A stretch of DNA of 44,005 bases from Vectrevirus T205P4: sequence record OZ035727.1. The stretch is one strand, 5' to 3'. How positions within the stretch are numbered: position 1 is the first letter of the stretch; the number at the start of each line of letters is the position of its first letter. Both the position numbers and the translations under genes were made by a program. This document shows, piece after piece, positions 1-44,005 of the stretch. The notes under the pieces were generated by a model. It was given only the letters and a program-made list of their open reading frames with translations, did no database searches and had not been told where the DNA came from.

Positions 1-46
1 TAATAAGTTCAAGATTTGGAGAGAGAAGCGTGAGCGTACACAATAA
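1..46 (+). CDS. Possible 3' end of the holin gene that begins at 43857 (valid only if window end and start are contiguous in the real genome)
   Basis: The 43857 ORF runs off the window end in frame; continuing at base 1 gives ...YNKFKIWREKRERTQ and a stop at 44-46, a basic tail like that of T7 gp17.5. Inference only. Confidence 0.3.
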   Translation, partial: NKFKIWREKRERTQ

Positions 47-329
47 ACATGCAGCTACAGAGGATGAGGTTGGCATTCTGCATGGTGCTATTACCAAAAT
101 CTTCAATAAGAAAGCACAGGCAATACTGGACACTATAGAAGAAGACCCTGATGCAGCATTACATTTAGTGTCTGGTAAGGATATTGGTGCGATGTGTAAG
201 TGGGTTCTTGATAACGGCATTACCGCCACACCTGCTGCACAGCAGGAAGAGTCCAAGTTATCTAAGCGCCTCAAGGCTATCCGAGAGGCATCCAGTGGTA
301 AGATAATTCAATTCACTAAGGAGGATTGA
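30..329 (+). CDS. Terminase small subunit (DNA maturase A-like), 99 aa, GTG start
   Basis: GGAGAGAGAAG RBS before GTG at 30; 4-nt overlap with the large terminase gene; size and position match T7 gp18-type. No motif-level confirmation. Confidence 0.55.
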   Translation: MSVHNKHAATEDEVGILHGAITKIFNKKAQAILDTIEEDPDAALHLVSGKDIGAMCKWVLDNGITATPAAQQEESKLSKRLKAIREASSGKIIQFTKED

Positions 330-2227
330 TGGCTAAGGCAAGAGAATCACAAGCGGAGGCTCTTGCCAGATGGGAGATGCTACAGGAGTTACAGCAGACC
401 TTTCCTTACACAGCGGAAGGTTTGCTTCTCTTTGCAGATACAGTTATTCATAACTTAATTGCAGGCAACCCTCATCTGATTCGTATGCAGGCGGATATCT
501 TGAAGTTCCTATTTTACGGACACAAGTACCGCCTCATCGAAGCGCCTCGTGGTATCGCTAAGACAACATTATCAGCAATCTATACGGTATTCCGTATTAT
601 TCATGAACCGCATAAGCGTATCATGGTTGTGTCCCAAAACGCCAAGCGAGCAGAGGAAATCGCAGGTTGGGTAGTTAAAATCTTCCGTGGCTTAGACTTT
701 CTTGAGTTTATGCTGCCGGATATCTACGCTGGGGACCGTGCATCCGTTAAGGCGTTTGAGATTCATTACACCCTCCGTGGTAGTGATAAGTCTCCTTCTG
801 TATCCTGTTACTCAATCGAAGCAGGTATGCAGGGTGCTCGTGCTGATATTATTCTAGCGGATGACGTAGAGTCGATGCAGAATGCTCGTACGGCAGCGGG
901 CCGTGCCTTGCTTGAGGAACTGACTAAGGAGTTTGAATCTATCAACCAGTTTGGGGATATCATTTACCTTGGTACACCTCAGAACGTAAACTCTATCTAC
1001 AACAACCTACCTGCTCGTGGTTACTCTGTTCGTATCTGGACTGCGCGTTACCCTTCAGTAGAGCAAGAGCAATGTTATGGCGACTTCCTTGCACCTATGA
1101 TTGTTCAAGATATGAAGGACAACCCAGCACTTCGCTCAGGGTACGGGTTGGATGGTAATAGTGGTGCACCTTGTGCCCCTGAAATGTATGATGATGAAGT
1201 CCTGATTGAGAAGGAAATCTCTCAGGGTGCTGCTAAGTTCCAGCTTCAGTTCATGCTTAACACTCGCATGATGGATGCTGACAGATACCCATTACGCCTG
1301 AACAATCTAATCTTCACCTCGTTTGGTACAGAGGAAGTCCCTGTGATGCCTACGTGGAGTAATGATTCCATAAACATCATTGGTGATGCACCTAAGTATG
1401 GTAACAAGCCTACGGATTTCATGTACAGACCTGTAGCTCGCCCATACGAATGGGGTGCTGTCTCCCGCAAGATTATGTATATTGACCCTGCGGGTGGTGG
1501 TAAGAATGGGGACGAGACGGGTGTAGCCATCGTATTCCTGCACGGCACATTCATTTATGTGTATCAGTGCTTTGGTGTACCTGGCGGATACCGAGAATCG
1601 TCCCTGAATCGCATTGTGCAGGCCGCAAAGCAGGCTGGTGTTAAAGAGGTATTCATTGAGAAGAACTTTGGTCATGGCGCGTTTGAGGCGGTAATTAAGC
1701 CGTACTTTGAACGAGAGTGGCCTGTAACTCTGGAAGAGGATTACGCCACCGGACAGAAAGAGTTGCGTATCATTGAGACGCTGGAGCCGCTCATGGCAGC
1801 CCATAGGCTTATCTTCAATGCAGAGATGGTGAAGTCAGACTTTGAGTCGGTACAGCACTATCCGCTTGAACTACGCATGTCCTACAGTCTTTTCAATCAA
1901 ATGTCGAACATAACGATTGAGAAGAACAGCCTCCGGCACGATGACCGCCTAGACGCCCTGTATGGCGCTATACGGCAATTAACTTCTCAGATAGACTATG
2001 ACGAGGTTACACGGATTAATCGCCTCAGAGCGCAGGAGATGCGCGATTACATCCATGCTATGAATACACCTCATCTACGCAGGGCAATGCTATATGGAGA
2101 TTACGGTACTGAGCGAAGAGTGACCAACACTTCCGTAGCGATGCAGCAGCGAGTTTACGGGCAGAACTGCCGAAATAAATCGGCAAGCAGAAATACACTT
2201 TCTGCAAGGATTTCAAGGACTTATTAA
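326..2227 (+). CDS. Terminase large subunit (T7 gp19-like), 633 aa
   Basis: Long ORF with ATPase-type P-loop-like region (EAPRGIAKTT) and the size and position expected of a T7-group large terminase. Confidence 0.92.
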   Translation: MMAKARESQAEALARWEMLQELQQTFPYTAEGLLLFADTVIHNLIAGNPHLIRMQADILKFLFYGHKYRLIEAPRGIAKTTLSAIYTVFRIIHEPHKRIMVVSQNAKRAEEIAGWVVKIFRGLDFLEFMLPDIYAGDRASVKAFEIHYTLRGSDKSPSVSCYSIEAGMQGARADIILADDVESMQNARTAAGRALLEELTKEFESINQFGDIIYLGTPQNVNSIYNNLPARGYSVRIWTARYPSVEQEQCYGDFLAPMIVQDMKDNPALRSGYGLDGNSGAPCAPEMYDDEVLIEKEISQGAAKFQLQFMLNTRMMDADRYPLRLNNLIFTSFGTEEVPVMPTWSNDSINIIGDAPKYGNKPTDFMYRPVARPYEWGAVSRKIMYIDPAGGGKNGDETGVAIVFLHGTFIYVYQCFGVPGGYRESSLNRIVQAAKQAGVKEVFIEKNFGHGAFEAVIKPYFEREWPVTLEEDYATGQKELRIIETLEPLMAAHRLIFNAEMVKSDFESVQHYPLELRMSYSLFNQMSNITIEKNSLRHDDRLDALYGAIRQLTSQIDYDEVTRINRLRAQEMRDYIHAMNTPHLRRAMLYGDYGTERRVTNTSVAMQQRVYGQNCRNKSASRNTLSARISRTY

Positions 2228-2247
2228 TTACTGGACACTATAGAAGG
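2226..2247 (+). promoter_or_regulatory. Phage RNAP promoter P1 (AATTACTGGACACTATAGAAGG)
   Basis: Matches the window-wide 23-nt consensus; sits immediately after the terminase stop. Confidence 0.7.
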
Positions 2248-2379
2248 AAGGCCCAGATAATAAGAGAAATAACAAGGATAATATAGTTAACCTAGGTTAT
2301 ATAGGTTACTATAGTATGGGTGTACTCCTGTACACCCTATTCCTACTTACTATTTACTTATATGTATAAGGAGTATTAG

Positions 2380-2661
2380 ATGGCTAATGATTATAGTGAT
2401 CAACCTTTAACTGGTCGATATGACCGTAAGCAGATTACACCGACCAGTGAGGCATTAATGCTCCCTGTTGTTACAGAGGAGTCTATTACGAAGAAAGCCA
2501 ATGTTATCAATGATGCAACCAAATCTGGTAAACAGAAAGCAGCAATGGTATGTCGTCCTGTAGGTGGCACTCTTGAGATTGCCATTGCTACTGGTAGCAA
2601 AGAGGATGCAGATTGGTTGTCTGTTAAAATGGACAGCGTTGGTCTTATTACACCGGCTTAA
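2380..2661 (+). CDS. Hypothetical protein, 93 aa, paralog A of a tandem pair
   Basis: AAGGAG RBS; shares a motif skeleton (SGKQK-AMV ... IAIA-GS ... W ... TP) with the next ORF. Confidence 0.6.
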   Translation: MANDYSDQPLTGRYDRKQITPTSEALMLPVVTEESITKKANVINDATKSGKQKAAMVCRPVGGTLEIAIATGSKEDADWLSVKMDSVGLITPA

Positions 2662-2678
2662 TAAAAGGAGAAGATAAT

Positions 2679-2966
2679 ATGTCTAAGTATGGCGATGCAG
2701 GTACGACTACTGGTCAGGTTTTTCGTGTAAAAGCAGTACAAACTATTGCAACTGCAATTCCTATGCCTATCGTGGCAGAAGCTGACCTTAAAAAGAAAGA
2801 TCATCCAATTAATATTGAACACCTATCTGGTAAGCAGAAAGGTGCTATGGTGGTTGTAGATAAAGGAGATAGCCTTTATATTGCTATTGCGCGTGGCTCT
2901 GCACCAACTGACAAGTGGGATGCAACTACTATGGAGGTGACACCTGTCACTCCAGAAGGGGATTAA
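2679..2966 (+). CDS. Hypothetical protein, 95 aa, paralog B of a tandem pair
   Basis: AAAGGAGA RBS; paralogous to 2380..2661. Confidence 0.6.
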   Translation: MSKYGDAGTTTGQVFRVKAVQTIATAIPMPIVAEADLKKKDHPINIEHLSGKQKGAMVVVDKGDSLYIAIARGSAPTDKWDATTMEVTPVTPEGD

Positions 2967-2968
2967 TA

Positions 2969-3313
2969 ATGCTTAACAAATACTTCAAGCGTAAAGAGTT
3001 CGCTTGCCGTTGTGGGTGCGGTACATCCACTGTTGATGCTGAATTACTACAGGTAGTCACAGATGTGCGTGAGCACTTTGGTTCTCCTGTAGTTATCACT
3101 TCGGGGCATCGCTGTGCTAAGCACAATGCTAATGTAGGAGGAGCTAAGAACTCCATGCATCTTACTGGTAAGGCTGCTGACATTAAGGTACGAGGTATCT
3201 TACCTTCTGATGTACATAAGTATCTTACTGATAAGTACCAAGGCAAGTATGGTATTGGTAAGTATACCTCCTTTACTCATATTGATGTACGTAACGGGTG
3301 TGCACGATGGTAG
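2969..3313 (+). CDS. Endolysin, zinc peptidase M15-type (L-alanyl-D-glutamate peptidase-like), about 115 aa
   Basis: Motifs SGHRCxxHN ... GGAxNSxH ... AADI ... H-x-D typical of M15 peptidases; ATG at 2969 with AAGGGGA RBS (the track ORF starts further upstream at 2915). Confidence 0.8.
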   Translation: MLNKYFKRKEFACRCGCGTSTVDAELLQVVTDVREHFGSPVVITSGHRCAKHNANVGGAKNSMHLTGKAADIKVRGILPSDVHKYLTDKYQGKYGIGKYTSFTHIDVRNGCARW

Positions 3314-3421
3314 GTTGTGTTGCATGGTGTGAACGCATGGTTGCTAAGGCTTCAGAGGAAGGCAACTATGAAGATTGGCAGAACTACTCAACTTTATTAG
3401 CTCAATGGAAAGGGAGATGCA

Positions 3422-3571
3422 ATGAAAAAGCTGTTCAAATCTAAGAAGGTTGTAGGTGCACTAGTTGCATTGGCAATTGCTCTTGTTTCTGTAGGTCTTG
3501 GTGTAGACCTTGGCTCTGGCACGGAATCCTCTGTGACAGACGTGGTCTGCCAAGTGATCACCTGTGAATAA
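3422..3571 (+). CDS. Small membrane protein, 49 aa (MKKLFKSKKVVGALVALAIALVSVGLGV...); possible holin/antiholin-type lysis protein
   Basis: AAGGGAGA RBS 5 nt before ATG; basic N-terminus followed by one hydrophobic helix; below the ORF-track size cutoff. Confidence 0.45.
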   Translation: MKKLFKSKKVVGALVALAIALVSVGLGVDLGSGTESSVTDVVCQVITCE

Positions 3572-3785
3572 GTTTCTAGAAGTGCTGGCAGGTCTTATTG
3601 GCCTGCTTGCCTCTGCTAAGAAGAAACAAGAAGAGAAGGAGGCACAAAGTGAAGCGAATCAGGTTAGTGACAATCCTGCTGATTGGTTCGCTGACCACTT
3701 CCGGGTGTCAGCAGGCGTTACCAGAGAAAGCAATGGTGAAACCTCTGAGGCCGACGCTGACGGAAGTTTACGAGGTAGACGATAA
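3564..3785 (+). CDS. Putative i-spanin (Rz-like), 73 aa, GTG start
   Basis: N-terminal transmembrane segment (FLEVLAGLIGLLASA) then a charged region; overlaps the lipoprotein ORF in another frame. Short for an i-spanin. Confidence 0.4.
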   Translation: MNKFLEVLAGLIGLLASAKKKQEEKEAQSEANQVSDNPADWFADHFRVSAGVTRESNGETSEADADGSLRGRR

Positions 3786-3858
3786 GGTCTGCTTTAGTAA
3801 GCCTGACGCTACAAAATTAGGTTTGTATATTCTTTCGCTAGAACGCGGATATAATTAA
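3649..3858 (+). CDS. Putative o-spanin (Rz1-like outer-membrane lipoprotein), about 69 aa, GTG start
   Basis: AAGGAGG RBS 6 nt before GTG at 3649; signal peptide with lipobox-like LTTSGC; overlaps the 3564 ORF in the +1 frame, as in T7 18.5/18.7 (T7 Rz1 lipobox ISGC). Confidence 0.55.
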   Translation: MKRIRLVTILLIGSLTTSGCQQALPEKAMVKPLRPTLTEVYEVDDKVCFSKPDATKLGLYILSLERGYN

Positions 3859-3887
3859 TACATAGCTTTATGTATCAGTGTCTTACG

Positions 3888-3910
3888 ATTTACTGGACAC
3901 TATAGAAGAG
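3888..3910 (+). promoter_or_regulatory. Phage RNAP promoter P2 (ATTTACTGGACACTATAGAAGAG) driving the tailspike genes
   Basis: Near-perfect consensus copy 80 nt upstream of the tailspike 1 start. Confidence 0.8.
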
Positions 3911-3989
3911 GTAAGATAGCGCCGTTCTTTTGAGCGGCCTATTACTAGCCAATCTTCATAGGGAGGGTTGGAAAGTAATAGGAGATAGC

Positions 3990-5888
3990 ATGGCTAAATT
4001 AACCAAACCTAATACTGAAGGAATCTTGCATAAAGGACAATCTTTGTATGAGTACCTTGATGCGAGAGTTTTAACATCAAAGCCGTTTGGTGCTGTAGGT
4101 GACGCCACTACTGATGATACGGAGGTTATAGCTGCTTCATTAAACTCTCAGAAAGCTGTCACAATCTCAGACGGTGTATTCTCTAGCTCTGGTATTAATA
4201 GTAATTACTGTAACTTAGACGGTAGAGGTAGTGGGGTGCTAAGTCACCGTTCCAGTGCAGGTAACTACTTAGTATTTAACAATCCACGTACAGGTCGCTT
4301 AAGTAATATTACGGTAGAAAGTAATAAGGCGACTGATACAACTCAGGGACAGCAGGTATCTCTTGCTGGTGGAAGTGATGTTACTGTAAGTGACGTTAAC
4401 TTCTCAAACGTTAAAGGTACTGGTTTCAGTTTAATCGCATACCCTAATGATGCGCCACCTGATGGACTTATGATTAAAGGCATTCGAGGTAGCTATTCAG
4501 GCTATGCTACTAATAAGGCAGCCGGATGCGTACTTGCTGACTCCTCAGTTAACTCCCTCATAGATAACGTCATTGCTAAGAACTACCCTCAGTTCGGAGC
4601 AGTAGAGTTGAAAGGTACAGCCAGTTACAACATAGTCAGTAATGTTATAGGGGCAGATTGCCAGCATGTAACTTACAACGGCACCGAAGGGCCAATAGCT
4701 CCTTCTAATAACCTTATCAAGGGGGTGATGGCTAATAACCCTAAGTATGCAGCGGTTGTTGCAGGCAAAGGAAGTACGAACTTAATCTCAGACGTGCTTG
4801 TAGATTACTCAACTTCTGATGCTAGGCAGGCTCATGGTGTTACCGTAGAAGGGTCTGATAACGTCATAAATAATGTGCTTATGTCAGGATGTGATGGTAC
4901 TAACTCTTTAGGACAAGGGCAGACCGCTACAATTGCACGCTTTATAGGTACAGCTAATAACAACTATGCGTCTGTATTTCCTAGCTACAGTGCTACAGGT
5001 GTTATTACTTTCGAATCCGGCTCTACCCGTAACTTCGTAGAGGTAAAGCACCCTGGCAGGAGAAACGACCTTCTCAGTTCTGCTAGTACTATTGACGGTG
5101 CAGCTACTATTGACGGCACTAATAATAGTAACGTAGTACACGCACCTGCATTAGGGCAGTACATAGGTAGTATGTCAGGTAGGTTCGAATGGCGGATTAA
5201 GTCCATGTCACTCCCTTCAGGCGTTCTTACTTCTGCTGATAAGTACAGAATGCTTGGGGATGGTGCTGTATCATTAGCTGTAGGTGGGGGTACTTCTTCT
5301 CAAGTTCGCCTATTTACTTCTGATGGTACTTCTCGGACAGTGGCCCTCACCAACGGTAACGTGCGTCTTTCTACCAGTAGCACAGGCTATTTGCAGTTAG
5401 GTGCTGATGCAATGACCCCAGATAGTACTGGTACATACGCATTAGGTTCCGCCAGTCGAGCATGGTCTGGAGGTTTTACTCAAGCAGCATTCACTGTTAC
5501 ATCAGATGCTCGGTGTAAAACAGAACCTCTTACTATCTCAGATGCCTTACTGGATGCTTGGTCTGAAGTTGACTTTGTGCAGTTTCAGTATTTGGATCGT
5601 GTTGAGGAGAAGGGTGCAGACTCAGCTAGATGGCACTTTGGCATCATCGCTCAGCGAGCTAAGGAGGCTTTCGAACGCCACGGTATAGATGCACATCGCT
5701 ATGGCTTCTTGTGCTTCGACAGTTGGGATGATGTATACGAGGAAGATGCCAATGGCTCTCGTAAACTGATTACACCAGCAGGTTCCCGCTACGGTATTCG
5801 TTACGAGGAAGTGCTGATATTAGAGGCTGCGTTGATGCGGAGGACTATTAAGCGTATGCAGGAAGCACTAGCTTCCCTGCCTAAGTAA
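3990..5888 (+). CDS. Tailspike protein 1 (632 aa): beta-helix depolymerase with C-terminal intramolecular chaperone domain; K5-lyase/endosialidase-type architecture
   Basis: AGGAGA RBS before ATG at 3990 (MAKLTKPNTEG...); repetitive beta-helix-like middle; C-terminal SDARCK...RWHFGIIAQRAKEAFERHGID...YEEVLILEA resembles the autocleaving chaperone domain of endosialidase/K5 lyase tailspikes. Confidence 0.88.
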   Translation: MAKLTKPNTEGILHKGQSLYEYLDARVLTSKPFGAVGDATTDDTEVIAASLNSQKAVTISDGVFSSSGINSNYCNLDGRGSGVLSHRSSAGNYLVFNNPRTGRLSNITVESNKATDTTQGQQVSLAGGSDVTVSDVNFSNVKGTGFSLIAYPNDAPPDGLMIKGIRGSYSGYATNKAAGCVLADSSVNSLIDNVIAKNYPQFGAVELKGTASYNIVSNVIGADCQHVTYNGTEGPIAPSNNLIKGVMANNPKYAAVVAGKGSTNLISDVLVDYSTSDARQAHGVTVEGSDNVINNVLMSGCDGTNSLGQGQTATIARFIGTANNNYASVFPSYSATGVITFESGSTRNFVEVKHPGRRNDLLSSASTIDGAATIDGTNNSNVVHAPALGQYIGSMSGRFEWRIKSMSLPSGVLTSADKYRMLGDGAVSLAVGGGTSSQVRLFTSDGTSRTVALTNGNVRLSTSSTGYLQLGADAMTPDSTGTYALGSASRAWSGGFTQAAFTVTSDARCKTEPLTISDALLDAWSEVDFVQFQYLDRVEEKGADSARWHFGIIAQRAKEAFERHGIDAHRYGFLCFDSWDDVYEEDANGSRKLITPAGSRYGIRYEEVLILEAALMRRTIKRMQEALASLPK

Positions 5889-5895
5889 GCAACAG

Positions 5896-5918
5896 GCAGT
5901 GCGTAAGCACTGCTTTTC
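5896..5918 (+). terminator. Hairpin plus T-tract between the two tailspike genes
   Basis: GCAGTGC-GTAA-GCACTGC followed by TTTTCACGC. Confidence 0.5.
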
Positions 5919-5973
5919 ACGCAACTTTTCTTAAAGGTTATCATGGTGGTAGCCTTTCAGAAAAGGAGGTTAC

Positions 5974-7632
5974 ATGCTACAACGATTAAGTTCTTCACTA
6001 GTGAAGCACAAGAGCAAGCTAATAGGCGCTACCTATAGGCTGCTTGGTGATAAACTTTTAGAGCTAAATAGTGTATCAGATTTTGGTGCAATACCAAATC
6101 TTGAAACAGATAGTACTAATTCCATTCAAGCTGCAATTGATGCGACCCCGTCTGGTGGTACTCTAGGCTTCTATGGTGGGCCTTATAGATTTGGTACTGT
6201 TACAGTGGATAAACCAATTACACTAGTTGGAGATGCAGATTTGCAGTTTGAGTGCATTCGTATCAAGACAAGTAAGTTTCGTAGTTTCTTGACAGGAACA
6301 CTAACTGCTGCGAGATACGACAGTGCATGTCGTGCATTTCAAATCTTAGCCTATGAAGATGGGCAAGATTATGAGGACATCAAGGTACATGGTGCACGTT
6401 TCGAGGGTTTCTTCTATAACACAGACTTCCGAGGCCGCTCTTACGATGCGTCAGAAAGTGATCCTGCTAACAGAGTGGTTCGGGATACCTCTATTATGGG
6501 CTGTACTTCAGTTCAGCCTAAAGATGGTAAAGACAGAGGGCACTTTCAACACGTAGGTGTAACCAATGCCAAATGCATAGGTAACTCAACGTATGGCGGC
6601 AAGAATGCCACTTCTTATAACTTCATTAATGGTAATGGCTCTTTGGTGGTTATGGGTAACTATGACCATGACAATGAATATGGCTCATTAGAGATTGAGA
6701 ATAACAAGATAAGCTATGGTGTGGTTACTGGTAATATCTTCCATAAACAACTATGGATAGATGATACTAGCAACATTAATGTAATAGGTAACACCTGCAC
6801 AGATAGGATTTACATTACTGCACAATCTAACAACTCTGAGAACGTATCAGTAGTGGGAAACAATGTACCACGCATCTACGTCAGTAAGTTTGGTCAAAGC
6901 CCAACAGGTCGTCACCGTAACTTGACCATACGTGGTAATCATATCACTGGCAAGGATGTTCCTAACTGTATATTCTTAGACGATTCTGTGGATTCCGCTT
7001 CTATTGAGGGTAATGATTGTTATGGTGTATCTGGTGTTAGAGGCATAGCCATTACTCGTCATGCAGATGCTAACCATACAGTGCGTCATAATAACTTACA
7101 TGGCACTAACTTGCTCTTTAGTGGTTCGGGTGGCAAAGTTTATAGTTATGACAACTTTGATGTTGGAGTTGATGAATCACCTGTGACAGACAGAACTGAC
7201 GCAGTGCACATTGACAACCTTCTTCGTGTAAATGATGAGTACCTTGATTTGCCAGGAAAGTACCTATACAAATCTAAGTATACAAGAGACATTACACAAG
7301 GAGGCTCCACCACTATTGAGTTACCTATAACCACAAGTGGTACTTTGGCTTTTCGTGGTATTAGTTTATGGGTTCTTATCCGTAACACTTCTACTGGTAA
7401 CTTGTCTTCTTATCGTGTCGATGGAAGACATGCAGTAAGTGGTTCTTCTGTGACTGTTAGTTTTGGAGAGAAGTATGGGGTATTAGGGGTGAATACTGGT
7501 GATGTTACTATTAGTAATGATGCCTCTACGACTAATCTTATTCGTATCAAGGTAAGCAATGAGCATGTAAGTCAGACAATGCAGGTCACAGTTGTACCAG
7601 AGGTAACAAGCAGATTGGGAACTGAAGAGTAA
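5974..7632 (+). CDS. Tailspike protein 2 (552 aa), right-handed beta-helix (pectate-lyase-like) receptor-binding/depolymerase protein
   Basis: AAGGAGG RBS; repeated VxGN/NxxxG beta-helix rungs (VIGNTCTDRIYIT, VVGNNVPRIYVS, IRGNHITGKD); second spike gene directly after spike 1, as in K1-5/SP6-type phages. Confidence 0.85.
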   Translation: MLQRLSSSLVKHKSKLIGATYRLLGDKLLELNSVSDFGAIPNLETDSTNSIQAAIDATPSGGTLGFYGGPYRFGTVTVDKPITLVGDADLQFECIRIKTSKFRSFLTGTLTAARYDSACRAFQILAYEDGQDYEDIKVHGARFEGFFYNTDFRGRSYDASESDPANRVVRDTSIMGCTSVQPKDGKDRGHFQHVGVTNAKCIGNSTYGGKNATSYNFINGNGSLVVMGNYDHDNEYGSLEIENNKISYGVVTGNIFHKQLWIDDTSNINVIGNTCTDRIYITAQSNNSENVSVVGNNVPRIYVSKFGQSPTGRHRNLTIRGNHITGKDVPNCIFLDDSVDSASIEGNDCYGVSGVRGIAITRHADANHTVRHNNLHGTNLLFSGSGGKVYSYDNFDVGVDESPVTDRTDAVHIDNLLRVNDEYLDLPGKYLYKSKYTRDITQGGSTTIELPITTSGTLAFRGISLWVLIRNTSTGNLSSYRVDGRHAVSGSSVTVSFGEKYGVLGVNTGDVTISNDASTTNLIRIKVSNEHVSQTMQVTVVPEVTSRLGTEE

Positions 7633-7781
7633 TGCCATTAATCAAATCAGTTAAGCAAAGTGCTGTACGTCAGAACACAGAAGAACTCATTCAATCAGGA
7701 CGTGACCCTAAGCAAGCTTATGCGATTGCCAAGGATGTACAACGTCGTGCCTTGAAGAAACCTTCTGCATCTTCTGCGTAA
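7632..7781 (+). CDS. Hypothetical small protein, 49 aa
   Basis: TAATG stop/start overlap with tailspike 2; below track cutoff; no recognisable domain. Confidence 0.4.
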   Translation: MPLIKSVKQSAVRQNTEELIQSGRDPKQAYAIAKDVQRRALKKPSASSA

Positions 7782-7852
7782 GCAGGTTAATATCTTAGTA
7801 TAAACAAGGGCAGACCTAGGTTTGCTCTTAGTGTATTTACAATGGAGGTCTT

Positions 7853-7933
7853 ATGTATATACCTATGGAAGCAATAGTAGGTTGCCTATGCTTGTTGATA
7901 GGTTTCGTTATAGGCTTAATAGCAAAGCCTTAG
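7853..7933 (+). CDS. Hypothetical 26-aa hydrophobic micro-protein (MYIPMEAIVGCLCLLIGFVIGLIAKP)
   Basis: GGAGG RBS 5 nt upstream; a single predicted transmembrane helix; last ORF before the terminal non-coding region. Confidence 0.3.
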   Translation: MYIPMEAIVGCLCLLIGFVIGLIAKP

Positions 7934-7987
7934 TCCTGTACAAGGATTAACCAAAGTCAAAATTTTGATATGGTCGTGTGTGAGGTG

Positions 7988-8340
7988 TCTCGCCCTCGCC
8001 CTCGCCGGATTTCCCCCATACGGGTCCGCGCTGCGGTTGGCTTGGGAATTGGGCTGGGCTGGTCCGTCTTCAACCTGCTGCCGCAGGAAGCTCGACGGGT
8101 GGGCGAGGGCTTGCCTTGTACTCGCTTAGTGGTACACAAGGAGAACGCCTAGGAAGCGCTAGGGCACGCCTTAGTATTGGACAAGGTGATTGCCTTAGTT
8201 CAACCGCTTAGGGCTTACACGGGCCGTTTTAGGGCCATTCCTGAGCGTTTGACAGGGTGTGAGGGCGTGGGCTATCTGTTCGTTTCGCTACGCTTCACTC
8301 ACTGCTCCTCACTTCGTTCGTCGCTGCGGTAGCCTGATGT
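7988..8340. other. GC-rich non-coding block, candidate genome terminus / direct terminal repeat
   Basis: Clearly more GC-rich than the rest of the window by eye; begins TCTCGCCCTCGCCCTCGCC and contains TTTCCCCCATACGGG, resembling the T7 left-end motif TTCCCCCATAGGGGG; no credible ORF. Confidence 0.45.
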
Positions 8341-8700
8341 GTACCTTAGGTTATTACTTGATGGATAGCTTAGGTTATAGCTTAGTGGCCTACCTTAGTT
8401 ATAACCTTAGTGCATAGCTTAGTATCAGCTTAGTAGTGTACCTTAGTAAGTCTTAGTGTCTTCTCTTAGTGATTGCACATGCAAGCATGTAAGATGCCAT
8501 TAGGTCGCGGTCGGTAGACCGCTAAAGAAGGAGAATAGTAATAAGATGCAGTAGGAGGAACACCAGAAACCTAGCCAACCTAGCCTATCCTAGCTCTGTA
8601 TCTATTGCTTTTCCTTAGTCTCACACGTTAGACAACCTAGGTTTGTCTTAGTAGTTGCGACATGTATCACATAAATAATCTATCTTAGTGCGATTTAGTG
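8340..8700. repeat. Array of short CTTAGT/CTTAGG motifs (more than 15 copies) in the terminal non-coding region
   Basis: Motif recurs at irregular 10-25 nt spacing (e.g. agcttaggttatagcttagtggcctaccttagttataaccttagtg...); analogous to the CCTAAAG repeats near the T7 left end. Confidence 0.6.
8618..8633. repeat. Degenerate copy of the 16-bp palindrome (GTCTCACACGTTAGAC, 1 mismatch)
   Basis: One substitution relative to the GTCTCACACGTGAGAC family. Confidence 0.4.
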
Positions 8701-8729
8701 TTGACATAGGCAGTTAACAGGTATACATT
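8701..8729 (+). promoter_or_regulatory. Host sigma70-type early promoter (TTGACA-N17-TACATT)
   Basis: Perfect -35 hexamer, 17-bp spacer, 4/6 -10; position equivalent to T7 A1-A3 early promoters. Confidence 0.6.
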
Positions 8730-8881
8730 AGCAATCAGTCGGGAGCGACATTAAATACTCAGGGTGAATGATAGAGAGCGTCCTTAACTATCCGGCCTAG
8801 CTACTGAAGCCGTTAAACAATGTTAGATAGTGGAAGATGGCGCAAGCATAACCTGCCACGATAAACCAAGGTTAGCGCAAT

Positions 8882-8894
8882 GCTCTTTAACAAT
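8882..8894 (+). promoter_or_regulatory. GCTCTTTAACAAT motif, copy 1 (putative RNase III processing site core)
   Basis: Same 13-mer as I recall at the T7 R0.3 RNase III site (ACGCTCTTTAACAATCTGG); lies just upstream of an early gene. Confidence 0.4.
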
Positions 8895-8952
8895 TTGCTT
8901 AGTGTAACCTATGTATGCCGTGGTTAATTACTTATTGAATGAGGAATTAGCT

Positions 8953-9132
8953 ATGACATTAAATAACCGTGAACTATCCGTTCTCTTCACTCTGTTGTGC
9001 TACATGATTCGTAACAACGAATTGCTTACAGATGACGAGTTGGCACTGTATCACCGCTTTCTTAACGAAGGTTGGACCGATACAGTTAATCAATACCGTA
9101 ACATGATAGATGAGTTGAGGGGGGGTAAATAA
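8953..9132 (+). CDS. Hypothetical early protein, about 59 aa
   Basis: GAGGA RBS before ATG at 8953; first gene after the host promoter. Confidence 0.5.
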   Translation: MTLNNRELSVLFTLLCYMIRNNELLTDDELALYHRFLNEGWTDTVNQYRNMIDELRGGK

Positions 9133-9356
9133 TGTATCAACATGAGGTATTCTTTGAATCAGCTAGCGAAGCTATTCGCTTCCGTGATGATATGATGCAA
9201 GCTGGTGTAGGCGTTGATGTGTATCACTATTTGATAGATTACGACACTGAATATCACCGAGTTACCTTAGTATCTGAGTATGACAACCAAGTCATTACTG
9301 AGTATCTAGGCAGTGAAGATTACGATTACGATGAAGTAATCACGACAAATCTCTAA
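9132..9356 (+). CDS. Hypothetical acidic early protein, 74 aa (D/E/Y-rich)
   Basis: GAGGGGGG RBS; stop/start coupled to the previous gene; strongly acidic composition. Confidence 0.55.
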   Translation: MYQHEVFFESASEAIRFRDDMMQAGVGVDVYHYLIDYDTEYHRVTLVSEYDNQVITEYLGSEDYDYDEVITTNL

Positions 9357-9364
9357 ATTAACTG

Positions 9365-9393
9365 TTGACAGCCACGGCATACAAGGTTACATT
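9365..9393 (+). promoter_or_regulatory. Second host sigma70-type early promoter (TTGACA-N17-TACATT)
   Basis: Identical architecture to the promoter at 8701. Confidence 0.6.
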
Positions 9394-9426
9394 AAGCATC
9401 AAGACGGCGACGTCTTTAAACATCCC

Positions 9427-9439
9427 GCTCTTTAACAAT
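9427..9439 (+). promoter_or_regulatory. GCTCTTTAACAAT motif, copy 2 (putative RNase III site), flanked by inverted repeats ATCAAGAC / GTCTTGAT
   Basis: 13-mer identical to copy 1; inverted repeat arms at about 9401-9408 and 9450-9457 could form the long stem. Confidence 0.45.
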
Positions 9440-9485
9440 ACGGTTTGTGTCTTGATAGGCTAACTAACTAACTAAGGTAATTATC

Positions 9486-9596
9486 ATGAAAGGGTTAATT
9501 TGTGTAGAACGTATGGTCAATGGTAAACTTGAAATATTACCACTGGAAAACCAATCTAGCTTCAAAGAGTGGTATGGCTGTTTCTCACTGATTTAA
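9486..9596 (+). CDS. Hypothetical small early protein, 36 aa
   Basis: TAAGGT RBS; small ORF between RNase III-like sites; below track cutoff. Confidence 0.3.
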   Translation: MKGLICVERMVNGKLEILPLENQSSFKEWYGCFSLI

Positions 9597-9638
9597 GGTA
9601 AAGGCTGGCACTAGTCAGCCTATCAAGGCGCAAACCAA

Positions 9639-9651
9639 GCTCTTTAACAAT
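9639..9651 (+). promoter_or_regulatory. GCTCTTTAACAAT motif, copy 3 (putative RNase III site) upstream of ocr
   Basis: Third identical 13-mer (AAGCTCTTTAACAATTTGG). Confidence 0.4.
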
Positions 9652-9745
9652 TTGGATGGTAGCTTCTTAGTCTGGATAGGTTAAACCTAGGGTATTCTTT
9701 TGAGTACCCTATAATGTAACCTAACTAACTAATGAGGATTAAATC

Positions 9746-10075
9746 ATGGAACGCAATGCTAACGCTTACTACAACCTTCTGGCTGCAACTGTTGAAGCAT
9801 TCAACGAGCGTATTCAGTTTGATGAGATTCGCGAAGGTGATGATTACTCTGATGCACTACATGAGGTTGTAGACAGCAATGTTCCAGTTTATTACAGCGA
9901 AATCTTTACAGTGATGGCTGCTGATGGTATTGATGTTGATTTTGAGGATGCTGGTTTGATTCCTGACACGAAGGATGTAACCAAGATTCTACAAGCTCGC
10001 ATCTATGAAGCTCTTTATAATGATGTACCAAATGACAGCGATGTAGTTTGGTGTGAAGGCGAAGAAGAGGAATAA
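9746..10075 (+). CDS. ocr: Ocr-like anti-restriction DNA-mimic protein (T7 gp0.3 homolog), 109 aa
   Basis: [45 protein letters not shown] aligns with T7 Ocr [45 protein letters not shown]; acidic C-terminus; TGAGGA RBS. Confidence 0.88.
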   Translation: [109 protein letters not shown]

Positions 10076-10182
10076 TAAGATGGAAAGGCAATATAACTTC
10101 ATATTTTCAGACGGTGTGACCTTAAAATGTTCCTTGCGATTTGCGCAGATTCGTGAGGAAGTACTAGGAACTACATACAAGC

Positions 10183-10208
10183 TATTTAGATGACACTATA
10201 AGAGAAGA
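10183..10208 (+). promoter_or_regulatory. Variant phage-promoter-like sequence (ATTTAGATGACACTATAAGAGAAG)
   Basis: Matches the consensus upstream half, but the initiating region is ATAAGAG instead of ATAGAAG; may be weak or non-functional. Confidence 0.35.
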
Positions 10209-10269
10209 CTTAACAAGGCGTTGCTACGGTAGCGCCTGATTAAACTTTCACTTACTAGGAGTTGAGATT

Positions 10270-10455
10270 ATGAAAACCTTGATTGGATGCTTCTTGTTGG
10301 CTTCTCTTGCTCTGGCATTTACCGCTAAAGCTGGTTATGACGCTTATAAAGTAGAACAAGCCCAGCAAGACTGGGCCAAAAAGTTCAACTTGTGCAGCAA
10401 GAGCAACACCTACGAGTACTGCAACAAAACACTAAGACACTTATGGAAAGAGTAA
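10270..10455 (+). CDS. Small secreted protein, 61 aa, with signal peptide (MKTLIGCFLLASLALAFTAKA) and Cys pair
   Basis: AGGAG RBS; canonical signal peptide with AxA-like site; mature part about 40 aa. Confidence 0.6.
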   Translation: MKTLIGCFLLASLALAFTAKAGYDAYKVEQAQQDWAKKFNLCSKSNTYEYCNKTLRHLWKE

Positions 10456-10462
10456 CTAGCCT

Positions 10463-10484
10463 ATAGCCCACCTGAGTGGGCTAT
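10463..10484 (+). terminator. Hairpin (ATAGCCCAC-CTGA-GTGGGCTAT) after the secreted-protein gene
   Basis: 9-bp stem with 4-nt loop, followed by GTGATATTTA; weak U-tract. Confidence 0.4.
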
Positions 10485-10519
10485 GTGATATTTACTTACC
10501 ACTATATAAGGTGATTACT

Positions 10520-11404
10520 ATGACTACTGAAAACACCCTCGTGTCTGTCCGTGAAGCTGCAACCGCTGAAATCAAGCAACATTTAGACAATATCGGCACT
10601 TCTTACATCAAAGTAGGGGCTTGTCTGAATGAGTTACGCGGAGACTTTGAAGGTCAAAAAGAGTTTTTAGCCTATGTTGAAGCAGAGTTTGCCATTAAGA
10701 AGGCACAATGTTACAAGCTGATGAGTGTAGCCCGTGTCTTTGAAGGCGATGATCGCTTTAAAGGCGTGGCGATGCGTGTAATGCTGGCGCTTGTTCCTTT
10801 CGCTGATGAAAATATCATCATGGAGAAAGCCGCAGAACTTGCCGCAGCGGGCAAGCTGGACACTAACGCCGTGAACGCCCTGATTGAGCCTAAGAAAGAG
10901 CCAAAGTCTGAGACGGTACAATCCAAGGCTGAGCCTGTAAAACCGCAGGAGAACGCGACTGCGGCCGCAGAATCCCAGGAAACGCAAGCGCCGCAGGAAG
11001 TGCCGCCAGCAAGTGAGTCGGATGACGACAAATCAGCACCGTGGGAAGAGGAAAGCAAGCCGGAAGCGCCAAAGGCCGCGCCACTGGACAACACGGCTAA
11101 CACTGAAAACGCCGCTATGACTGGCCTACTGGCACAAATTAAGGCACTGACTGAGCAATTACAGGCAGCTAACGACCGCATCGCCGCCCTAACCAGTGCA
11201 CGTGAAAGCAAGAAGGCAGCCGCGCCTATGCTTCCCCAATTCAAATCTAAATGTTTCTATGCTCGCTTGGGTTTAAGCGCTGAGGAGGCAACGAAGAAAA
11301 CAGCAGTTAACAAGGCACGCCGCGAACTGGTTAAGCTAGGCTATGGTGAAGGCCATGAAGCATGGGCCTCAATCTCTGAGGCAGTAGAAGAATTAACTAA
11401 GTAA
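10520..11404 (+). CDS. Hypothetical early protein, about 294 aa, with long acidic Pro/Glu/Ala-rich low-complexity linker
   Basis: AAGGTG RBS before ATG at 10520; sits where T7 has the gene 0.7 kinase, immediately upstream of the RNAP gene, but I see no kinase motifs. Confidence 0.7.
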   Translation: MTTENTLVSVREAATAEIKQHLDNIGTSYIKVGACLNELRGDFEGQKEFLAYVEAEFAIKKAQCYKLMSVARVFEGDDRFKGVAMRVMLALVPFADENIIMEKAAELAAAGKLDTNAVNALIEPKKEPKSETVQSKAEPVKPQENATAAAESQETQAPQEVPPASESDDDKSAPWEEESKPEAPKAAPLDNTANTENAAMTGLLAQIKALTEQLQAANDRIAALTSARESKKAAAPMLPQFKSKCFYARLGLSAEEATKKTAVNKARRELVKLGYGEGHEAWASISEAVEELTK

Positions 11405-11467
11405 CCTTATCGGTGGCATCTTCTTAGGTGTCACCTATTAAGGTTTCTTTCACTAGGAGTAAACAAG

Positions 11468-14095
11468 ATGCAAGACTTACACGCTATTCAACTTCAACTT
11501 GAAGAAGAAATGTTTAACGGCGGTATCCGTCGCTTTGAAGCGGACCAACAACGCCAGATTGCATCCGGTAATGAATCAGACACGGCATGGAATCGCCGCT
11601 TATTGTCTGAGTTAATCGCGCCAATGGCTGAAGGCATTCAGGCATACAAGGAAGAGTATGAAGGTAAAAGAGGCCGTGCACCGCGTGCATTGGCTTTCAT
11701 TAACTGCGTTGAAAACGAAGTGGCAGCATATATCACGATGAAAATCGTTATGGACATGCTGAATACAGACGTTACCTTACAAGCCATCGCTATGAATGTA
11801 GCAGACCGCATCGAGGACCAAGTACGTTTTAGCAAGCTGGAAGGTCACGCCGCCAAATACTTTGAGAAAGTTAAGAAGTCACTTAAGGCAAGTAAGACTA
11901 AATCATATCGCCATGCGCACAACGTAGCGGTCGTGGCTGAGAAGTCTGTATCTGACCGTGACGCGGACTTTTCCCGCTGGGAGGCATGGCCCAAAGATAC
12001 CTTGTTGCAAATAGGTATGACACTGCTAGAAATCTTGGAGAATAGCGTATTCTTTAACGGGCAACCTGTTTTCCTCCGCACCTTGCGCACTAATGGCGGC
12101 AAACACGGTGTTTACTACTTACAGACCAGCGAACACGTTGGCGAGTGGATAACTGCATTTAAGGAACATGTAGCGCAGCTTAGTCCTGCCTATGCGCCTT
12201 GCGTCATCCCTCCGCGTCCGTGGGTGTCGCCTTTTAATGGTGGATTCCACACTGAGAAGGTAGCAAGTCGTATCCGTCTTGTTAAAGGCAACCGCGAGCA
12301 CGTACGCAAGCTCACTAAGAAGCAAATGCCAGCCGTTTACAAGGCTGTTAATGCTTTGCAGGCAACTAAATGGCAGGTTAACAAGGAAGTATTGCAGGTT
12401 GTTGAAGATGTAATTCGTCTCGACCTTGGTTATGGTGTGCCTTCCTTTAAGCCGCTTATCGACCGCGAGAACAAGCCAGCTAATCCAGTGCCGTTAGAGT
12501 TCCAGCACCTGCGAGGCCGTGAACTTAAAGAGATGCTAACGCCGGAACAATGGCAAGCCTTCATCAACTGGAAAGGCGAATGTACCAAGCTGTATACCGC
12601 TGAAACTAAGCGCGGCAGCAAGTCGGCGGCAACCGTTCGCATGGTCGGGCAGGCCCGTAAATACAGCCAGTTTGACGCAATATACTTCGTGTATGCACTG
12701 GATAGCCGTTCGCGCGTTTATGCGCAATCTAGCACGCTCTCGCCGCAATCAAACGACCTAGGCAAGGCGTTACTGCGTTTCACCGAAGGGCAGCCTCTAA
12801 ATAGCTCTGAGGCGCTTAAGTGGTTTTTGGTGAACGGGGCGAATAACTGGGGTTGGGATAAGAAAACCTTTAACGTGCGCACCGCTAACGTGCTGGATGG
12901 TGAATTCCAAGACATGTGCCGCGACATTGCAGCCGACCCGCTGACCTTCACTCAATGGGTGAATGCAGATTCACCTTATGGCTTTCTTGCGTGGTGCTTT
13001 GAATACGCGCGTTATCTGGATGCACTGGATGAAGGAACACAAGATAAATTCATGACGCATTTACCAGTACATCAAGATGGTAGTTGTTCTGGTATCCAGC
13101 ACTATAGCGCGATGTTACGCGATGAAGTAGGTGCGAAAGCGGTAAACCTCAAGCCGTCAGACGAGCCGCAAGATATTTATGGGGCCGTTGCGCAAGTAGT
13201 TATCCAGAAAAACTATGCTTACATGAATGCAGATGATGCAGAAACTTTCACATCTGGAAGCGTAACACTTACAGGTGCAGAACTGCGTAGCATGGCTGGC
13301 GCGTGGGATATGATAGGTATCACTCGCGGCTTAACCAAAAAGCCGGTAATGACCTTGCCTTACGGCTCCACCCGCTTAACCTGCCGTGAGTCAGTGATTG
13401 ATTATATCGTTGATTTGGAAGAAAAAGAGGCACAACGAGCTATTGCAGAAGGGCGGACGGCGAATCCTGTTCACCCTTTTGATAATGACCGCAAAGATTA
13501 CCTGACACCGGGCGCAGCTTACAACTATATGACTGCTTTAATTTGGCCTTCTATCTCTGAGGTTGTTAAAGCTCCTATAGTGGCGATGAAAATGATTCGC
13601 CAGCTTGCACGATTCGCAGCTAAAAGAAACGAAGGGCTAGAGTACACCTTACCTACTGGTTTCATCTTGCAACAAAAGATAATGGCTACCGACATGCTAC
13701 GCGTATCCACTTGCTTGATGGGTGAAATCAAGATGAGTCTACAGATTGAGACTGATGTAGTGGATGAAACGGCAATGATGGGCGCTGCCGCTCCTAACTT
13801 TGTTCACGGGCATGATGCTAGTCATCTCATCCTGACTGTATGTGACCTCGTTGACAAGGGCATTACATCTATCGCAGTCATCCATGATTCCTTTGGTACT
13901 CATGCAGGCCGTACAGCAGACCTGCGGGATAGCTTAAGGGCAGAAATGGTGAAGATGTATCAAGGTCGTAATGCTCTGCAAAGCCTGTTAGATGAGCATG
14001 AGGAGCGCTGGTTAGTAGACACCGGAATCCAAGTGCCAGAGCAAGGGGAGTTTGACCTTAACGAGATATTAGTATCTGACTATTGCTTTGCATAA
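11468..14095 (+). CDS. Single-subunit DNA-dependent RNA polymerase, SP6-type, 875 aa
   Basis: N-terminus [32 protein letters not shown]... and C-terminus ...[10 protein letters not shown]...DYCFA match my recollection of SP6 RNAP; conserved catalytic region [18 protein letters not shown]. Confidence 0.97.
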
Positions 14096-14103
14096 TATTG
14101 ATA

Positions 14104-14133
14104 GGCCATTCCTTCGGGAGTGGCCTTTTCTTT
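14104..14133 (+). terminator. Terminator hairpin after the RNAP gene (GGCCATTCC-TTCG-GGAGTGGCC then TTTTCTTT)
   Basis: 9-bp stem with UUCG tetraloop and a U-tract. Confidence 0.7.
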
Positions 14134-14167
14134 ACCTGATACCTGTAACATTTCATTAACATAAACT

Positions 14168-14183
14168 GTCTCACACGTGAGAC
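14168..14183. repeat. 16-bp palindrome GTCTCACACGTGAGAC, copy 1
   Basis: Perfect inverted repeat, 2 nt upstream of promoter P3. Confidence 0.8.
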
Positions 14184-14184
14184 T

Positions 14185-14208
14185 CATTTACCGGACACTA
14201 TAGGAGAA
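14185..14208 (+). promoter_or_regulatory. Phage RNAP promoter P3 (CATTTACCGGACACTATAGGAGAA)
   Basis: Consensus match; first of two tandem promoters between RNAP and primase genes. Confidence 0.7.
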
Positions 14209-14260
14209 ACCATCGGAGATGGGAAAGAGAAGGAAGATAAAGGTAATAAAAGGCTATAAA

Positions 14261-14320
14261 GGAAGTAATAGGTATCAAAGGTTATATAGGTTTACCTAGG
14301 AATACCTATTACCTTCTTCC
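14261..14320. repeat. Purine-rich segment with inverted repeat (GGAAGTAATAGGTAT ... ATACCTATTACCTTCTTCC) in putative replication origin
   Basis: About 11-bp perfect arms separated by 26 nt, embedded in AG-rich / CT-rich flanks that are themselves roughly complementary. Confidence 0.5.
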
Positions 14321-14361
14321 TTCCTCTTATTACTACTTAGAGGAAAGGGCAGACTTAGGTT

Positions 14362-14377
14362 GTCTCACATGTGAGAC
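14362..14377. repeat. 16-bp palindrome GTCTCACATGTGAGAC, copy 2
   Basis: Perfect palindrome, 4 nt upstream of promoter P4. Confidence 0.8.
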
Positions 14378-14381
14378 TTCG

Positions 14382-14405
14382 TATTTACCGGACAGTATAG
14401 ATAAG
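14382..14405 (+). promoter_or_regulatory. Phage RNAP promoter P4 (TATTTACCGGACAGTATAGATAAG)
   Basis: Consensus-like with CAGTATAGAT variant; precedes the gp1.1-like and primase/helicase genes. Confidence 0.6.
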
Positions 14406-14430
14406 ACTAACTCACTTTGGAGATTTAACT

Positions 14431-14559
14431 ATGCGTAACTTTGAGAAGATGACCCGTAAAGCTAATCGTTTTGACATGGAAGAAGGGCAGAAGAAAGGCA
14501 AGAAGCTGAACAAACCTGTCCGCGACCGTGCATCTAAACGCGCTGCGTGGGAGTTCTAA
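14431..14559 (+). CDS. T7 gp1.1-like small basic protein, 42 aa (MRNFEKMTRKANRFDMEEGQKKGKKLNKPVRDRASKRAAWEF)
   Basis: GGAGA RBS; same length and same MRNFEKMT... start as I recall for T7 gp1.1; below track cutoff. Confidence 0.65.
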   Translation: MRNFEKMTRKANRFDMEEGQKKGKKLNKPVRDRASKRAAWEF

Positions 14560-14562
14560 GTT

Positions 14563-16551
14563 ATGGCTATTATTCAGAATGTACCGTGTCCTGCCTGTCA
14601 AAAGAATGGACATGATGTTACCGGCAACCATCTCATGATCTTTGATGATGGTGCTGGCTATTGCAACCGTGGTCACTTCCACGATAACGGAAAGCCATAC
14701 TACCATAAGCCCGAAGGTGGCATCGAGATAACCGAGTTGCCTATTACTGGCAATATCAAATATACACCTTCTCAGTTCAAAGAGATGGAGAAGGAAGGGA
14801 AGATAAGCGACCCTAAGCTACGCGCCATCGCACTTGGTGGTATGCGTATGAAAGACCGTTGGGAGGTTATGAATGAGCAAGAAAGGGCAGACCAAGAAGC
14901 AGAGTGGAAACTTGATGTTGAATGGTTCCTCACGCTTAAGCGTAAGAACCTTGTATCCCGACACATTCGCGGCGACATCGCAGCACTATATGATGTGCGA
15001 GTGGGCCATGATGAAGAAGGAAGAGTCAATCGTCACTACTACCCCCGCTTCGAGAAAGGTGAGCTAGTAGGCGCTAAGTGCCGTACCTTACCTAAAGACT
15101 TTAAGTTTGGTCATTTAGGTAAACTATTTGGTATGCAAGATCTTTTCGGTATGAATACTTTGTCTCACGTGTTAGACAAGGGAAGACGAAAGGATTGCTT
15201 GCTTATCGTAGGCGGCGAACTTGATGCACTAGCAGCCCAGCAGATGCTTCTTGATTCCGCCAAGGGCACTAAGTGGGAAGGACAACCATATCATGTGTGG
15301 TCTGTCAACAAGGGTGAGTCTTGCCTTGAAGAGATAGTGCAGAACCGTGAACATATCGCTCAATTCAAGAAGATTATATGGGGCTTTGATGGGGATGAGG
15401 TTGGGCAGAAGCAGAACCAACAAGCGGCTCGCCTGTTTCCTGGTAAATCCTATATCCTTGAGTATCCTTCTGGGTGTAAAGATGCTAACAAGGCATTGAT
15501 GGCTGGCAAGGCTAAAGAATTTGTGGATGCTTGGTTTAATGCCAAGTCATCTGATGAAGTCTTTGGTAGCCAGATTAAATCTATCGCATCTCAAAGGGAT
15601 AAGCTCAAGGCTGCACGTCCCGAGCAAGGATTGTCATGGCCTTGGCCTAAGCTGAACAAGGTAACGCTAGGTATTCGTAAGAACCAGCTTATCATTGTAG
15701 GTGCAGGGTCTGGTGTAGGTAAGACTGAGTTCCTTCGTGAAGTAGTTAAGCACCTCATTGAAGAACACGGTGAATCTGTAGGCATCATTTCTACAGAAGA
15801 CCCGATGGTCAAGGTGTCCCGTGCTTTTATCGGCAAGTGGATTGATAAGCGTATTGAGTTACCGCCAACCAACGACCCGAAAGAAGATGGATACCGTGAG
15901 GTGTTCGACTACACCGAGGAAGAAGCTAACGCCGCCATTGATTATGTAGCTGATACAGGTAAGCTGTTTGTAGCTGACCTAGAGGGTGACTATTCGATGG
16001 AAAAGGTAGAGCAAACTTGCCTAGAGTTTGAGGCTATGGGCATTTCTAATATCATCATTGATAACTTAACGGGGATTAAATTAGATGAGCGTGCTTTTGG
16101 TGGGAAGGTTGGTGCACTTGATGAATGCGTCAAGCGGATTGGTACTATCAAAGACCGACACCCGGTTACTATATTCCTTGTATCACACCTTACACGTCCT
16201 CCGGCAAACCGTACCCAACACGAAGAAGGTGGCGAAGTTATCCTTTCTGACTTCCGAGGCTCAGGAGCTATCGGATTCTGGGCATCTTACGCCTTGGGGA
16301 TTGAGCGTAATACAAGAGCTGAAACGCTTGACGAAAGGACTACCACGTACATCTCATGTGTCAAAGACCGCGACCAAGGTATCTGGACTGGAACCAAGGT
16401 CATGCTTAAGGGTGACATTCAAACCGGACGTTTAATGGAACCACAAGCCCGTACTAAGTCATTTGATACAGGTGAAGCAAGGCAACAAGAAGTACCAGAT
16501 TTACCGGACACTATAGAAGAGACTAACTTCGATGAAGAAAGTGAGTTCTGA
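14563..16551 (+). CDS. DNA primase/helicase (T7 gp4-like), 662 aa
   Basis: N-terminal Cys4 zinc ribbon (CPACQKNGHD...CNRGH), helicase Walker A GAGSGVGKT, acidic C-terminus ...FDEESEF ending in Phe as in T7 gp4. Confidence 0.93.
   Translation: MAIIQNVPCPACQKNGHDVTGNHLMIFDDGAGYCNRGHFHDNGKPYYHKPEGGIEITELPITGNIKYTPSQFKEMEKEGKISDPKLRAIALGGMRMKDRWEVMNEQERADQEAEWKLDVEWFLTLKRKNLVSRHIRGDIAALYDVRVGHDEEGRVNRHYYPRFEKGELVGAKCRTLPKDFKFGHLGKLFGMQDLFGMNTLSHVLDKGRRKDCLLIVGGELDALAAQQMLLDSAKGTKWEGQPYHVWSVNKGESCLEEIVQNREHIAQFKKIIWGFDGDEVGQKQNQQAARLFPGKSYILEYPSGCKDANKALMAGKAKEFVDAWFNAKSSDEVFGSQIKSIASQRDKLKAARPEQGLSWPWPKLNKVTLGIRKNQLIIVGAGSGVGKTEFLREVVKHLIEEHGESVGIISTEDPMVKVSRAFIGKWIDKRIELPPTNDPKEDGYREVFDYTEEEANAAIDYVADTGKLFVADLEGDYSMEKVEQTCLEFEAMGISNIIIDNLTGIKLDERAFGGKVGALDECVKRIGTIKDRHPVTIFLVSHLTRPPANRTQHEEGGEVILSDFRGSGAIGFWASYALGIERNTRAETLDERTTTYISCVKDRDQGIWTGTKVMLKGDIQTGRLMEPQARTKSFDTGEARQQEVPDLPDTIEETNFDEESEF
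16498..16521 (+). promoter_or_regulatory. Phage RNAP promoter P5 (GATTTACCGGACACTATAGAAGAG), inside the 3' end of the primase/helicase gene
   Basis: Perfect consensus copy about 30 nt before the helicase stop codon. Confidence 0.7.
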
Positions 16552-16572
16552 TTAGTGTATTTATCAGGGCTT

Positions 16573-16588
16573 GTCTCACATGTGAGAC
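16573..16588. repeat. 16-bp palindrome GTCTCACATGTGAGAC, copy 3 (extended GCTTGTCTCACATGTGAGACAGG)
   Basis: Lies 22 nt after the helicase stop; extended flank identical to the copy at 39653. Confidence 0.8.
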
Positions 16589-16627
16589 AGGCTCTTATTA
16601 AGTACATTAAATAACTGGAGATTGATT

Positions 16628-17311
16628 ATGTATAAATTAGTATTGAATGCAGGTGATTATGTTCGTAACATCAATGAAGCCTCACGTCGTTATCATTGCC
16701 GTGGTGTAGTGGCTCGTGTAAGTGAGAACATGTATCATGTAGAGTATGAGGATGGTATTAAGGCTTCTTACCACAAGAAAACAGCACATAAATATCTTGA
16801 AAAGATTGTAGAGATAAACAATCAATGTAAGTGCATACATGATGAGGTTTGCGATAAATGTGCTCGCCAGATGCTTAAGAATTTCCTAGCTCCTCTTTAT
16901 TATGGTGCTGGCCCTCAAACACTAGCAGAGTACATGGCAGAAAAGAAAACCACAATTAAGAAAGAGCGCCGCAATGTAATCACTGGTAAGACTCAAAGTG
17001 AAATGATTAAACTATGTGGCACTGCATTAGGTGTTACGCAGTTTAACACTCGTGCTCTTGGTAAATCCACAGGACAAGCTATGGTGAAAATTGGTGAAGC
17101 TATGATGCATCCAAATGTACCTGTACGAATCATGGATGTTGACCATGCAATCACAGAGCATGGCACACCACGGCGTGTAGCTAATAATCATTTTGCCGAC
17201 ACTATAGAAGGTATTATTCGTAAGCAAGAGTTGAAGGGTCTTCACATCTTAAATGGTGAAGAATTACTGTACCTACCTATCGTTACTGAAGAAACATACG
17301 TGAATATCTAA
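16628..17311 (+). CDS. Hypothetical protein, about 227 aa, with Cys cluster (CKCIHDEVCDKC)
   Basis: GGAGA RBS before ATG at 16628; no recognisable catalytic motif. Confidence 0.65.
   Translation: MYKLVLNAGDYVRNINEASRRYHCRGVVARVSENMYHVEYEDGIKASYHKKTAHKYLEKIVEINNQCKCIHDEVCDKCARQMLKNFLAPLYYGAGPQTLAEYMAEKKTTIKKERRNVITGKTQSEMIKLCGTALGVTQFNTRALGKSTGQAMVKIGEAMMHPNVPVRIMDVDHAITEHGTPRRVANNHFADTIEGIIRKQELKGLHILNGEELLYLPIVTEETYVNI
17189..17212 (+). promoter_or_regulatory. Possible weak phage promoter (CATTTTGCCGACACTATAGAAGGT) internal to the 16628 gene
   Basis: Core GACACTATAGAAGG conserved, upstream half deviates at 3 positions. Confidence 0.35.
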
Positions 17312-17321
17312 GGAGTTAATC

Positions 17322-17540
17322 ATGACTAAGGTATTAATTTATATGCGTGGACCTCATAAATGCTATGCAGTTGTAGCACCAAATGGTGTTAAGCCCTATA
17401 GAACTTCAAAAAGATTGGCATTAGTAGGTGCTAGTAGTAGTGCAAGTTTCCAAATGGAACTTTTTGGTCATTGGACTGAACGGCAATTCCGTGAGGATTT
17501 TAAAGTCATTGGCAGCTTCATGGTGAAATATGCAGAATAA
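17322..17540 (+). CDS. Hypothetical protein, 72 aa
   Basis: AGGAG RBS before ATG. Confidence 0.5.
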   Translation: MTKVLIYMRGPHKCYAVVAPNGVKPYRTSKRLALVGASSSASFQMELFGHWTERQFREDFKVIGSFMVKYAE

Positions 17541-17739
17541 ACATAGTCTTAAAATGTTCGATGGTCATGAAGACCTGCAAGCCAAGATTACTAACCAAGC
17601 CTTCCTGTTCGCACAGGTAACTATGGCTGAAGCAAAGAAGAATAGCCTGACGCGTGAACAGGTTATCAAGGAGGCAACTTGGGAGCCACACCAAGGTAAA
17701 TACATGGGCCAGAAATTAACGGTAACACGCAGTCGATAA
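17530..17739 (+). CDS. Hypothetical protein, 69 aa (start uncertain)
   Basis: Overlaps previous stop; alternative ATG at 17554. Confidence 0.45.
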   Translation: MQNKHSLKMFDGHEDLQAKITNQAFLFAQVTMAEAKKNSLTREQVIKEATWEPHQGKYMGQKLTVTRSR

Positions 17740-17749
17740 GTCAAGGGTT

Positions 17750-17765
17750 GTCTCACACGTGAGAC
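17750..17765. repeat. 16-bp palindrome GTCTCACACGTGAGAC, copy 4
   Basis: Perfect palindrome 11 nt after the 17530 ORF stop. Confidence 0.8.
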
Positions 17766-17796
17766 AGCCTTTCATCATATTGATTGGAGGTGCATT

Positions 17797-17904
17797 ATGC
17801 CACGTGATTATGATTCTGATTGGGATTTCCAAGATTCAATGCAACCTAAACCAGAAAGGAGGGAGGATGAGTTCGAAACAGATCAAATGTATGAGGATTT
17901 TTAC
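17797..17904 (+). CDS. Hypothetical acidic micro-protein, 35 aa (MPRDYDSDWDFQDSMQPKPERREDEFETDQMYEDFY)
   Basis: TTGGAGG RBS 6 nt upstream; overlaps the HNH gene start; could instead be untranslated leader. Confidence 0.3.
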
Positions 17905-18346
17905 TAACTACATCCTCTATTCCGACGGTCGTATCTTTAGTGATAAGAAGAAGAGATACCTAACAGGTACTCTTGATAGCTACGGTTACCGTCAAGTTAA
18001 ACTTAATGGAGACTTATACCTCTTACACAGGTTAGTTGCATTATATTTCATTCCTAATCCCGATAACTTACCTGAAGTTGATCACGTAGATTTTAACCGA
18101 GACAATAATTGTGTATCTAATCTACGGTGGGTTTCCAGAAGAACCAACCTAGAGCATAGCAAGGTAAGACGCTGTACTGCACAGGCTAAGTTTTATAACT
18201 TCGTAGACCCTGACGGTAATATTGTTACAGTGTATGGTCTATCTTCTTTCTGCAAAGAGAATGGACTAAGCCAAGCAGCGATGCACCATGTGTGGTCTGG
18301 TAATAGAAATCATCACAAAGGTTGGACTAAATATGTTGAATGTTGA
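17867..18346 (+). CDS. Free-standing HNH homing endonuclease, about 160 aa
   Basis: GYRQVKL...LHRLVALYFIPNP...VDHVDFNRDNN...NLRWV...N pattern typical of phage HNH endonucleases; AGGAGGGAGG RBS before ATG at 17867. Confidence 0.85.
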   Translation: MSSKQIKCMRIFTNYILYSDGRIFSDKKKRYLTGTLDSYGYRQVKLNGDLYLLHRLVALYFIPNPDNLPEVDHVDFNRDNNCVSNLRWVSRRTNLEHSKVRRCTAQAKFYNFVDPDGNIVTVYGLSSFCKENGLSQAAMHHVWSGNRNHHKGWTKYVEC

Positions 18347-20879
18347 TTGGAAAGAATACGGTAAAAACCGGATCCTAGTTATGGACGCCGAAGCAAAAGG
18401 CTTGCTTGATGCCATACGCTATGGTCATCGTGAAGATGTGCACATCATTTGCTGCATGGATTTACTCACCACTGAGGAGTTCCTATTCTTCGACCCATAT
18501 GAGATGCGTGACCCTGAGGCAAGGGAACGCCTGAAGGAGTGGGAAGGCCATCAAGACGGAACCTTGGTTGATGGTGTTAACTTCCTAAAGCACTGTGAAG
18601 CCATCGTCTCACAGAACTTCCTAGGCTATGACGGGCTTCTCTTTGAGAAAGCCTTCCCTGACATCTGGAAAGGATTTAACTACACCGAGAGGCGCGGCAA
18701 TGGCAGACTACGTGCTGACCTGTGTCCGGTACGCGTCATGGATACGCTGGTCATGAGTCGCCTGTTAAACCCAGATAGACGCCTTCCTCCGCAAGCATAT
18801 GCCAAAGGCATGGGTAACGTCGCCCCTCACTCAATTGAGGCGCACGGCATCCGTATAGGCCGCTATAAACCAGAGAACGAGGACTGGTCTAAACTAACTG
18901 ACCACATGGTTCACCGTGTACGTGAAGACGTGGCAATTGGTCGTGACCTTTTCCTATGGCTTTACAACGGAGAGTGGACGGAGCACAAACGCCGTGGCGT
19001 GAATAAACGTACTGGCCTAGGTATTGAGACAGCCTTCCACATGGAGTCCATTGTGGCGCTGGAGATGAGCCGTCAGGCCGAGCGCGGGTTCCGTCTGGAC
19101 ATCGACAAGGCTTTGGCCCGATGCGAAGAATTGGACGCTAAAATTGACGAGACAGTCGCAGCGTTCCGCCCTCACATGCCTATGCGTATCAAGTCTAAAC
19201 CTTTTAAACCGGAAGAAAAGAATGAAGTATGCCAACGCGCAAATGAGTATGGAGCTAGCAACAATATACCTACTGTCCTTGACCCCTCACACTTTCTTCA
19301 TGCCGAGAGACGAGGAGATCGCAAGACAGTATGGAGTGTCACTACTAAGTCTGGTGATTGGTCGGCTAGTGTCAAGAAAGACTTCCCTCACCTTAGAGGA
19401 AACCGTAATGACACGCCAAGCATCAAGTGGATTGGCGCTTACTCGCCTGTTACTTTCGAAGAGATTCCCTTGGGTAACAGGGATACAGTTAAGCAAGTGC
19501 TCTATGATTATGGATGGAAAGGTGTTGAATTTAACGATACCGAGCAAGCTCATCTCGATGAGCACGGAGTGTTACCCAAACCTTGGAGTGGTAAGATAAA
19601 TGAAAAGTCCCTTACTTTATGGCAAGAAAGAGCCGCACGTGAAGGTAAAACAGTCCCTGATTGGTGCTTGGGTATCGCTGCATGGTACATACTCGTATCC
19701 CGTCGTGGTCAGATACTCAACCGTGGTGACGTTGAAGCCTTCAACGAGAAGGGAACGTGGCCCTCGCAGGCTGGTGTACGAAAGTGTCGCGGCCTTGTAC
19801 CGGTAGCATTCAACAAGGAGCTAGGAATCAATGCGCAGCAATACTACGAGAGGTACGGATATTGGCCTACGTCTGACAAAGATGACGGAGAGTGGCGTGT
19901 TCCAGCTGTTGCTATTAGTATTGGCACTTCTACGTTCCGTATGCGTCATCGTAACGTGGTTAATATTCCTGCCCGTGGCTTGTATCCTTTACGTGATTTA
20001 TTCATAGCAGGGAAAGGCAAGCTAATCCTTGGTTGTGACGGTGCAGGTCTTGAACTGCGTGTCCTGTCTCACTTCATGAATGACCCTGAGTACCAAGAGA
20101 TTGTACTGCACGGTGATATTCATACGCATAACCAGATGAAGGCTGGTCTTCCTAAGCGTGATATGGCGAAGACGTTTATATACGCCTTCCTCTATGGCTC
20201 TGGTATAGCCAACCTTGCAGCAGTATGTGGTGTTACTGAGGAGGAAATGAAGGAAGTTGTGGCAAGATTCGAGATTGAACTGCCGTCTCTTGCACGTCTT
20301 CGTGAGAATGTTATCGCACAAGGTAACAAGTTTGGCTACCTGCAAGCACCTGATGGGCATTGGGGTCGCATCCGCATGTCTGGTGGTGAACTTAAAGAGC
20401 ACACGATGCTTAACGTATTACTCCAGATGACTGGCTCTTTGTGTATGAAATATGCATTAGTAAAGGCATTTGCAGTAATGCGCAAGGAAGGTGTAGCCTT
20501 GGATGCTATGGGAAATCCTTGTGGTGTGGCTAACGTGCATGATGAAATCCAGATGGAAGTTCCTGAAGAGGAGGTCTTGTATCTTAACTACGACCTACCT
20601 TTCACCTTAGATGGGTTCGAAACAGAGAAGGCTGCCGTGAAAGCAGTGTTCGATGCAGAGGAGAAACGTGTTCATGTGGATTCTGAAGGACGTATGTGGT
20701 CTGCTGCAAACCTCGTCAGTGTTGATGCTGATGCTGGTGTATTGCATTGCCAGCGCCGTTATCACCGTGCAGGGCATATCATTGCCGACGCCATGACTTG
20801 GGCTGGTCAGTATCTGAAGATGCGTTGCCCGATGGCAGGAGAATATAAGATTGGCACAAGTTGGAAGGAAACACACTGA
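18333..20879 (+). CDS. DNA polymerase, family A (T7 gp5-like), about 848 aa
   Basis: N-terminal 3'-5' exonuclease motif (VMDAEAKGL), long polymerase domain, size close to SP6-type DNAP; start at ATG 18333 (MLNVDWKEYG). Confidence 0.95.
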   Translation: MLNVDWKEYGKNRILVMDAEAKGLLDAIRYGHREDVHIICCMDLLTTEEFLFFDPYEMRDPEARERLKEWEGHQDGTLVDGVNFLKHCEAIVSQNFLGYDGLLFEKAFPDIWKGFNYTERRGNGRLRADLCPVRVMDTLVMSRLLNPDRRLPPQAYAKGMGNVAPHSIEAHGIRIGRYKPENEDWSKLTDHMVHRVREDVAIGRDLFLWLYNGEWTEHKRRGVNKRTGLGIETAFHMESIVALEMSRQAERGFRLDIDKALARCEELDAKIDETVAAFRPHMPMRIKSKPFKPEEKNEVCQRANEYGASNNIPTVLDPSHFLHAERRGDRKTVWSVTTKSGDWSASVKKDFPHLRGNRNDTPSIKWIGAYSPVTFEEIPLGNRDTVKQVLYDYGWKGVEFNDTEQAHLDEHGVLPKPWSGKINEKSLTLWQERAAREGKTVPDWCLGIAAWYILVSRRGQILNRGDVEAFNEKGTWPSQAGVRKCRGLVPVAFNKELGINAQQYYERYGYWPTSDKDDGEWRVPAVAISIGTSTFRMRHRNVVNIPARGLYPLRDLFIAGKGKLILGCDGAGLELRVLSHFMNDPEYQEIVLHGDIHTHNQMKAGLPKRDMAKTFIYAFLYGSGIANLAAVCGVTEEEMKEVVARFEIELPSLARLRENVIAQGNKFGYLQAPDGHWGRIRMSGGELKEHTMLNVLLQMTGSLCMKYALVKAFAVMRKEGVALDAMGNPCGVANVHDEIQMEVPEEEVLYLNYDLPFTLDGFETEKAAVKAVFDAEEKRVHVDSEGRMWSAANLVSVDADAGVLHCQRRYHRAGHIIADAMTWAGQYLKMRCPMAGEYKIGTSWKETH

Positions 20880-20995
20880 TGGATAGGCTTGACATTGTTT
20901 GCCTGTTCTTCACTTTCTTTCTTACACTCCTTATGCTTGCTTGTTATGGGAGTGTGAGACTAGATGTACCTGATGAAGAAGAGGGTTACGACTAA
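20879..20995 (+). CDS. Small membrane protein, 38 aa, hydrophobic core plus acidic C-terminus (DVPDEEEGYD)
   Basis: TGATG overlap with DNAP stop; below track cutoff. Confidence 0.35.
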   Translation: MDRLDIVCLFFTFFLTLLMLACYGSVRLDVPDEEEGYD

Positions 20996-21093
20996 TGCAA
21001 ACTGCTTTTATTATTCTTGGTATCGTATTATTTATGGTAGTACTCTGGGCCTTCTCTGGCATTGACCCGGATTGTGATGGTAACTACGACTGA
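20995..21093 (+). CDS. Small membrane protein, 32 aa, hydrophobic core plus acidic C-terminus (DPDCDGNYD)
   Basis: TAATG overlap with previous small ORF; same architecture. Confidence 0.35.
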   Translation: MQTAFIILGIVLFMVVLWAFSGIDPDCDGNYD

Positions 21094-21150
21094 GTTATAC
21101 TCAAGGTCACTTACGAGTGGCCTTTATGAATAACTTAACTGGAGAGTATT

Positions 21151-21411
21151 ATGATTAAATCACAGAAGTATTTCTCAACTAAAGATCGTAAGGTAGGTTT
21201 TGAAATCAAAGTTTGGGAAGACGGACACATTACTATTATTTACGAAGGTAAAGGTTCTAATGGTATGATGCTACGTAGATGCCGTACATTCACAAAGAAA
21301 GAATGTATGCATATGTCTGAATGCATGTTTCTTTACATCATTGCTGATGATATTAAAGGTATGAAGCTAATTGTATCTCTACCTTTAATACCTAAATCTT
21401 TGTTAGGTTGA
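21151..21411 (+). CDS. Hypothetical protein, 86 aa
   Basis: GGAGAG RBS. Confidence 0.55.
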   Translation: MIKSQKYFSTKDRKVGFEIKVWEDGHITIIYEGKGSNGMMLRRCRTFTKKECMHMSECMFLYIIADDIKGMKLIVSLPLIPKSLLG

Positions 21412-21433
21412 TTTACTGGACACTATAGAAGGA
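21410..21433 (+). promoter_or_regulatory. Phage RNAP promoter P6 (GATTTACTGGACACTATAGAAGGA)
   Basis: Consensus copy overlapping the stop of the 21151 gene. Confidence 0.8.
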
Positions 21434-21497
21434 AAGCCTAGGTAATCTAGGTTTATAAGGTAGTATGGGTAATTAAGTAAATATAGGAGATATAAAT

Positions 21498-21875
21498 ATG
21501 TCAATGGTAACTACTCTGGTATTTGTAGCTCAATACTTTCGTGGTCTGGCTAATAAGTTCAAATCCAAGGCTATCAAAGCTATTGAGTCTCGCATCGAGG
21601 CAGTACAGGCAGAGCAAGTTAAAGTTGAAGAACATCGTAGTTCTCAAATGATTGACTGTCATAACCGCTACTATGCATCTCGTGATGAACTAAATGCACG
21701 TCAAGTCAAAGAGGTAGAAGATATGCTGGCACGTCACCAGCAAGAGCGTGACAGCCTGAAAGCTGAATTTGAAGAGAACAAGGCATCAATTGCTCTTGTA
21801 AATCAAGCTGCATCTGACAGCCTGAAGAAAGAGATTGTTATGCTGGAAATAGAACTGGACAACTTGACTAAATAA
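21498..21875 (+). CDS. Hypothetical membrane-anchored coiled-coil protein, 125 aa
   Basis: AGGAGA RBS; N-terminal hydrophobic segment then charged heptad-like region. Confidence 0.6.
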   Translation: MSMVTTLVFVAQYFRGLANKFKSKAIKAIESRIEAVQAEQVKVEEHRSSQMIDCHNRYYASRDELNARQVKEVEDMLARHQQERDSLKAEFEENKASIALVNQAASDSLKKEIVMLEIELDNLTK

Positions 21876-21881
21876 GGGGTT

Positions 21882-22181
21882 ATGATGGAAGAAGTGATTC
21901 AAGCTAAACATGTAGGTATCATCTTTCGTGATCTAGAGCAGCGTAAAGTTGCAGGTTACACTCGTCTGGCTAAAGAATACGATACAGCAATCACTACTGT
22001 GGAACAAGCAGATGCCTATCGTGGTCCAGAGTTTACTCAAGGTGAAACTTGTCATCAATTGAGCCTTTCACTTTGTGACACTATGGCTAGTGTAAATGTA
22101 CAAGAGGTTGAAGATGGTGAATGTGTTAGTTATGTCTACCCTCTCGACACTATTGCACGTATTAAGGTAGTTCATAAGTAA
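21882..22181 (+). CDS. Hypothetical protein, 99 aa
   Basis: AAGGGG RBS; tandem ATG ATG. Confidence 0.55.
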   Translation: MMEEVIQAKHVGIIFRDLEQRKVAGYTRLAKEYDTAITTVEQADAYRGPEFTQGETCHQLSLSLCDTMASVNVQEVEDGECVSYVYPLDTIARIKVVHK

Positions 22182-22202
22182 TTACTGGACACTATAGAAC
22201 AA
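22180..22202 (+). promoter_or_regulatory. Phage RNAP promoter P7 (AATTACTGGACACTATAGAACAA)
   Basis: Consensus-like, with AAC in place of AAG after the start site. Confidence 0.7.
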
Positions 22203-22258
22203 TAGGTCGGCTTAGTTCGGCCTATGATTGTGTAGTGTAACAATAGGAGACTAAATAA

Positions 22259-23065
22259 ATGGCACGTGGTGATTTTGATTTTGGTGCTCAGGTTACTAAA
22301 GCTGAAGGTAAAGTATTTAAGAACCCTGAAGTTGGTGATCATGAAGCAGTAATCTCTGGCATCATTCATGTTGGTTCCTTCCAAGATATCTTTAAGAAAG
22401 GTAATACCACTGAAGTTAAGAAGCCAGCAAACTTTGTTCTTGTTAAGATTATCCTGATGGGTGACGACGATAAGAATGAAGATGATTCTCGCATGGAACA
22501 ATGGATGGCTGTGCCTCTGAAGTCTGGTGATAAGGCAACACTGACTAAGTTCCTGAATGCAGTTGACCCTAAAGAGTTGCTGGGTGGCTTCGATGATTTT
22601 ATCGGTGAATGTCTGACTGCAACTATGGTTGGCTCTGGCGACAAGAATGATGATGGTACTTTCAAGTATGTTAACTGGAAAGGCTTTGGCGGTATGCCTG
22701 ATAAGTTGAAGAAGCTTGTACTGGCTCAGGTAGAAGAGGAAGGTCTGTCTATGACAGGTCATATCACCTTCGACAAGCTGACCAAAGAAATCCTTGATGA
22801 CATCCCAGCTAACTTGGTACGTCAATACTTCCTGAACGAGACACCTCGTGGTAAGAACCTGTCTGTTGCTGGCTCTCACGTAGAAGCTATTATCAAAGCT
22901 GCTCGTGAAGAAGACCTTGAATGGAAGAAGGCTAAGAAGAAAGACGAGGAAGATGCTACCCCAGCTAATCGTAAATCTCTGGATACTGGTGAGTCTGTTC
23001 CACAGGAAGTACCTGAAGCAGAAGATACTCCTGCACCGGAGATGGATGAGGACGCGGAATATTAA
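22259..23065 (+). CDS. Hypothetical DNA-metabolism protein, 268 aa, acidic C-terminal tail ending in Tyr; possibly the ssDNA-binding protein (gp2.5 analog)
   Basis: Strong RBS and promoter; acidic tail ...PEMDEDAEY resembles the polymerase-interacting tails of T7 gp2.5/gp4; body does not obviously align to T7 gp2.5, so function is a guess. Confidence 0.7.
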   Translation: MARGDFDFGAQVTKAEGKVFKNPEVGDHEAVISGIIHVGSFQDIFKKGNTTEVKKPANFVLVKIILMGDDDKNEDDSRMEQWMAVPLKSGDKATLTKFLNAVDPKELLGGFDDFIGECLTATMVGSGDKNDDGTFKYVNWKGFGGMPDKLKKLVLAQVEEEGLSMTGHITFDKLTKEILDDIPANLVRQYFLNETPRGKNLSVAGSHVEAIIKAAREEDLEWKKAKKKDEEDATPANRKSLDTGESVPQEVPEAEDTPAPEMDEDAEY

Positions 23066-23074
23066 GGAGAAAGG

Positions 23075-23293
23075 ATGAAAGTACAAATCGTAACCCTGCA
23101 CTGCAAGAAAGGAATTACAACTCTTGGCGGCAACACTTTTCACTCCTTCTCTGAGGGGGGCACATATGCCGACCTGCACTACATCTGGCGCGACGGACAG
23201 CACGTGGTGAACTACAGCGACCCAGCTACGGGGAAACGCCACGGCGTATCGCTTCCGGCGCATGACATTGCTCAGGTGAACACAGTTTTATAA
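23075..23293 (+). CDS. Hypothetical protein, 72 aa
   Basis: AAGGAGA RBS. Confidence 0.5.
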   Translation: MKVQIVTLHCKKGITTLGGNTFHSFSEGGTYADLHYIWRDGQHVVNYSDPATGKRHGVSLPAHDIAQVNTVL

Positions 23294-23294
23294 A

Positions 23295-23310
23295 GTCTCA
23301 CGTGTGAGAC
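23295..23310. repeat. 16-bp palindrome GTCTCACGTGTGAGAC, copy 5 (reverse orientation of the CACG variant)
   Basis: Perfect palindrome 14 nt upstream of promoter P8. Confidence 0.8.
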
Positions 23311-23324
23311 AAATCGGTGTCCGG

Positions 23325-23348
23325 TATTTACTGGACACTATAGAAGAG
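23325..23348 (+). promoter_or_regulatory. Phage RNAP promoter P8 (TATTTACTGGACACTATAGAAGAG)
   Basis: Perfect consensus. Confidence 0.8.
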
Positions 23349-23398
23349 AAGAATTTTAATCGGCGATAATGCCATAACCAACAAAAGGAGAATTTAAT

Positions 23399-23770
23399 AT
23401 GTTCAAGATTGAAACTATCGTAAACCGTGTTGTTAAAGGTGCTGCTCTGGTATCCGTTGAGTCTTTCATTATCGTCGATGAAGCTGATCAACTGGTAGCT
23501 GGTACTAAGGCTTACGATACCCGTGAAGAAGCTCAGGCTAAGATTGACAGCATGGGTAACTTCGCTGCTGGTCTGGAGTTCGCTCGTGCTTGCTTCCCTG
23601 AGCAGGCTGACAAAGCCCAGATCGGTAAGGCTAACATCGTAGCTGAATATCTGGATTGGATTGCTGCTGGTAAACCAGTGAAAGAAGTTAAAGCTGCTGA
23701 AGAAGCTGAAGCTCCGGCAGTAGAAGAAACCAAAGCAGAAGAAGTACTGTCTGCTGAAGAAGAATTTTAA
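23399..23770 (+). CDS. Hypothetical, probably highly expressed protein, 123 aa, Ala/Glu-rich C-terminal tail ending ...SAEEEF
   Basis: Own consensus promoter, AAAAGGAGA RBS, terminator-like hairpin downstream; acidic tail ending in Phe. Confidence 0.7.
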   Translation: MFKIETIVNRVVKGAALVSVESFIIVDEADQLVAGTKAYDTREEAQAKIDSMGNFAAGLEFARACFPEQADKAQIGKANIVAEYLDWIAAGKPVKEVKAAEEAEAPAVEETKAEEVLSAEEEF

Positions 23771-23776
23771 TTGATG

Positions 23777-23808
23777 CCCTGTCTGCCTTAGTGTAGGCAG
23801 GGTCTTTT
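23777..23808 (+). terminator. Hairpin plus U-tract after the 23399 gene
   Basis: CTGCC...GGCAG stem followed by GGTCTTTTG. Confidence 0.45.
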
Positions 23809-23834
23809 GCGTAATAGTTATTGGAGAATGAATT

Positions 23835-24107
23835 ATGCCGACTATTGAATCTCGAATTACAATGGACATTAGCTACAATGCAATCACCAGACAATACATT
23901 GGGGTGGCCTATGATTACAAAACTGGTGAGAAGCTAGTGGAGGTGAGACAATGGGATGACTATTGGTTAAGACAGAACCTCCATGATGCGGTGTCCTCCT
24001 TCTTGAAGGAGTGGCCTACATGCGACCAAACTTCGACTTCGGAGCTACAGTATCGGAAGACAATAATCTCATCCTGTGGCCAACTGAAGGTAATAGAATC
24101 GCTTTAA
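23835..24107 (+). CDS. Hypothetical protein, 90 aa, overlapping the exonuclease gene start by about 88 nt
   Basis: GGAGA RBS before ATG at 23835; the large overlap makes the real extent uncertain. Confidence 0.35.
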   Translation: MPTIESRITMDISYNAITRQYIGVAYDYKTGEKLVEVRQWDDYWLRQNLHDAVSSFLKEWPTCDQTSTSELQYRKTIISSCGQLKVIESL

Positions 24108-25048
24108 TAGATGCTGATATGCTACCCTACATCGTAGCTTATACAATCAGTGACATGACTTATGTGCGAGCCACAACTCGTGTTAAGTCAGGACAAGTCC
24201 CATCAATCAAAGATACACCTGAGTGTAAGCAAGCGTGTGACCGTGTGAACTCCTTGCTTAACTCTTGGGTATACGCAGCAGAGTGCGATGCAGCTAAGTT
24301 ATTCATGACGAAATCAGAAGCTAACTTCCGTGTTCGCCTAGCCTTCACCAAGCCTTATAAGGGTCAACGTAAGACCGAGAAGCCTCCGTTCTTCTATGAA
24401 TTGCGAGAGCATCTCTTAGAGGTTCATGGTGCAATCTTGGCAGATGGAGAAGAGGCTGATGACCTCATGAGCATTGCACAATGGGACAGCCACCGCCGCT
24501 TCCAGCAAGATACAGGTAACGAGTTCCCTATCGGTAGTCCAGAGCATAAAGCATTCTCTGATACTTGCATCGTTTCCTTAGATAAGGATTTGATGATTGT
24601 TCCCGGTTGGCATCTTCAGCCGGGTCAAGAGAAGAAATGGGTAGAGCCTATGGGTTGGCTTGAGTTACGCCGTAAGGCTAATGGTCAGGTTAAAGACCTT
24701 AAAGGTGCTGGCCTCATGTTTCATTATGCACAGATGATTATCGGTGATGATATTGATAACTATGCTGGCATACCTGGACGTGGTGCTAAATACGCCTATG
24801 ATCTTCTCAAAGATTGTAAGACAGAGAAAGAGTTGTACATGGCAGTGCTTGGTGCTTACAAGGCTAAGTTCGGACATGGACAAGTTAAGATTAAGAATTA
24901 CCGAGGTGGTTATCGTATCGGCAAGGCTTTTGACCTGATGCTCGAATGTGGTCGCCTAGCTCACATGGCAAGATTCAAAGGTGATATATGGCGAGCCGAT
25001 AAGAACCCAATCTTGTGGGGAGATGATGCGGAATGGTTAGCAAATTAA
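24020..25048 (+). CDS. 5'-3' exonuclease (T7 gp6-like, FEN/PIN-type), about 342 aa
   Basis: IALIDADMLPY aligns with T7 gp6 ILVMDGDWLVF; further acidic clusters (EEADDLMS, DKDLMIV, GDDIDNYAGIPG); AGGAG RBS before ATG at 24020. Confidence 0.85.
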   Translation: MRPNFDFGATVSEDNNLILWPTEGNRIALIDADMLPYIVAYTISDMTYVRATTRVKSGQVPSIKDTPECKQACDRVNSLLNSWVYAAECDAAKLFMTKSEANFRVRLAFTKPYKGQRKTEKPPFFYELREHLLEVHGAILADGEEADDLMSIAQWDSHRRFQQDTGNEFPIGSPEHKAFSDTCIVSLDKDLMIVPGWHLQPGQEKKWVEPMGWLELRRKANGQVKDLKGAGLMFHYAQMIIGDDIDNYAGIPGRGAKYAYDLLKDCKTEKELYMAVLGAYKAKFGHGQVKIKNYRGGYRIGKAFDLMLECGRLAHMARFKGDIWRADKNPILWGDDAEWLAN

Positions 25049-25443
25049 AATCATCGGAGGTAGCAGCTTATAAGAGGGAATTGCTAGAGAAGCAAGGATG
25101 GAGGTGCCCACTATGTGGCGGCAGTCTCAAGGCTGTTACTCCTATAAACCGTGTACTTGACCATGACCATGAGACAGGATTCTGCCGTGCTGTTGTATGC
25201 CGAGGCTGCAATGGTGCAGAAGGAAAGATTAAGGGTGTTATCTCTGGTTACGGTAAGGCTGGTAACAACCGTTACTTCCAGCTTCAATGGTTAGAGCGAC
25301 TATATGAATACTGGAAGTTACATAGTACGCCTCAGACAGATAAGTTATATCACAAACATCAAACGGAGGCAGAGAAGCGCGAGGCTAAGAACCGTAAGGC
25401 ACGCCTTGCTTATGCAAGAAAGAAGGAGGTTAAAGTTGGGTAA
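25033..25443 (+). CDS. Endonuclease VII-family (HNH-like) nuclease, putative junction resolvase, 136 aa
   Basis: WRCPLCGG...LDHDHETGFCRAVVCRGCNGAEG matches the Cys/His-Asn pattern of the T4 endonuclease VII family. Confidence 0.75.
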   Translation: MVSKLKSSEVAAYKRELLEKQGWRCPLCGGSLKAVTPINRVLDHDHETGFCRAVVCRGCNGAEGKIKGVISGYGKAGNNRYFQLQWLERLYEYWKLHSTPQTDKLYHKHQTEAEKREAKNRKARLAYARKKEVKVG

Positions 25444-26443
25444 GCTTCGCAGCTTGTACAAAGACTCCGAGGTACTTGATGCAATCGAGCAAGCTACCGA
25501 CGAGAAAGGTAATGTTAATTACAATGAGATGGCACGTGTATTATCGTGTCACCCTGTGGGTAAGAAGATTACCCGCCAGTTGGCTCGATACTGGCATGGT
25601 CAATTCAAGAAGACCAAGAAGAATGGTGATTATTACCAGACCCTTCTGCAAGAAGATAAGCGTATCAAAGAAGAGCGTAAGCTCAGGACTCCTGACCGCT
25701 ACGAGGATTTGGCTATTGTACCATTGCCTGACTCGCCTCATCGAAGTGTACTGGTAATCCCTGATACTCATGCACCTTATGAGCATCCAGATACCTTAGA
25801 GTTCCTTGCAGCAGTCGCGGCACGTTACCGTCCAGATACAGTGGTTCACTTAGGAGATGAGGCAGATAAACACGCCCTCTCCTTCCATGACTCTGACCCG
25901 AATCTGGATAGTGCTGGCATGGAGCTAGAGAAGGCTCGTGTCTTCATGCACAAATTGCACAAGATGTTCCCTGTGATGAGACTGTGTCACTCCAACCACG
26001 GCTCTATGCACTTCCGTAAGGCAAGCGCTAAGGGCATTCCTGTGCAATACCTGCGCACCTACCGTGAAGTCTTCTTCCCGCAGGGAGGTGGCGACCAGTG
26101 GGACTGGCAGCATACTCATGTTCTTGAGCTACCTAATGGTGAACAGGTGGCGTTCAAGCATCAACCTGCTGGCTCTGTTCTAGCAGATGCAGCGCATGAG
26201 CGCATGAACCTAGTGTGCGGTCACTTGCATGGTAAGATGTCTGTGGAGTACGCACGTAATACACATGAACAGTATTGGGCTGTGCAGGGTGGCTGCTTAA
26301 TTGATGAGTCATCCCGTGCCTTTGCCTATGGGCGTGAGTCTAAATACAAGCCAGCATTAGGTTGTGTGGTTATTTTGGAAGGTGTGCCTCATATTGTCCC
26401 GATGCAAACCAATAGCGACAACCGTTGGATTGGCAAGATTTAG
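25436..26443 (+). CDS. Calcineurin-like metallophosphoesterase, about 335 aa (TTG start proposed; alternative ATG at 25526)
   Basis: Motifs VIPDTHAPYEH, HLGDE, GHLHG; AAGGAGG RBS 6 nt before TTG at 25436. Confidence 0.7.
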   Translation: MGKLRSLYKDSEVLDAIEQATDEKGNVNYNEMARVLSCHPVGKKITRQLARYWHGQFKKTKKNGDYYQTLLQEDKRIKEERKLRTPDRYEDLAIVPLPDSPHRSVLVIPDTHAPYEHPDTLEFLAAVAARYRPDTVVHLGDEADKHALSFHDSDPNLDSAGMELEKARVFMHKLHKMFPVMRLCHSNHGSMHFRKASAKGIPVQYLRTYREVFFPQGGGDQWDWQHTHVLELPNGEQVAFKHQPAGSVLADAAHERMNLVCGHLHGKMSVEYARNTHEQYWAVQGGCLIDESSRAFAYGRESKYKPALGCVVILEGVPHIVPMQTNSDNRWIGKI

Positions 26444-26461
26444 TTGACACTATAGAACAAA
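26438..26461 (+). promoter_or_regulatory. Phage RNAP promoter P9 (GATTTAGTTGACACTATAGAACAA)
   Basis: Consensus-like, closest to the canonical SP6 form in its upstream half; overlaps the phosphoesterase stop. Confidence 0.65.
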
Positions 26462-26543
26462 GGGCTAGGTAAGACTTTATCGGCTGGCGTATCCAAATGA
26501 TATTGCACTAGCCCTTGATTGTATAGTGAATGGAGGGTTCAAT

Positions 26544-27047
26544 ATGTCACACTATGAATGTAAGAAGTGTCATAAGCGTTATGATTACTGTACTTGTGGT
26601 CAAGAGAAAACATCTTTTAAAGTTGGAGACAAGGTATTTCGTAATGAAAAAGATTCGATTCCTTGGAATCAATACTGCAAAGAAGCTGGTATCGACCCTG
26701 ATAGCCCTGTAACCATAGATGATATTGATGGCATTAACTTGTGCTTTCGTGAGGTGAGGGGTACAGGTTGGGATTCCAAAAAATTCAAACTTGCATCTGA
26801 TAAGTTAGACAACAATATGGTAACTAAGCCTAAGCACTACGAGTTCTTTGATGGCGTAGAGGCAATCACTATCATTGCCCGCAGTATGACCGAGAAGCAA
26901 TTCGCTGGCTATTGCATGGGTAATGCTTTGAAGTACCGTCTACGTGCAGGTAAGAAGTTCAACACTGAAGAAGACCTGAAGAAAGCAGATTACTACAAAG
27001 AGTTATTCCAGAAGCATCGTCACGAATGTATTGATGAGGATATTTGA
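26544..27047 (+). CDS. DUF3310-type phage protein with N-terminal zinc ribbon (T7 gp1.7 nucleotide-kinase-like family), about 167 aa
   Basis: CKKCHK...CTCG zinc ribbon; KPKHYEFFDGVEAI...GNALKYRLRAGKK...EDLKKADYY fits the DUF3310 pattern as I recall it. Confidence 0.55.
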   Translation: MSHYECKKCHKRYDYCTCGQEKTSFKVGDKVFRNEKDSIPWNQYCKEAGIDPDSPVTIDDIDGINLCFREVRGTGWDSKKFKLASDKLDNNMVTKPKHYEFFDGVEAITIIARSMTEKQFAGYCMGNALKYRLRAGKKFNTEEDLKKADYYKELFQKHRHECIDEDI

Positions 27048-27048
27048 T

Positions 27049-27996
27049 ATGAATATCTTTGAGTTCCTAGGTCTTCCAGAAGACCACCGCAATCACCCAT
27101 TCATGCTGGTGAAGCATCGCGGTGAAGTTCCTGAGAAGAAATTAACTTTTCCATGTTATGCACAGGTGAAACGAGATGGTATCTTTTCTGCTGTTGTTGT
27201 TCGCACTGATGGTGTCGTTGGCATTTTTGGTCGCACTGGTAAGAAATTGGCAAACACTGAAGGCCTCGAACAAGCATTTGCTACCTTTCCGGTTGGCATT
27301 TATCTTGGTGAGCTTCAGTCTATGGCCATTGATATCTACCTTGAGGCAATCTCTGGGGTTGTGAACCCCAATCGCACTGAGCCACTTGATTTCATAGGCC
27401 AGCAGATTAAAGACAACCTGTATATCGACTTCTTCGATATGTTAACTATTAAGGCATTCCATGATGGATTCACTGATGTTTCTTATCTCAAACGTTACGA
27501 TGCTTTACATCGCCGCATCGGCGCTCATCTTAGCGGGTACAACGCTATCCTTCCTATTACTCCTTGCCATAATGAGCGAGAAGTTGAAGCGTTTGCGCAA
27601 GAGCAGATAGACGCAGGCCGAGAGGGTGCTGTGTTTAAACTGGACTGTGATTATGAAGCAGGACATAAAGGTTATCGTCAGACTAAAGAAGTCCGTAAGG
27701 TAACTTATGACCTTACTTGTATTGGCTTTGAAGAAGGTAAAGGCAAATACAAAGGTAAGGTAGCTAACCTCATTTTCAAATGGAAAGGAGGCAAGACAAT
27801 CAAAGCTATGTTAGGTAAGGGGTGGGCTCATGCAGATGCAGAACAGATGTTCCACGACATTAAACATGGTGGACGATTGAATGTCATTGGTAAAATCTTT
27901 GAAGTCAAAGGTCTTCAGGATTCAAGCAAGGGCAACATTCGTCTGCCCAAAGCGGGAGAATTAAGACATGACAAAGATGAACCAGATTTCTTTTGA
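27049..27996 (+). CDS. ATP-dependent DNA ligase (T7 gp1.3-like), about 315 aa
   Basis: Adenylation motif AQVKRDG, EGAVFK and LIFKWK motifs. Confidence 0.85.
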   Translation: MNIFEFLGLPEDHRNHPFMLVKHRGEVPEKKLTFPCYAQVKRDGIFSAVVVRTDGVVGIFGRTGKKLANTEGLEQAFATFPVGIYLGELQSMAIDIYLEAISGVVNPNRTEPLDFIGQQIKDNLYIDFFDMLTIKAFHDGFTDVSYLKRYDALHRRIGAHLSGYNAILPITPCHNEREVEAFAQEQIDAGREGAVFKLDCDYEAGHKGYRQTKEVRKVTYDLTCIGFEEGKGKYKGKVANLIFKWKGGKTIKAMLGKGWAHADAEQMFHDIKHGGRLNVIGKIFEVKGLQDSSKGNIRLPKAGELRHDKDEPDFF

Positions 27997-28183
27997 TAGC
28001 ATGAAGGCAACTCGTGCAGTTGAGGTAGCAGAAGCTATCTTTGAAACTTTATCCTGTGGCATGGAAGTGCCATATACTTTACTTGCTGATGCAGAAGAAC
28101 TTGGTCTTTCTGTAGAAGCTATCCAAGAGAAGGTTGACGAATTATATGGTACAGACGAAGAAGAAACCGACGATTTCATTTGA
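27968..28183 (+). CDS. Hypothetical acidic protein, 71 aa (ends ...EEETDDFI)
   Basis: GGGAGA RBS; overlaps ligase 3' end. Confidence 0.45.
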   Translation: MTKMNQISFDSMKATRAVEVAEAIFETLSCGMEVPYTLLADAEELGLSVEAIQEKVDELYGTDEEETDDFI

Positions 28184-28316
28184 AGGAATGGAGATGCTTG
28201 AGATGATTCTCAAGCCTTCTTCTCCGAAGGTGACTAAGACTCATGAAGAGTTAATCGTTGATGAAGTGAAGCGTTACATCATGGATTGTGTCAGAGCACA
28301 ACTGGTGGTTCAATGA
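28146..28316 (+). CDS. Hypothetical small protein (start uncertain, 42-60 aa)
   Basis: ATGA stop/start overlap with the downstream GNAT gene supports translation; start codon not resolved. Confidence 0.3.
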   Translation: MVQTKKKPTISFEGMEMLEMILKPSSPKVTKTHEELIVDEVKRYIMDCVRAQLVVQ

Positions 28317-28774
28317 TACGTCCAGCTTCCTTCCTAGATATTCCTGAGATTATAAACCTTGGGAATAAATATGTGGAAGAGGAAGTCAAGGTAGTGGCCC
28401 ATCACTCAGCCTCATGGAATGCAGAACAAAGTGCACATAACCTTTGTGCATCTCTTAGTAGAGAAGATTTATTCCTATGGGTGGCTGTAGATGAAGGGAA
28501 GATTGTAGGGTTCCTGTGGGCTGGCTATCACGAGTTAGCCCCTTGGACACCTGTAAGGGTTGCCTCTGACATTCTCTTTTACATTATACCAGAGAAGCGA
28601 GGGACACTACTAGGTATGCGTCTTATCAAGGCTCTTAAACAATGGGCTAATGAAAATGAATGCTCTGAGGTTCGCCTGTCTATCGCCTCTGGTATTAATG
28701 AAGAACGTGTCGGACGTATGTATAAGCGACTTGGCTTTGAACCGTTTGGCACTGTGTACAACCTGAAGTTCTAA
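28313..28774 (+). CDS. GNAT-family N-acetyltransferase, about 153 aa
   Basis: KIVGFLWAGYHE followed by IPEKRGTLLGMRLIKAL resembles the GNAT acetyl-CoA binding motif (Q/R-x-x-G-x-G/A). Confidence 0.65.
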   Translation: MIRPASFLDIPEIINLGNKYVEEEVKVVAHHSASWNAEQSAHNLCASLSREDLFLWVAVDEGKIVGFLWAGYHELAPWTPVRVASDILFYIIPEKRGTLLGMRLIKALKQWANENECSEVRLSIASGINEERVGRMYKRLGFEPFGTVYNLKF

Positions 28775-28783
28775 GGAGATAAC

Positions 28784-28993
28784 ATGGGTGTTGTAAAGAA
28801 AGCATTTAAGGCTATCGGTCTTGCTCAAGATGCACCACGTATTGAAGCCAAAGTCCCAGCACAGCAGCTTGAGCGTAAGCCTGAGACTGAAGCTGAAGAT
28901 ATTCAAATTGGTGCAGGTGGTGATGATGCGACTGCATCTGCAAAAGGTAAGCGCGGCCTTGTCCGTCCGGTAGCTTCTAGCTTGAAGGTGTAA
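28784..28993 (+). CDS. Hypothetical small basic protein, 69 aa (possible minor virion protein)
   Basis: AAGGAGA RBS; directly precedes the portal gene. Confidence 0.5.
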   Translation: MGVVKKAFKAIGLAQDAPRIEAKVPAQQLERKPETEAEDIQIGAGGDDATASAKGKRGLVRPVASSLKV

Positions 28994-28994
28994 T

Positions 28995-30545
28995 ATGAAA
29001 CAGAGCACAGATTTGGAGTATGGAGGTAAGCGGTCTAAGATACCTAAGCTATGGGAGAAGTTCTCCACTAAACGTAGCTCTTTCCTTGATAGGGCGAAGC
29101 ATTACTCCAAATTAACCTTGCCCTATCTGATGAATGACAAAGGTGATAACGAGACTTCGCAGAATGGATGGCAAGGTGTAGGTGCTCAGGCAACTAATCA
29201 TCTAGCCAACAAGCTAGCGCAAGTACTATTTCCTGCACAGCGTTCCTTCTTCCGTGTAGACTTAACTGCACAAGGTGAGAAGGTTCTTAATCAGCGTGGC
29301 CTGAAGAAGACAGAGCTAGCTACCATCTTCGCTCAAGTGGAAACACGGGCAATGAAAGAGTTAGAGCAACGTCAATTCCGGCCTGCTGTAGTGGAAGCAT
29401 TCAAGCATCTTATTGTTGCTGGTAGCTGTATGCTATACAAGCCGAGCAAAGGTGCAATCAGTGCTATCCCAATGCATCACTATGTAGTTAACCGTGATAC
29501 CAATGGCGACCTGTTAGACATTATCTTACTGCAAGAGAAAGCCTTACGCACCTTTGACCCAGCTACACGTGCTGTAGTAGAGGTTGGCCTGAAAGGTAAG
29601 AAGTGCAAGGAGGATGACAGCGTTAAGCTGTACACACATGCTAAGTATCTTGGTGATGGATTTTGGGAACTCAAGCAATCTGCTGATGATATCCCTGTGG
29701 GTAAGGTGAGTAAAATCAAATCAGAAAAGCTACCTTTCATCCCATTAACTTGGAAGCGAAGCTATGGTGAGGATTGGGGTCGCCCTCTTGCAGAGGATTA
29801 CTCCGGTGATTTATTCGTTATCCAATTCTTATCTGAAGCGGTTGCCCGTGGTGCTGCGCTGATGGCAGATATCAAGTACCTGATTCGTCCGGGTGCTCAA
29901 ACTGATGTTGACCACTTTGTTAACTCTGGCACTGGTGAGGTTGTCACTGGTGTAGAAGAAGACATCCATATTGTACAGTTAGGTAAGTACGCAGACCTCA
30001 CACCTATTAGCGCGGTTCTAGAGGTATACACTCGCCGTATCGGTGTTGTCTTCATGATGGAGACAATGACACGCCGTGACGCCGAACGTGTTACTGCTGT
30101 AGAAATCCAGCGAGATGCGTTAGAGATTGAGCAGAACATGGGTGGTGTATACTCCCTCTTTGCTACTACTATGCAATCGCCAGTAGCGATGTGGGGTCTG
30201 CTGGAGGCAGGGGAGTCCTTCACTAGTGACTTAGTGGACCCTGTGATTATCACAGGTATTGAAGCTTTAGGACGCATGGCTGAGTTGGATAAACTGGCTA
30301 ACTTTGCTCAGTATATGTCACTGCCATTACAATGGCCTGAGCCTGTCCTAGCTGCTGTGAAATGGCCTGACTATATGGATTGGGTGCGTGGTCAAATCTC
30401 TGCTGAACTGCCGTTCCTTAAATCGGCTGAAGAGATGGCACAAGAACAGGAAGCACAGATGCAAGCACAGCAAGCACAGATGCTTGAAGAAGGTGTGGCT
30501 AAGGCCGTGCCGGGTGTAATTCAACAAGAACTTAAGGAGGCGTAA
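28995..30545 (+). CDS. Head-tail connector (portal) protein, T7 gp8-like, 516 aa
   Basis: Size and position before scaffold and capsid genes; acidic Gln/Ala/Glu-rich C-terminus. Confidence 0.85.
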   Translation: MKQSTDLEYGGKRSKIPKLWEKFSTKRSSFLDRAKHYSKLTLPYLMNDKGDNETSQNGWQGVGAQATNHLANKLAQVLFPAQRSFFRVDLTAQGEKVLNQRGLKKTELATIFAQVETRAMKELEQRQFRPAVVEAFKHLIVAGSCMLYKPSKGAISAIPMHHYVVNRDTNGDLLDIILLQEKALRTFDPATRAVVEVGLKGKKCKEDDSVKLYTHAKYLGDGFWELKQSADDIPVGKVSKIKSEKLPFIPLTWKRSYGEDWGRPLAEDYSGDLFVIQFLSEAVARGAALMADIKYLIRPGAQTDVDHFVNSGTGEVVTGVEEDIHIVQLGKYADLTPISAVLEVYTRRIGVVFMMETMTRRDAERVTAVEIQRDALEIEQNMGGVYSLFATTMQSPVAMWGLLEAGESFTSDLVDPVIITGIEALGRMAELDKLANFAQYMSLPLQWPEPVLAAVKWPDYMDWVRGQISAELPFLKSAEEMAQEQEAQMQAQQAQMLEEGVAKAVPGVIQQELKEA

Positions 30546-31465
30546 TGTCTTTCTCATTTACTGAACCGTCAACCACTCACCCTACTGCTGAAGAGGGTCC
30601 GGTAGAAACCAAGGAGGTAACAACTGATGCTGCTACTACTGATGATCCTGCTGACGCTGGCACTGCTGTACAAGATGACAATGCTGGTGCACAACCTACT
30701 GAAGACACCGGAGGAGAAGCTTCTGGACAGCCTTCAGAAAAAGGAGACAATGGCGGAGAGAATGGTGAACCTAAGCCAGATGATACCGCGACCGACACTG
30801 AGGAAGTGCAATACTTCTTCGGAGAACATGAAGTAACAGTAGACATCCCACAGGATGTAACTGACAGCCTTAAAGAGAAAGGCATTGATGCCAAGCAGGT
30901 TGCCAAGGAACTCTATTCCAAAGGTGGCAAGTTTGAACTGTCAGATGCAACCAAGCAGAAATTGTATGATGCTTTTGGCAAGTTTGCGGTAGATGCTTAC
31001 CTGTCAGGTCTTAAGGCTCAAAATGAAGCCTTCTTCCTGAAAGAAGCCAACGCAGCTAAAGAGTTGGAAGCAGCTAACACCCAACGCTTCTCTGATGTTT
31101 CTAAGGAAATTGGTGGCGAAGAAGGTTGGTCCCGTCTTGAGGAGTGGGCGCTTGAAACGCTATCCGATGACGAACTCACGGCATTCAATGCTGTGATGGA
31201 GTCTGGCAACCAGTACCTCCAGCAGTACGCTGTGCGTGAACTGGAGAGCCGCCGTAAGGCTGCACAGGGTGATGACAAACCAAATCTGATTGAACCCTCT
31301 GCACCTGCTACTGCATCTGAAGATAATGGCCCCCTCTCTCGTGAGCAGTACCTGCGTGAGATGATGACTCTTAGCTCTCGCTTCGGTACAGACAAGAAAG
31401 CTGCTGCTGAGTATCAGGCTAAACTGGATGCTCGCCGTCGTGCTGGTATGGCTCGAGGTCTGTAA
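30545..31465 (+). CDS. Capsid assembly (scaffolding) protein, T7 gp9-like, 306 aa
   Basis: Acidic low-complexity N-terminus and coiled-coil-like C-terminus; between portal and capsid genes. Confidence 0.75.
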   Translation: MSFSFTEPSTTHPTAEEGPVETKEVTTDAATTDDPADAGTAVQDDNAGAQPTEDTGGEASGQPSEKGDNGGENGEPKPDDTATDTEEVQYFFGEHEVTVDIPQDVTDSLKEKGIDAKQVAKELYSKGGKFELSDATKQKLYDAFGKFAVDAYLSGLKAQNEAFFLKEANAAKELEAANTQRFSDVSKEIGGEEGWSRLEEWALETLSDDELTAFNAVMESGNQYLQQYAVRELESRRKAAQGDDKPNLIEPSAPATASEDNGPLSREQYLREMMTLSSRFGTDKKAAAEYQAKLDARRRAGMARGL

Positions 31466-31468
31466 TCA

Positions 31469-31493
31469 GTATTTACTGGACACTATAGAAGGG
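31469..31493 (+). promoter_or_regulatory. Phage RNAP promoter P10 (TATTTACTGGACACTATAGAAGGG) for the capsid gene, with 5' leader hairpin GGGAGA-AATG-TCTCCC
   Basis: Perfect consensus; the transcript would begin with a 6-bp stem-loop. Confidence 0.85.
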
Positions 31494-31541
31494 AGAAATG
31501 TCTCCCTAAAATATCACTTTGATTTATAAGGAGGTTTATTA

Positions 31542-32747
31542 ATGTCTACACCGAATACTCTGACCAACGTTGCAGTCTCCGCTTCCGGTGAGGTAGACAG
31601 CCTGCTCATTGAGAAATTCAATGGTAAGGTGAATGAGCAGTACCTGAAAGGTGAGAACATCATGTCCTACTTCGATGTTCAGACTGTCACTGGTACTAAC
31701 ACGGTAAGCAACAAATACTTGGGTGAAACAGAGTTGCAGGTTCTGGCACCGGGTCAGTCTCCTGCTGCAACCTCTACTCAGGCCGATAAAAACCAGCTGG
31801 TAATTGATGCCACTGTTATCGCTCGTAACACCGTTGCACACCTGCATGATGTACAGGGTGATATTGACAGCCTGAAACCGAAGCTGGCTACCAACCAAGC
31901 TAAGCAGCTTAAGAAGATGGAAGATGAAATGCTGATTCAGCAGATGCTGCTGGGCGGTATTGCTAACACTCAGGCTAAGCGTACTAATCCGCGTGTTAAA
32001 GGCCATGGCTTCTCTGTCAACGTAGAAGTTGCAGAAAGTGAAGCACTGGTCAACCCGCAGTATGTAATGGCGGCTGTAGAGTTTGCTCTGGAGCAGCAGC
32101 TTGAGCAGGAAGTAGACATCTCTGATGTAGCTATCCTGATGCCGTGGCGCTACTTCAACGTACTGCGTGATGCAGACCGTATCGTTGACAAGAGCTACAC
32201 CATTAGCCAGTCTGGTGCAACCATTCAGGGTTTTGTTCTGTCTTCTTACAACTGCCCTGTTATCCCGTCTAACCGCTTCCCTAAATTCTCTGCTGGTCAG
32301 AAACATCACCTGCTGTCAAATGAAGACAACGGTTATCGTTATGACCCGACTGCAGAAATGAATGGCGCTATCGCTGTACTGTTCACTGCTGATGCGTTGC
32401 TGGTTGGTCGTTCTATTGATGTTACTGGCGATATCTTCTATGAGAAGAAAGAGAAGACCTACTACATTGATACTTTCATGTCTGAAGGTGCAATCCCTGA
32501 TCGTTGGGAAGCAGTGTCTGTTGTGACAACTAAGCGTAACTCATCTACTGGTGATGCTGAGGGTACTGATGGAGCACAGCACACTCAAGTTCTTAACCGT
32601 GCACAGCGCAAAGCTGTATACGTCAAGAATGCTGCTCCGGCAGGTGCTGCCGCTGCTGCTAGTCTGTCTGCTGAAGACTTAGTTGCTGCTGTCCGTGCTG
32701 TCATGGCAAATGACATTAAGCCGACTGCAATGAAACCTGCTGAGTAA
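31542..32747 (+). CDS. Major capsid protein, 401 aa
   Basis: Strongest promoter and AAGGAGG RBS; followed by strong terminator; position between scaffold and tail-tube genes. Confidence 0.88.
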   Translation: MSTPNTLTNVAVSASGEVDSLLIEKFNGKVNEQYLKGENIMSYFDVQTVTGTNTVSNKYLGETELQVLAPGQSPAATSTQADKNQLVIDATVIARNTVAHLHDVQGDIDSLKPKLATNQAKQLKKMEDEMLIQQMLLGGIANTQAKRTNPRVKGHGFSVNVEVAESEALVNPQYVMAAVEFALEQQLEQEVDISDVAILMPWRYFNVLRDADRIVDKSYTISQSGATIQGFVLSSYNCPVIPSNRFPKFSAGQKHHLLSNEDNGYRYDPTAEMNGAIAVLFTADALLVGRSIDVTGDIFYEKKEKTYYIDTFMSEGAIPDRWEAVSVVTTKRNSSTGDAEGTDGAQHTQVLNRAQRKAVYVKNAAPAGAAAAASLSAEDLVAAVRAVMANDIKPTAMKPAE

Positions 32748-32754
32748 TACCTAT

Positions 32755-32789
32755 GCCCTATCTACCTTGCGTAGGTAGGGTTCTTTTTG
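32755..32789 (+). terminator. Strong hairpin terminator after the capsid gene (CCCTATCTAC-CTTGC-GTAGGTAGGG then TTCTTTTTG)
   Basis: 10-bp stem with one G-U pair, U-rich tract; analogous to T7 T-phi. Confidence 0.75.
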
Positions 32790-32801
32790 TTAGGAGGATT
32801 C

Positions 32802-33539
32802 ATGCCTGTAATTAAACAAACCAGTAAAGTAGGGCACATGATGGAAGATGTGGCCTTCCAGATTATTGATAGCAAGCTTGAAGCGGTCAACTTGTGTATG
32901 CGAGCTATTGGTCGTGAGGGTGTGGATTCTCTCGACTCAGGCGATCTTGATGCAGAAGATGCAAGTAAGATGATTGATATTGTATCCCAGCGCTTCCAGT
33001 ATAACAAAGGCGGTGGCTGGTGGTTCAATCGTGAACCTAACTGGCAGCTTGCACCAGACACGAACGGTGAGATTAACTTGCCTAATAACTGCCTAGCTGT
33101 ATTGCAGTGCTACGCATTGGGTGAGAAGAAAGTGCCTATGACTATGCGAGCAGGTAAGCTCTACTCTACTTGGAGTCACACCTTTGATATGCGTAAGCAT
33201 GTTAATGCTAATGGTATGATTCGTCTTACCTTACTCACCTTACTACCCTACGAGCATCTACCTACAAGTGTAATGCAGGCTATTGCCTATCAAGCTGCTG
33301 TAGAGTTTATTGTGTCTAAGGATGCAGATCAGACTAAGCTAGCCACTGCGCAGCAGATAGCCACTCAGCTTCTTATGGATGTACAATCTGAGCAAATGTC
33401 ACAGAAGCGATTAAACATGCTGGTACATAACCCCACTCAGCGTCAGTTTGGTATCATGGCTGGTGGCTCTCAGAATGTACCTGCTTACTCTCATTCACCT
33501 TATGAAAGTTGGGCGCTCCGTCCGTGGGAGGATCGTTAA
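32802..33539 (+). CDS. Tail tubular protein A (gp11-like), about 245 aa
   Basis: AGGAGG RBS before ATG at 32802; position before tail tubular protein B. Confidence 0.8.
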   Translation: MPVIKQTSKVGHMMEDVAFQIIDSKLEAVNLCMRAIGREGVDSLDSGDLDAEDASKMIDIVSQRFQYNKGGGWWFNREPNWQLAPDTNGEINLPNNCLAVLQCYALGEKKVPMTMRAGKLYSTWSHTFDMRKHVNANGMIRLTLLTLLPYEHLPTSVMQAIAYQAAVEFIVSKDADQTKLATAQQIATQLLMDVQSEQMSQKRLNMLVHNPTQRQFGIMAGGSQNVPAYSHSPYESWALRPWEDR

Positions 33540-35941
33540 TGGAAGTACAAGGTTCATTAGGTAGACAAATCCAAGGGATTAGCCAGCAGCCTCCAGCGGT
33601 ACGTCTTGATGGTCAATGTACGACTATGGTGAACATGGTCCCTGATGTAGTGAATGGAACTCAATCCCGCATGGGTACAACTCACATTGCTAAGCTCTTG
33701 GATGAAGGTACAGATAATATGGCAACGCACCATTATCGCAGGGGTGAGGGAGATGAAGAGTATTTCTTCACCTTAAAGAAGGGGCAAGTGCCAGAGATAT
33801 TTGATAAGCATGGACGCAAGTGCAATGTCATCTCTCAAGATGCACCTATTGCCTACCTTTCTGAAGTTGTTAACCCTAGGGAAGATGTGCAATTCATGAC
33901 TATAGCTGATGTTACTTTTATGCTTAACCGTAGGAAAGTGGTTAAAGTTAGTAATAGGAAGTCACCTAAAGTTGGAGATAAAGCCATTGTGTTTTGTGCA
34001 TATGGTCAATACGGTACATCTTATTCCATTGTAATTAATGGGGCCAACGCTGCTAGTTTTAAAACACCGGATGGTGGAAGTGCAGACCATGTTGAACAAA
34101 TTCGAACTGAACGTATCACTTCTGAATTGTACTCTAAGTTGCAGCAATGGAGCGGTGTGAGTGACTATGAAATACAAAGAGACGGTACTAGTATATTTAT
34201 CGAGAGACGGGATGGTGCTAGCTTTACAATAACAACCACCGATGGTGCAAAAGGTAAGGACTTAGTGGCTATCAAGAATAAAGTTAGCTCTACTGACCTA
34301 CTCCCTTCTCGTGCTCCTGCTGGTTATAAAGTACAAGTGTGGCCTACTGGCAGCAAACCTGAGTCTCGTTACTGGCTGCAAGCTGAGCCTAAAGAGGGAA
34401 ACCTTGTATCTTGGAAAGAAACAATAGCTGCCGATGTATTACTTGGGTTTGATAAAGGCACAATGCCTTACATTATTGAACGTACAGGTATCATCAACGG
34501 CATAGCTCAATTCAAGATAAGACAAGGTGATTGGGAAGATCGTAAAGTAGGGGATGACTTGACTAACCCTATGCCCTCTTTTATTGATGAGGAAGTACCC
34601 CAGACAATAGGTGGAATGTTCATGGTGCAGAACCGCCTATGCTTTACAGCAGGTGAAGCGGTTATTGCTTCTCGTACATCATACTTCTTCGATTTCTTTC
34701 GTTATACGGTTATCTCTGCATTGGCAACTGACCCATTTGATATTTTCTCAGATGCTAGCGAAGTCTACCAGCTAAAACATGCAGTGACCTTAGATGGCGC
34801 TACCGTGTTGTTCTCTGATAAGTCACAATTCATACTGCCAGGCGATAAGCCTTTAGAGAAGTCAAATGCATTGCTTAAGCCTGTTACAACATTTGAAGTG
34901 AACAATAAAGTGAAGCCAGTAGTAACTGGTGAATCGGTAATGTTTGCCACTAATGATGGTTCTTACTCTGGTGTACGAGAGTTCTATACAGACTCTTATA
35001 GTGACACTAAGAAGGCACAAGCAATCACAAGTCATGTGAATAAACTCATCGAAGGTAACATTACCAACATGGCAGCAAGCACCAATGTCAACAGGTTACT
35101 TGTCACTACCGATAAGTATCGTAACATAATCTACTGCTACGATTGGTTATGGCAAGGAACAGACCGTGTACAATCAGCATGGCATGTATGGAAGTGGCCT
35201 ATAGGTACAAAGGTGCGAGGTATGTTTTATTCTGGTGAATTACTTTACCTGCTCCTTGAGCGAGGGGATGGCGTATATCTGGAGAGGATGGACATGGGTG
35301 ATGCACTAACCTACGGTTTGAATGACCGCATCAGAATGGATAGGCAAGCAGAGTTAGTCTTCAAGTATTTTAAAGCAGAAGATGAATGGGTGTCTGAACC
35401 GCTTCCTTGGACTCCTACTAACCCAGAACTTTTAGATTGCATCTTAATCGAGGGTTGGGATTCATATATTGGTGGCTCTTTCTTATTCAAGTACAACCCT
35501 AGTGACAATACTTTGTCTACAACCTTTGATATGTATGATGACAGTCATGTAAAAGCGAAGGTTATTGTTGGTCAGATTTACCCTCAAGAGTTTGAACCTA
35601 CACCTGTGGTTATCAGAGACAATCAAGACCGTGTATCCTATATTGATGTACCAGTTGTAGGATTGGTTCACCTTAATCTTGACATGTACCCCGATTTCTC
35701 CGTAGAAGTTAAGAATGTGAAGAGTGGTAAAGTACGTAGAGTATTAGCGTCAAACCGTATAGGTGGTGCTCTCAATAATACAGTAGGCTATGTTGAACCG
35801 AGAGAAGGTGTCTTCAGATTTCCACTGAGAGCTAAGAGCACGGATGTTGTTTATCGTATTATTGTAGAGGCACCCCATACATTCCAGCTTCGTGATATTG
35901 AGTGGGAAGGGAGCTACAATCCAACCAAAAGGAGGGTCTAA
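33539..35941 (+). CDS. Tail tubular protein B (gp12-like), about 800 aa
   Basis: N-terminal GISQQP motif as in T7 gp12; TAATG coupling to the upstream gene. Confidence 0.88.
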   Translation: MEVQGSLGRQIQGISQQPPAVRLDGQCTTMVNMVPDVVNGTQSRMGTTHIAKLLDEGTDNMATHHYRRGEGDEEYFFTLKKGQVPEIFDKHGRKCNVISQDAPIAYLSEVVNPREDVQFMTIADVTFMLNRRKVVKVSNRKSPKVGDKAIVFCAYGQYGTSYSIVINGANAASFKTPDGGSADHVEQIRTERITSELYSKLQQWSGVSDYEIQRDGTSIFIERRDGASFTITTTDGAKGKDLVAIKNKVSSTDLLPSRAPAGYKVQVWPTGSKPESRYWLQAEPKEGNLVSWKETIAADVLLGFDKGTMPYIIERTGIINGIAQFKIRQGDWEDRKVGDDLTNPMPSFIDEEVPQTIGGMFMVQNRLCFTAGEAVIASRTSYFFDFFRYTVISALATDPFDIFSDASEVYQLKHAVTLDGATVLFSDKSQFILPGDKPLEKSNALLKPVTTFEVNNKVKPVVTGESVMFATNDGSYSGVREFYTDSYSDTKKAQAITSHVNKLIEGNITNMAASTNVNRLLVTTDKYRNIIYCYDWLWQGTDRVQSAWHVWKWPIGTKVRGMFYSGELLYLLLERGDGVYLERMDMGDALTYGLNDRIRMDRQAELVFKYFKAEDEWVSEPLPWTPTNPELLDCILIEGWDSYIGGSFLFKYNPSDNTLSTTFDMYDDSHVKAKVIVGQIYPQEFEPTPVVIRDNQDRVSYIDVPVVGLVHLNLDMYPDFSVEVKNVKSGKVRRVLASNRIGGALNNTVGYVEPREGVFRFPLRAKSTDVVYRIIVEAPHTFQLRDIEWEGSYNPTKRRV

Positions 35942-36687
35942 TGGCTATAGGTTCAGCCGTTATGGCTGGTATGTCTTCTATTGGTAGTATGTTTGCAGGT
36001 AGCGGTACAGCAGCCGCTGCTGGTGGTACTGCCGCAGCAGCAGGAGGGACAGCCGCCGCAGGTGGCGGAGGTTTGCTTGGCTCCCTTGGTAGTTTCTTAG
36101 GAGGTTCTTCTGCTGGCTTCTCTAATGCAGGACTGCTTAGTGCAGGTATGCAAGGTCTTGGTCTTCTAGGCAATCTTTTTGGTGGAAGTGATGAAGCCAA
36201 AGCTATGAAGAAAGCTCAGGAGGAGCAATGGCGGCAGCAGTTAATTGCTACACAAGAAGCATATAAGACAGTGGCAGATGCAGAACGCTCTGCTGCTAAA
36301 CAGTATCATGCGGATGCAATAAGCAATCAGGCTTCACTGCTACAGCAAAGAGCGCAGGTTGCACTACTTGCAGGTGCAACTGGCACTGGTGGTAACTCTA
36401 TATCTTCTATGCTGAATGACTTAGCAGCAGAGGGCGGGAGGAACCAGAGTACAATTATTGATAACTATGAGAATCAGAAGATTAACTTCACCAATCAGCT
36501 TAAGTCTATCCAGCGAGGTGGACAGATGCAGATGCGTGAGTTTAAGAAGCCTTCTGCCGTGAGCACCTTGGTGCAAGGTATACCGAGTCTGGCATCTGCC
36601 TATGTAACAGGTAGTAAGTCCGGCATGGCTTTAGGTAAAGCTTTAACTGATTCTCGTACATATTCATCTGGAACAAGAGGTATTTAA
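35941..36687 (+). CDS. Internal virion protein (gp14-like, Gly/Ala-rich N-terminus), about 249 aa
   Basis: AGGAGGG RBS; first of three internal-core genes. Confidence 0.7.
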   Translation: MAIGSAVMAGMSSIGSMFAGSGTAAAAGGTAAAAGGTAAAGGGGLLGSLGSFLGGSSAGFSNAGLLSAGMQGLGLLGNLFGGSDEAKAMKKAQEEQWRQQLIATQEAYKTVADAERSAAKQYHADAISNQASLLQQRAQVALLAGATGTGGNSISSMLNDLAAEGGRNQSTIIDNYENQKINFTNQLKSIQRGGQMQMREFKKPSAVSTLVQGIPSLASAYVTGSKSGMALGKALTDSRTYSSGTRGI

Positions 36688-39635
36688 TGGCAATTGAGCG
36701 ACAAGCAGTACAAGGTCTGCCACAAGTGCAGGCCACTTCTCCTAATGTCATGACCTTTGCACCTCAGCGAGTTGGAGGTGTGGAGGCTGGCGTAGCTTCT
36801 ACCTCCGGTAGTCGATTTATCGAAGACCTTATTCGAGCAGCCAGTAGTGTAGCTGATGTAACCACTGGTATCCTTAATCAAAAGATTGAGGAAGATAAGG
36901 TTGTTCAAATGGAACGGGCATATAACGGATTAATGCCTTCTGAGGATGCAACTCGTGGTGGCGCTCGTGCTAACATGCTTGTCAAAGCTCAACTGCTAGC
37001 TAATGATGAAGCAGCACGAATGAAAGACATGGCTACTCGTTTCCAAGGAACGGATGACGAGTGGACACAACTTATGGTTGACTCTCGTAATGAGATGCAG
37101 AATAAGCTGTTCCAGCAATACCCTGAGTTGCAAGGTGACAAAGATACTATGCGTATGGTCACTAATGTCTTCCAAGAACAGCAGCCTCAGATTTGGGCTA
37201 CACGAACCCAGCATAAACTTGACCGTGAACAAGCAGACCGTGAGGATACCTTTGACGGGCGAGTGGCTTCTACTTGGGATTCTAATATTGACCCTGAAGC
37301 CTCTGGCTATGCTTTACAGGAACGAATCCGCGAAGGTCTTACTCAAGGATTACTACCTGAACAGATGCACAAGAAGTTAGTCCAGCGAGCAATTTCACTT
37401 GCACAAGGCGGTGATGTTAGCATGGCTGAAGCCCTGAAGTATGTGAAGGACGATAAGGGTGTTTCTGTTTATGCTAAGAATCCACAGCTTATCACAGCCA
37501 TCACTAGTGGTAATGCAGTTTGGGCTAGGAATAATGTAGCTGATGTAACTCGTATGTCTTTCGAAGTTAAAGAATCCTACCTTGCAGGTGATTTAACTGA
37601 TGAAGAATTGTTGGAACGAGCACAGCACATTAATAATCTGACAGGTAACTCTGTCTTCTCTAATCCAGAGCTAGAGGCACTGATGCGCCAACGGGCTAAG
37701 CAGAATGCAGAGCTAGGTGCAATGCAGGATATGCGACGTGAGCTTTACTCCGACCGCCTGACTGGCTTCCAAGGTAAGACTGATAAAGAGAAGAAGGCTT
37801 ACATTGATGTTATCAAACAAGATAGCCAACTTTATGCAGACCAGCAAATCAAACAACGTGGCTTGGACCCTTACAGTCAAGAGGCTGAAGCTATTCGTGG
37901 TGCAGTGGAAGTGCAGCGCCTACAATTCATGAACTCCAAAGGCTTAGTGGATGATACCTTTGAGTCTCGTATCAAAGCCATGGAATCTATGCTATCGCCT
38001 GAGCACTTTGCCAAGGGCGAACCACAAGAGTTGATGACTATTCGCCAGTTGTGGGAACAGTTGCCAGAAGAGAGCCGAGGTGTCTTTGGTGACACGGTGA
38101 ATGGCTACATGGATAACTACAACACTGCACTACAAATGGGAGAGACACCTTTGCAGGCTGCAAGGTTTGCGCGTGAAGCACAGCAGAAATTCTCTCGTAC
38201 TGAGAAGGAAACCAAGAAGTTCAACTCAGCTATTGGAGAGGCACTGGATGAGGTGTCTGGTGCTGGCTGGTTTGATGGTAAAACCGAAGTGTCAGACTTA
38301 GGTAAAGCTATTGCGGAAGAAGAGTTACGAGCTAAGGCCAATATGTTGTGGTCTAGTGGTATGCGTAACATGGATTCCATCAAGAAGGCTTTAATTACTT
38401 GGGGCAATAAACGCTACACTCAATCAGAGGATGCAAAGACTTCCGGTGGCTATTTCATTAAAGGTGATTACACTTCTGCATCTGATATGCTTATGTCAGT
38501 TGGGAAAGGCGTAAACCCTACCGATGTACCTCTGGCGCTTGGTAGGTATGTAGAAACACAGATGCCAGAATTGAAGAAGGAGCTTCAAGAGTGGGAAACT
38601 AAAGATGATATATACATTGATTACAATGAACAGAAAGGAACTTTTGTGATTCGTGCTGGTGCAGCAGGTCGCCCTCTTTCTGGAGTAATCCCTGTAACCT
38701 CTTTAGATACTACTTCACTACTAGATTCTGCCTATCAGAAGAAAGTAGAGGAACGAGATAAAGGCGAGTATGTTCACCCGTATCGTACAGATATTGGTGC
38801 ACAAGAGCCTATGCCAGCTAAACCAACTGCCAAAGATATTGGTAAATTTGGACTAGCTAACTTCCTCATGTCTTCTGCTTTTGCTTCTGGTGAGAATCTG
38901 CCTTCTAACTTCGAGATTAACTATCGAGGTAATATGCAACAATTCTATGACAAGCTAGCTATGGATGAGAATAAAGATAAAGTTGGCTTTAATAAGGCAA
39001 CTGGAACCTTTACTCCATATAAAGACGCTCACGGTGAGTCTATCGGTTACGGTCATTTCTTAACGGAAGAAGAGAAGCGAAACGGGTATATTAAGATTGG
39101 CGATGAACTAGTTCCCTATCGAGGGTCTATGTCTCAGCTTACAGAGAGCAAGGCTCGCGCCCTTATGGAGCAAGATGCTAAGAAGCATGTGCCTCCTACT
39201 CGTGACTGGAAGATTCCGTTTGACCAGATGCATCCTGCACAGCAACGTGGCTTGATGGATTTAACCTACAATTTAGGTAAAGGTGGAATCCAGAACTCAC
39301 CGCGTGCTCTTGCTGCATTCAAAGCTGGTAAGCTTACGGAGGGTTTTATCGAAATGCTGGGCACTGCATCAAGTGAAGGTAAGCGTATTCCTGGCCTACT
39401 GAAGCGACGCGCTGAGGCATACAATATGGCATCTGCTGGTGGTGTGCCTAAGATTACCGAAGTGGAGACTCGTGAAGATGGCTCCATGTGGGTTAGGTTT
39501 GGTGGACCTATGCCAGCAGGTTCTGTCTCGGCATGGACTCATAAACGTATTGGCGCGGATGGTTGGTATCAGGTTTATGAGGCTGCACCTACCAAGTTAG
39601 CTAAAGGTTCTAAGGTAGGTAAAGTTAAGTTGTAG
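36687..39635 (+). CDS. Internal virion (ejection) protein with C-terminal lysozyme-like peptidoglycan hydrolase domain, 982 aa
   Basis: C-terminal region ESIGYGHFLT ... LMDLTYNLGKGG ... GKRIPGLLKRRAEAY resembles T4/lambda-type lysozyme folds. Confidence 0.8.
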   Translation: MAIERQAVQGLPQVQATSPNVMTFAPQRVGGVEAGVASTSGSRFIEDLIRAASSVADVTTGILNQKIEEDKVVQMERAYNGLMPSEDATRGGARANMLVKAQLLANDEAARMKDMATRFQGTDDEWTQLMVDSRNEMQNKLFQQYPELQGDKDTMRMVTNVFQEQQPQIWATRTQHKLDREQADREDTFDGRVASTWDSNIDPEASGYALQERIREGLTQGLLPEQMHKKLVQRAISLAQGGDVSMAEALKYVKDDKGVSVYAKNPQLITAITSGNAVWARNNVADVTRMSFEVKESYLAGDLTDEELLERAQHINNLTGNSVFSNPELEALMRQRAKQNAELGAMQDMRRELYSDRLTGFQGKTDKEKKAYIDVIKQDSQLYADQQIKQRGLDPYSQEAEAIRGAVEVQRLQFMNSKGLVDDTFESRIKAMESMLSPEHFAKGEPQELMTIRQLWEQLPEESRGVFGDTVNGYMDNYNTALQMGETPLQAARFAREAQQKFSRTEKETKKFNSAIGEALDEVSGAGWFDGKTEVSDLGKAIAEEELRAKANMLWSSGMRNMDSIKKALITWGNKRYTQSEDAKTSGGYFIKGDYTSASDMLMSVGKGVNPTDVPLALGRYVETQMPELKKELQEWETKDDIYIDYNEQKGTFVIRAGAAGRPLSGVIPVTSLDTTSLLDSAYQKKVEERDKGEYVHPYRTDIGAQEPMPAKPTAKDIGKFGLANFLMSSAFASGENLPSNFEINYRGNMQQFYDKLAMDENKDKVGFNKATGTFTPYKDAHGESIGYGHFLTEEEKRNGYIKIGDELVPYRGSMSQLTESKARALMEQDAKKHVPPTRDWKIPFDQMHPAQQRGLMDLTYNLGKGGIQNSPRALAAFKAGKLTEGFIEMLGTASSEGKRIPGLLKRRAEAYNMASAGGVPKITEVETREDGSMWVRFGGPMPAGSVSAWTHKRIGADGWYQVYEAAPTKLAKGSKVGKVKL

Positions 39636-39652
39636 TACCTAACTCAAGGCTT

Positions 39653-39668
39653 GTCTCACATGTGAGAC
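39653..39668. repeat. 16-bp palindrome GTCTCACATGTGAGAC, copy 6 (extended GCTTGTCTCACATGTGAGACAGG)
   Basis: Between the two large internal virion protein genes; same extended form as copy 3. Confidence 0.8.
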
Positions 39669-39699
39669 AGGTCTTTATGATAGGCACTATGGAGGAATT

Positions 39700-42600
39700 A
39701 TGGAACAAGACATTAAGACTAATTGGGCTGGATATGTCCAGTCTACTCCTGAGCCGTTTTCTATTGAGGCGGCTCCGGTATCGGCTCCTACGATACGCCA
39801 GCGTAATGAGTTACAAGAGCAAGTTCTTGAAGCTAAAGCTGACGCTGATATTTTAGGTGCTGTAGGTGCTGCCTTCCAGAATGAGTGGTTGGCATTCGGA
39901 GGCAAGCGGTGGTATGACCGTGCCACTGCTGATTTCACACCTCAACCAGACTTTGAGATACAACCTGAGCAACGTGAAGCACTACGTTTCAAATATGGTA
40001 CGGATATGATGCAGACAATCACTGAGGGTGTTCGTTCTGAGGATGAATTGAACTTCCGTATTCAGAATGCTGATGAAGATCTTGAGCGCAATAAGCGCAT
40101 TGCTCAGGCTGGCTGGGTTGGCTCTGTGGCGACGATTGGCGCTGCTGTGCTTGACCCTGTGGGATGGGTTGCCTCTATTCCAACCGGTGGTGCCGCTAAA
40201 GTTGGACTCGTAGGCCGTGCTGTGCGTGGCGCTATCGCCGCTGGCGTGAGTAATGCCGCTATTGAATCCATATTGGTCCAAGGTGACATGACTCGTGATT
40301 TAGATGACATTATGGTAGCACTAGGTTCCGGTATGGCTATGGGTGGCGTTATTGGCGCTGTAGCGCGTGGTAGGGCCGCTAAGCTCAGTGAGCAAGGTGA
40401 TGACAGGGCTGCGAACGTTGTGCGCAGTGCAGACGCAGGGGACCGCTATGTTCGTGCTGTTGCCGATGACAGTATCGGTGCGATGCGTGTTAAGGGCGCA
40501 GAGGTTCTAACTGAGGGTGCATTCGATATCTCCAGTAAGGGTGAAGACCTACTGAAAACCTTGCAACGAGAAGGTAATGCGATTGATATGACACCTCGCC
40601 GTTGGGCTGGAACTTTGTCTGCCCTCGGTACTGTCGTGCACTCATCTAAAGATGCAAGCATCCGAGGCCTTGGTGCTCGTCTGTTTGAATCCCCACAAGG
40701 TCTAGGTATGCAGAAGGCATCTGCTAGTCTTATGCAGAATACTAACTTAAATCGCCTGAAGTCTGCCGATATGAACCGTTTTAATGATGGATTTGATTTG
40801 TGGCTTAAAGAGAATAATATCAACCCAGTAGCAGGGCATACCAACTCTCATTATGTACAGCAATACAATGAAAAGGTGTGGGAGGCAGTGCGTATTGGCA
40901 TGGATGAGTCTACACCTAAATCTATCCGCATGGCTGCTGAGGGACAACAGGCTATGTACAGAGAGGCGCTGGCTTTACGTCAACGTTCTGGTGAAGCGGG
41001 ATTTGAAAAGGTAAAAGCCGACAACAAATATATGCCTGATATCTTTGATAGTATGAAAGCCAGACGTCAATTCGATATGCACGATAAAGAAGACATCATC
41101 GAACTTTTCTCTCGTGCCTACCAGAATGGCGCTCGTAAGATTCCAAAGGAAGCAGCAGATGAGATTGCACGAGCACAGGTAAATCGCGTTGCTGATGCTA
41201 CCTTAACTGGAAAGCTTAGTTTTGAAAAGGCAATGTCAGGTCAGACTAAGGCAGAGTATGAAGCTATCATGCGTAAGGCAGGCTTCAGTGATGAAGAAAT
41301 TGAAAAGATGATAGAAGCTCTGGATAACAAAGAAACCAGAGATAACATCTCTAACCGAGCTAAAATGAGTTTAGGATTAGATGTTACTCAAGAATACAAT
41401 GGCATTCGTATGCGTGACTTCATGAATACCAACGTGGAAGAGCTAACAGATAACTATATGAAGGAAGCAGCAGGTGGCGCTGCATTGGCTCGCCAAGGCT
41501 TCTCTACCTATCAGGCTGCACTTAATGCAATTGACCTTGTAGAGCGAAATGCACGAAACGCGGCTAAGGATAGCAAGGCTAGTTTGGCATTAGATGAAGA
41601 GATTCGTCAGATGCGAGAAGGTCTTCGCCTGATTATGGGCAAGTCGATTGATGCAGACCCACAAGCTATATCTACTAAGATGATGCGTCGTGGTCGTGAT
41701 ATCACAGGTGTGCTTCGCTTAGGTCAGATGGGCTTCGCACAGCTAGGTGAACTTGCTAACTTCATGGGTGAGTTTGGTATTGCTGCCACCACTATGGCTT
41801 TAGGTAAGCAATTCCGCTTCACCTCTAAGGCGTTGCGTAATGGCGATGGCTTCTTTCGAGATAAGAATTTAGCTGAGGTTGAGCGAATGGTAGGTTACAT
41901 CGGTGAGGATAACTGGCTAACAACTAAGGGTGCGCGTCCAGATGAGTTTGGTGATGTAACCACAGTGCGAGGTATGATGGCCCATTTTGACCAGTCCATG
42001 AACTCTATACGACGTGCTCAGACAAACCTATCCCTCTTCCGCATGGCACAGGGTTCTCTGGAGCGAATGACCAATAGGCAAATAGCTTTGTCTTTCATTG
42101 ACCACCTTGAAGGCAAGAAGATTATTCCTCAGAAGAAACTGGAGGAACTTGGTCTTACTCAGGAGTTCATGACTAACCTACAGAAGCACTATGATGCTAA
42201 CTCTAAAGGTTCTGGCTTGCTTGGCTTTGATACAATGCCTTATGCCATGGGTGAAACTTTAGCTAATGCTATTCGTCGTAAGTCAGGTCTAATTATCCAA
42301 CGTAACTTCATTGGTGATGAAGGTATCTGGATGAACAAAGCACTAGGTAAGACATTTGCACAGCTTAAGTCATTCTCTCTTGTATCTGGTGAGAAGCAAT
42401 TTGGTCGAGGGATTCGCCACGATAAGATTGGTCTAGCTAAGAAGACAGCCTTTGGCTTTGCTTTGGGTTCGATGGTGTATGCAGCGAAAGCCTATGTGAA
42501 CTCTATTGGACGAGAAGACCAAGATGAATATCTGGAAGAGAAGTTATCGCCTAAAGGGTTGGCCTTTGGTGCAATGGGTATGATGAGTACAACTGCTGTA

Positions 42601-42885
42601 TTTAGTCTAGGTGGAGATTTCTTAGGTGGCCTAGGTGTTCTACCTTCTGAGTTAGTACAATCCCGTTATGAGGCTGGCTTTCAGACTAAGGGTTTGATAG
42701 ACCAAATACCACTAGTAGGTGTTGGTCAAGATGCATATCGTTTAGCAGATTCTATAACTAAATATGCAGAGGGTGATACAGAAGGTGTAGATGTGGCACG
42801 TAGGGCTTTACGCTTAGTGCCTCTAACTAATGTAATAGGAATCCAGAACGCATTGCGTTATGGCTTAGATGAACTGGAGGATTGA
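39700..42885 (+). CDS. Large internal virion (ejection/core) protein, 1061 aa
   Basis: GGAGGA RBS; size and position of the largest T7-group core protein. Confidence 0.8.
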   Translation: MEQDIKTNWAGYVQSTPEPFSIEAAPVSAPTIRQRNELQEQVLEAKADADILGAVGAAFQNEWLAFGGKRWYDRATADFTPQPDFEIQPEQREALRFKYGTDMMQTITEGVRSEDELNFRIQNADEDLERNKRIAQAGWVGSVATIGAAVLDPVGWVASIPTGGAAKVGLVGRAVRGAIAAGVSNAAIESILVQGDMTRDLDDIMVALGSGMAMGGVIGAVARGRAAKLSEQGDDRAANVVRSADAGDRYVRAVADDSIGAMRVKGAEVLTEGAFDISSKGEDLLKTLQREGNAIDMTPRRWAGTLSALGTVVHSSKDASIRGLGARLFESPQGLGMQKASASLMQNTNLNRLKSADMNRFNDGFDLWLKENNINPVAGHTNSHYVQQYNEKVWEAVRIGMDESTPKSIRMAAEGQQAMYREALALRQRSGEAGFEKVKADNKYMPDIFDSMKARRQFDMHDKEDIIELFSRAYQNGARKIPKEAADEIARAQVNRVADATLTGKLSFEKAMSGQTKAEYEAIMRKAGFSDEEIEKMIEALDNKETRDNISNRAKMSLGLDVTQEYNGIRMRDFMNTNVEELTDNYMKEAAGGAALARQGFSTYQAALNAIDLVERNARNAAKDSKASLALDEEIRQMREGLRLIMGKSIDADPQAISTKMMRRGRDITGVLRLGQMGFAQLGELANFMGEFGIAATTMALGKQFRFTSKALRNGDGFFRDKNLAEVERMVGYIGEDNWLTTKGARPDEFGDVTTVRGMMAHFDQSMNSIRRAQTNLSLFRMAQGSLERMTNRQIALSFIDHLEGKKIIPQKKLEELGLTQEFMTNLQKHYDANSKGSGLLGFDTMPYAMGETLANAIRRKSGLIIQRNFIGDEGIWMNKALGKTFAQLKSFSLVSGEKQFGRGIRHDKIGLAKKTAFGFALGSMVYAAKAYVNSIGREDQDEYLEEKLSPKGLAFGAMGMMSTTAVFSLGGDFLGGLGVLPSELVQSRYEAGFQTKGLIDQIPLVGVGQDAYRLADSITKYAEGDTEGVDVARRALRLVPLTNVIGIQNALRYGLDELED

Positions 42886-43847
42886 TGAGTTATACTTTCA
42901 CAGAACATATAGCCAACGGTACGCAAGTAACCTATCCCTTTAGATTTGCTGGCAGGGATAAAGGCTATCTTCGTGCCTCAGATGTGATAGTGGAATCTCT
43001 TCAAGGTAACACTTGGATTGAGGTTACATCTGGCTGGCAATTAACTGGTACGCATCAAATCACTTTTGATGTAGCACCTGTTGCAGGTTTGAAGTTCCGT
43101 ATTCGAAGGGAAGTACAAAAGGAATATCCATACGCTGAGTTTGACCGTGGTGTTACCTTGGATATGAAGTCTTTAAATGGCTCTTTCATTCATATACTGG
43201 AGATTACACAGGAGTTACTTGATGGGTTTTATCCAGAAGGATACTTCATTAAACAGAATGTAAGCTGGGGCGGCAATAAGATTACTGATTTGGCTGATGG
43301 CACAAATCCGGGAGATGCAGTAAATAAGGGGCAGCTTGATGCCATCGACAAGAAGCATACAGATTGGAACGCCAAACAGGACATTGAGATTGCTGGCCTT
43401 AAGGCTGGTATGACTTCTGGTATTGCGCACAGAACTGTTCCTTGGTACACGATAGCCCAAGGTGGTGAGATTTCCGTAAAACCACCTTATGAATTTCAAG
43501 ATGCACTAGTTTTCCTTAATGGGGTATTGCAGCACCAAATTGTAGGCGCATACTCTATAAGCAACAACACTATCACTTTCGCAGAGCCGCTTGTGGCTGG
43601 TACAGAGGTGTATGTGTTGATTGGTAGTCGTGTGGCTACATCTGAACCTAATATTCAGTTAGAGTTGAACTTTGACTTAGTAGAAGGCCAACAAGTAGTA
43701 CAGATTGGCTCTGCATTTAAGTACATTGAGGTCTACCTTGATGGATTATTACAACCTAAACTTGCTTATCAGGTAGACGGTGACATTGTTACTTTCTCAG
43801 AGGGAGTGCCAGAATGCCGGATGACTGCTAAGATTATCACAGAATAA
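42885..43847 (+). CDS. Tail fiber adaptor protein (homolog of the T7 gp17 N-terminal tail-attachment domain), about 320 aa
   Basis: N-terminal region parallels the T7 gp17 tail-binding domain in pattern; lacks a receptor-binding domain, consistent with an adaptor that carries the two tailspikes. Confidence 0.85.
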   Translation: MSYTFTEHIANGTQVTYPFRFAGRDKGYLRASDVIVESLQGNTWIEVTSGWQLTGTHQITFDVAPVAGLKFRIRREVQKEYPYAEFDRGVTLDMKSLNGSFIHILEITQELLDGFYPEGYFIKQNVSWGGNKITDLADGTNPGDAVNKGQLDAIDKKHTDWNAKQDIEIAGLKAGMTSGIAHRTVPWYTIAQGGEISVKPPYEFQDALVFLNGVLQHQIVGAYSISNNTITFAEPLVAGTEVYVLIGSRVATSEPNIQLELNFDLVEGQQVVQIGSAFKYIEVYLDGLLQPKLAYQVDGDIVTFSEGVPECRMTAKIITE

Positions 43848-43856
43848 GGAGGTGGG

Positions 43857-44005
43857 ATGATTAACTCCGAACTGGTAGATAGTGGTGTGAAGCTTGCGCC
43901 ACCTGCACTCGTATCAGGTGGGTACTTCCTCGGTATCAGTTGGGATAATTGGGTGTTAATAGCAACATTCATTTATACCGTGTTGCAAATTGGGGACTGG
44001 TTTTA
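43857..44005 (+). CDS. Holin, T7 gp17.5-like (class II), 5' part; ORF runs off the window end
   Basis: AAGGAGG RBS; ...ATFIYTVLQIGDWF aligns with T7 holin ...AAIAYTVVQIGAKV as I recall it. Confidence 0.7.
   Translation, partial: MINSELVDSGVKLAPPALVSGGYFLGISWDNWVLIATFIYTVLQIGDWF

Follow-up and report, generated by a model that had tools for sequence, protein, structure and literature searches.

At the start of the DNA polymerase gene of Vectrevirus T205P4 (OZ035727.1) we found an HNH endonuclease gene that, judged by sequence comparison, is free-standing and most probably an I-HmuI-type homing endonuclease gene, whose homing site in Vectrevirus would be the junction between gp11.5 and the polymerase. 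The window, by which we mean the whole stretch of 44,005 nt that was analysed, was approx. 93–95% identical in nucleotides over 22 kb to Vectrevirus phages (K1E/K1-5-like; Autographiviridae, Molineuxvirinae), and no closer relative was present in the phage collection. The features of the locus are the following.

11468-14095: RNA polymerase
14563-16551: primase/helicase
16622-17311, 17322-17540 and 17530-17739: three conserved small genes, equivalents of K1E gp10, gp10.5 and gp11
17746-17771, + strand: conserved hairpin ggttGTCTCACACGTGAGACagcc between gp11 and gp11.5
17797-17907, + strand: gp11.5-like acidic ORF of 36 aa (PHROG 15473, alignments, K1E gp11.5 annotation)
17830-17919, + strand: left cassette end (3' third of gp11.5 in recoded form, ribosome-binding site (RBS) and ATG of the HNH gene, first approx. 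18 HNH codons)
17867-18346, + strand: I-HmuI-like HNH endonuclease gene, 159 aa plus stop (Pfam, PHROG, 1U3E, AF2/Foldseek, dN/dS)
17920-18303, + strand: variable HNH body
18333-18346, + strand: overlap of 14 nt between the HNH 3' end and the new polymerase start, ATGTTGAATGTTGA
18333-20879, + strand: DNA polymerase, family A, 848 aa (PF00476 on the homologue in L007; annotations)
18351-18371, + strand: polymerase codons 7-13, AAAGAATACGGTAAAAACCGG, KEYGKNR, candidate immunity variant of the homing target

An HNH reading frame of 160 aa had been described here in an earlier note made from the sequence alone. The gene is real: it runs from ATG 17867 to a TGA ending at 18346, with aaGGAGGgagg directly before the start codon, and its product has 159 aa. 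A GTG start at 17759, giving an ORF of 195 aa, was rejected because ATG 17867 and its RBS were conserved in four diverged alleles. The protein matched Pfam HNH_3 (PF13392) over residues 51-94 with 34.1 bits against a curated cut-off of 24.8 (E 2.2e-8) and PHROG 59, 'HNH endonuclease', at 6e-31; the matches of its N- and C-termini to NUMOD4 and to the I-HmuI NUMOD-like Pfam entries were sub-threshold. Using phmmer, residues 14-154 were aligned with residues 12-167 of the 174 in I-HmuI (PDB 1U3E) at an E of 3e-16. In this alignment D72, H73, N85 and N94 correspond to D74, H75, N87 and N96 of I-HmuI, to which Shen and colleagues in 2004 reportedly assigned the roles of catalytic His and metal-binding Asn/Asp, and H73, N85 and N94 were invariant in 12 homologues. 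An AlphaFold (AF2) model built from 12 homologues reached a pLDDT of 88, and in a Foldseek search with this model I-HmuI (1u3e) was the only significant PDB match (E 7.7e-12, 161 columns). The layout comprised an N-terminal, NUMOD4-like beta-sheet, an HNH core at approx. residues 51-97 and a C-terminal region resembling a helix-turn-helix. We concluded that the protein is, by its sequence and predicted fold, a full-length I-HmuI homologue of the HNH_3-NUMOD4 kind with the predicted catalytic residues in place.

The gene is an ORF of its own, with gp11.5 on one side and the undivided 848-aa polymerase on the other. An Rfam scan of the whole window detected no family and no group I intron, and we therefore regard the gene as free-standing. 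A tblastn search of the window for paralogues of the HNH protein returned only the protein itself. The placement between helicase and polymerase given in the earlier note needs correction, since the primase/helicase ends at 16551 and the three small genes plus gp11.5 intervene before the HNH gene. The insertion point is the polymerase start codon, and the flanking genes are gp11.5 and the polymerase. No phage promoter of the type ATTTACYGGACACTATAG lies directly before the HNH gene or anywhere between 17207 and 21411, the closest strong ones being those at 16499 and 21411. Signals of its own, either a promoter or a terminator, were likewise considered for the HNH gene and rejected, as sigma-70-like matches were at chance level and no terminator was found. 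Judging from these promoter-like sequences, the HNH gene is probably read together with the DNA-metabolism genes, between the phage promoters at 16499 and 21411.

A search of the window for the SP6/K1-5-type promoter ATTTACYGGACACTATAG with up to 3 mismatches gave 12 matches, all on the + strand, where 0.06 were expected (positions 121, 2226, 3888, 14186, 14383, 16499, 17190, 21411, 22180, 23326, 26438 and 31471). The match at 17190 was weak, with 3 mismatches.

The HNH gene was sporadic among the relatives. Matches to the flanks were found in 83 phage records, none of which covered 80% of the region, and by tblastn approx. 11 of these 83 related Vectrevirus records had an HNH gene at the junction. 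When the junction spans were compared in the best 40 of the 83 records, 6 contained an HNH gene, 19 contained K1E gp12 and 15 were empty. K1-5, K1E and SP6 had no HNH gene at the junction, K1-5 and SP6 being empty. The presence/absence comparison that the earlier note had proposed thus revealed a patchy occurrence, not a gene universally present at this site. Four alleles were distinguished. The one shared by Sem1-4 and ULINTec4 was 56% identical in amino acids to the HNH protein of the window, the one shared by LL11, T147P9, LI10P5 and ULINTec7 was 52% identical, and the one at the junction of Klebsiella phage vB_KpnP_ZK1, counted as the fourth, was 69% identical. The allele of the window itself was absent from the GenBank phage records; it was found, in the same architecture and with 97-99% amino acid identity, in ENA/Logan metagenome contigs and in one IMG/VR genome. 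In a neighbour-joining tree of polymerase nt 150-1700 the HNH, gp12 and empty states were interspersed. The closest polymerases to that of the window belonged to a phage in the gp12 state (96.7%) and to LL11, which has another HNH allele (96.5%), whereas carriers of the same allele reached only 94%.

K1E gp12 is an unrelated gene of 72 aa at exactly the same insertion point (L003 2092-2310; also in L013, L014, L016, L021 and L022). It contains a CxC...CxxC motif, matches PHROG 12821, a family of unknown function, and appears to be the commonest state among the best 40 records. Its last codons, YEIN*, are common to the HNH gene of L007. The idea that gp12 is a decayed endonuclease found no support, as gp12 had no Pfam match and its PHROG is one of unknown function.

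Comparison of the alleles with their surroundings points to movement of the gene. Between the window and the metagenomic contig L007 the nucleotide identity was approx. 98% over 17830-18333, and over the adjoining 60 nt on each side it dropped to 70-73% on the left, where L007 is LL11-like, and to 50-73% on the right, where L007 is K1E-like. The reverse was seen for LL11 and Sem2, in which the flanks, the first approx. 90 nt and the last approx. 30 nt of the cassette were 76-100% identical to the window and the body at 17920-18303 was approx. 50% identical. This same body was 96-100% identical in nucleotides to the alleles of L007 and L011. Conserved ends around a diverged body suggest that alleles were exchanged within the conserved cassette ends. 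The earlier description of a selfish mobile gene that varies between near relatives is borne out by the patchy presence and by the same allele lying between different flank alleles, so far as the compared sequences can tell. The breakpoints in identity at the cassette edges could also have arisen by ordinary recombination and not by endonuclease-driven conversion, which is conceivable because these phages are generally mosaic, and the HNH-bearing loci are few (four alleles) and phylogenetically not independent of their flanks. All alleles were full length with pairwise dN/dS values of 0.1-0.35, and the HNH protein is therefore maintained by purifying selection. Purifying selection of a 'selfish' gene would also agree with its being of use to the phage.

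In Sem2 (L006) the 5' part of the polymerase gene, nt ~1-420 (window 18334-18750), was divided: the first approx. 400 nt were 53-76% identical to the window and the sequence downstream was 93-100% identical. This looks like a long tract that was co-converted together with an HNH allele from a more distant donor.

The acidic ORF before the HNH gene, put at 35 aa in the earlier note, is present and acidic, although its length is 36 aa (17797-17907). It has 13 Asp/Glu against 4 Arg/Lys and a GGAGG RBS, matches PHROG 15473 (E 1.3e-18) and is a homologue of K1E gp11.5. Its last 41 nt overlap the 5' end of the HNH gene in another frame. HNH-less relatives such as K1E and LF31P3 also have gp11.5 with its RBS, and so does ZK1, a diverged Klebsiella phage. 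We concluded that the small ORF is a conserved host gene and no companion of the endonuclease; only its 3' third lies in the cassette. In HNH-less phages gp11.5 ends 14 nt inside the polymerase gene, reading ATG TAT GAA GAT TGT TGA where the polymerase frame reads ATG AAG ATT GTT GAT TGG.

K1-5 has a different ORF of 50 aa at the position of gp11.5 (L041 1619-1771). It is unrelated to gp11.5 over most of its length and shares with it the C-terminal ...ELMYEDY*; like gp11.5, it overlaps the polymerase by 14 nt. What precedes the polymerase start is thus replaceable itself.

The anatomy of the cassette was derived from alignments of HNH-bearing, K1E-type and empty junctions. It spans from about 17830 to about 18371. 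On the left, positions 17830-17919 were approx. 100% identical to LL11 and Sem2, unlike all HNH-less genomes. Here the 3' third of gp11.5 is recoded from GAACGTTCAGATGAYTAY to GAAAGGAGGGAGGATGAGTTC, which makes the RBS (AAAGGAGGGAGG) and the ATG of the HNH gene and leaves gp11.5 acidic (...PERREDEFETDQMYEDFY). The ancestral polymerase ATG has become HNH codon 9 (ATG AGG ATT at 17891), and the right boundary of the insertion is the conserved GATTGG of polymerase codons 5-6. Within the final 14 nt of the HNH gene, the right end of the cassette supplies the polymerase with a replacement start codon and its first four codons. The new ATG is built from TAT, the codon of the invariant Tyr156, plus G. 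An overlap of about 14 nt had been estimated before; with the polymerase ATG at 18333 (MLNVDWKEYGKN...) it covers 18333-18346 and is exactly 14 nt.

Beyond this boundary we identified a short segment that may be connected with the target. In all 18 HNH-less loci, including SP6 with 79% polymerase identity, polymerase nt 19-39 read AAGAAGGARGCRGAAGGNCGT, coding for KKEAEGR, with 0-5 mismatches to the consensus (median 2). Five of the six HNH-bearing loci had 11, 12, 13, 8 and 6 mismatches in this segment, the 11 being those of the window (AAAGAATACGGTAAAAACCGG), and the neighbouring 21-nt bins of the HNH-bearing loci were at background with 1-4 mismatches. The version of codons 7-13 differed by allele (KEYGKN/KEHSKN, KEFGKN, KEAAKG, KKAGQG). 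We hypothesise that such localised, allele-specific rewriting would be the expected look of self-protection in the carrier of a homing endonuclease. The exception was L007, which has the same HNH allele as the window and only 2 mismatches in nt 19-39; as this is almost the HNH-less type, it weakens the proposed immunity segment, unless the two changes or the insertion itself protect. A likely candidate for the recognition site is polymerase codons 5-13 of HNH-less genomes, GATTGG AAGAAGGARGCRGAAGGNCGT.

From these observations we propose how the element would spread. When the carrier and an HNH-less relative infect the same cell, the enzyme would bind the conserved gp11.5/polymerase junction and probably nick one strand, as I-HmuI does, the candidate position of the nick or cut in HNH-less DNA lying within or near GATTGGAAGAAGGARGCRGAAGG. 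The damage would be repaired by the recombination system of the phage with the HNH-bearing genome as template. By this repair the HNH gene, together with markers of the gp11.5 3' end and the polymerase 5' end, would be copied into the recipient, amounting to homing, co-conversion and marker exclusion. The carrier itself would escape such damage, as its junction is split by the insertion and its codons 7-13 are rewritten. The nicking, repair and co-conversion steps are suggested because I-HmuI-type enzymes and free-standing phage homing endonucleases behave in this way. In the literature we found no experimental work on HNH genes at the polymerase junction of Vectrevirus or SP6-like phages.

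The cassette also changes how the polymerase is started, and this bears on an explanation different from active homing. According to it, the gene descends from a homing ancestor, no longer homes, and persists because translation of the polymerase depends on it. In the HNH-bearing genomes the polymerase ATG is preceded by cAAAGGttggactaaat, a weak RBS motif at a distance of 10 nt; the corresponding sequence is GGAGGaaatgt or aGAGGcaatgt in empty genomes and tGGAGcaatct in gp12 genomes, with good spacing in all. In the cassette, the ancestral polymerase ATG has lost its good motif (GAGGCA to GATCAA), and the 14-nt overlap was kept in all four alleles. As the polymerase starts within the final 14 nt of the HNH gene and has only a weak RBS, loss or truncation of the HNH gene would be costly. 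The same allele nevertheless occurs on different flanks, the catalytic residues are intact and under purifying selection, and the altered polymerase codons 7-13 would fit an active enzyme. We therefore consider such a domesticated state improbable.

The overlap is no property of the whole family. A family-wide rule, by which a 14-nt overlap takes over the start codon of the host gene, was rejected on the basis of six more distant members with annotated overlaps of 20, 10, 13, 4, 1 and none. It holds only at the polymerase site of Vectrevirus and for a second HNH gene at the primase/helicase start in L007-L009.

Still less probable, in our estimate, is that the diverged alleles are primarily weapons between phages, each preferentially cutting the polymerase 5' region of phages with another or no allele and thereby excluding the flanking markers. 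It would agree with the presence of four alleles (52-69% amino acid identity) at one site in phages that are approx. 94% identical elsewhere, and each allele is linked to its own version of codons 7-13, while the HNH body seems to have been swapped between conserved ends. I-HmuI and I-HmuII are known to cut both intron-plus and intron-less heterologous DNA (PMC3428280). The allele-specific flanks could, however, be hitch-hiking co-conversion tracts from different donors, and a weapon function overlaps with the homing explanation and does not replace it. An extended version, modelled on I-HmuI and I-HmuII between SPO1 and SP82, combines weapon and immunity in one allelic system: four alleles would each be paired with their own codons 7-13, new specificities would arise when the body is swapped between the ends, and the dependence of polymerase translation would make the cassette hard to lose. 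We regard this combined system as unlikely.

It is very improbable that the HNH protein is not mobile and serves the phage in replication, recombination or packaging: its gene, situated in the DNA-metabolism block, seems to share a transcript with the polymerase and shows purifying selection, but most close relatives replicate without it, and the protein belongs to the I-HmuI/NUMOD4 homing family and not to the terminase-associated HNH group, with no packaging genes nearby. Terminase-associated HNH proteins occur in HK97-like phages. All three alternatives, persistence through polymerase translation, weapons and a phage function, are less likely than homing.

Free-standing HNH homing endonuclease genes beside essential replication genes are common in lytic phages. 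Homing as the preferred explanation agrees with several described systems. Enzymes of the I-HmuI type nick DNA site-specifically and occur in association with phage polymerase genes (PMC3428280). I-HmuI (SPO1), I-HmuII, I-BasI, I-TwoI and I-PfoP3I share the family, the domain order and the association with a polymerase gene with the HNH gene of the window; they differ in that their genes lie within group I introns interrupting the middle of the polymerase gene, whereas the gene of the window is free-standing at the polymerase start and its product has only approx. 30% identity to them. Free-standing HNH genes of T4-like phages (mobE and other mob genes) are sporadic and are mobilised with flanking DNA, and for mobE homing was experimentally shown (PMC2790892, PMC2988022). 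They too stand free by essential DNA-metabolism genes, but they belong to another phage group and another HNH subfamily. Clustering of homing endonuclease genes next to essential genes and at the borders of recombination has further been described (Barth, Dunham and Seed 2023, PMC10448857). The HNH gene of the window likewise lies at the start of an essential gene and coincides with identity breakpoints between related phages; that study concerns ICP1, the T5orf172/IPA-HNH families and large islands, in contrast to the single cassette of approx. 0.5 kb seen here.

The nearest known counterparts are the HNH genes already annotated at the same junction in ZK1, in the Escherichia phages LL11, ULINTec4, ULINTec7 and vB_Eco_Sem1-3, in Klebsiella phage vB_Ka_Sem4 and in Vectrevirus T147P9 and LI10P5. 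These follow gp11.5, overlap the polymerase by 14 nt, code for 157-167 aa and have the same cassette ends, but their products are only 52-69% identical to that of the window. The gene of the window is thus a new allele of an element that is already annotated, which would not surprise a specialist and mostly changes nothing. What is added are the cassette boundaries to within a few bases, the separation of the small ORF from the element and a candidate target at polymerase codons 5-13. K1-specific Vectreviruses are components of cocktails for phage therapy. Where related phages are mixed, recombination and the inheritance of markers could be biased by an active endonuclease.

Further HNH genes were observed at other positions. 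L007, L008 and L009, metagenomic relatives with the same HNH allele as the window, contain, at 399-887, the second HNH gene, which codes for 162 aa with NUMOD4 and HNH_3 and is 38% identical. This gene is placed on the primase/helicase start codon and again extends 14 nt into the host gene with its new start; the corresponding junction of the window, at 14559-14566, is uninterrupted. More distant paralogues with 31-36% identity were found in L021 (5044-5457), L031 (5031-5384), L025 (5166-5489) and L032 (1640-2086). The matches in L021 and L031 begin about where the polymerase gene of approx. 2.55 kb should end, and the one in L032 lies upstream of a gp11 homologue. Because of these paralogues at other positions, we concluded that there are several HNH insertion sites in the genomes of these phages.

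The hairpin at 17746-17771 was also present in HNH-less relatives and is therefore a host feature, not a part of the element. It is one of a set: the palindromic hairpin motif GTCTCACRYGTGAGAC had 8 copies in the window where 0.05 were expected by chance, with 16-nt cores at 8618, 14168, 14362, 15162, 16573, 17750, 23295 and 39653, and these hairpins matched no Rfam family. The copies at 14168, 14362 and 23295 are followed, after 2-15 nt, by phage promoter-like sequences, and those at 16573, 17750 and 39653 have extended stems and are intergenic. The hairpins could be signals for RNA processing or for termination or pausing.

Follow-up and report, generated by a model that had tools for sequence, protein, structure and literature searches.

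The locus downstream of the DNA polymerase gene

The stretch of DNA analyzed here, referred to below as the window, comprises 44,005 nucleotides of a Vectrevirus genome (OZ035727.1), which is K1E/K1-5-like and belongs to the SP6 supergroup. Its DNA identity to K1E, K1-5 and the Vectrevirus records is 87–100%, and coding sequences 13.5 and 14 of equal lengths are annotated there. The genes of interest, ORF1 and ORF2, are located in the transcription unit of the DNA polymerase, between the phage promoters at 16503 and 21415. The unit and its borders consist of the following features:

16503..16519, + strand: phage RNA-polymerase promoter upstream of the polymerase unit (consensus with one mismatch)
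18288..20879, + strand: family-A DNA polymerase gene, K1E gene 13 (open reading frame; Pfam DNA_pol_A, E 5e-23; K1E annotation)
20877..20881, + strand: TGATG, one-base overlap of the polymerase stop and the ORF1 start (TAATG or TAGTG in relatives)
20879..20995, + strand: ORF1, 38 aa, gp13.5 of K1E and K1-5, phrog_15860 (annotation, profile match, dN/dS)
20993..20997, + strand: TAATG, one-base overlap of the ORF1 stop and the ORF2 start (likewise annotated in K1E and K1-5)
20995..21093, + strand: ORF2, 32 aa, gp14 of K1E and K1-5 and gp15 of SP6, phrog_4539 (annotation, profile match, dN/dS)
21103..21124, + strand: hairpin AAGGUCACU-UACG-AGUGGCCUU, closing the polymerase transcription unit (MFE -18.2 kcal/mol, z -3.4)
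21415..21431, + strand: following phage promoter, opening the next unit (gene 15), exact consensus ACTGGACACTATAGAAG

The promoter consensus is matched 10 times in the window, against 0.09 matches expected. The true start of the polymerase is probably the ATG at 18333, giving a protein of 848 aa that matches K1E, and its stop codon TGA occupies 20877–20879. ORF1 runs from the ATG at 20879 to the TAA at 20993–20995 and encodes MDRLDIVCLFFTFFLTLLMLACYGSVRLDVPDEEEGYD; ORF2 starts with the ATG at 20995, ends with the TGA at 21091–21093 and encodes MQTAFIILGIVLFMVVLWAFSGIDPDCDGNYD. The original prediction had placed two reading frames of 38 and 32 aa directly after the polymerase gene, coupled by TGATG and TAATG, and both the sequence and the list of open reading frames agree with it.

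Coding status and start/stop coupling

Both ORFs are protein-coding and remain under purifying selection. The dN/dS value is 0.157 for ORF1 (12 distinct nucleotide sequences) and 0.186 for ORF2 (10 sequences) in the proposed frames, compared with 0.80–1.29 in the other two frames. Pairwise values for the ORFs range from 0.10 to 0.24, versus 0.03–0.06 for the adjoining polymerase, a comparison from which L057 was left out, being misaligned by indels. In tblastn searches ORF1 was detected in 67 phage records and ORF2 in 68, with lengths and frames conserved, and a relative with a polymerase of 77% identity retains a diverged ORF1 with the same overlap. The view that these are chance ORFs in a non-coding spacer draws on their very small size and on the many genomes in which one or both are unannotated. 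It deserves almost no weight, as the frame-specific substitution pattern refutes it, and the conserved lengths and frames, the preserved start overlaps and the existence of PHROG families for both genes speak against it as well. Two overlapping or antisense reading frames, at 20931–21062 (- strand) and 20964–21065 (+ strand), were rejected on their off-frame dN/dS of about 1.

The one-base overlap persists despite changes of the codons involved, occurring as TGATG, TAATG and TAGTG, the last with a GTG start (L042). Such stop/start overlaps favor a termination-reinitiation coupling to the translation of the polymerase. The Shine-Dalgarno interactions of ORF1 and ORF2 are moderate, with -5.7 and -6.3 kcal/mol, respectively, compared with a mean of -2.6 for the background and -6.8 to -7.3 kcal/mol for the neighboring genes. 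An extension of the polymerase into ORF1 by frameshifting was also considered and rejected: no slippery heptamer was found on reading the last polymerase codons, and ORF1 keeps its own start, including the GTG variant, and persists where an HNH gene intervenes between it and the polymerase.

Two peptides with a hydrophobic helix and an acidic tail

Each ORF had been described as encoding a hydrophobic helix followed by an acidic tail, and this architecture is predicted consistently by the Kyte-Doolittle windows, the net charge and the AlphaFold2 models. The corresponding segments are:

20888..20950, + strand: predicted hydrophobic transmembrane segment of ORF1, approximately residues 4–24 (Kyte-Doolittle, AlphaFold2)
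20963..20992, + strand: acidic tail of ORF1, DVPDEEEGYD (alignment of the close family)
21001..21063, + strand: predicted hydrophobic transmembrane segment of ORF2, approximately residues 3–23 (Kyte-Doolittle, AlphaFold2)
21064..21090, + strand: acidic tail of ORF2, DPDCDGNYD (alignment; invariant save C27 to Y in SP6)

The ORF1 product is covered over residues 1–38 of 38 by the phrog_15860 profile (E 1.8e-27) and shares 84% amino-acid identity with K1E gp13.5. Its best 19-residue Kyte-Doolittle window, at residues 4–22, reaches 2.45, and AlphaFold2 predicts a helix over residues 3–29 with a pLDDT of 90–95, followed by a non-helical tail of low confidence; the net charge of the peptide is -6. 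The PDEEEGYD segment is nearly invariant in the close family, where E34A (P0003) is the sole change, and comparison of the distinct nucleotide sequences reveals only synonymous changes in the tail codons. Distant members keep EEG[YF]D. The helix has a basic residue, R3, on one side and a variable one (R/Q27 or K29) on the opposite side, and the topology suggested by them is ambiguous.

The ORF2 product matches the phrog_4539 profile (E 4.8e-16) and is 84% identical to both K1E gp14 and SP6 gp15. Its best window (2.72) covers residues 5–23, and the predicted helix spans residues 2–20, again followed by a non-helical tail of low confidence (pLDDT 56–61). The net charge is -4 and the peptide is devoid of any basic residue, which favors an orientation with the tail outside. 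Residues 24–29 (DPDCDG) match D-x-D-x-D-G, the pattern of a calcium-binding motif, although in a 9-residue acidic tail the pattern by itself is a weak sign of calcium binding. D24, D26, D28 and G29 are invariant in the alignment, the x position 27 being C or Y, and the PDEEEG of the ORF1 tail does not fit the pattern. The helix motif ILGI[IV]LF of ORF2 recalls E. coli MgtS, a likeness that is not collinear and that we take to be due to chance.

The similar architecture had led to the proposal that the two peptides are paralogous, which is not supported by the sequence comparison. In hhalign, the alignment is restricted to the last eight residues (PDEEEGYD and PDCDGNYD) with a probability of 1.4%, and the alignable part consists of the PD-x4-YD ends only. 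Shuffling that preserves the helix-and-tail architecture reaches the observed score in 11% of cases (p = 0.11), and shuffling of the tails alone gives p = 0.06. The two genes also occur separately: the SP6-type phages have ORF2 only, and CrRp3, 101117UKE2 and NTNC80A have ORF1 only. Both ORFs end with TACGAC and a stop codon exactly at the junction of the modules, and the common YD end may therefore stem from recombination and not from shared descent.

Optional cassettes and the terminal hairpin

Four arrangements are found downstream of the polymerase in relatives, namely polymerase-ORF1-ORF2, polymerase-ORF2, polymerase-ORF1 and polymerase-hairpin, all with identical junctions. Both peptides are absent from relatives in which the C-terminal 159 aa of the polymerase are 89–94% identical. 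In ULINTec6, ORF1 carries a 4-nt slip, and in L006 ORF2 is decayed. ORF1 is still retained where an HNH gene lies between it and the polymerase, and in uncultured SP6-like contigs the slot is occupied by two different hydrophobic micro-ORFs that lack acidic tails. Judged from these distributions in sequence records, ORF1 and ORF2 are optional, independently assorting cassettes that are confined to Vectrevirus/Zindervirus-like phages.

The hairpin comes after whichever ORF is last in every arrangement, this being ORF2 in the gp14/gp15 family. It is identical in 23 loci and shows compensatory changes in one lineage. Its outer stem extends back to the last stop codon, which always precedes the hairpin by 10 nt. 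Between SP6 and the window, dS is 0.30 for ORF2 and about 2.5 for the polymerase, suggesting that the SP6 and K1E lineages have exchanged ORF2 together with the hairpin; the nucleotide conservation of this segment could also partly reflect a constraint at the RNA level instead of exchange.

The position of the last stop codon within the outer stem, together with a hairpin that is better conserved than the ORFs, allows for a reading in which translation alone matters. In such a scenario, ribosomes would be carried from the polymerase stop to the hairpin, with an effect on the stability, termination or processing of the mRNA, and the peptides would be by-products. This is very improbable, as the dN/dS of 0.16–0.19 indicates selection on the amino acids and the changes in the tails are almost all synonymous. 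In addition, the polymerase stop abuts the hairpin in some phages, where a spacer ORF is evidently not needed.

Prior annotation and search for homologues

Both genes are already known, having been annotated about 20 years ago as hypothetical in the K1E/K1-5/SP6 group: K1E gp13.5 and gp14 are YP_424989 and YP_424990, the K1-5 products 13.5 and 14 are AAR90054 and AAR90055, and SP6 gp15 is NP_853575. Both PHROG families are labelled as of unknown function. One or both genes are missing from the annotation of many deposited genomes, so pipelines ought to cover them.

Searches of Pfam, NCBIfam, PADLOC, PDB sequences and Rfam returned nothing meaningful for either peptide, and the PADLOC defense-protein models gave no match at E values up to 10. 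The 215 bases of the two ORFs had no blastn match in 5,426 complete E. coli genomes. A scan with the ORF2 pattern found nothing in 185,579 species genomes and, in IMG/VR, only the SP6-like contigs mentioned above. Searching 1.84 billion representatives with the ORF1 profile added two diverged members, both attached to the polymerase. A fused 70-aa query retrieved only ORF1 relatives of 38–39 aa, on contigs of about 44 kb, and one frameshifted ORF2, from a protein database in which 32-aa proteins seem to be absent. Homologues outside this phage clade were not found in any of these searches. In the literature searched, neither gene received a functional statement beyond table entries of "unknown", and results on expression, localization or phenotype were not found for either gene in any phage.

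Proposed function

The reading we prefer, with a probability of roughly 0.55, is that these genuine genes, known as 13.5 and 14 in the K1E/K1-5/SP6 group, are expressed and give two separate accessory micro-proteins. Both genes lie in the 3′-terminal part of the DNA-polymerase transcription unit, and in each peptide a single hydrophobic helix some 20 residues long precedes an acidic tail of 9–10 residues, the tail being the most conserved part. Peptides shorter than about 45–50 aa are inserted into the membrane post-translationally (reviewed in PMC12648545). Products of 32–38 aa would leave the ribosome before targeting is possible, and the insertion into the inner membrane would be post-translational and single-pass, via SRP with YidC or SecYEG. 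The helix would then act as an anchor, and the invariant tail PD-x4-YD-COOH as an epitope for a binding partner at the membrane surface. The functional determinant is probably the 9-residue invariant acidic tail.

Candidate roles of such peptides would include host takeover, competition, and the exclusion or modulation of an envelope protein. The earlier suggestion that they modulate host membrane proteins is a reasonable guess. The role is likely to be accessory because close relatives manage without the genes, and a core replication step is unlikely. A very marginal function would also be consistent with their loss in several lineages.

A second possibility is that the peptides act by themselves on the membrane, with no specific partner, as depolarizing, holin-, antiholin- or type-I-toxin-like agents of host shutdown or lysis timing. 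Their size and single, very hydrophobic helix do resemble small membrane toxins, and the tail-less hydrophobic micro-ORFs in the same slot of the SP6-like contigs suggest that the helix alone may matter. The C-termini of holins and type I toxins are, however, typically basic and not acidic. Moreover, the helix is more variable and the tail most conserved, the reverse of what a lipid-acting peptide would predict, and the genes are part of a unit for DNA metabolism, a long way from the lysis genes. Neither gene was found to be a member of a lysis cassette: they sit in the polymerase unit and their tails are purely acidic. A gene table of SP6-type genomes places the putative holin beside the terminase genes (PMC4837284). 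Such a self-contained action on the membrane is unlikely.

Another explanation concerns the replisome. The tails, if cytoplasmic, could imitate the acidic C-terminal tails with an aromatic end by which T7-type helicases and single-stranded DNA-binding proteins dock on the DNA polymerase. Produced in step with the polymerase through translational coupling, the peptides would serve as a tether or decoy that anchors or regulates the polymerase or another tail-binder at the membrane. In T7, gp2.5 uses its acidic tail to contact the front basic patch of the polymerase, and the Phe at its C-terminus is indispensable (PMC12339929 and the works cited there). T7-like tails are present in the genome under study, where the primase-helicase (DnaB_C and Toprim) ends with NFDEESEF, a 268-aa protein with EMDEDAEY and a 123-aa protein with SAEEEF. 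The one-base overlaps weld the genes to the polymerase in every lineage that has them, and the most conserved basic residue in distant ORF1 members (R27/K29) lies just past the helix, hinting at a tail inside the cell. Against this, the aromatic residue is penultimate in both peptides (YD-COOH), whereas the helicase and the 268-aa and 123-aa proteins end with F, Y and F, respectively, and ORF2 has no basic residue that would hold its tail inside. ORF1 still looks functional where the HNH gene uncouples it, and any replication role must be dispensable, given the relatives with a closely similar polymerase C-terminus that lack both peptides. Overall, this explanation is unlikely. The more specific proposal that the peptides are membrane-anchored mimics of T7-type docking tails, which, made by termination-reinitiation at a fixed ratio to the polymerase, tether or throttle the phage replisome or capture a host tail-binder at the inner membrane, is quite improbable; if true, a T7-supergroup phage would possess a dispensable module for "replication at the membrane".

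Nothing in ORF1 or ORF2 points to a new principle. Natural phages with both genes, one or neither exist, and isogenic comparisons could show the benefit of a membrane peptide of 32–38 aa. Phages of the K1E/K1-5/SP6 type are also used in phage therapy and in work on capsule depolymerases.

Comparison with known systems

The closest known systems are genes 13.5 and 14 of K1E and K1-5, which are the same genes with the same lengths (38 and 32 aa), position and overlaps, and no difference of substance. SP6 has the ORF2 gene only.

Among bacterial proteins, MgrB, AcrZ and MgtS are, like ORF1 and ORF2, shorter than 50 aa, with one transmembrane helix and post-translational insertion, both of them predicted in the present case (PMC12648545). 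Proteins of this type, where their action is known, bind a larger membrane protein, which may serve by analogy as a working model for ORF1 and ORF2. Neither a sequence relation to such regulators nor a relative in bacterial genomes was found in the searches described above. To our knowledge, proteins of the MgrB/AcrZ/MgtS type lack an invariant C-terminal tail that is purely acidic.

The Pf3 coat protein and the M13 procoat are small phage proteins that YidC inserts and in which short acidic segments are translocated. By analogy with these single-span proteins, in which an acidic segment crosses the membrane, a tail-out insertion of ORF1 and ORF2 would have a plausible route. Small phage proteins are also mentioned in the review cited above (PMC12648545). 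Pf3 and M13 proteins are virion coats of filamentous phages, whereas ORF1 and ORF2 are non-structural genes of a lytic podophage, and no homology was found between them.

The tails of T7 gp2.5 (SSB) and gp4 (helicase) are likewise short, unstructured and acidic, with an aromatic residue near the end, a replisome context within the T7 supergroup and a location beside the polymerase gene. In those proteins the aromatic residue is terminal and the tail is carried by a DNA-binding protein, whereas in ORF1 and ORF2 it is penultimate, the tail follows a membrane helix and the genes are dispensable. Finally, phage proteins of superinfection exclusion and membrane anchoring, such as T4 Imm and Sp and phi29 p16.7 and p1, are larger than ORF1 and ORF2 and unrelated to them in sequence; they are small inner-membrane phage proteins of about 80–130 aa with accessory roles in early or mid-infection.

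Two coupled micro-genes behind the DNA polymerase gene

The gene of the family-A DNA polymerase (gene 13 in K1E) is followed by two stop/start-coupled micro-ORFs, as the original prediction had stated, and both peptides agree exactly with those read there.

Polymerase ORF stop: 20877-20879, plus strand, TGA (from the sequence read and the ORF list)
ORF1: 20879-20995, plus strand, 38 codons, peptide MDRLDIVCLFFTFFLTLLMLACYGSVRLDVPDEEEGYD; ATG on the last base of the polymerase stop (TGATG), TAA at 20993-20995
ORF2: 20995-21093, plus strand, 32 codons, peptide MQTAFIILGIVLFMVVLWAFSGIDPDCDGNYD; ATG on the last base of the ORF1 stop (TAATG), TGA at 21091-21093
Hairpin with a UACG loop: 21103-21124, outer stem about 21091-21137, 10 bases past the ORF2 stop; MFE -18.2 kcal/mol, z -3.4

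This region shares 99.9% identity with Vectrevirus DIJ06P1 and 87-98% with many coliphages of the K1E/K1-5 type (Autographiviridae, Molineuxvirinae, SP6 supergroup). The micro-genes are already on record, each time as 'hypothetical', since they are annotated in K1E, K1-5 and SP6 and have PHROG families. In K1E and K1-5, ORF1 is gene 13.5 and ORF2 is gene 14, with identical lengths and overlaps; SP6 carries only ORF2, as gp15, directly adjoining the polymerase. ORF1 matches phrog_15860 (E 1.8e-27) and ORF2 matches phrog_4539 (E 4.8e-16), both families without assigned function, and the literature searched assigns none to the 13.5/14 peptides. One or both genes are left out of many newer deposits. 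Neither peptide matches Pfam, NCBIfam, PADLOC or PDB sequences. Among 50,697 phage records both are confined to Vectrevirus/Zindervirus-type genomes; the IMG/VR search returned the same contigs, and no relatives occur in 185,579 species genomes or 5,426 complete E. coli genomes.

Evidence for coding

ORF1 and ORF2 are truly coding. The substitution tests used nucleotide sequences taken from related loci, 12 different ones for ORF1 and 10 for ORF2. In the annotated frames the Nei-Gojobori dN/dS amounts to 0.157 (ORF1) and 0.186 (ORF2), compared with 0.80-1.29 in the other two, and third codon positions hold an excess of the variable sites (14/8/20 in ORF1 and 10/7/18 in ORF2 at positions 1/2/3). 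Pairwise values of 0.10-0.24, against 0.03-0.06 for the adjoining polymerase C-terminus, describe a constraint that is weaker than that on the polymerase, yet clearly purifying. That the frames are chance ORFs is a practically negligible alternative to this pattern. Where the codons differ, the one-base overlap persists, as TGATG, TAATG or, with a GTG start, TAGTG. It is unchanged in a contig with a polymerase of only 77% identity, which encodes a diverged 38-aa ORF1 member, MATVDAVCLVLILILLFIMLACCGSVATKIPFEEEGFD. In NTNC80A, where an HNH endonuclease gene lies between the polymerase and ORF1, ORF1 is retained with a new N-terminus. Shine-Dalgarno pairing is moderate (-5.7 and -6.3 kcal/mol; neighbouring genes -6.8 to -7.3, background mean -2.6), which fits reliance on termination-reinitiation.

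Modular arrangement and the question of paralogy

Both micro-genes are optional and behave as modules.

Arrangement of the cassette in the window and in related phage or metagenomic loci (L numbers)
pol-ORF1-ORF2-hairpin: this window, K1E, K1-5
pol-ORF2-hairpin: SP6, UAB_Phi78, L012
pol-ORF1-hairpin: CrRp3, 101117UKE2, LF31P3
pol-hairpin, micro-ORFs absent: L009, L011, L013, L014, L016, L035 (polymerase C-terminus 89-94% identical)

All module boundaries have the form ...AC-T(G/A)A, followed by the TG of the next ORF or by the GTTATACTCAAGG of the hairpin, so that modules can come or go without disturbing the frame. Loss is seen in ULINTec6, where ORF1 is broken by a 4-nt TTCT slip, and in a metagenomic contig (L006) with a decayed ORF2. 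The stretch of ORF2 and hairpin (20995-21124) is much closer to SP6 than the adjoining polymerase is: at synonymous sites dS is 0.30 for ORF2 and about 2.5 for the adjacent polymerase C-terminus. This suggests that the ORF2-hairpin module moved horizontally between the Zindervirus and Vectrevirus lineages, or that an extra constraint acts at the nucleotide level.

The similar architecture of the peptides had been taken as a sign of paralogy, which is not supported. In the profile-profile comparison only the last eight residues align (PDEEEGYD / PDCDGNYD), with a probability of 1.4%, and the observed pairwise score is reached by 11% of shuffles in which helix and tail were shuffled separately. 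The two ORFs also assort independently: tblastn found ORF1 in 67 phage records, none from Salmonella phages, and ORF2 in 68, Salmonella Zinderviruses among them. Both 3' ends read TACGAC plus stop, precisely where one module meets the next; the common YD end may therefore stem from module recombination rather than common ancestry.

Other occupants of these positions were also observed. In the metagenomic contig L058 an ORF1 relative is coupled through TAATG to a 22-aa peptide in the ORF2 slot (1835-1903), MQDTSCPFYPYLEPDCNNCSLR, which is rich in cysteine and not hydrophobic; its 3' end is alignable with the ORF2 tail region. Uncultured SP6-like phages (contigs L027, L028, L031-L034, bases about 1953-2150; polymerase about 54% identical) carry two unrelated micro-ORFs directly 3' of the polymerase. 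Their predicted products are hydrophobic peptides of 30 and 32 aa without an acidic tail; the second has a dN/dS of 0.16 and the first has frame-breaking variants.

The hairpin and the neighbouring genes

The phage promoter core ACTGGACACTATAGAAG occurs in 10 exact or near-exact copies in the window, and those at 16503 and 21415 flank the polymerase/micro-ORF unit. From SP6 to K1E, 23 loci share an identical hairpin; in one lineage (L013, L016), two base pairs have changed on both sides in a compensatory way and one further change affects a single side. The hairpin matches no Rfam family and lacks a long U tract, and may act as a terminator or as a processing or stability element. That translation per se serves the hairpin is very improbable, as the amino-acid sequence is under selection and pol-hairpin genomes exist.

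The slot that follows the hairpin and precedes the next promoter (21151-21411) is a variable-cargo site. In the window it holds an 86-aa ORF with a weak match to phrog_35123; it is empty in K1E/K1-5, related ORFs of 85-98 aa occur in some relatives, and L013, L014, L016, L020 and L025 have an ORF of about 177-197 aa (MNNLTGG...GGAVRDALYG...). A 10-codon ORF, MNNLTGEYYD (21126-21158), has its start codon at the 3' boundary of the inner stem, within the outer one, and runs into the beginning of the 86-aa ORF. Its ATG opens a 194-aa ORF in L013/L016, and in L014 a GTG 9 nt upstream opens one of 197 aa; the window's copy is probably a remnant.

An HNH homing-endonuclease ORF (17759-18346) abuts or overlaps the polymerase ORF start; the HNH gene of NTNC80A (L043, 275-703) is a different one, and L019 and L022 have an HNH gene directly 3' of the polymerase. 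Gene 15 (125 aa, 21498-21875) is named 'polysaccharide chain length determinant protein' in RefSeq and phrog_7450. With only sub-threshold coiled-coil-type matches in Pfam, the name looks like an unverified transfer.

Peptide anatomy and proposed mode of action

Each peptide has a single strongly hydrophobic stretch (Kyte-Doolittle 2.45 for ORF1 and 2.72 for ORF2 over 19 residues), predicted as one helix (residues 3-29 and 2-20; pLDDT about 90) with a non-helical tail of low confidence. The earlier reading as small membrane peptides is reasonable. In both families substitutions are tolerated in the helix, and the juxtamembrane residues and tail are essentially fixed: ACYGS...PDEEEGYD in ORF1, with EEG[YF]D retained in distant members, and W-x-FSG-x-DPD-x-DGNYD in ORF2. 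The D-x-D-x-D-G pattern fits the ORF2 tail but not that of ORF1. The acidic tail is thus the conserved, selected part of both peptides, and this speaks for specific binding rather than for a general effect on lipids. Direct membrane perturbation or a role in lysis timing is accordingly rather improbable, the tail being better conserved than the helix, and the genomic position also disfavours it.

ORF2 has no basic residues and may have its tail outside, where an acidic tail is more readily accommodated by the charge rules. In ORF1 the charges are ambiguous, with R3 N-terminal to the helix and, C-terminal to it, a variable R/Q27 or, in one distant member, K29. Peptides of 32-38 aa are complete before leaving the ribosome tunnel (reviewed in PMC12648545), and insertion of ORF1 and ORF2 would therefore have to be post-translational.

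Alternatively, the tails might lie in the cytoplasm and dock on the polymerase by mimicking the acidic, aromatic-ended tails of the phage helicase and SSB. In favour of this, three proteins encoded in the window have acidic tails of the T7 type that end in an aromatic residue: the primase-helicase (DnaB_C + Toprim, 14563-16551) ends in NFDEESEF, a 268-aa protein (phrog_862, 22259-23065) in EMDEDAEY and a 123-aa protein (phrog_4429, 23399-23770) in SAEEEF. The 268-aa protein may be the SSB because of this tail, and in T7 such tails bind the basic patch of the polymerase (PMC12339929). However, the aromatic residue of the ORF1 and ORF2 tails is penultimate, and close relatives replicate without the peptides, which makes such docking unlikely. 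Ranked by confidence, it stands first among the rivals, followed by membrane perturbation, translation for the hairpin and chance ORFs.

In the preferred model, the peptides would insert post-translationally as single-pass proteins of the inner membrane, the acidic tail would act as a binding epitope, and the peptides would have an accessory part in taking over the host, in competition or in modulating the envelope. The probability of this general model is placed at about 0.55; confidence in the genes themselves is much higher, and in any specific target lower. As accessory micro-genes of a phage, ORF1 and ORF2 are a neat but unremarkable case, and the group's reference genomes already carry their annotation.

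Follow-up and report, generated by a model that had tools for sequence, protein, structure and literature searches.

An 88-nt same-strand overlap at the start of a Vectrevirus exonuclease gene, probably explained by 3' elongation of gene 19

Are two genes that share 88 nt of one strand in different reading frames both real, and, if so, what accounts for so long an overlap? The question is raised by Vectrevirus T205P4 (OZ035727.1), from which a stretch of 44,005 nt, hereafter the window, was analysed. A first-pass annotation of the window remarked on an unusually long out-of-frame overlap between a 90-aa ORF and the start of an exonuclease gene, and proposed either that the ORF is shorter or untranslated or that the overlap is regulated. 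Its coordinates were exact (table 1). We suggest that the overlap is probably the result of 3' elongation of the upstream gene, which added a by-product tail to the encoded protein. Overlaps of this kind are ordinary, and this one is real.

Between positions 23300 and 25100, the window shares 99.9% identity with Vectrevirus DIJ06P1 and ∼96% with coliphages K1E and K1-5. On nucleotide sequence, it belongs to Vectrevirus, among the SP6-like Autographiviridae of subfamily Molineuxvirinae. The order of genes (an ORF of family phrog_10319, exonuclease, endonuclease VII, and metallophosphoesterase) is that of genes 19, 20, 21, and 22 of K1-5 and K1E, and these gene names are used here. Genes 19 and 20 of K1-5 (NC_008152 / AY370674) and K1E (NC_007637 / AM084415) are orthologous to those of the window, with ∼96% nucleotide identity, and the RefSeq records of both phages annotate an identical 88-nt overlap (e.g., K1-5 15152..15424 and 15337..16365). 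Nothing material differs between these phages and the window, which lacks a 53-nt insertion located 5' of a hairpin upstream of gene 19. Overlaps are also annotated in BP12B (91 nt), VEc3 (88 nt), PM 116 (55 nt), and Pm5460 (55 nt), and the gene table of UAB_Phi78 lists an equivalent gene pair with a 94-nt overlap (PMC4837284). That table was the only mention recovered in a literature search, which found no paper discussing the overlap between gene 19 and the exonuclease gene; none of the sequence records found discusses it either. The overlap is therefore already known by annotation in close relatives, and the residual novelty lies in a possible coupling of the two genes and in the exchange of gene 19 as a cassette.

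Table 1. Features at the junction of gene 19 and the exonuclease gene (positions in the window)
Feature	Position	Strand	Description
Terminator-like hairpin	23776..23803	+	11-bp stem and 6-nt loop, then CTTTTG; from a terminator scan; 5' of the gene 19 ribosome-binding site
Gene 19 Shine-Dalgarno GGAG	23823-23826	+	8 nt 5' of the ATG; invariant in a six-genome alignment
Gene 19	23835..24107	+	ATG 23835 to TAA 24105-24107; 90 aa; K1-5/K1E gp19 homologue, phrog_10319
gp19 folded domain (predicted), residues 1-62	23835..24020	+	AlphaFold2 and codon-position variation
Predicted mRNA hairpin	23986..24021	+	CUCCUU (23996-24001) pairs with AAGGAG (24006-24011) and part of the exonuclease AUG
Exonuclease Shine-Dalgarno AAGGAG	24006-24011	+	within gene 19 codons K58-E59; 8-nt spacer TGGCCTAC
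Exonuclease gene	24020..25048	+	342 aa; K1-5/K1E gp20 homologue, phrog_107, T7 gp6 type
Exonuclease N-terminal tryptic peptide (expected)	from ATG 24020	+	(M)RPNFDFGATVSEDNNLILWPTEGNR
Overlap	24020..24107	+	88 nt; exonuclease residues 1-29 and, in the other frame, gp19 residues 63-90 and stop

Gene 19 and the start of the exonuclease gene

On sequence and structural modelling, gene 19 is a genuine conserved gene because its product matches phrog_10319 from end to end (E=3.8e-41, with residues 1-90 aligned to profile positions 1-101), its body varies in the manner of coding sequence, and residues 1-62 are confidently predicted to fold. In gene 19 bodies of the type present in the window, 10, 7, and 20 variable sites are at gene 19 codon positions 1, 2, and 3, respectively; 15 of the variable codons are synonymous-only and 12 are amino-acid-changing. 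The AlphaFold2 model (18-sequence alignment) is a compact domain in which a short helix and three beta strands are followed by a C-terminal helix (residues 42-59), and block mean pLDDT across residues 1-60 is 81-96. These findings argue against the earlier suggestion that the 90-aa ORF is shorter or untranslated. Searches of Pfam and NCBIfam with gp19 gave no match. When its predicted fold was compared to the PDB, no match had E<0.001 (the best were 1qmo_E with E=0.077 and T7 gp1.2, 7u65_G, with E=0.13), and the sole BFVD match with E<0.001 was K1-5 gp19 itself. The label of DNA repair protein given to gp19 in RefSeq and PHROG is unsupported by these family and PDB fold searches.

The layout of gp19 is a conserved N-terminus (MPTIESR), a hypervariable body, a conserved LKEWPTC segment, and then the tail. 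In every gene 19-bearing relative closer than locus L035, the MPTIESR start is at the same ribosome-binding site and the (L)KEWP(T)C segment and tail are present. The more distant loci L035-L037 and L041 have an equivalent ORF with a different beginning (MSRDIL in L035-L037) and the same WPTC-type C-terminal segment. Bodies are of several types that are barely alignable, and gp19 lengths range from 79 to 107 aa across relatives. On the evidence of two damaged copies, gene 19 is dispensable in some phages. In L030 (1157-1252), the body is deleted and MPTIESR is fused to the tail, leaving a 31-aa remnant that extends 52 nt into the exonuclease gene. In L018 (1118-1288), the normal start of gene 19 is lost and 56 aa from a GTG remain.

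The exonuclease matches phrog_107 (E=1.4e-73), a family of FEN-like 5'-3' exonucleases of the T7 gp6 type. Its score against the Pfam 5'-3' exonuclease domain PF01367 is 24 bits, under the cut-off of 40; NCBIfam matches are far under their cut-offs, and comparison of its profile to PDB sequences gave no match. An N-terminus of the form M(S)RPNFxFGATVSEDNNLILWPTxG..IALIDAD is kept across genera, and the pattern F-x-[FY]-G...WP-x-x-G...AL[IV]D[AG]D is recognisable in relatives with identity as low as 38%. Between 24020 and the ATG at 24119, which follows IDAD, the exonuclease frame of the window has no ATG, GTG, or TTG. A start at 24119 was rejected, as it would cost the protein both its conserved N-terminal segment and the first acidic motif. 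A start at GTG 24011 was likewise rejected; this codon is inside the Shine-Dalgarno, and in Proteus phages an in-frame stop directly 5' of the exonuclease start, there a GTG, separates the two. Because the N-terminus is conserved, there is no alternative start before 24119, and the Proteus stop precedes the start, the exonuclease start is, by sequence comparison, fixed at ATG 24020, and a mis-called start does not explain the overlap. The first-pass annotation had reasoned that the exonuclease needs its upstream start and that both ORFs have plausible ribosome-binding sites; both points hold, the latter with a Shine-Dalgarno at 8-nt spacing in each case. Both frames are predicted to be translated.

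Positions of gene 19 stops and the tail encoded by the overlap

Comparison of the junction across genomes, proposed earlier as a check, revealed an overlap of the same register in every gene 19-bearing relative examined, which include members of Vectrevirus, Zindervirus, Acadevirus, and Axomammavirus, Klebsiella phages, and metagenomic contigs. By these alignments, the overlap is conserved across at least four genera. Both genes are on the same strand, with the exonuclease read in frame -1 relative to gene 19. In 55 loci, the overlap ends at a gene 19 stop located 52, 55, 88, 91, 94, 118, or 139 nt inside the exonuclease gene, without exception to this register, and no gene 19-bearing genome has a gene 19 stop before the downstream start.

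Observed stop positions were compared to a null model in which the exonuclease N-terminus was randomly and synonymously recoded with the codon usage of this genome. The null allows stops at only 4, 34, 52, 82, 88, 91, 115, 118, and 139 nt, and, allowing for one-codon MSR variants, the observed positions are a subset of these. In the window, the TAA of gene 19 is formed within exonuclease codons GCT TTA ATA, which encode the A-L-I of IALIDAD. The 55-nt and 88-nt forms differ in synonymous exonuclease codons, with N-N-L-I encoded with AAT TTA ATA versus AAT CTC ATC. No lineage has a gene 19 stop at the 4-nt (ATGA) or 34-nt position, which together hold 32% of the null probability; lineages are not independent, and the route to 34 nt needs a two-step TCN-to-AGY change of a serine.

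The description of the overlap as unusually long stands in one sense and fails in another. Within a genome it is apt: no other annotated overlap of K1-5 is as long as 88 nt, the next being 38 and 29 nt. Relative to chance it is not, since 21.5% of codon positions in the long ORFs of this genome are followed by 88 nt or more without a stop in the +1 frame and 18% of recoding draws give an overlap of at least 88 nt. Given that gene 19 has no stop before 24020, nothing special thus has to be invoked for the length of the overlap.

Properties of the tail are those expected if the downstream gene dictates its sequence. AlphaFold2 assigned residues 64-90 of gp19 no secondary structure and pLDDT below 50. 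When the same nucleotides of the overlap are translated in each frame, the exonuclease frame gives a mean amino-acid identity of 0.72 and the gene 19 frame one of 0.52, and the former exceeds the latter in 77 of 91 pairs. Nucleotide diversity of the overlap is 0.197, 0.072, and 0.393 at exonuclease codon positions 1, 2, and 3, respectively, a periodicity dominated by the exonuclease frame; the most variable sites are second positions of gene 19 codons. Long and short tails are found within one body type (P0004 with 98 aa vs. P0014 with 85 aa; P0010 with 96 aa vs. P0017 with 84 aa).

A natural control is provided by two loci, L027 (722-1198) and L028 (IMGVR_UViG_3300045988_000522 / _000059), in which the ATG of the exonuclease gene is the precise insertion point of an HNH_3 homing-endonuclease gene. 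The inserted gene takes over the exonuclease Shine-Dalgarno (ctgAAGGAGtggacATG), and the exonuclease gene has a new Shine-Dalgarno and an ATGA junction with the HNH gene; this junction in L027 is the only place where the ATGA form was found. Gene 19 of both loci (99 aa) continues for ∼100 nt inside the HNH gene, and its tail is unrelated. Because the tail is predicted to be disordered, diverges faster than the exonuclease frame, has a drifting stop, and is replaced when an HNH gene is downstream, the 28 residues encoded in the overlap look like an apparently unselected read-on, a by-product presumably without function.

These observations probably reflect the following mechanism. The folded part of gp19 would end at about W60-P61, on top of the exonuclease Shine-Dalgarno and spacer. 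With gene 19 having no stop of its own, ribosomes would continue one base out of register with the exonuclease codons and terminate at the first stop that these codons happen to make, which is predicted to be the TAA in GCT-TTA-ATA of the IALIDAD motif. Continuation would add a disordered tail of 28 residues with a sequence dictated by the exonuclease. The exonuclease would initiate separately, and independently of gene 19, at AAGGAG-N8-ATG (24006-24022) inside gene 19.

Unidirectional overlaps are reported to arise most often by extension of a 3' end as far as the following stop, a route for which selection is not required (Fonseca, Harris and Posada 2013, PMC3887535), and a null model for overlap lengths is available (Sabath et al. 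2008, PMC2542354). The junction described here resembles such overlaps in having a same-strand, head-to-tail arrangement, an upstream stop inside the downstream gene, and lengths set by the possible stops. It differs in that no relative with a pre-overlap stop was found among the 55 loci, and we infer the elongation event itself from the arrangement of the two genes. The register is that of ATGA overlaps (length of 1 mod 3). Overlaps in the ATGA register are usually short. We suggest that the junction is a clean worked example of how displacement of a stop codon yields a long overlap, with the HNH insertion as its natural control.

Exchange of gene 19 bodies

Sequence identity around the junction is mosaic. 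Identity between the window and SP6, BP12B, or Kpp-61 is 98% over the first 60 nt of the exonuclease gene and falls to ∼75% thereafter. The pattern is reversed relative to CrRp3, with 79-85% identity in the first 60 nt and 95-100% after. Relative to the Proteus phages, PP1, and L035, there is no excess of identity in the overlap. Types of gene 19 body are also swapped between genera: BP12B, a Zindervirus, has the type of the window, and VEc3, a Vectrevirus, has the type of SP6. Judging from the mosaic identities and the swapped types, the gene 19 body (window 23856-24005) is a cassette exchanged between genera, with crossovers in two conserved flanks. The left flank is a block of 64 nt from the hairpin to the ATGCC of gene 19 (window 23776-23839) that is 100% identical in 20 loci with exonuclease genes that are just ∼75% identical. 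The right flank is the exonuclease ribosome-binding site and the overlap. Hypervariable, exchanged bodies are typical of host-interaction or counter-defence cassettes, and a gene 19 cassette beside nuclease genes is a reasonable place to seek such a protein.

The terminator-like hairpin in the left flank has a fold z-score of -3.3, and its stem covaries across genera, with altered sequence and maintained pairing in PP1, L035, L041, and L030. A search of Rfam with 23700-24200 gave no match. Phage-type promoters (TACTGGACACTATAG) were noted at 23329 and 26441; genes 18-22 are therefore probably one transcription unit, with the hairpin interrupting it between genes 18 and 19. The 53-nt insertion of K1-5-type genomes is located between the gene 18 stop and the hairpin (L001 1972-2029 vs. 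window 23771-23775) and is absent from SP6, BP12B, VEc3, and CrRp3, as well as from the window.

Other readings of the overlap

Among other readings, the best supported is translational coupling, which we nonetheless consider improbable. Ribosomes translating gene 19 would melt, or occlude, a hairpin that holds the Shine-Dalgarno and AUG of the exonuclease, and the lack of an early stop in gene 19 would be selected. Pairing of CUCCUU with AAGGAG is predicted in both the minimum-free-energy and centroid structures. The energy needed to open the exonuclease initiation region is 11.4 kcal/mol, ranking sixth of 52 K1-5 genes (median of ∼6.2), and it is 7.9-14.6 kcal/mol in all 20 of the tested genomes with a full-length gene 19, despite differences in their bodies. 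An initiation region more structured than most in the genome counts against a by-product view. Coupling is also favored by the finding that gene 19 never stops before the downstream start, even when the latter belongs to the HNH gene. When the upstream sequence was replaced with random sequence, the real upstream exceeded the control mean in 14 of 16 cases.

However, the shared Shine-Dalgarno, spacer, and 5' coding segment by themselves account for most of the energy: controls average 8.7 versus 10.4 kcal/mol for real sequences, an excess of ∼1.6 kcal/mol, with p<=0.05 individually in just 5 of 16 cases. These controls make the structured exonuclease initiation region less notable than it looked at first. 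The fold of the whole region (23970-24110) has a z-score of -0.8, the position of the pairing partner is not conserved, and the exonuclease Shine-Dalgarno is strong by itself. In L030, which lacks the gene 19 body, the initiation region is open (6.2 kcal/mol), implying that the exonuclease can be expressed without gene 19. Termination–reinitiation coupling of the ATGA or TAATG type does not fit the junction, in which the gene 19 stop ends 88 nt past the exonuclease start. Support for coupling is weak, and coupling would be compatible with 3' elongation. Regarding the earlier alternative of a regulated overlap, nothing at the junction requires a regulatory mechanism, and the hairpin leaves weak room for coupling.

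A broader version of this reading is a little more doubtful still. The missing gene 19 stop may have been selected because read-through opens the Shine-Dalgarno hairpin for whichever gene is downstream, exonuclease or HNH, thus tying expression of a nuclease to an exchanged cassette, with the terminator hairpin and the overlap as recombination arms.

It is very unlikely that the overlap is truly dual coding, with a functional 28-residue tail (e.g., a docking peptide) maintained, like overprinted viral genes, by selection acting on the second frame. At first sight, conservation of the tail favors this: the tail is near-identical in phages of E. coli, Salmonella, and Klebsiella with exonuclease genes that are only ∼77% identical, and at least 17 residues of tail are always present. 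In addition, exonuclease third-position diversity is 0.39 in the overlap, below that of every other 29-codon window of the gene (mean of 0.49). However, the near-identity reflects a recombination block, being absent relative to the Proteus phages, PP1, and L035 and reversed in CrRp3, and the 20% drop in third-position diversity coincides with the same mosaic block in sliding-window identities and was not taken as a sign of dual coding. The faster divergence of the tail, its predicted disorder, variability at second positions of gene 19 codons, toggling of its length within body types, and its wholesale replacement upstream of the HNH gene also argue against selection in the second frame. Overprinted regions of small viruses (phiX174, the MS2 lysis gene) are alike in having two frames on one DNA and a disordered segment encoded in the overlap, and disorder is described as common in overlapping regions (bioRxiv 10.1101/229690). 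They differ from the junction of the window, in which the second frame lacks conservation of its own and encodes a C-terminal appendix and no functional protein body.

A positional parallel is in T7. Gene 5.9 of T7 encodes an inhibitor of RecBCD, and gene 6 encodes the exonuclease. As with gene 19, a small non-essential gene is directly 5' of an exonuclease gene, the start of which it overlaps. At 14 nt, the overlap in T7 is far shorter, and gp19 resembles T7 gp5.9 in neither sequence nor profile; the analogy is one of position alone.

Still less credible is that a single frame is translated, with gene 19 being spurious or the exonuclease beginning 3' of 24107. Annotations offer some encouragement for this reading, as the small ORF is unannotated in the records of SP6, PP1, and Kpp-61 and the CrRp3 RefSeq record places the exonuclease start at a TTG downstream of the gene 19 stop, and L030 and L018 have lost gene 19 or carry a damaged copy. 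But the ORF is open from the same ATG and ribosome-binding site across divergent bodies, has equivalents in L035-L037 and L041, varies predominantly at third positions, and is predicted to encode a confident fold. On the side of the exonuclease, the absence of a start codon from 24020 to 24119 and the loss of conserved residues entailed by a later start are equally contrary. A programmed -1 ribosomal frameshift yielding a gp19-exonuclease fusion has the correct relative frame and is nevertheless the least credible of all, as the overlaps of 14 genomes contain neither an X XXY YYZ heptamer nor a homopolymer run of at least 5, no significant structure is predicted downstream (23970-24110), the exonuclease has a strong Shine-Dalgarno and ATG of its own, and in Proteus phages a stop in the exonuclease frame is directly 5' of its start.

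With the overlap real and both genes retained, two practical points follow for annotation of these phages. The exonuclease start should be kept upstream; the TTG start in CrRp3 RefSeq (NC_047920; L003 2223-2280) drops 19 conserved residues, and the sequence has the normal ATG and a 55-nt overlap. The small gene 19 ORF should also be kept rather than omitted, as it is in the three records named above. At the exonuclease position, the Pm5460 record has only a truncated 'endonuclease' (946..1596).

Other junctions and genes near the overlap were also inspected. The exonuclease gene shares its last 16 nt with the endonuclease VII gene (window 25033-25048), as in the K1-5 annotation. In a mechanical list of ORFs, the metallophosphoesterase ORF (379 aa) begins at ATG 25304, implying an overlap of 140 nt with endonuclease VII (window 25304-25443). 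The start in K1-5 RefSeq is a TTG equivalent to window 25436, with an overlap of 8 nt, and the PHROG alignment begins at residue 42; the 140-nt overlap is thus probably artefactual, produced by a frame that is open upstream. Lastly, the product of gene 17 (72 aa, window 23075-23293), a small hydrophobic protein, scores 23.8 bits against Plant_vir_prot (PF01307), relative to a Pfam cut-off of 22.6, which is probably a chance match.

Follow-up and report, generated by a model that had tools for sequence, protein, structure and literature searches.

The gene at positions 28313..28774 on the plus strand of Vectrevirus T205P4 (sequence record OZ035727.1; the whole stretch of 44,005 nucleotides analysed is referred to here as the window) encodes a protein of 153 amino acids (plus stop) that, judging from its sequence, is probably an active GNAT N-acetyltransferase. 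It appears to be the ancestral occupant of a position that Autographiviridae conserve where the virion module begins (termed the 'gene 7 slot' here) and a remote homologue of the Rac protein of phage LUZ19. The function that we consider most likely is the acetylation of protein at the switch to late infection. In this scheme acetyl-CoA would be bound via the R96-G97...G101 loop together with N129, Y137 would act as the general acid, and the acetyl group would be passed to an amine on the substrate, a protein, as the phage turns from DNA metabolism to particle assembly. The explanation in its entirety, i.e. a competent single-domain GNAT that resides in the slot, is homologous to Rac, is expressed from a phage-RNAP unit and acetylates protein, is given a probability of roughly 45%.

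The genome from which the gene derives is closely related to well-known coliphages. Over 3 kb around the GNAT ORF the identity is 99.8% to Vectrevirus T147P9 and 96-98% to K1-5, K1E and numerous further phages of E. coli K1; these relatives are classified as Autographiviridae, Molineuxvirinae, genus Vectrevirus, and the window is circularly permuted with respect to K1-5. An earlier note on this DNA had called the genome T7-like, which is apt in so far as it falls within the T7 supergroup, but by sequence relationship it is SP6/K1-5-like rather than T7-like in the narrow sense. Neither is the gene new as an object: public records carry the product name 'acetyltransferase' for K1-5 gp27, K1E gp27, SP6 gp28 and dozens of relatives, and the window gene is, by all signs of homology, their annotated orthologue. 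K1-5 gp27 (YP_654128) and K1E gp27 belong to a set that shares 96-100% identity within Vectrevirus, and SP6 gp28 from the genus Zindervirus is 76% identical to the window protein; length, flanking genes and the overlap with the preceding ORF are alike in all of them, and the synteny around the gene is identical in K1-5 and SP6. K1-5 gp27 differs in a 22-aa insertion that stems from a tandem duplication and that the window protein does not have. With dN/dS values of 0.12 against SP6 and 0.08 against K1-5 the gene is under purifying selection. Functional studies of SP6 gp28, K1-5 gp27 or T7 gp7 were not found in the searchable literature.

The reading frame is well defined at its 5' end. The N-terminus MIRPA is kept across the homologues, with M1, R3 and A5 common to the family in the alignment, which fixes the start codon at ATG 28313 in agreement with the K1-5 and SP6 annotations. 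A Shine-Dalgarno-like GGTGG can be read from the sequence at 28304..28308 (plus strand), 4 nt 5' of the ATG and within the upstream ORF. The translational coupling to this small ORF that had been proposed in the earlier note is borne out: the ATG shares bases with the TGA of the upstream ORF in a genuine ATGA overlap (28313-28316), and translation of the GNAT is coupled to that of the preceding ORF. Equivalent start/stop overlaps are found in K1-5, SP6, KNP, LIMEzero, LUZ19 and T7.

The gene indeed lies between ligase and the structural module, as had been observed before, with two small ORFs intervening on the ligase side. The ATP-dependent DNA ligase (27049..27996; all genes and promoters given here are on the plus strand) is recognised by the Pfam families DNA_ligase_A_M and DNA_ligase_OB_2. 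It is followed by a homologue of K1-5 gp25 at 27968..28183, which matches phrog_5860, a group with no assigned function, and by the upstream small ORF proper, a 56-aa homologue of K1-5 gp26 at 28146..28316 (phrog_6507). The start of the latter is uncertain; 28146 follows the K1-5 gp26 annotation, and ATGs at 28191 and 28197 are alternatives. Directly 3' of the GNAT gene the virion module opens with 28784..28993, which encodes a basic protein of 69 aa (pI 9.5) that matches phrog_1320 with an E-value of 1.9e-11. T7 gp7.3 itself matches this group at 9.7e-30, and on profile evidence the 69-aa protein can be assigned to the T7 gp7.3 family of tail-channel or 'host range and adsorption' proteins; identification as a gp6.7 homologue was considered and rejected, since the phrog_1320 match places the protein in the gp7.3 family. 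The portal (head-tail adaptor) gene follows at 28995..30545.

Transcription of this region is governed by the phage RNAP. Its consensus promoter, ATTTACTGGACACTATAGAAG, occurs in 11 copies on the plus strand of the window. One of them, ATTTAGTTGACACTATAGAAC at 26438..26458, opens the transcription unit to which the GNAT gene belongs, and the next is located at 31471..31491, just 5' of the major capsid gene. A scan of the window revealed no further phage-RNAP promoter between these two copies, and a single phage-RNAP unit therefore spans the interval, including a DUF3310 gene, ligase, the two small ORFs, the GNAT, the 69-aa basic protein, portal and scaffold. Scans for sigma-70 promoters and intrinsic terminators around the GNAT gene yielded background levels.

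That the ORF carries a GNAT-like acetyl-CoA signature, the central claim of the earlier note, is upheld by Pfam, PHROG, structure prediction and structure comparison alike, and the signature in the sequence is far beyond chance. The Pfam family Acetyltransf_1 (PF00583) is matched with an E-value of 3.5e-10 and 40.6 bits (cutoff 20.7), Acetyltransf_7 (PF13508) with 38.0 bits (cutoff 27) and Acetyltransf_10 (PF13673) with 26.5 bits (cutoff 23.6), so that the protein belongs to the GNAT superfamily by the gathering scores of Pfam. In PHROGs, residues 1-151 match phrog_1249, 'acetyltransferase', with an E-value of 4.2e-54; the match along the full length and the orthologous position place the protein in the same group as K1-5 gp27 and SP6 gp28, and further matches are to groups 3810 and 6472. 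This family is large, with 1242 clusters (at 50% identity) detected at E <= 1e-10; of the 150 clusters listed out of these 1242, almost every one represents a single-domain protein of ~150 aa. An AlphaFold2 model built with 20 homologues has a pLDDT of 88.3 and a predicted topology of b1-a1-a2-b2-b3-b4-a3-b5-a4-b6-b7, which corresponds to the full GNAT fold. Foldseek retrieves 679 PDB matches for this model at E <= 1e-3, and the best 50 of the 679 are all GNAT-type acetyltransferases.

The residues expected of a catalytic core likewise fall into place on alignment, namely R96-G97...G101, N129 and Y137. In canonical GNATs the pyrophosphate loop of motif A follows strand b4 and reads R/Q-x-x-G-x-G/A. 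The predicted b4-a3 acetyl-CoA pyrophosphate loop of the window protein comprises P93-G101 (PEKRGTLLG; codons at 28589..28615, plus strand), and in an alignment that includes PA4866 and a Brucella GNAT the segment R96-G97-T98-L99-L100-G101 aligns on the RGKGLG loop of PA4866. Positions 1 and 6 of the window loop fit the canonical motif, while position 4 is not Gly; throughout the family the loop takes the form R-G-x-x-x-[AG], a modified version of the canonical motif that is probably functional. The segment of helix a4 from N129 to Y137 (codons at 28697..28723, plus strand) aligns with other GNATs such that N129 is found at the position of the canonical CoA-contacting Asn and Y137 at that of the general-acid Tyr; the catalytic roles of both are assumed here from what is generally known of GNATs. 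Conservation was counted over 142 distant representatives of the family: R96 is retained in 98%, G97 in 88% and A or G at position 101 in 90%, Y137 in 73% (another 12% have F), W111 in 96% and D or E at position 86 in 90%.

The position of the gene is conserved, too. A GNAT slot is kept in Vectrevirus, Zindervirus, Eracentumvirus, Gajwadongvirus, Waewaevirus, Krylovirinae, Colwellvirinae and Ghunavirus, and the order of one or more small ORFs, GNAT, small virion protein, portal and scaffold recurs in SP6, Era103, ECBP5 and Vibrio phage AS51 as well as in LIMEzero, LUZ19 and the Ghunavirus KNP. Among metagenomic loci retrieved from IMG/VR with the profiles of three families, a gene for a GNAT-fold protein lies 5' of portal in 63 of 63, and a small 7.3-like ORF separates the two in 62 of the 63. 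The start of portal is located 221-414 nt past the end of the GNAT match in all but six T7-type loci, that of T7 among them, where the distance is ~650-725 nt and gene 7.7 (HNH) lies within it. According to the earlier note, acetyltransferases fall outside the core genes of T7, which would suggest that the gene is an accessory one acquired from elsewhere. This is misleading in view of the wide conservation of the slot, which in T7 itself is filled by gene 7 with its predicted GNAT fold, and the comparison of loci argues that the window GNAT is an ancestral resident of the slot rather than a recent acquisition.

The characterised GNAT of the slot, albeit a remote homologue, is Rac from the Pseudomonas phage LUZ19. 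Expression of Rac alone leads to cleavage of the linker of the RNAP alpha subunit and to a rise in protein acetylation (PMC7552054). The effect requires residues of the CoA pocket, the mutation of which abolished it, and it is mediated by host proteases; it is also genus-specific, and a homologue of Rac from LKA1 caused no cleavage of RNAP alpha (PMC7552054). Rac and the window GNAT are of similar size and fold class, reside in the same arrangement of small ORF, GNAT, small virion protein, portal and scaffold, and both belong to units that depend on phage RNAP and lie where the genes of DNA metabolism give way to structural ones; in position the window gene thus corresponds to the Rac family. 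The differences are considerable, however. Rac belongs to phrog_3986, a group in which the PHROGs search did not place the window protein, its C-terminal region is devoid of the SGINEER...YxxLGF helix that characterises the window family, and its host is another one.

The relationship between the two families emerges only with increasing profile depth. BLASTP detects no pairwise similarity between the window GNAT and LUZ19 Rac, and shallow profiles reach no better than an E-value of 9e-4. Searched against PHROGs, Rac has phrog_1249 as the sole match outside its own group (E 4.9e-4), and the Rac-family protein LIMEzero ORF36 matches phrog_1249 at 0.002. Among 508 six-frame ORFs of the window the GNAT ORF is the best match of the Rac-family profile, with an E-value of 0.0037. 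When deep profiles made from 143 window-family and 12 Rac-family sequences were compared, the probability was 95.4% with an E-value of 1.7e-8 over 132 columns, as opposed to 0.32 for the reversed-sequence control. It is the profile of 143 sequences together with this control that makes the link convincing, and the comparison supports remote homology of the window and Rac families; since both are GNATs, part of the signal reflects the superfamily as such. A word-index search with Rac as query returned a single cluster.

The same slot provides a connection to T7. In KNP the order 6.5-like, 6.7-like, Rac-family gene, 7.3-like and portal mirrors the T7 order 6.5, 6.7, 7, 7.3, (7.7), 8. T7 gp7, a protein of 133 aa annotated as 'host range', belongs to phrog_2746 and has no Pfam match. 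Its AlphaFold2 model (pLDDT 90.6) has the topology b1-a1-a2-b2-b3-b4-a3-b5-b6, the best 50 PDB matches of this model are all GNATs, and its nearest viral structures in BFVD outside its own family are Autographiviridae GNATs or uncharacterised proteins, including Rac-family members from Axy23 and PPpW-4. T7 gp7 is accordingly predicted to be a GNAT fold without helix a4. At the sequence level its similarity to the window family is not significant, with E-values of 0.01-0.09 against 0.06-0.3 for reversed controls; the link of gp7 to the slot families is drawn from the predicted fold, the BFVD neighbours, synteny and the bridge through LIMEzero ORF36, which matches the gp7 PHROG at 4.8e-6. Like the window gene, gene 7 lies directly 5' of gene 7.3 and overlaps the stop of the preceding gene, but its product differs in having neither helix a4 nor the Asn/Tyr pair, and D-S-K-G-L-Q stands in place of the loop motif. 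Given the lack of helix a4 and of the loop motif, the model suggests that T7 gp7 is probably non-catalytic and not an acetyltransferase. The literature that could be searched offers no molecular basis for the phenotype of T7 gene 7. In phiPsa17 the slot gene is labelled gp7, and its product is absent from the table of virion proteins detected by mass spectrometry, a result more in keeping with an enzyme or a factor for assembly than with a structural protein.

A more distant member of the family has given rise to another equation with T7. The GNAT of SIO1 and the cobaviruses (pc40) is a true member of phrog_1249 (E 2e-36) with 28% identity to the window protein, but unlike the window gene it is found among genes for tail and internal virion proteins in Zobellviridae. 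The cobavirus authors equated it with T7 gp13 (PMC6775973). Applied to the window GNAT, this idea was rejected: hhalign yields E-values of 0.17-0.43, and gp13 (PF11090) bears no sequence relation to any of the three slot families. The window contains no gp13 homologue either, and a gp14-family gene follows directly after tail tube B. PF11090 may sit in the acetyltransferase clan of Pfam.

If the substrate is a protein, it may belong to the host or to the virus particle. Two outputs are documented for the slot, namely shutoff of host RNAP in the case of Rac and 'host range' in that of T7 gene 7. Rac-like acetylation of host proteins that contributes to host shutoff is ranked slightly above a role in the virion, and can be regarded as possible, if tentative. 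The earlier suggestion of a host-takeover enzyme comes down to the analogy with LUZ19 Rac, a distant slot-mate whose own effect is confined to its genus (PMC7552054). The enzyme might instead be an infectivity factor that acetylates or chaperones a component of the particle, for instance the Lys-rich gp7.3-like protein or ejected proteins, so that adsorption and ejection proceed normally in the progeny; the slot would have had this role from its origin, and T7 would still keep it in its 'host range' gene 7. We hold this to be rather unlikely, even though several observations are in its favour. The GNAT gene lies directly 5' of the gp7.3-like gene and portal in the loci examined and is co-transcribed with portal and scaffold, the SIO1 member of phrog_1249 is embedded in a module of tail and internal virion proteins (PMC6775973), and T7 gp7 combines the 'host range' annotation with a predicted GNAT fold. 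T7 gp7.3, in turn, is located where adaptor and nozzle meet, and particles require it to be competent for adsorption (PMC11784390). Against this, the tie to T7 gp7 is not significant by sequence (E 0.01, with reversed controls at 0.06-0.3), no acetylated virion protein has been reported, and the conserved gene order may be a matter of simple inheritance: gene order is conserved genome-wide in Autographiviridae, and common descent, not a functional link, may account for the adjacency to gp7.3 and portal.

Comparison with cellular GNATs bears on the nature of the substrate, which could also be a small molecule, be it a polyamine, an anti-phage natural product of the aminoglycoside type or a toxic amino-acid analogue, which the enzyme would detoxify or use up and so prepare the cell for replication or escape a chemical defence. 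The window protein is small and single-domain like such enzymes, and its best matches in sequence and fold include the phosphinothricin/MSX acetyltransferases PA4866, BAR and ArsN, the polyamine enzymes SSAT, DpA and SpeG, and AAC(6'). Yet every curated family is matched far below its cutoff: the NCBIfam model ArsN1a gives 28.4 bits (cutoff 170) and another score of the ArsN1/PAT type is 25 (cutoff 210), the best of the AAC(6') aminoglycoside acetyltransferase models, group E, gives 26 (cutoff 140), and RimI, the ribosomal protein S18 alanine N-acetyltransferase, gives 24.4 (cutoff 86.4). The nearest PDB folds (PAT/BAR/ArsN, Naa60 and polyamine acetyltransferases) are generic matches with TM scores of 0.69-0.80 (0.78-0.80 for the ArsN/PAT type) and 15-24% identity, a degree of structural likeness that, in the model, is to be expected for any GNAT. 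PAT/BAR/ArsN, SSAT/SpeG/DpA and RimI/Naa proteins have their fold and acetyl-CoA site in common with the window protein, but the residues that line the substrate site (W111, D86, the APW loop and SGIN) are specific to the window family. An attempt to derive the substrate from NCBIfam, a PDB sequence search and Foldseek returned generic GNAT similarity. The nearest structures are small-molecule enzymes as much as N-terminal acetyltransferases, and the fold comparison consequently does not favour a protein substrate. A location in the late virion module that is kept over hosts as far apart as Roseobacter and E. coli is nevertheless atypical of drug-resistance cargo, and a small-molecule substrate is considered quite unlikely. 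For a GNAT fold kept for binding alone, in a non-catalytic factor for assembly or scaffolding, T7 gp7 with its missing helix a4 and D-S-K-G-L-Q loop offers a precedent in the slot, and the lack of Gly at position 4 of the window loop would suit it. The conservation of R96, G97, A/G101 and Y137 over the 142 representatives argues for retained acetyl-CoA chemistry, however, as does the loss of the Rac effect upon mutation of the CoA pocket (PMC7552054), and such a factor is held to be very improbable. The least credible reading is that of an anti-defence enzyme, also raised in the earlier note, which would switch off a protein of host immunity by acetylating it, in the way that AcrVA5 does with Cas12a. 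A GNAT anti-CRISPR does set a precedent (cited in PMC7552054; PMC11021501), but the only PADLOC match is partial and without meaning (E 0.015), and no AcrVA5-type or toxin-type GNAT is encountered among the best 50 of the 679 Foldseek matches. In contrast to accessory genes of the usual anti-defence kind, the window gene is neither early nor variable but near-universal, strongly conserved and syntenic, and its dependence on the phage RNAP would bring expression late for countering immunity. Nothing specific supports an anti-defence role. Whatever weight is left beyond these readings falls to some other function.

Acetylation of protein at the late switch is thus the reading that we prefer for the window GNAT, and the slot in which it resides is of wider interest, holding both Rac, the sole characterised phage GNAT of the virus family, and gene 7 of T7 with its 'host range' annotation. 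The connection across the slot from SP6 gp28 via Rac to T7 gp7 is a useful and testable by-product of the analysis. A bolder and unlikely proposal traces the gene at the start of the virion module back to one ancestral GNAT in all Autographiviridae. Its descendants would be active enzymes in phages of the SP6, K1-5, Vibrio and Erwinia types, Rac in those of the phiKMV and gh-1 types, and in T7 the relic gp7, degenerate in its catalytic features; their job would be to acetylate or escort the small gp7.3-like tail-channel protein, which is ejected, or other ejection proteins. If this were true, a conserved job would set the infectivity or host range of the progeny, and the effect of Rac on RNAP alpha would be a lineage-specific side activity or added function. 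Phage therapy studies make use of K1-5-like phages, and an effect of the enzyme on host proteins, virions or drugs would have some practical relevance in that context. Overall, a tractable phage of E. coli K1 could reveal the role of a widespread family of late phage GNATs with more than 1200 clusters.

The window is circularly permuted with respect to the K1-5 reference, with the terminase large subunit gene at 326-2227, and carries 11 + strand phage-RNAP promoters with the consensus ATTTACTGGACACTATAGAAG and cores (ACACTATAG) at 130-138, 2235, 3897, 14195, 16508, 17199, 21420, 22189, 23335, 26447 and 31480. The first gene after the promoter starting at 26438 encodes a DUF3310 protein (26544-27047; E 2.5e-25), which carries the product name 'nucleotide kinase' in RefSeq. 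Downstream, an internal virion protein gene of the gp14 family (35902-36687, within the region 33509-36687) directly follows tail tube B, and a homologue of T7 gp13 was found nowhere in the window.

Two tailspike-type genes are present, at 3930-5888 and 5974-7632; one product, of 652 aa, has a C-terminal Peptidase_S74 intramolecular chaperone domain, and the other, of 552 aa, has a weak N-terminal pectate-lyase-like match. These sizes are unlike those of the K1-5 lyase and endosialidase, and the capsule specificity of the isolate may therefore differ.

A 95-aa ORF (2679-2966), judging from equal length and position only, appears to be the counterpart of K1E gp42, named a 'putative acetyl-CoA acetyltransferase' in one genome paper (PMC4837284). 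Since this ORF has no Pfam match, the label is probably spurious.

Within the GNAT family proper, the K1-5 counterpart of the window gene at 28313-28774, gp27 (3814-4341 of comparison stretch L001), contains a 66-bp tandem duplication in its a1-a2 region (HHSASWNAEQSA-ITFVHLLIET-HHSASWNAEQSA); a 1-nt difference causes the middle part to be read in another frame. This duplication is absent from the GNAT copies of the window, K1E and SP6. Either a surface loop accommodates it, or it is the sign of an impaired enzyme in K1-5, the type phage.

The slot that holds the GNAT gene in the window and Rac in LUZ19 is taken in T7 by gene 7, annotated 'host range' (L011:1131-1532). Its product has no Pfam domain and is predicted to adopt a GNAT fold (pLDDT 90.6) in which helix a4 and a canonical CoA loop are missing; our literature search found no paper reporting such a fold for T7 gp7. 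The Roseophage SIO1 GNAT gene (L010:2474-2935) encodes a true member of the window GNAT's family (phrog_1249, E 2e-36), and its neighbours in Zobellviridae are tail and internal-virion-protein genes. The SIO1 locus is a second, independent case of this GNAT family inside a virion module.

Follow-up and report, generated by a model that had tools for sequence, protein, structure and literature searches.

Which protein of a K1-5-like phage opens the cell wall when the DNA enters, and where on that protein does the enzyme sit? The question is raised by a 982-aa open reading frame in Vectrevirus T205P4, whose sequence OZ035727.1 (44,005 nt, the window of this study) is a complete K1-5-like coliphage genome. 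The original prediction took this frame for an internal virion protein with a lysozyme-like domain, and proposed that the activity found in T7 on the N-terminal transglycosylase of gp16 sits here on a different core protein and at the opposite end, through domain shuffling within the ejectosome. Our analysis indicates that the gp15-like tunnel ejection protein gp35 very probably carries, fused into its C-terminal part at residues ~746-915, a T4-type (GH24) muramidase that is catalytically competent and opens the cell wall at DNA entry. A lysozyme on the gp15-like protein of K1-5-like phages is already known; the observation is real but ordinary.

Gene order and the carrier protein

The genes that bear on the identity of the carrier are the following.

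33509..35941: nozzle gene (Pfam PF25675), upstream of the gp14-like gene
35902..36687, plus strand: T7 gp14-family internal virion protein gene, K1-5 gp34 (Pfam PF24072 T7_gp14, E = 3.3e-32; phrog_805, E = 2.4e-51; K1-5 annotation)
36687..39635, plus strand: gp35 gene, 982-aa internal virion (ejection) protein, orthologue of K1-5 gp35 / YP_654136.1 and of SP6 gp36
39700..42885, plus strand: gp16-like internal virion protein gene, 1061 aa, K1-5 gp36 (phrog_342, E = 7.3e-249)

The gp35 frame thus lies in the gp15 position, since the order runs from the nozzle gene (PF25675) through the T7_gp14 gene (PF24072) and gp35 to the phrog_342 gene. Judged from K1-5, the gp14-like gene probably begins at the ATG at 35965, and its stop codon shares one nucleotide with the ATG of gp35. 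This gene also has a Gly/Ala-rich stretch, in which Tandem Repeats Finder found no repeats. The gp35 frame shows 99.7% nucleotide identity to Vectrevirus T145P2, and its product matches phrog_4290 ('lysozyme domain-containing protein') over the entire length. K1-5 gp35 (YP_654136.1, 109 kDa; 'Gp38' in the RefSeq numbering), which is itself annotated 'lysozyme domain-containing protein', has the same length and the same neighbours and is identical at 975 of 982 residues; only one of the seven substitutions, T860S, falls in the lysozyme domain.

The AlphaFold2 model divides the part of gp35 that precedes the lysozyme domain in two.

36687..38762, plus strand: N-terminal region, aa 1-692, nearly all α-helical and resembling the T7 gp15 periplasmic-tunnel protein (AlphaFold2 and Foldseek)
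38763..38921, plus strand: low-confidence linker, aa 693-745, from the helical body to the lysozyme domain (the full-length model has pLDDT 40-60 at aa ~690-740)

When the full-length model was compared with the PDB by Foldseek, the top three matches were all gp15 chains (T7 gp15 9jyy_G, E = 1.5e-6; E1004 Gp28 9vvp_K, E = 9.1e-4; T7 gp15 7eyb_A, E = 1.2e-3). These alignments span 706-734 columns at a probability of 1.00, but their TM-scores are only 0.16-0.26; low values are expected of long flexible helical proteins, yet the match is weak all the same. At the level of sequence, hhalign of aa 1-740 against T7 gp15 with a 30-sequence profile found no homology (probability 0.1%), the same profile searched against the PDB retrieved lysozymes only and no T7 core protein, and aa 1-740 taken alone gave no Pfam match at E≤10. 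The N-terminal ~700 residues of the model would therefore resemble T7 gp15 by fold and not by sequence, and the gp15-like assignment is based on fold together with gene order. These data support gp35 as the core protein in the gp15 position and not as a gp16 homologue.

The gp16 counterpart is the neighbouring 1061-aa protein, assigned by PHROG and BLASTP. BLASTP aligns its residues 89-574 with 275-794 of T7 gp16 (E = 0.002) and its residues 881-1007 with 1100-1253 (E = 1e-7); phmmer of this protein against the PDB gave nothing meaningful. Only positions 162-1227 of the 1235 in the phrog_342 profile are covered, and Pfam detects no SLT domain (PF01464) in the 1061 residues, whereas in T7 gp16, used as positive control, SLT is found at aa 15-127 (E = 1.7e-31), just where the original prediction had located the T7 enzyme. 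With SLT missing and the profile match starting at position 162, the phage lacks the T7 gp16-type arrangement. The proposal that the activity resides on another core protein and at the opposite end is hence borne out, as the carrier is gp15-like by gene order and fold and its gp16-like neighbour is without SLT.

The lysozyme domain and its probable active site

38922..39431, plus strand: GH24 / T4-type lysozyme (muramidase) domain, aa ~746-915 (Pfam, AlphaFold2 model, Foldseek)

A lysozyme-like domain had been expected at 38950-39450, an interval that corresponds to gp35 aa 755-922, and a profile search of the C-terminal region had been suggested as a check. Pfam indeed finds the lysozyme family there: PF00959 (Phage_lysozyme) matches aa 776-910 with E = 2.2e-10 and 41.4 bits, where the gathering score is 22.3, and covers positions 9-124 of 125 in the profile. 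T4 lysozyme was recovered from the PDB by phmmer with gp35 (E = 5.6e-4) and with the 30-sequence profile (E = 1.4e-4), and hhalign of gp35 against T4 lysozyme gave a probability of 88% (E = 2.9e-6). AlphaFold2 modelled aa 740-982 with a pLDDT of 92.2 and a pTM of 0.86, and the best Foldseek matches of this model in the PDB are all GH24 enzymes with a probability of 1.00, namely the R21 endolysin of phage 21 (3hde), the DLP12 endolysin (4zpu), T4 lysozyme and the muramidases 8b2s and 9kbq; TM-scores normalised to the target are 0.58-0.71, over ~180 aligned columns that span all of T4 lysozyme. The agreement of several independent methods rules out a chance resemblance to lysozymes.

The frame contains all three motifs on which the domain was first recognised. 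ESIGYGHFLT occupies aa 784-793 (nt 39036-39065), LMDLTYNLGKGG spans aa 856-867 (nt 39252-39287), and aa 898-912 (nt 39378-39422) read GKRIPGLLKRRAEAY. The location in the C-terminal part of gp35 also holds, with two corrections: the domain starts slightly upstream, with a helix at aa 746-762, and it lies near the end of the protein and not at it, because a conserved β-rich module of ~65 residues (aa 916-982) follows.

For the active site, conservation was read from homologues of gp35, of which a full-length query gave 29 that were usable, while a query with the C-terminal 272 residues returned three fragments only. The residues concerned are:

38967..38969, plus strand: codon of E761 in MDEN, proposed as catalytic Glu and as equivalent of T4 lysozyme E11; Glu in 30/30 homologues
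39024..39026, plus strand: codon of D780, which phmmer and hhalign align with T4 lysozyme D20; Asp in 28/30 homologues
39039..39041, plus strand: codon of S785 (aligned to T4 lysozyme T26); Ser or Thr in 27/30 homologues

The Asp and the Ser/Thr are conserved, so that the domain is of the T4 type (a hydrolase) and not of the lambda type (a lytic transglycosylase). Of the 'T4/lambda-type' first proposed, the T4 half is thus retained, on these two positions and the GH24 fold, and the lambda half is not.

E761 is probably the catalytic Glu. It lies where the first helix of the domain (aa 746-762) ends, and N762 after it is likewise invariant in 30/30 homologues. The MAFFT and hhalign alignments of gp35 with T4 lysozyme, like the Pfam match, begin past this residue, which is left unaligned with E11 because of a 10-residue insertion; a 15-residue loop after E761 brings the Glu-to-Tyr spacing to 17, against the canonical 7. 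Relatives show spacings of 7, 9 and 17, and we infer the assignment from this series together with the invariance of E761 and its place in the secondary structure. A catalytic Glu had been part of the original prediction, which holds for the invariant E761; if the Glu of ESIGYGH was meant, it does not, as E784 is variable and is Glu in only 9/30 homologues. The residue for functional mutation is consequently E761 (with D780) and not the Glu of ESIGYGH.

Entry, lysis and conservation of the enzyme

In the mechanism that we propose, the internal capsid core would hold gp35 alongside its gp14-like and gp16-like partners, on the model of T7 and of the Ar-KM cryo-EM work. After adsorption the gp14-like protein, gp35 and the gp16-like protein would leave through the tail, in an order modelled on T7 and the phiKMV-like phages; the gp14-like protein would form the outer-membrane pore, and gp35 would assemble into a tube across the periplasm, on the same analogy. 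The lysozyme domain would cut MurNAc-GlcNAc bonds locally, at a site of action likewise taken by analogy, giving the tube and the gp16-like protein access to the inner membrane, and it would do the job of the N-terminal lytic transglycosylase of T7 gp16 that is missing from the gp16-like protein here. The muralytic domain of T7 is dispensable under standard conditions, and the contribution of the gp35 lysozyme may therefore be conditional. Of this scheme, the lysozyme fold with its conserved residues, the order of the genes, the resemblance of the N-terminal body to gp15 in fold, the absence of SLT and the presence of a dedicated endolysin were computed here, and the muralytic activity associated with K1-5 and SP6 virions is drawn from the literature.

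[quoted passage not shown] We consider this improbable for T205P4, however, in view of a second set of genes.

2969..3313, plus strand: endolysin, Peptidase_M15_3, 114 aa from the ATG at 2969 (Pfam PF08291, E = 1.2e-32; phrog_894 'endolysin', E = 2.7e-45)
3422..3858: small membrane-type ORFs
43857 across the junction to nt 46: holin gene

The K1-5 orthologue of the M15 gene carries an endolysin annotation, and with a dedicated endolysin encoded, gp35 need not be the lysis enzyme. The holin gene and the small membrane-type ORFs near the endolysin also speak against dual use, as does the later recognition of the SP6 orthologue, gp46, as an M15 peptidase (PMC4837284). In gp35 itself no export signal is recognisable, and its first 92 residues are predicted to be disordered and are not hydrophobic.

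It is more improbable still that the enzyme has degenerated, the lysozyme fold being kept only as a non-catalytic structural or peptidoglycan-binding module of the tunnel. The unusual distance from the proposed catalytic Glu to the β-hairpin (17 residues versus 7) would fit such a loss, and the activity of gp35 in T205P4 is a prediction from sequence. Yet E761, D780 and S/T785 are kept in homologues down to 38% identity, and the lysozyme domain is the most conserved segment of gp35, with 54-67% identity compared with 31-40% over aa 1-700 (26 homologues, P0007-P0032), which points to selection on an enzyme. Moreover, PMC5380687 lists virion-associated lysozyme activity for the K1-5 protein, which is nearly identical, and gives a measured muralytic activity of 4800 U/mg for the C-terminal domain of phiKMV gp36 (gp36C). 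A recent horizontal insertion of the domain was also considered and rejected: none of the 29 full-length homologues (overall identity 38-98%) lacks the domain, and the remainder of gp35 is less conserved. It is found at the same position of gp35 in 153 phage records, with Escherichia, Salmonella, Klebsiella, Proteus, Erwinia and Pectobacterium as hosts.

Lytic transglycosylase chemistry of the lambda R kind, yielding 1,6-anhydro-MurNAc in place of hydrolysis, is hardly credible: the enzyme that is functionally replaced, the N-terminus of T7 gp16, is a lytic transglycosylase, and T4 and lambda types had been put in one group at the outset, but conservation extends to D780 and S785, the Asp and Ser/Thr typical of T4-type GH24 hydrolases, the structures closest in fold are hydrolytic lysozymes, and lambda R is not known to have an equivalent of the T4-type Asp.

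The C-terminal module and related systems

39432..39632, plus strand: conserved C-terminal β-rich module, aa 916-982 (~65 aa), with strands at 923-928, 934-938, 960-964 and 978-981 (pLDDT >90)

The module that follows the muramidase has eight invariant residues (I923, D931, G932, S933, M934, F938, G959 and W960) and recurs in the homologue from an Erwinia phage (TM 0.92 over 241 columns); the 70-aa tail searched alone gave no Pfam match at E≤10. In the literature we found no explanation for this module or for the invariant Glu-Asn with its 15-residue loop. In T7 gp16, the N-terminal LT domain directly precedes the 'molecular tape' segment that holds the gp15 tunnel together. The Glu-Asn with its loop and the β module are lineage-specific additions to the lysozyme. 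It is conceivable, though rather doubtful, that they adapt the enzyme to acting while attached to the tunnel, with the β module, for example, docking on the gp16-like protein or anchoring the domain to peptidoglycan. If true, such a role would be a new function inside a known system.

The muramidase itself has close precedents. Table 2 of PMC5380687, citing Moak & Molineux 2004, lists K1-5 YP_654136.1 and SP6 gp36 as virion-associated lysozymes. SP6 gp36 (978 aa) has the same architecture and position as gp35, and its C-terminal 243 residues are 62% identical; its N-terminal body is presumably more diverged, given the 31-40% identity that distant homologues show over aa 1-700. The lysozyme similarity of its C-terminus was noted in 2004 and muralytic activity of the virion was reported, according to statements in PMC4837284 and PMC5380687. 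The gp16-like protein of SP6, gp37, is longer than the one here (1270 versus 1061 aa; PMC8954989). The same 2022 review states that gp35 of K1E and K1-5, a gp15-like protein, contains the lysozyme activity that sits on gp16 in T7 and speaks of 'swapping of functional domains', and its gp15 tree sets the SP6 group apart from T7. The domain shuffling proposed for this locus is thus a well-supported reading that had already been published as domain swapping.

By analogy, the N-terminal SLT domain (PF01464) of T7 gp16 would have the same role in the ejectosome as the gp35 lysozyme, a local opening of peptidoglycan at genome delivery. The two differ in fold (SLT versus GH24), in chemistry (transglycosylase versus hydrolase), in carrier (gp16 versus a gp15-like protein) and in lying at opposite termini.

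The layout of gp35 recurs in phiKMV gp36 and Ar-KM gp42: the middle ejection protein carries a T4-lysozyme-like domain within its final ~200-300 residues, and its gene follows a gp14-like gene and precedes a gp16-like one. Similarity of phiKMV gp36 to gp35 is confined to the catalytic β-hairpin and the next helix, where BLASTP aligns 15 aa (E = 0.003) and hhalign 44 columns (E = 3.3e-6); in phiKMV gp36 the Glu-to-Tyr spacing is the short, canonical one, and the β-hairpin insert of ~20 aa found in gp35 (YIKIGDELVPYRG...) is missing. In the phiKMV-like phage Ar-KM, cryo-EM has revealed the T4-lysozyme-like domain on the gp15-like protein, and in the predicted tunnel this domain points outward and is level with the cell wall, a position comparable to that predicted for the SLT domain of T7 gp16; the layout with lysozyme on the gp15-like protein was counted in 31/127 Autographivirales (2026 preprint, bioRxiv 10.64898/2026.05.18.726046).

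T4 lysozyme (gene e) and the lysozyme domain of T4 gp5, a virion-borne lysozyme used at entry (PMC5380687), have in common with the gp35 domain the fold and the positions of the Asp and the Thr/Ser. Identity of the gp35 domain to T4 lysozyme is ~18-20%, and gp35 adds the 10-residue insertion after the catalytic Glu and the C-terminal β module. The relocated entry enzyme is an example of how the ejection proteins of podophages evolve as mosaics, and has little importance beyond correct annotation. Because of its similarity to T4 lysozyme and gp5, gp35 is misnamed 'baseplate hub subunit' in many GenBank records, recent ones among them, and it should not be annotated as such.

Genome and identity of the lysozyme-bearing protein

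The holin gene crosses the window ends (43857-44005 joined to 1-46; product 64 aa, one residue different from the K1-5 holin) and shares its last 17 nt with the small terminase gene (30..329), the very arrangement of K1-5; the 44,005-bp window therefore holds the entire genome, circularly permuted, of a K1-5-like podophage (Autographiviridae, Molineuxvirinae, Vectrevirus). The ORF at 36687..39635 (+), which encodes a 982-aa predicted internal virion protein, has DNA identities of 99.7% with Vectrevirus T145P2 and 98.9% with Escherichia phage K1-5; its product shares 975/982 aa with K1-5 gp35 (YP_654136.1, 'lysozyme domain-containing protein' in RefSeq), with the lysozyme domain in both. In many recent GenBank records this product is named 'baseplate hub subunit' or 'baseplate hub protein', a name that probably goes back to the resemblance with the lysozyme domain of T4 gp5 and is misleading, because a podophage has no baseplate.

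The lysozyme domain and its active site

The original prediction of a lysozyme resemblance at 38950-39450 (aa 755-922 of the ORF) is borne out by profile, sequence and fold comparisons, and its three motifs are all present (aa 784-793, 856-867 and 898-912). Residues 776-910 match Pfam PF00959 (Phage_lysozyme; E=2.2e-10, well over the gathering score), T4 lysozyme is the top match in PDB sequence searches, and hhalign against T4 lysozyme gave E=2.9e-6. The model of aa 740-982 that AlphaFold2 built from 33 sequences (pLDDT 92, pTM 0.86) has GH24 enzymes throughout as its top PDB fold matches, with probability 1.00 (R21 and DLP12 endolysins, T4 lysozyme, fungal and bacterial GH24 muramidases), and an Erwinia phage orthologue as its top viral match (TM 0.92).

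Conservation at the active site was counted in 30 full-length homologues of 38-98% identity. Alignments to T4 lysozyme pair D780 with D20 and S785 with T26, positions conserved in 28/30 and, as Ser or Thr, in 27/30. E784, the first residue of 'ESIGYGH', is Glu in just 9/30 and is ruled out as the catalytic Glu by this variability. E761, in the motif A-x-x-E-N, is invariant (30/30) and lies at the C-terminal end of the domain's first helix (aa 746-762), the place of E11 in T4 lysozyme; we infer that it is the probable catalytic acid. A 15-residue loop with invariant G767 and G773 comes after E761, so that Glu and Tyr are spaced by 17 rather than 7; because of this 10-residue insertion, none of the sequence alignments to T4 lysozyme reached E761. 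In more remote relatives the spacing is 7, 9 or 17, and the E-[GN] signature is retained. No part of the protein is better conserved than the lysozyme segment: across the 26 more distant homologues (P0007-P0032) its identity is 54-67%, versus 31-40% in the N-terminal 700 residues, which argues for selection on enzymatic function.

Directly after the domain, a confidently modelled β-rich module of ~65 aa (aa 916-982, window 39432-39632) gave no Pfam match, and it is conserved in homologues down to 38% identity, also in Erwinia phage relatives.

Position among the core proteins and role in entry

The gene order around the ORF is as follows.

Genes around the lysozyme-domain ORF
33509..35941, nozzle (PF25675)
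35902..36687 (+), T7 gp14-family protein (PF24072, E=3.3e-32)
36687..39635 (+), 982-aa lysozyme-domain ORF, between the gp14-family and 1061-aa genes
39700..42885 (+), 1061-aa gp16-like protein (phrog_342, E=7e-249)
next after the 39700..42885 gene, tail-fibre/adaptor protein

That the muralytic module sits on a core protein other than the gp16 homologue, as had been proposed, is supported by the gp15-position gene order and by the fold of the whole protein. We found no sequence similarity to T7 gp15 in the N-terminal ~700 residues; the top three PDB fold matches of the full-length model (pLDDT 75), their chain identity checked, are T7 gp15 and a gp15 homologue (9jyy_G, E=1.5e-6; 9vvp_K, E=9.1e-4; 7eyb_A, E=1.2e-3), with >700 aligned columns and low TM-scores of 0.16-0.26. 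The match of the 1061-aa protein to phrog_342 ('internal virion protein with endolysin domain', the T7 gp16 family) starts only at profile position 162, and T7 gp16 aligns with it by BLASTP from residue 275 on. Pfam found no SLT domain in it, and in the T7 gp16 control detected one at aa 15-127 (E=1.7e-31). By these comparisons the gp16 homologue lacks the N-terminal transglycosylase, either through loss or because it was never present. Whereas T7 carries its SLT transglycosylase on the gp16 N-terminus, here the lysozyme lies near the C-terminus of the gp15-position protein; the expected opposite-end placement thus holds, but not at the very end, since aa 916-982 follow. In the N-terminal part of the gp14-like ORF (35902..36687), a Gly/Ala-rich low-complexity stretch (window ~35990-36120, …GTAAAAGGTAAAAGGTAAAGGGG…) precedes the T7_gp14 domain; Tandem Repeats Finder detected no array in it, and the antisense ORF 35859..36200 is an Ala/Pro-rich artefact mirroring it.

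Lysis-related genes in the window
2969..3313 (+), Peptidase_M15_3 endolysin (E=1.2e-32)
3422..3858, small membrane-type ORFs

Because a separate M15 endolysin, a holin and small membrane-type ORFs are encoded, the gp35 lysozyme need not be the lysis enzyme. Its entry mechanism most likely follows, by analogy, the scheme established in T7 and put forward for phiKMV-like phages: all three core proteins would be ejected, the gp15-like protein would build a periplasmic tube, and the attached lysozyme would cut a local opening in the peptidoglycan, allowing the channel to extend to the inner membrane. The older view for SP6, a single muralytic activity serving both entry and lysis, is weakened by the M15 endolysin, recognised later (PMC4837284) and also encoded here. 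The large terminase and endolysin genes are separated by two small paralogous-looking ORFs of 93 and 95 aa (2380-2661 and 2679-2966, +), both containing 'SGKQK[AG]AMV' and 'IAIA(T/R)GS' and without a Pfam match; their K1-5 RefSeq counterparts are annotated 'acetyl-CoA acetyltransferase', which looks implausible for proteins of only ~95 aa.

Precedents, distribution and tailspikes

The lysozyme feature is real and the original interpretation correct, and both were already known. Virion-associated lysins listed in PMC5380687 include K1-5 'Gp38 YP_654136.1, 109 kDa, lysozyme' and SP6 gp36, both citing Moak & Molineux 2004, and phiKMV gp36, whose C-terminal lysozyme domain has measured activity; that the C-terminus of SP6 gp36 resembles lysozyme had been noted in the 2004 genome papers (PMC4837284). 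Domain shuffling, too, was already stated in PMC8954989, which places lysozyme activity on the gp15-like gp35 in K1E and K1-5, versus gp16 in T7, and terms this swapping of functional domains. A 2026 preprint (bioRxiv 10.64898/2026.05.18.726046) describes by cryo-EM a T4-lysozyme-like domain on the gp15-like protein of phiKMV-like Ar-KM, and distinguishes three muralytic placements in 127 Autographivirales (86 at the gp16-like N-terminus, 31 at the gp15-like C-terminus and 10 mid gp15-like). We found the domain at the same position in 153 phage-collection records (phages of Escherichia, Salmonella, Klebsiella, Proteus, Erwinia and Pectobacterium), and among 1.8 billion representative proteins searched there are many of ~900-1000 aa with the domain at the C-terminus. 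The sole additions here are the preference for E761 over E784 as probable catalytic Glu, the insertion after E761 and the C-terminal β module.

Tailspike genes
3990-5888 (+), first tailspike, K5 lyase (98.6% aa identity to K1-5 KflA, 98.9% to phage K5)
5974-7632 (+), second tailspike, 552 aa, N-terminal pectate-lyase-like match

The K5 lyase ends in a Peptidase_S74 intramolecular chaperone domain. The second tailspike is a different protein from the K1 endosialidase that K1-5 carries; it occurs in just one other Vectrevirus of the collection (T205P5, 98.7%), and its next best match is the tail protein of St11Ph5 (89% aa identity), a 72-kb phage of E. coli 4s that we take to be G7C-like. It looks like a gene exchanged between unrelated podophage groups, an exchange that implies a host range other than K1.

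Follow-up and report, generated by a model that had tools for sequence, protein, structure and literature searches.

The Vectrevirus T205P4 record probably opens inside an intact holin gene of a linear, terminally redundant genome

The end of the Vectrevirus T205P4 record (OZ035727.1) cuts through a holin gene, which raises the question of what the two ends of this record represent. The window, i.e., the whole stretch of 44,005 nucleotides that was analysed, might be a circular genome, a fragment of a larger molecule or a linear genome written from an arbitrary base. An earlier note on this DNA had described an open reading frame that starts at 43857, runs off the window end, resumes in frame at base 1 and stops at 44-46, and exactly this course is present. 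On the plus strand, the ATG at 43857-43859 is followed by an open frame up to base 44005, amounting to 49 codons and two nucleotides (TA). When base 44005 is joined to base 1, codon 50 becomes TA/T (Tyr), followed by NKFKIWREKRERTQ and a TAA stop at 44-46. The joined product, MINSELVDSGVKLAPPALVSGGYFLGISWDNWVLIATFIYTVLQIGDWFYNKFKIWREKRERTQ, is 64 aa long; the 65 aa given previously was a one-residue miscount. A Shine-Dalgarno sequence, AAGGAGGT, precedes the ATG at 43846-43853, and the DNA immediately 5' of the start codon reads TAAGGAGGTGGG. The features around the junction are the following:

42882..43847, plus strand: tail fibre/adaptor gene (K1-5 gp37 homologue, PF03906), directly upstream of the holin gene
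43857..44005, plus strand: holin gene, 5' part (codons 1-49 and two bases of codon 50), with the N-terminus and both hydrophobic segments
1..46, plus strand: holin gene, 3' part (last base of codon 50, codons 51-64 with the basic tail, TAA at 44-46)
30..329, plus strand: terS, small terminase subunit, 99 aa, GTG start at 30 (PF11123, E 3e-16; phrog_891)
329..2227, plus strand: terL, large terminase subunit (PF22530, E 1.6e-35)

Joining random window positions to the same leftover bases likewise yields 15 or more stop-free codons in ~25% of cases, so the in-frame wrap alone is weak evidence, and it is the homology that lifts it above chance. In a profile search, the joined protein matches Pfam PF10746 (Phage holin T7 family, holin superfamily II) with 95.5 bits (E 1.5e-27; cutoff 25.4 bits). 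Residues 4-59 align to positions 1-61 of the 61-position model, across the junction. PHROG 920 (holin) is matched over residues 1-63 (E 5.8e-28). The closest known counterpart is the K1-5 holin, gp38 (YP_654139.1; NC_008152 35219..35413), which also has 64 aa and is 98% identical across all 64 residues, with one V/I difference. Bases 1-43 code for 14 residues, all of them the same as in the tail of the K1-5 holin. The assignment as a T7-type holin, proposed in the earlier note from the letters only, is thus borne out by PF10746, PHROG 920 and K1-5 homology, and so is the basic C-terminus: the last 14 residues are hydrophilic and net-positive, with six K/R and two E.

The T7 holin itself, gp17.5 (a class II holin, PF10746 Phage_holin_2_2), belongs to the same Pfam family and has 67 aa compared with 64 in the window. 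Both proteins share A-P, a W...A..YTV.QIG core (conserved Y-T-V-x-Q-I-G) and a charged C-terminus. However, their identity is only 32%, and five consecutive residues of the N-terminal segment are missing from the window protein. In a Kyte-Doolittle analysis with an 11-residue window, residues 32-46 are strongly hydrophobic (peak 2.45), and residues ~13-29, rich in Gly and Pro, are weakly hydrophobic (maximum 1.6). For a related SP6-group holin, a single TMD was predicted, and this protein acted as a weak, synergistic, pinholin-like factor (PMC4640515). Given the weak first segment and this single-TMD prediction, the window holin may have either one TMD or the two of the class II topology. By its homology, the joined reading frame is predicted to be an ordinary, intact holin of the T7 gp17.5 type, the split appearance of which would come only from a record origin inside codon 50.

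The gene order agrees with this assignment. The tail fibre gene (42882-43847), the holin gene (43857-46) and terS (30-329) follow each other as in T7, where the holin gene also lies between the tail-fibre and small terminase genes. The holin gene had been placed just before the small terminase gene; the two do adjoin, but terS begins at GTG 30, inside the holin gene, and not after its stop. The overlap is 17 nt, and the GGAG ribosome-binding site of terS (18-21) is located within the holin tail codons. Overlap and ribosome-binding site are both conserved in K1-5, in which a tail-fibre gene likewise lies upstream of the holin gene and terS also starts with GTG. In T7, in contrast, gene 17.5 does not overlap gene 18. 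An alternative terS start, ATG 49, was rejected as it is out of frame, and GTG 30 agrees with the K1-5 annotation and with the Pfam and PHROG profiles. The terL gene starts with the ATG at 329, which shares bases with the stop codon of terS; the K1-5 annotation shows the same arrangement.

Downstream of the terminase genes, the window continues with these features:

2380-2966: two small tandem paralogous genes (93 and 95 aa), both matching phrog_2725
2969-3313: endolysin (phrog_894)
3422-3571: second "holin", 49 aa, single TMD (phrog_4712)
3564-3858: Rz/Rz1-type spanins, with the Rz-like gene at 3564-3785
3598-3858: Rz1-like lipoprotein embedded in the Rz-like gene, with a TTSGC lipobox-like motif
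3930-5888: first tailspike
5974-7632: second tailspike, 552 aa (phrog_20231)
11468-14095: single-subunit RNAP gene

The database label of phrog_2725, "acetyl-CoA acetyltransferase", looks doubtful for proteins of 93 and 95 aa. A separate lysis cassette (2969-3858) follows the terminase genes, which gives this phage two holin-annotated genes. In T7, the spanin genes come after gene 18, whereas in the window endolysin, second small "holin" and spanins form a cassette after terL. By analogy with T7 and other holins, the holin at the junction would accumulate in the inner membrane late in infection and trigger permeabilisation, after which the endolysin (2969-3313) could reach the cell wall and lysis would be completed by the Rz/Rz1 spanins (3564-3858). 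The second tailspike (5974-7632) stands at the position where K1-5 has its endosialidase. OZ035792 (Vectrevirus T205P5) is the only one of the searched phage records that shares this gene, at 98%, and a swap in host-capsule specificity is the probable explanation. After the tailspikes, the order is terminal-repeat region, early genes, RNAP, replication genes and a structural module that ends in the tail-fibre gene.

About 12 SP6-type RNAP promoter cores, GGACACTATAGAAG, were identified, all on the plus strand (15 matches compared with 1.05 expected by chance):

127-141, plus strand: SP6-type promoter core
2232-2246, plus strand: SP6-type promoter core
3894-3908, plus strand: SP6-type promoter core
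14192-14206, plus strand: SP6-type promoter core
16505-16519, plus strand: SP6-type promoter core
17196-17210, plus strand: SP6-type promoter core
21417-21431, plus strand: SP6-type promoter core
22186-22200, plus strand: SP6-type promoter core
23332-23346, plus strand: SP6-type promoter core
26444-26458, plus strand: SP6-type promoter core
31477-31491, plus strand: SP6-type promoter core

One of these cores (127-141) lies inside terS, only ~100 nt past the record origin. Since there is no core directly upstream of the holin gene, this gene is probably transcribed from the promoter at 31477. A scan of positions 7600-9200 for sigma-70 promoters and terminators gave nothing above the shuffled expectation.

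The DNA across the junction is continuous in related phages. Window positions 43800-44005 joined to 1-110 align without gaps to K1-5 35159-35479, at 98% identity. A 406-nt junction-spanning query was found unbroken in 57 phage records, annotated there as "tail fiber", "holin" and "terminase small subunit". In phage LL11, the full 406 nt match as a single piece at 99.8%. Neither extra bases nor a frame break, either of which would have spoken against the joined gene of the earlier note, is seen in the gap-free K1-5 alignment or in the 57 contiguous phage records. These alignments indicate that no bases are lost or added at 44005/1.

In two relatives, this locus is organized differently. In EC120 (locus piece 358-973) and ACG-C91 (319-933), an insert of ~440 bp separates the holin tail from terS, at a point corresponding to about base 28 of the window. 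The ACG-C91 annotation names it an HNH endonuclease gene, and in EC120 it is unannotated. Linked to the insert, the 3' half of the holin gene has diverged, and its product has 74 aa, with a sequence that departs from that of the window holin at about residue 33. The window holds the 64-aa allele free of the insert, and it also lacks a further HNH gene that EC120 carries between terS and terL. Tentatively, and with somewhat more doubt than confidence, the holin/terS boundary might be seen as a homing-endonuclease hotspot with two holin alleles. Should the diverged stretch prove to be a co-conversion tract, homing would be changing the lysis-timing protein within Vectrevirus.

At the genome scale, the window is a rotated version of the K1-5 map. 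In BLAST alignments, K1-5 105-35367 corresponds to window 8143-44005 and K1-5 35368-41394 to window 1-6017. K1-5 thus aligns end to end, and the cut falls at K1-5 35367/35368. The K1-5 record starts at the physical left end of the genome, leaving its holin gene internal and intact, whereas the window origin cuts codon 50. The nucleotide identity of the window to K1-5 and many other capsule-specific podoviruses of E. coli is 93-96%, and it is identical to none of them. In the phage collection of August 2025, the best hits reach ~94-96% (94-98% by region), and no record there is identical to the window. On the basis of these alignments, the window is classified as a complete, unit-length genome of a predicted lytic Vectrevirus (SP6/K1-5/K1E-like; Autographiviridae, Molineuxvirinae).

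The relatives have defined physical ends. SP6-like phages are described as linear with direct terminal repeats (DTRs) (PMC4640515). Exact direct terminal repeats of 234 bp, 288 bp and 286 bp are present in K1-5, K1E and mutPK1A2, respectively; K1-5 was deposited as a linear genome, and the annotation of mutPK1A2 calls its own repeats a "redundant repeat". Both ends of these three genomes align to a single element of the window:

7988..8274: direct terminal repeat, single collapsed copy, 287 bp

The left boundary at 7988 reads TCTCGCCCTCGCCCTCGCCGG, and the right boundary at 8274 ends with GAGGGCGTGGGCTA. The start TCTCGCCCTCGCC and the end GTGGGCTA of the repeat are conserved between the window and K1-5, K1E and mutPK1A2. 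Several other records begin or end at the same positions: K1E, fTuEco01 and KAW1A4500 start at window 7988 and mutPK1A2 at 7989, while EC120, Sem2 and Sem3 end at 8273-8275. The start motif of the repeat occurs once in the window, and no direct repeat of at least 40 bp, including a second copy of the DTR, was found anywhere in its 44,005 nt. Short-read assembly collapses both repeats, so that the single copy is a property of the record and not of the virion. The termini of this isolate would accordingly be placed at 7988 and 8274, and the virion DNA would run from 7988 to 44005 and on from 1 to 8274; with 44,005 + 287 = ~44,292 bp, it would exceed the record by one repeat. This length is within the genus range of ~43.7-46.1 kb. 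The DNA just left of the repeat, ACCAAAGTCAAAATTTTGAT at 7949-7968, is conserved in K1-5, K1E and mutPK1A2 as well.

A further conserved element is located just inside the left repeat:

8345..8470, plus strand: CTTAGT/CTTAGG array, 10 motifs, spacing 10-24 bp, mostly 10-13 bp

On the plus strand, 15 of the 33 CTTAGT copies of the whole window lie within kb 8-9, and the array is conserved in K1-5, K1E and mutPK1A2. More CTTAGT/CTTAGG copies are found at 7794-8207 and 8614-8898. Phage T7 has a terminal repeat of 160 bp with short-repeat arrays beside it, and its replicative concatemer contains one repeat copy per unit. The window likewise holds one repeat copy per unit, with a DTR of 287 bp. The CTTAGT/CTTAGG array resembles the T7 arrays and may, by this analogy, serve packaging or end recognition. 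The repeat sequence and the CTTAGT/G flanking motif are nevertheless specific to the SP6/K1-5 group, unlike those of T7.

Taken together, the window is very probably (probability of about 0.93) a unit-length, repeat-collapsed and rotated record of a linear Vectrevirus with DTRs, in which an intact holin gene was opened inside codon 50. The virion DNA would be linear with short DTRs, which assembly would merge into one copy, so that the contig looks circular; this contig would then have been opened at a common, biologically arbitrary base in holin codon 50. The earlier note had concluded that the record was circularly closed or exactly genome-length rather than a fragment. Its second half holds in that the window, colinear with K1-5, is one whole genome unit rather than part of a larger replicon; the circular closure does not fit the linear, terminally redundant relatives, and the record is one repeat short of the genome length.

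A genome that is truly circular, or circularly permuted by headful packaging without fixed ends, would also produce a record that closes perfectly on itself with a coherent gene over the wrap, and it would explain why a second repeat copy is absent. That absence, however, follows from assembly collapse itself. The closest relatives (93-96% nucleotide identity) were deposited as linear genomes with exact DTRs, their termini align to one window element with sharply conserved boundaries, and a T7-type terminase is present together with a T7-like short-repeat array flanking the repeat, which makes a genome without fixed ends very unlikely. Less probable still is an origin of the window from within a longer replicon, such as a prophage or a concatemer read, with an in-frame continuation by coincidence. 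Although about a quarter of random positions would prolong the frame equally, bases 1-43 supply the exact K1-5 holin tail, and the junction is unbroken in 57 independent records. Moreover, the entire K1-5 gene map is covered with no additional flanking DNA, and the length including one DTR is in the genus range. Scarcely any weight can be given either to ends that were mis-trimmed at circularisation, with bases lost or duplicated and a reconstructed holin that is partly an artefact. Trimming of assembler k-mer overlaps, manual or automated, often brings such errors. Here, the joined DNA is gap-free against K1-5 and matches LL11 in one piece, and no overlap between window start and end, the mark of an untrimmed circular contig, was found for k = 5-399 nt.

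Within OZ035733-OZ035822 (PRJEB69283), 17 ENA "Vectrevirus" records begin and end at bases exactly homologous to those of the window, inside the same TA/T codon. All of them are Vectrevirus genomes that differ from the window (~92-98% identity by region). In OZ035792, the last 40 nt are the same as in the window and the first 40 nt differ at one base; joining its ends yields an identical holin, and this record also has a single DTR copy. A cut at one same base in 17 records identifies the origin as a bioinformatic convention and not a physical junction. According to the associated preprint (bioRxiv 10.1101/2023.11.22.567924), SPAdes assembled the Illumina reads of the PRJEB69283 genomes "in one single contig", and Bandage served to resolve ambiguities. 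Its methods mention only these two programs, and no re-orientation step. The window presumably comes from the same pipeline. Two explanations for the position of base 1 were discarded. No gene starts there in any frame, and neither the holin nor the terS frame has a start codon at this base; the HNH insertion point, for its part, is at about base 28. A comparable artefact is seen in OL362272, which starts at the terS GTG and has no holin annotated at its start, the overlapping holin gene having been cut. As 44005/1 is internal to the virion DNA, the PCR across the wrap that had been suggested as a check would give a product from any template and is uninformative on circularity.

The finding is an ordinary and already known one, and no new biology follows from it. 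Its consequences are for annotation: when rotated, repeat-collapsed records are opened inside a gene, this gene is truncated or missed by linear gene callers. In the present case, linear calling would lose the holin and leave the ribosome-binding site of terS 17 nt away from the edge of the record. A circular phage may also be wrongly deduced from records of this kind. The correct description would be a linear Vectrevirus of ~44.3 kb with a 287-bp terminal repeat (7988-8274) and an intact 64-aa T7-type holin encoded by 43857..44005 + 1..46.
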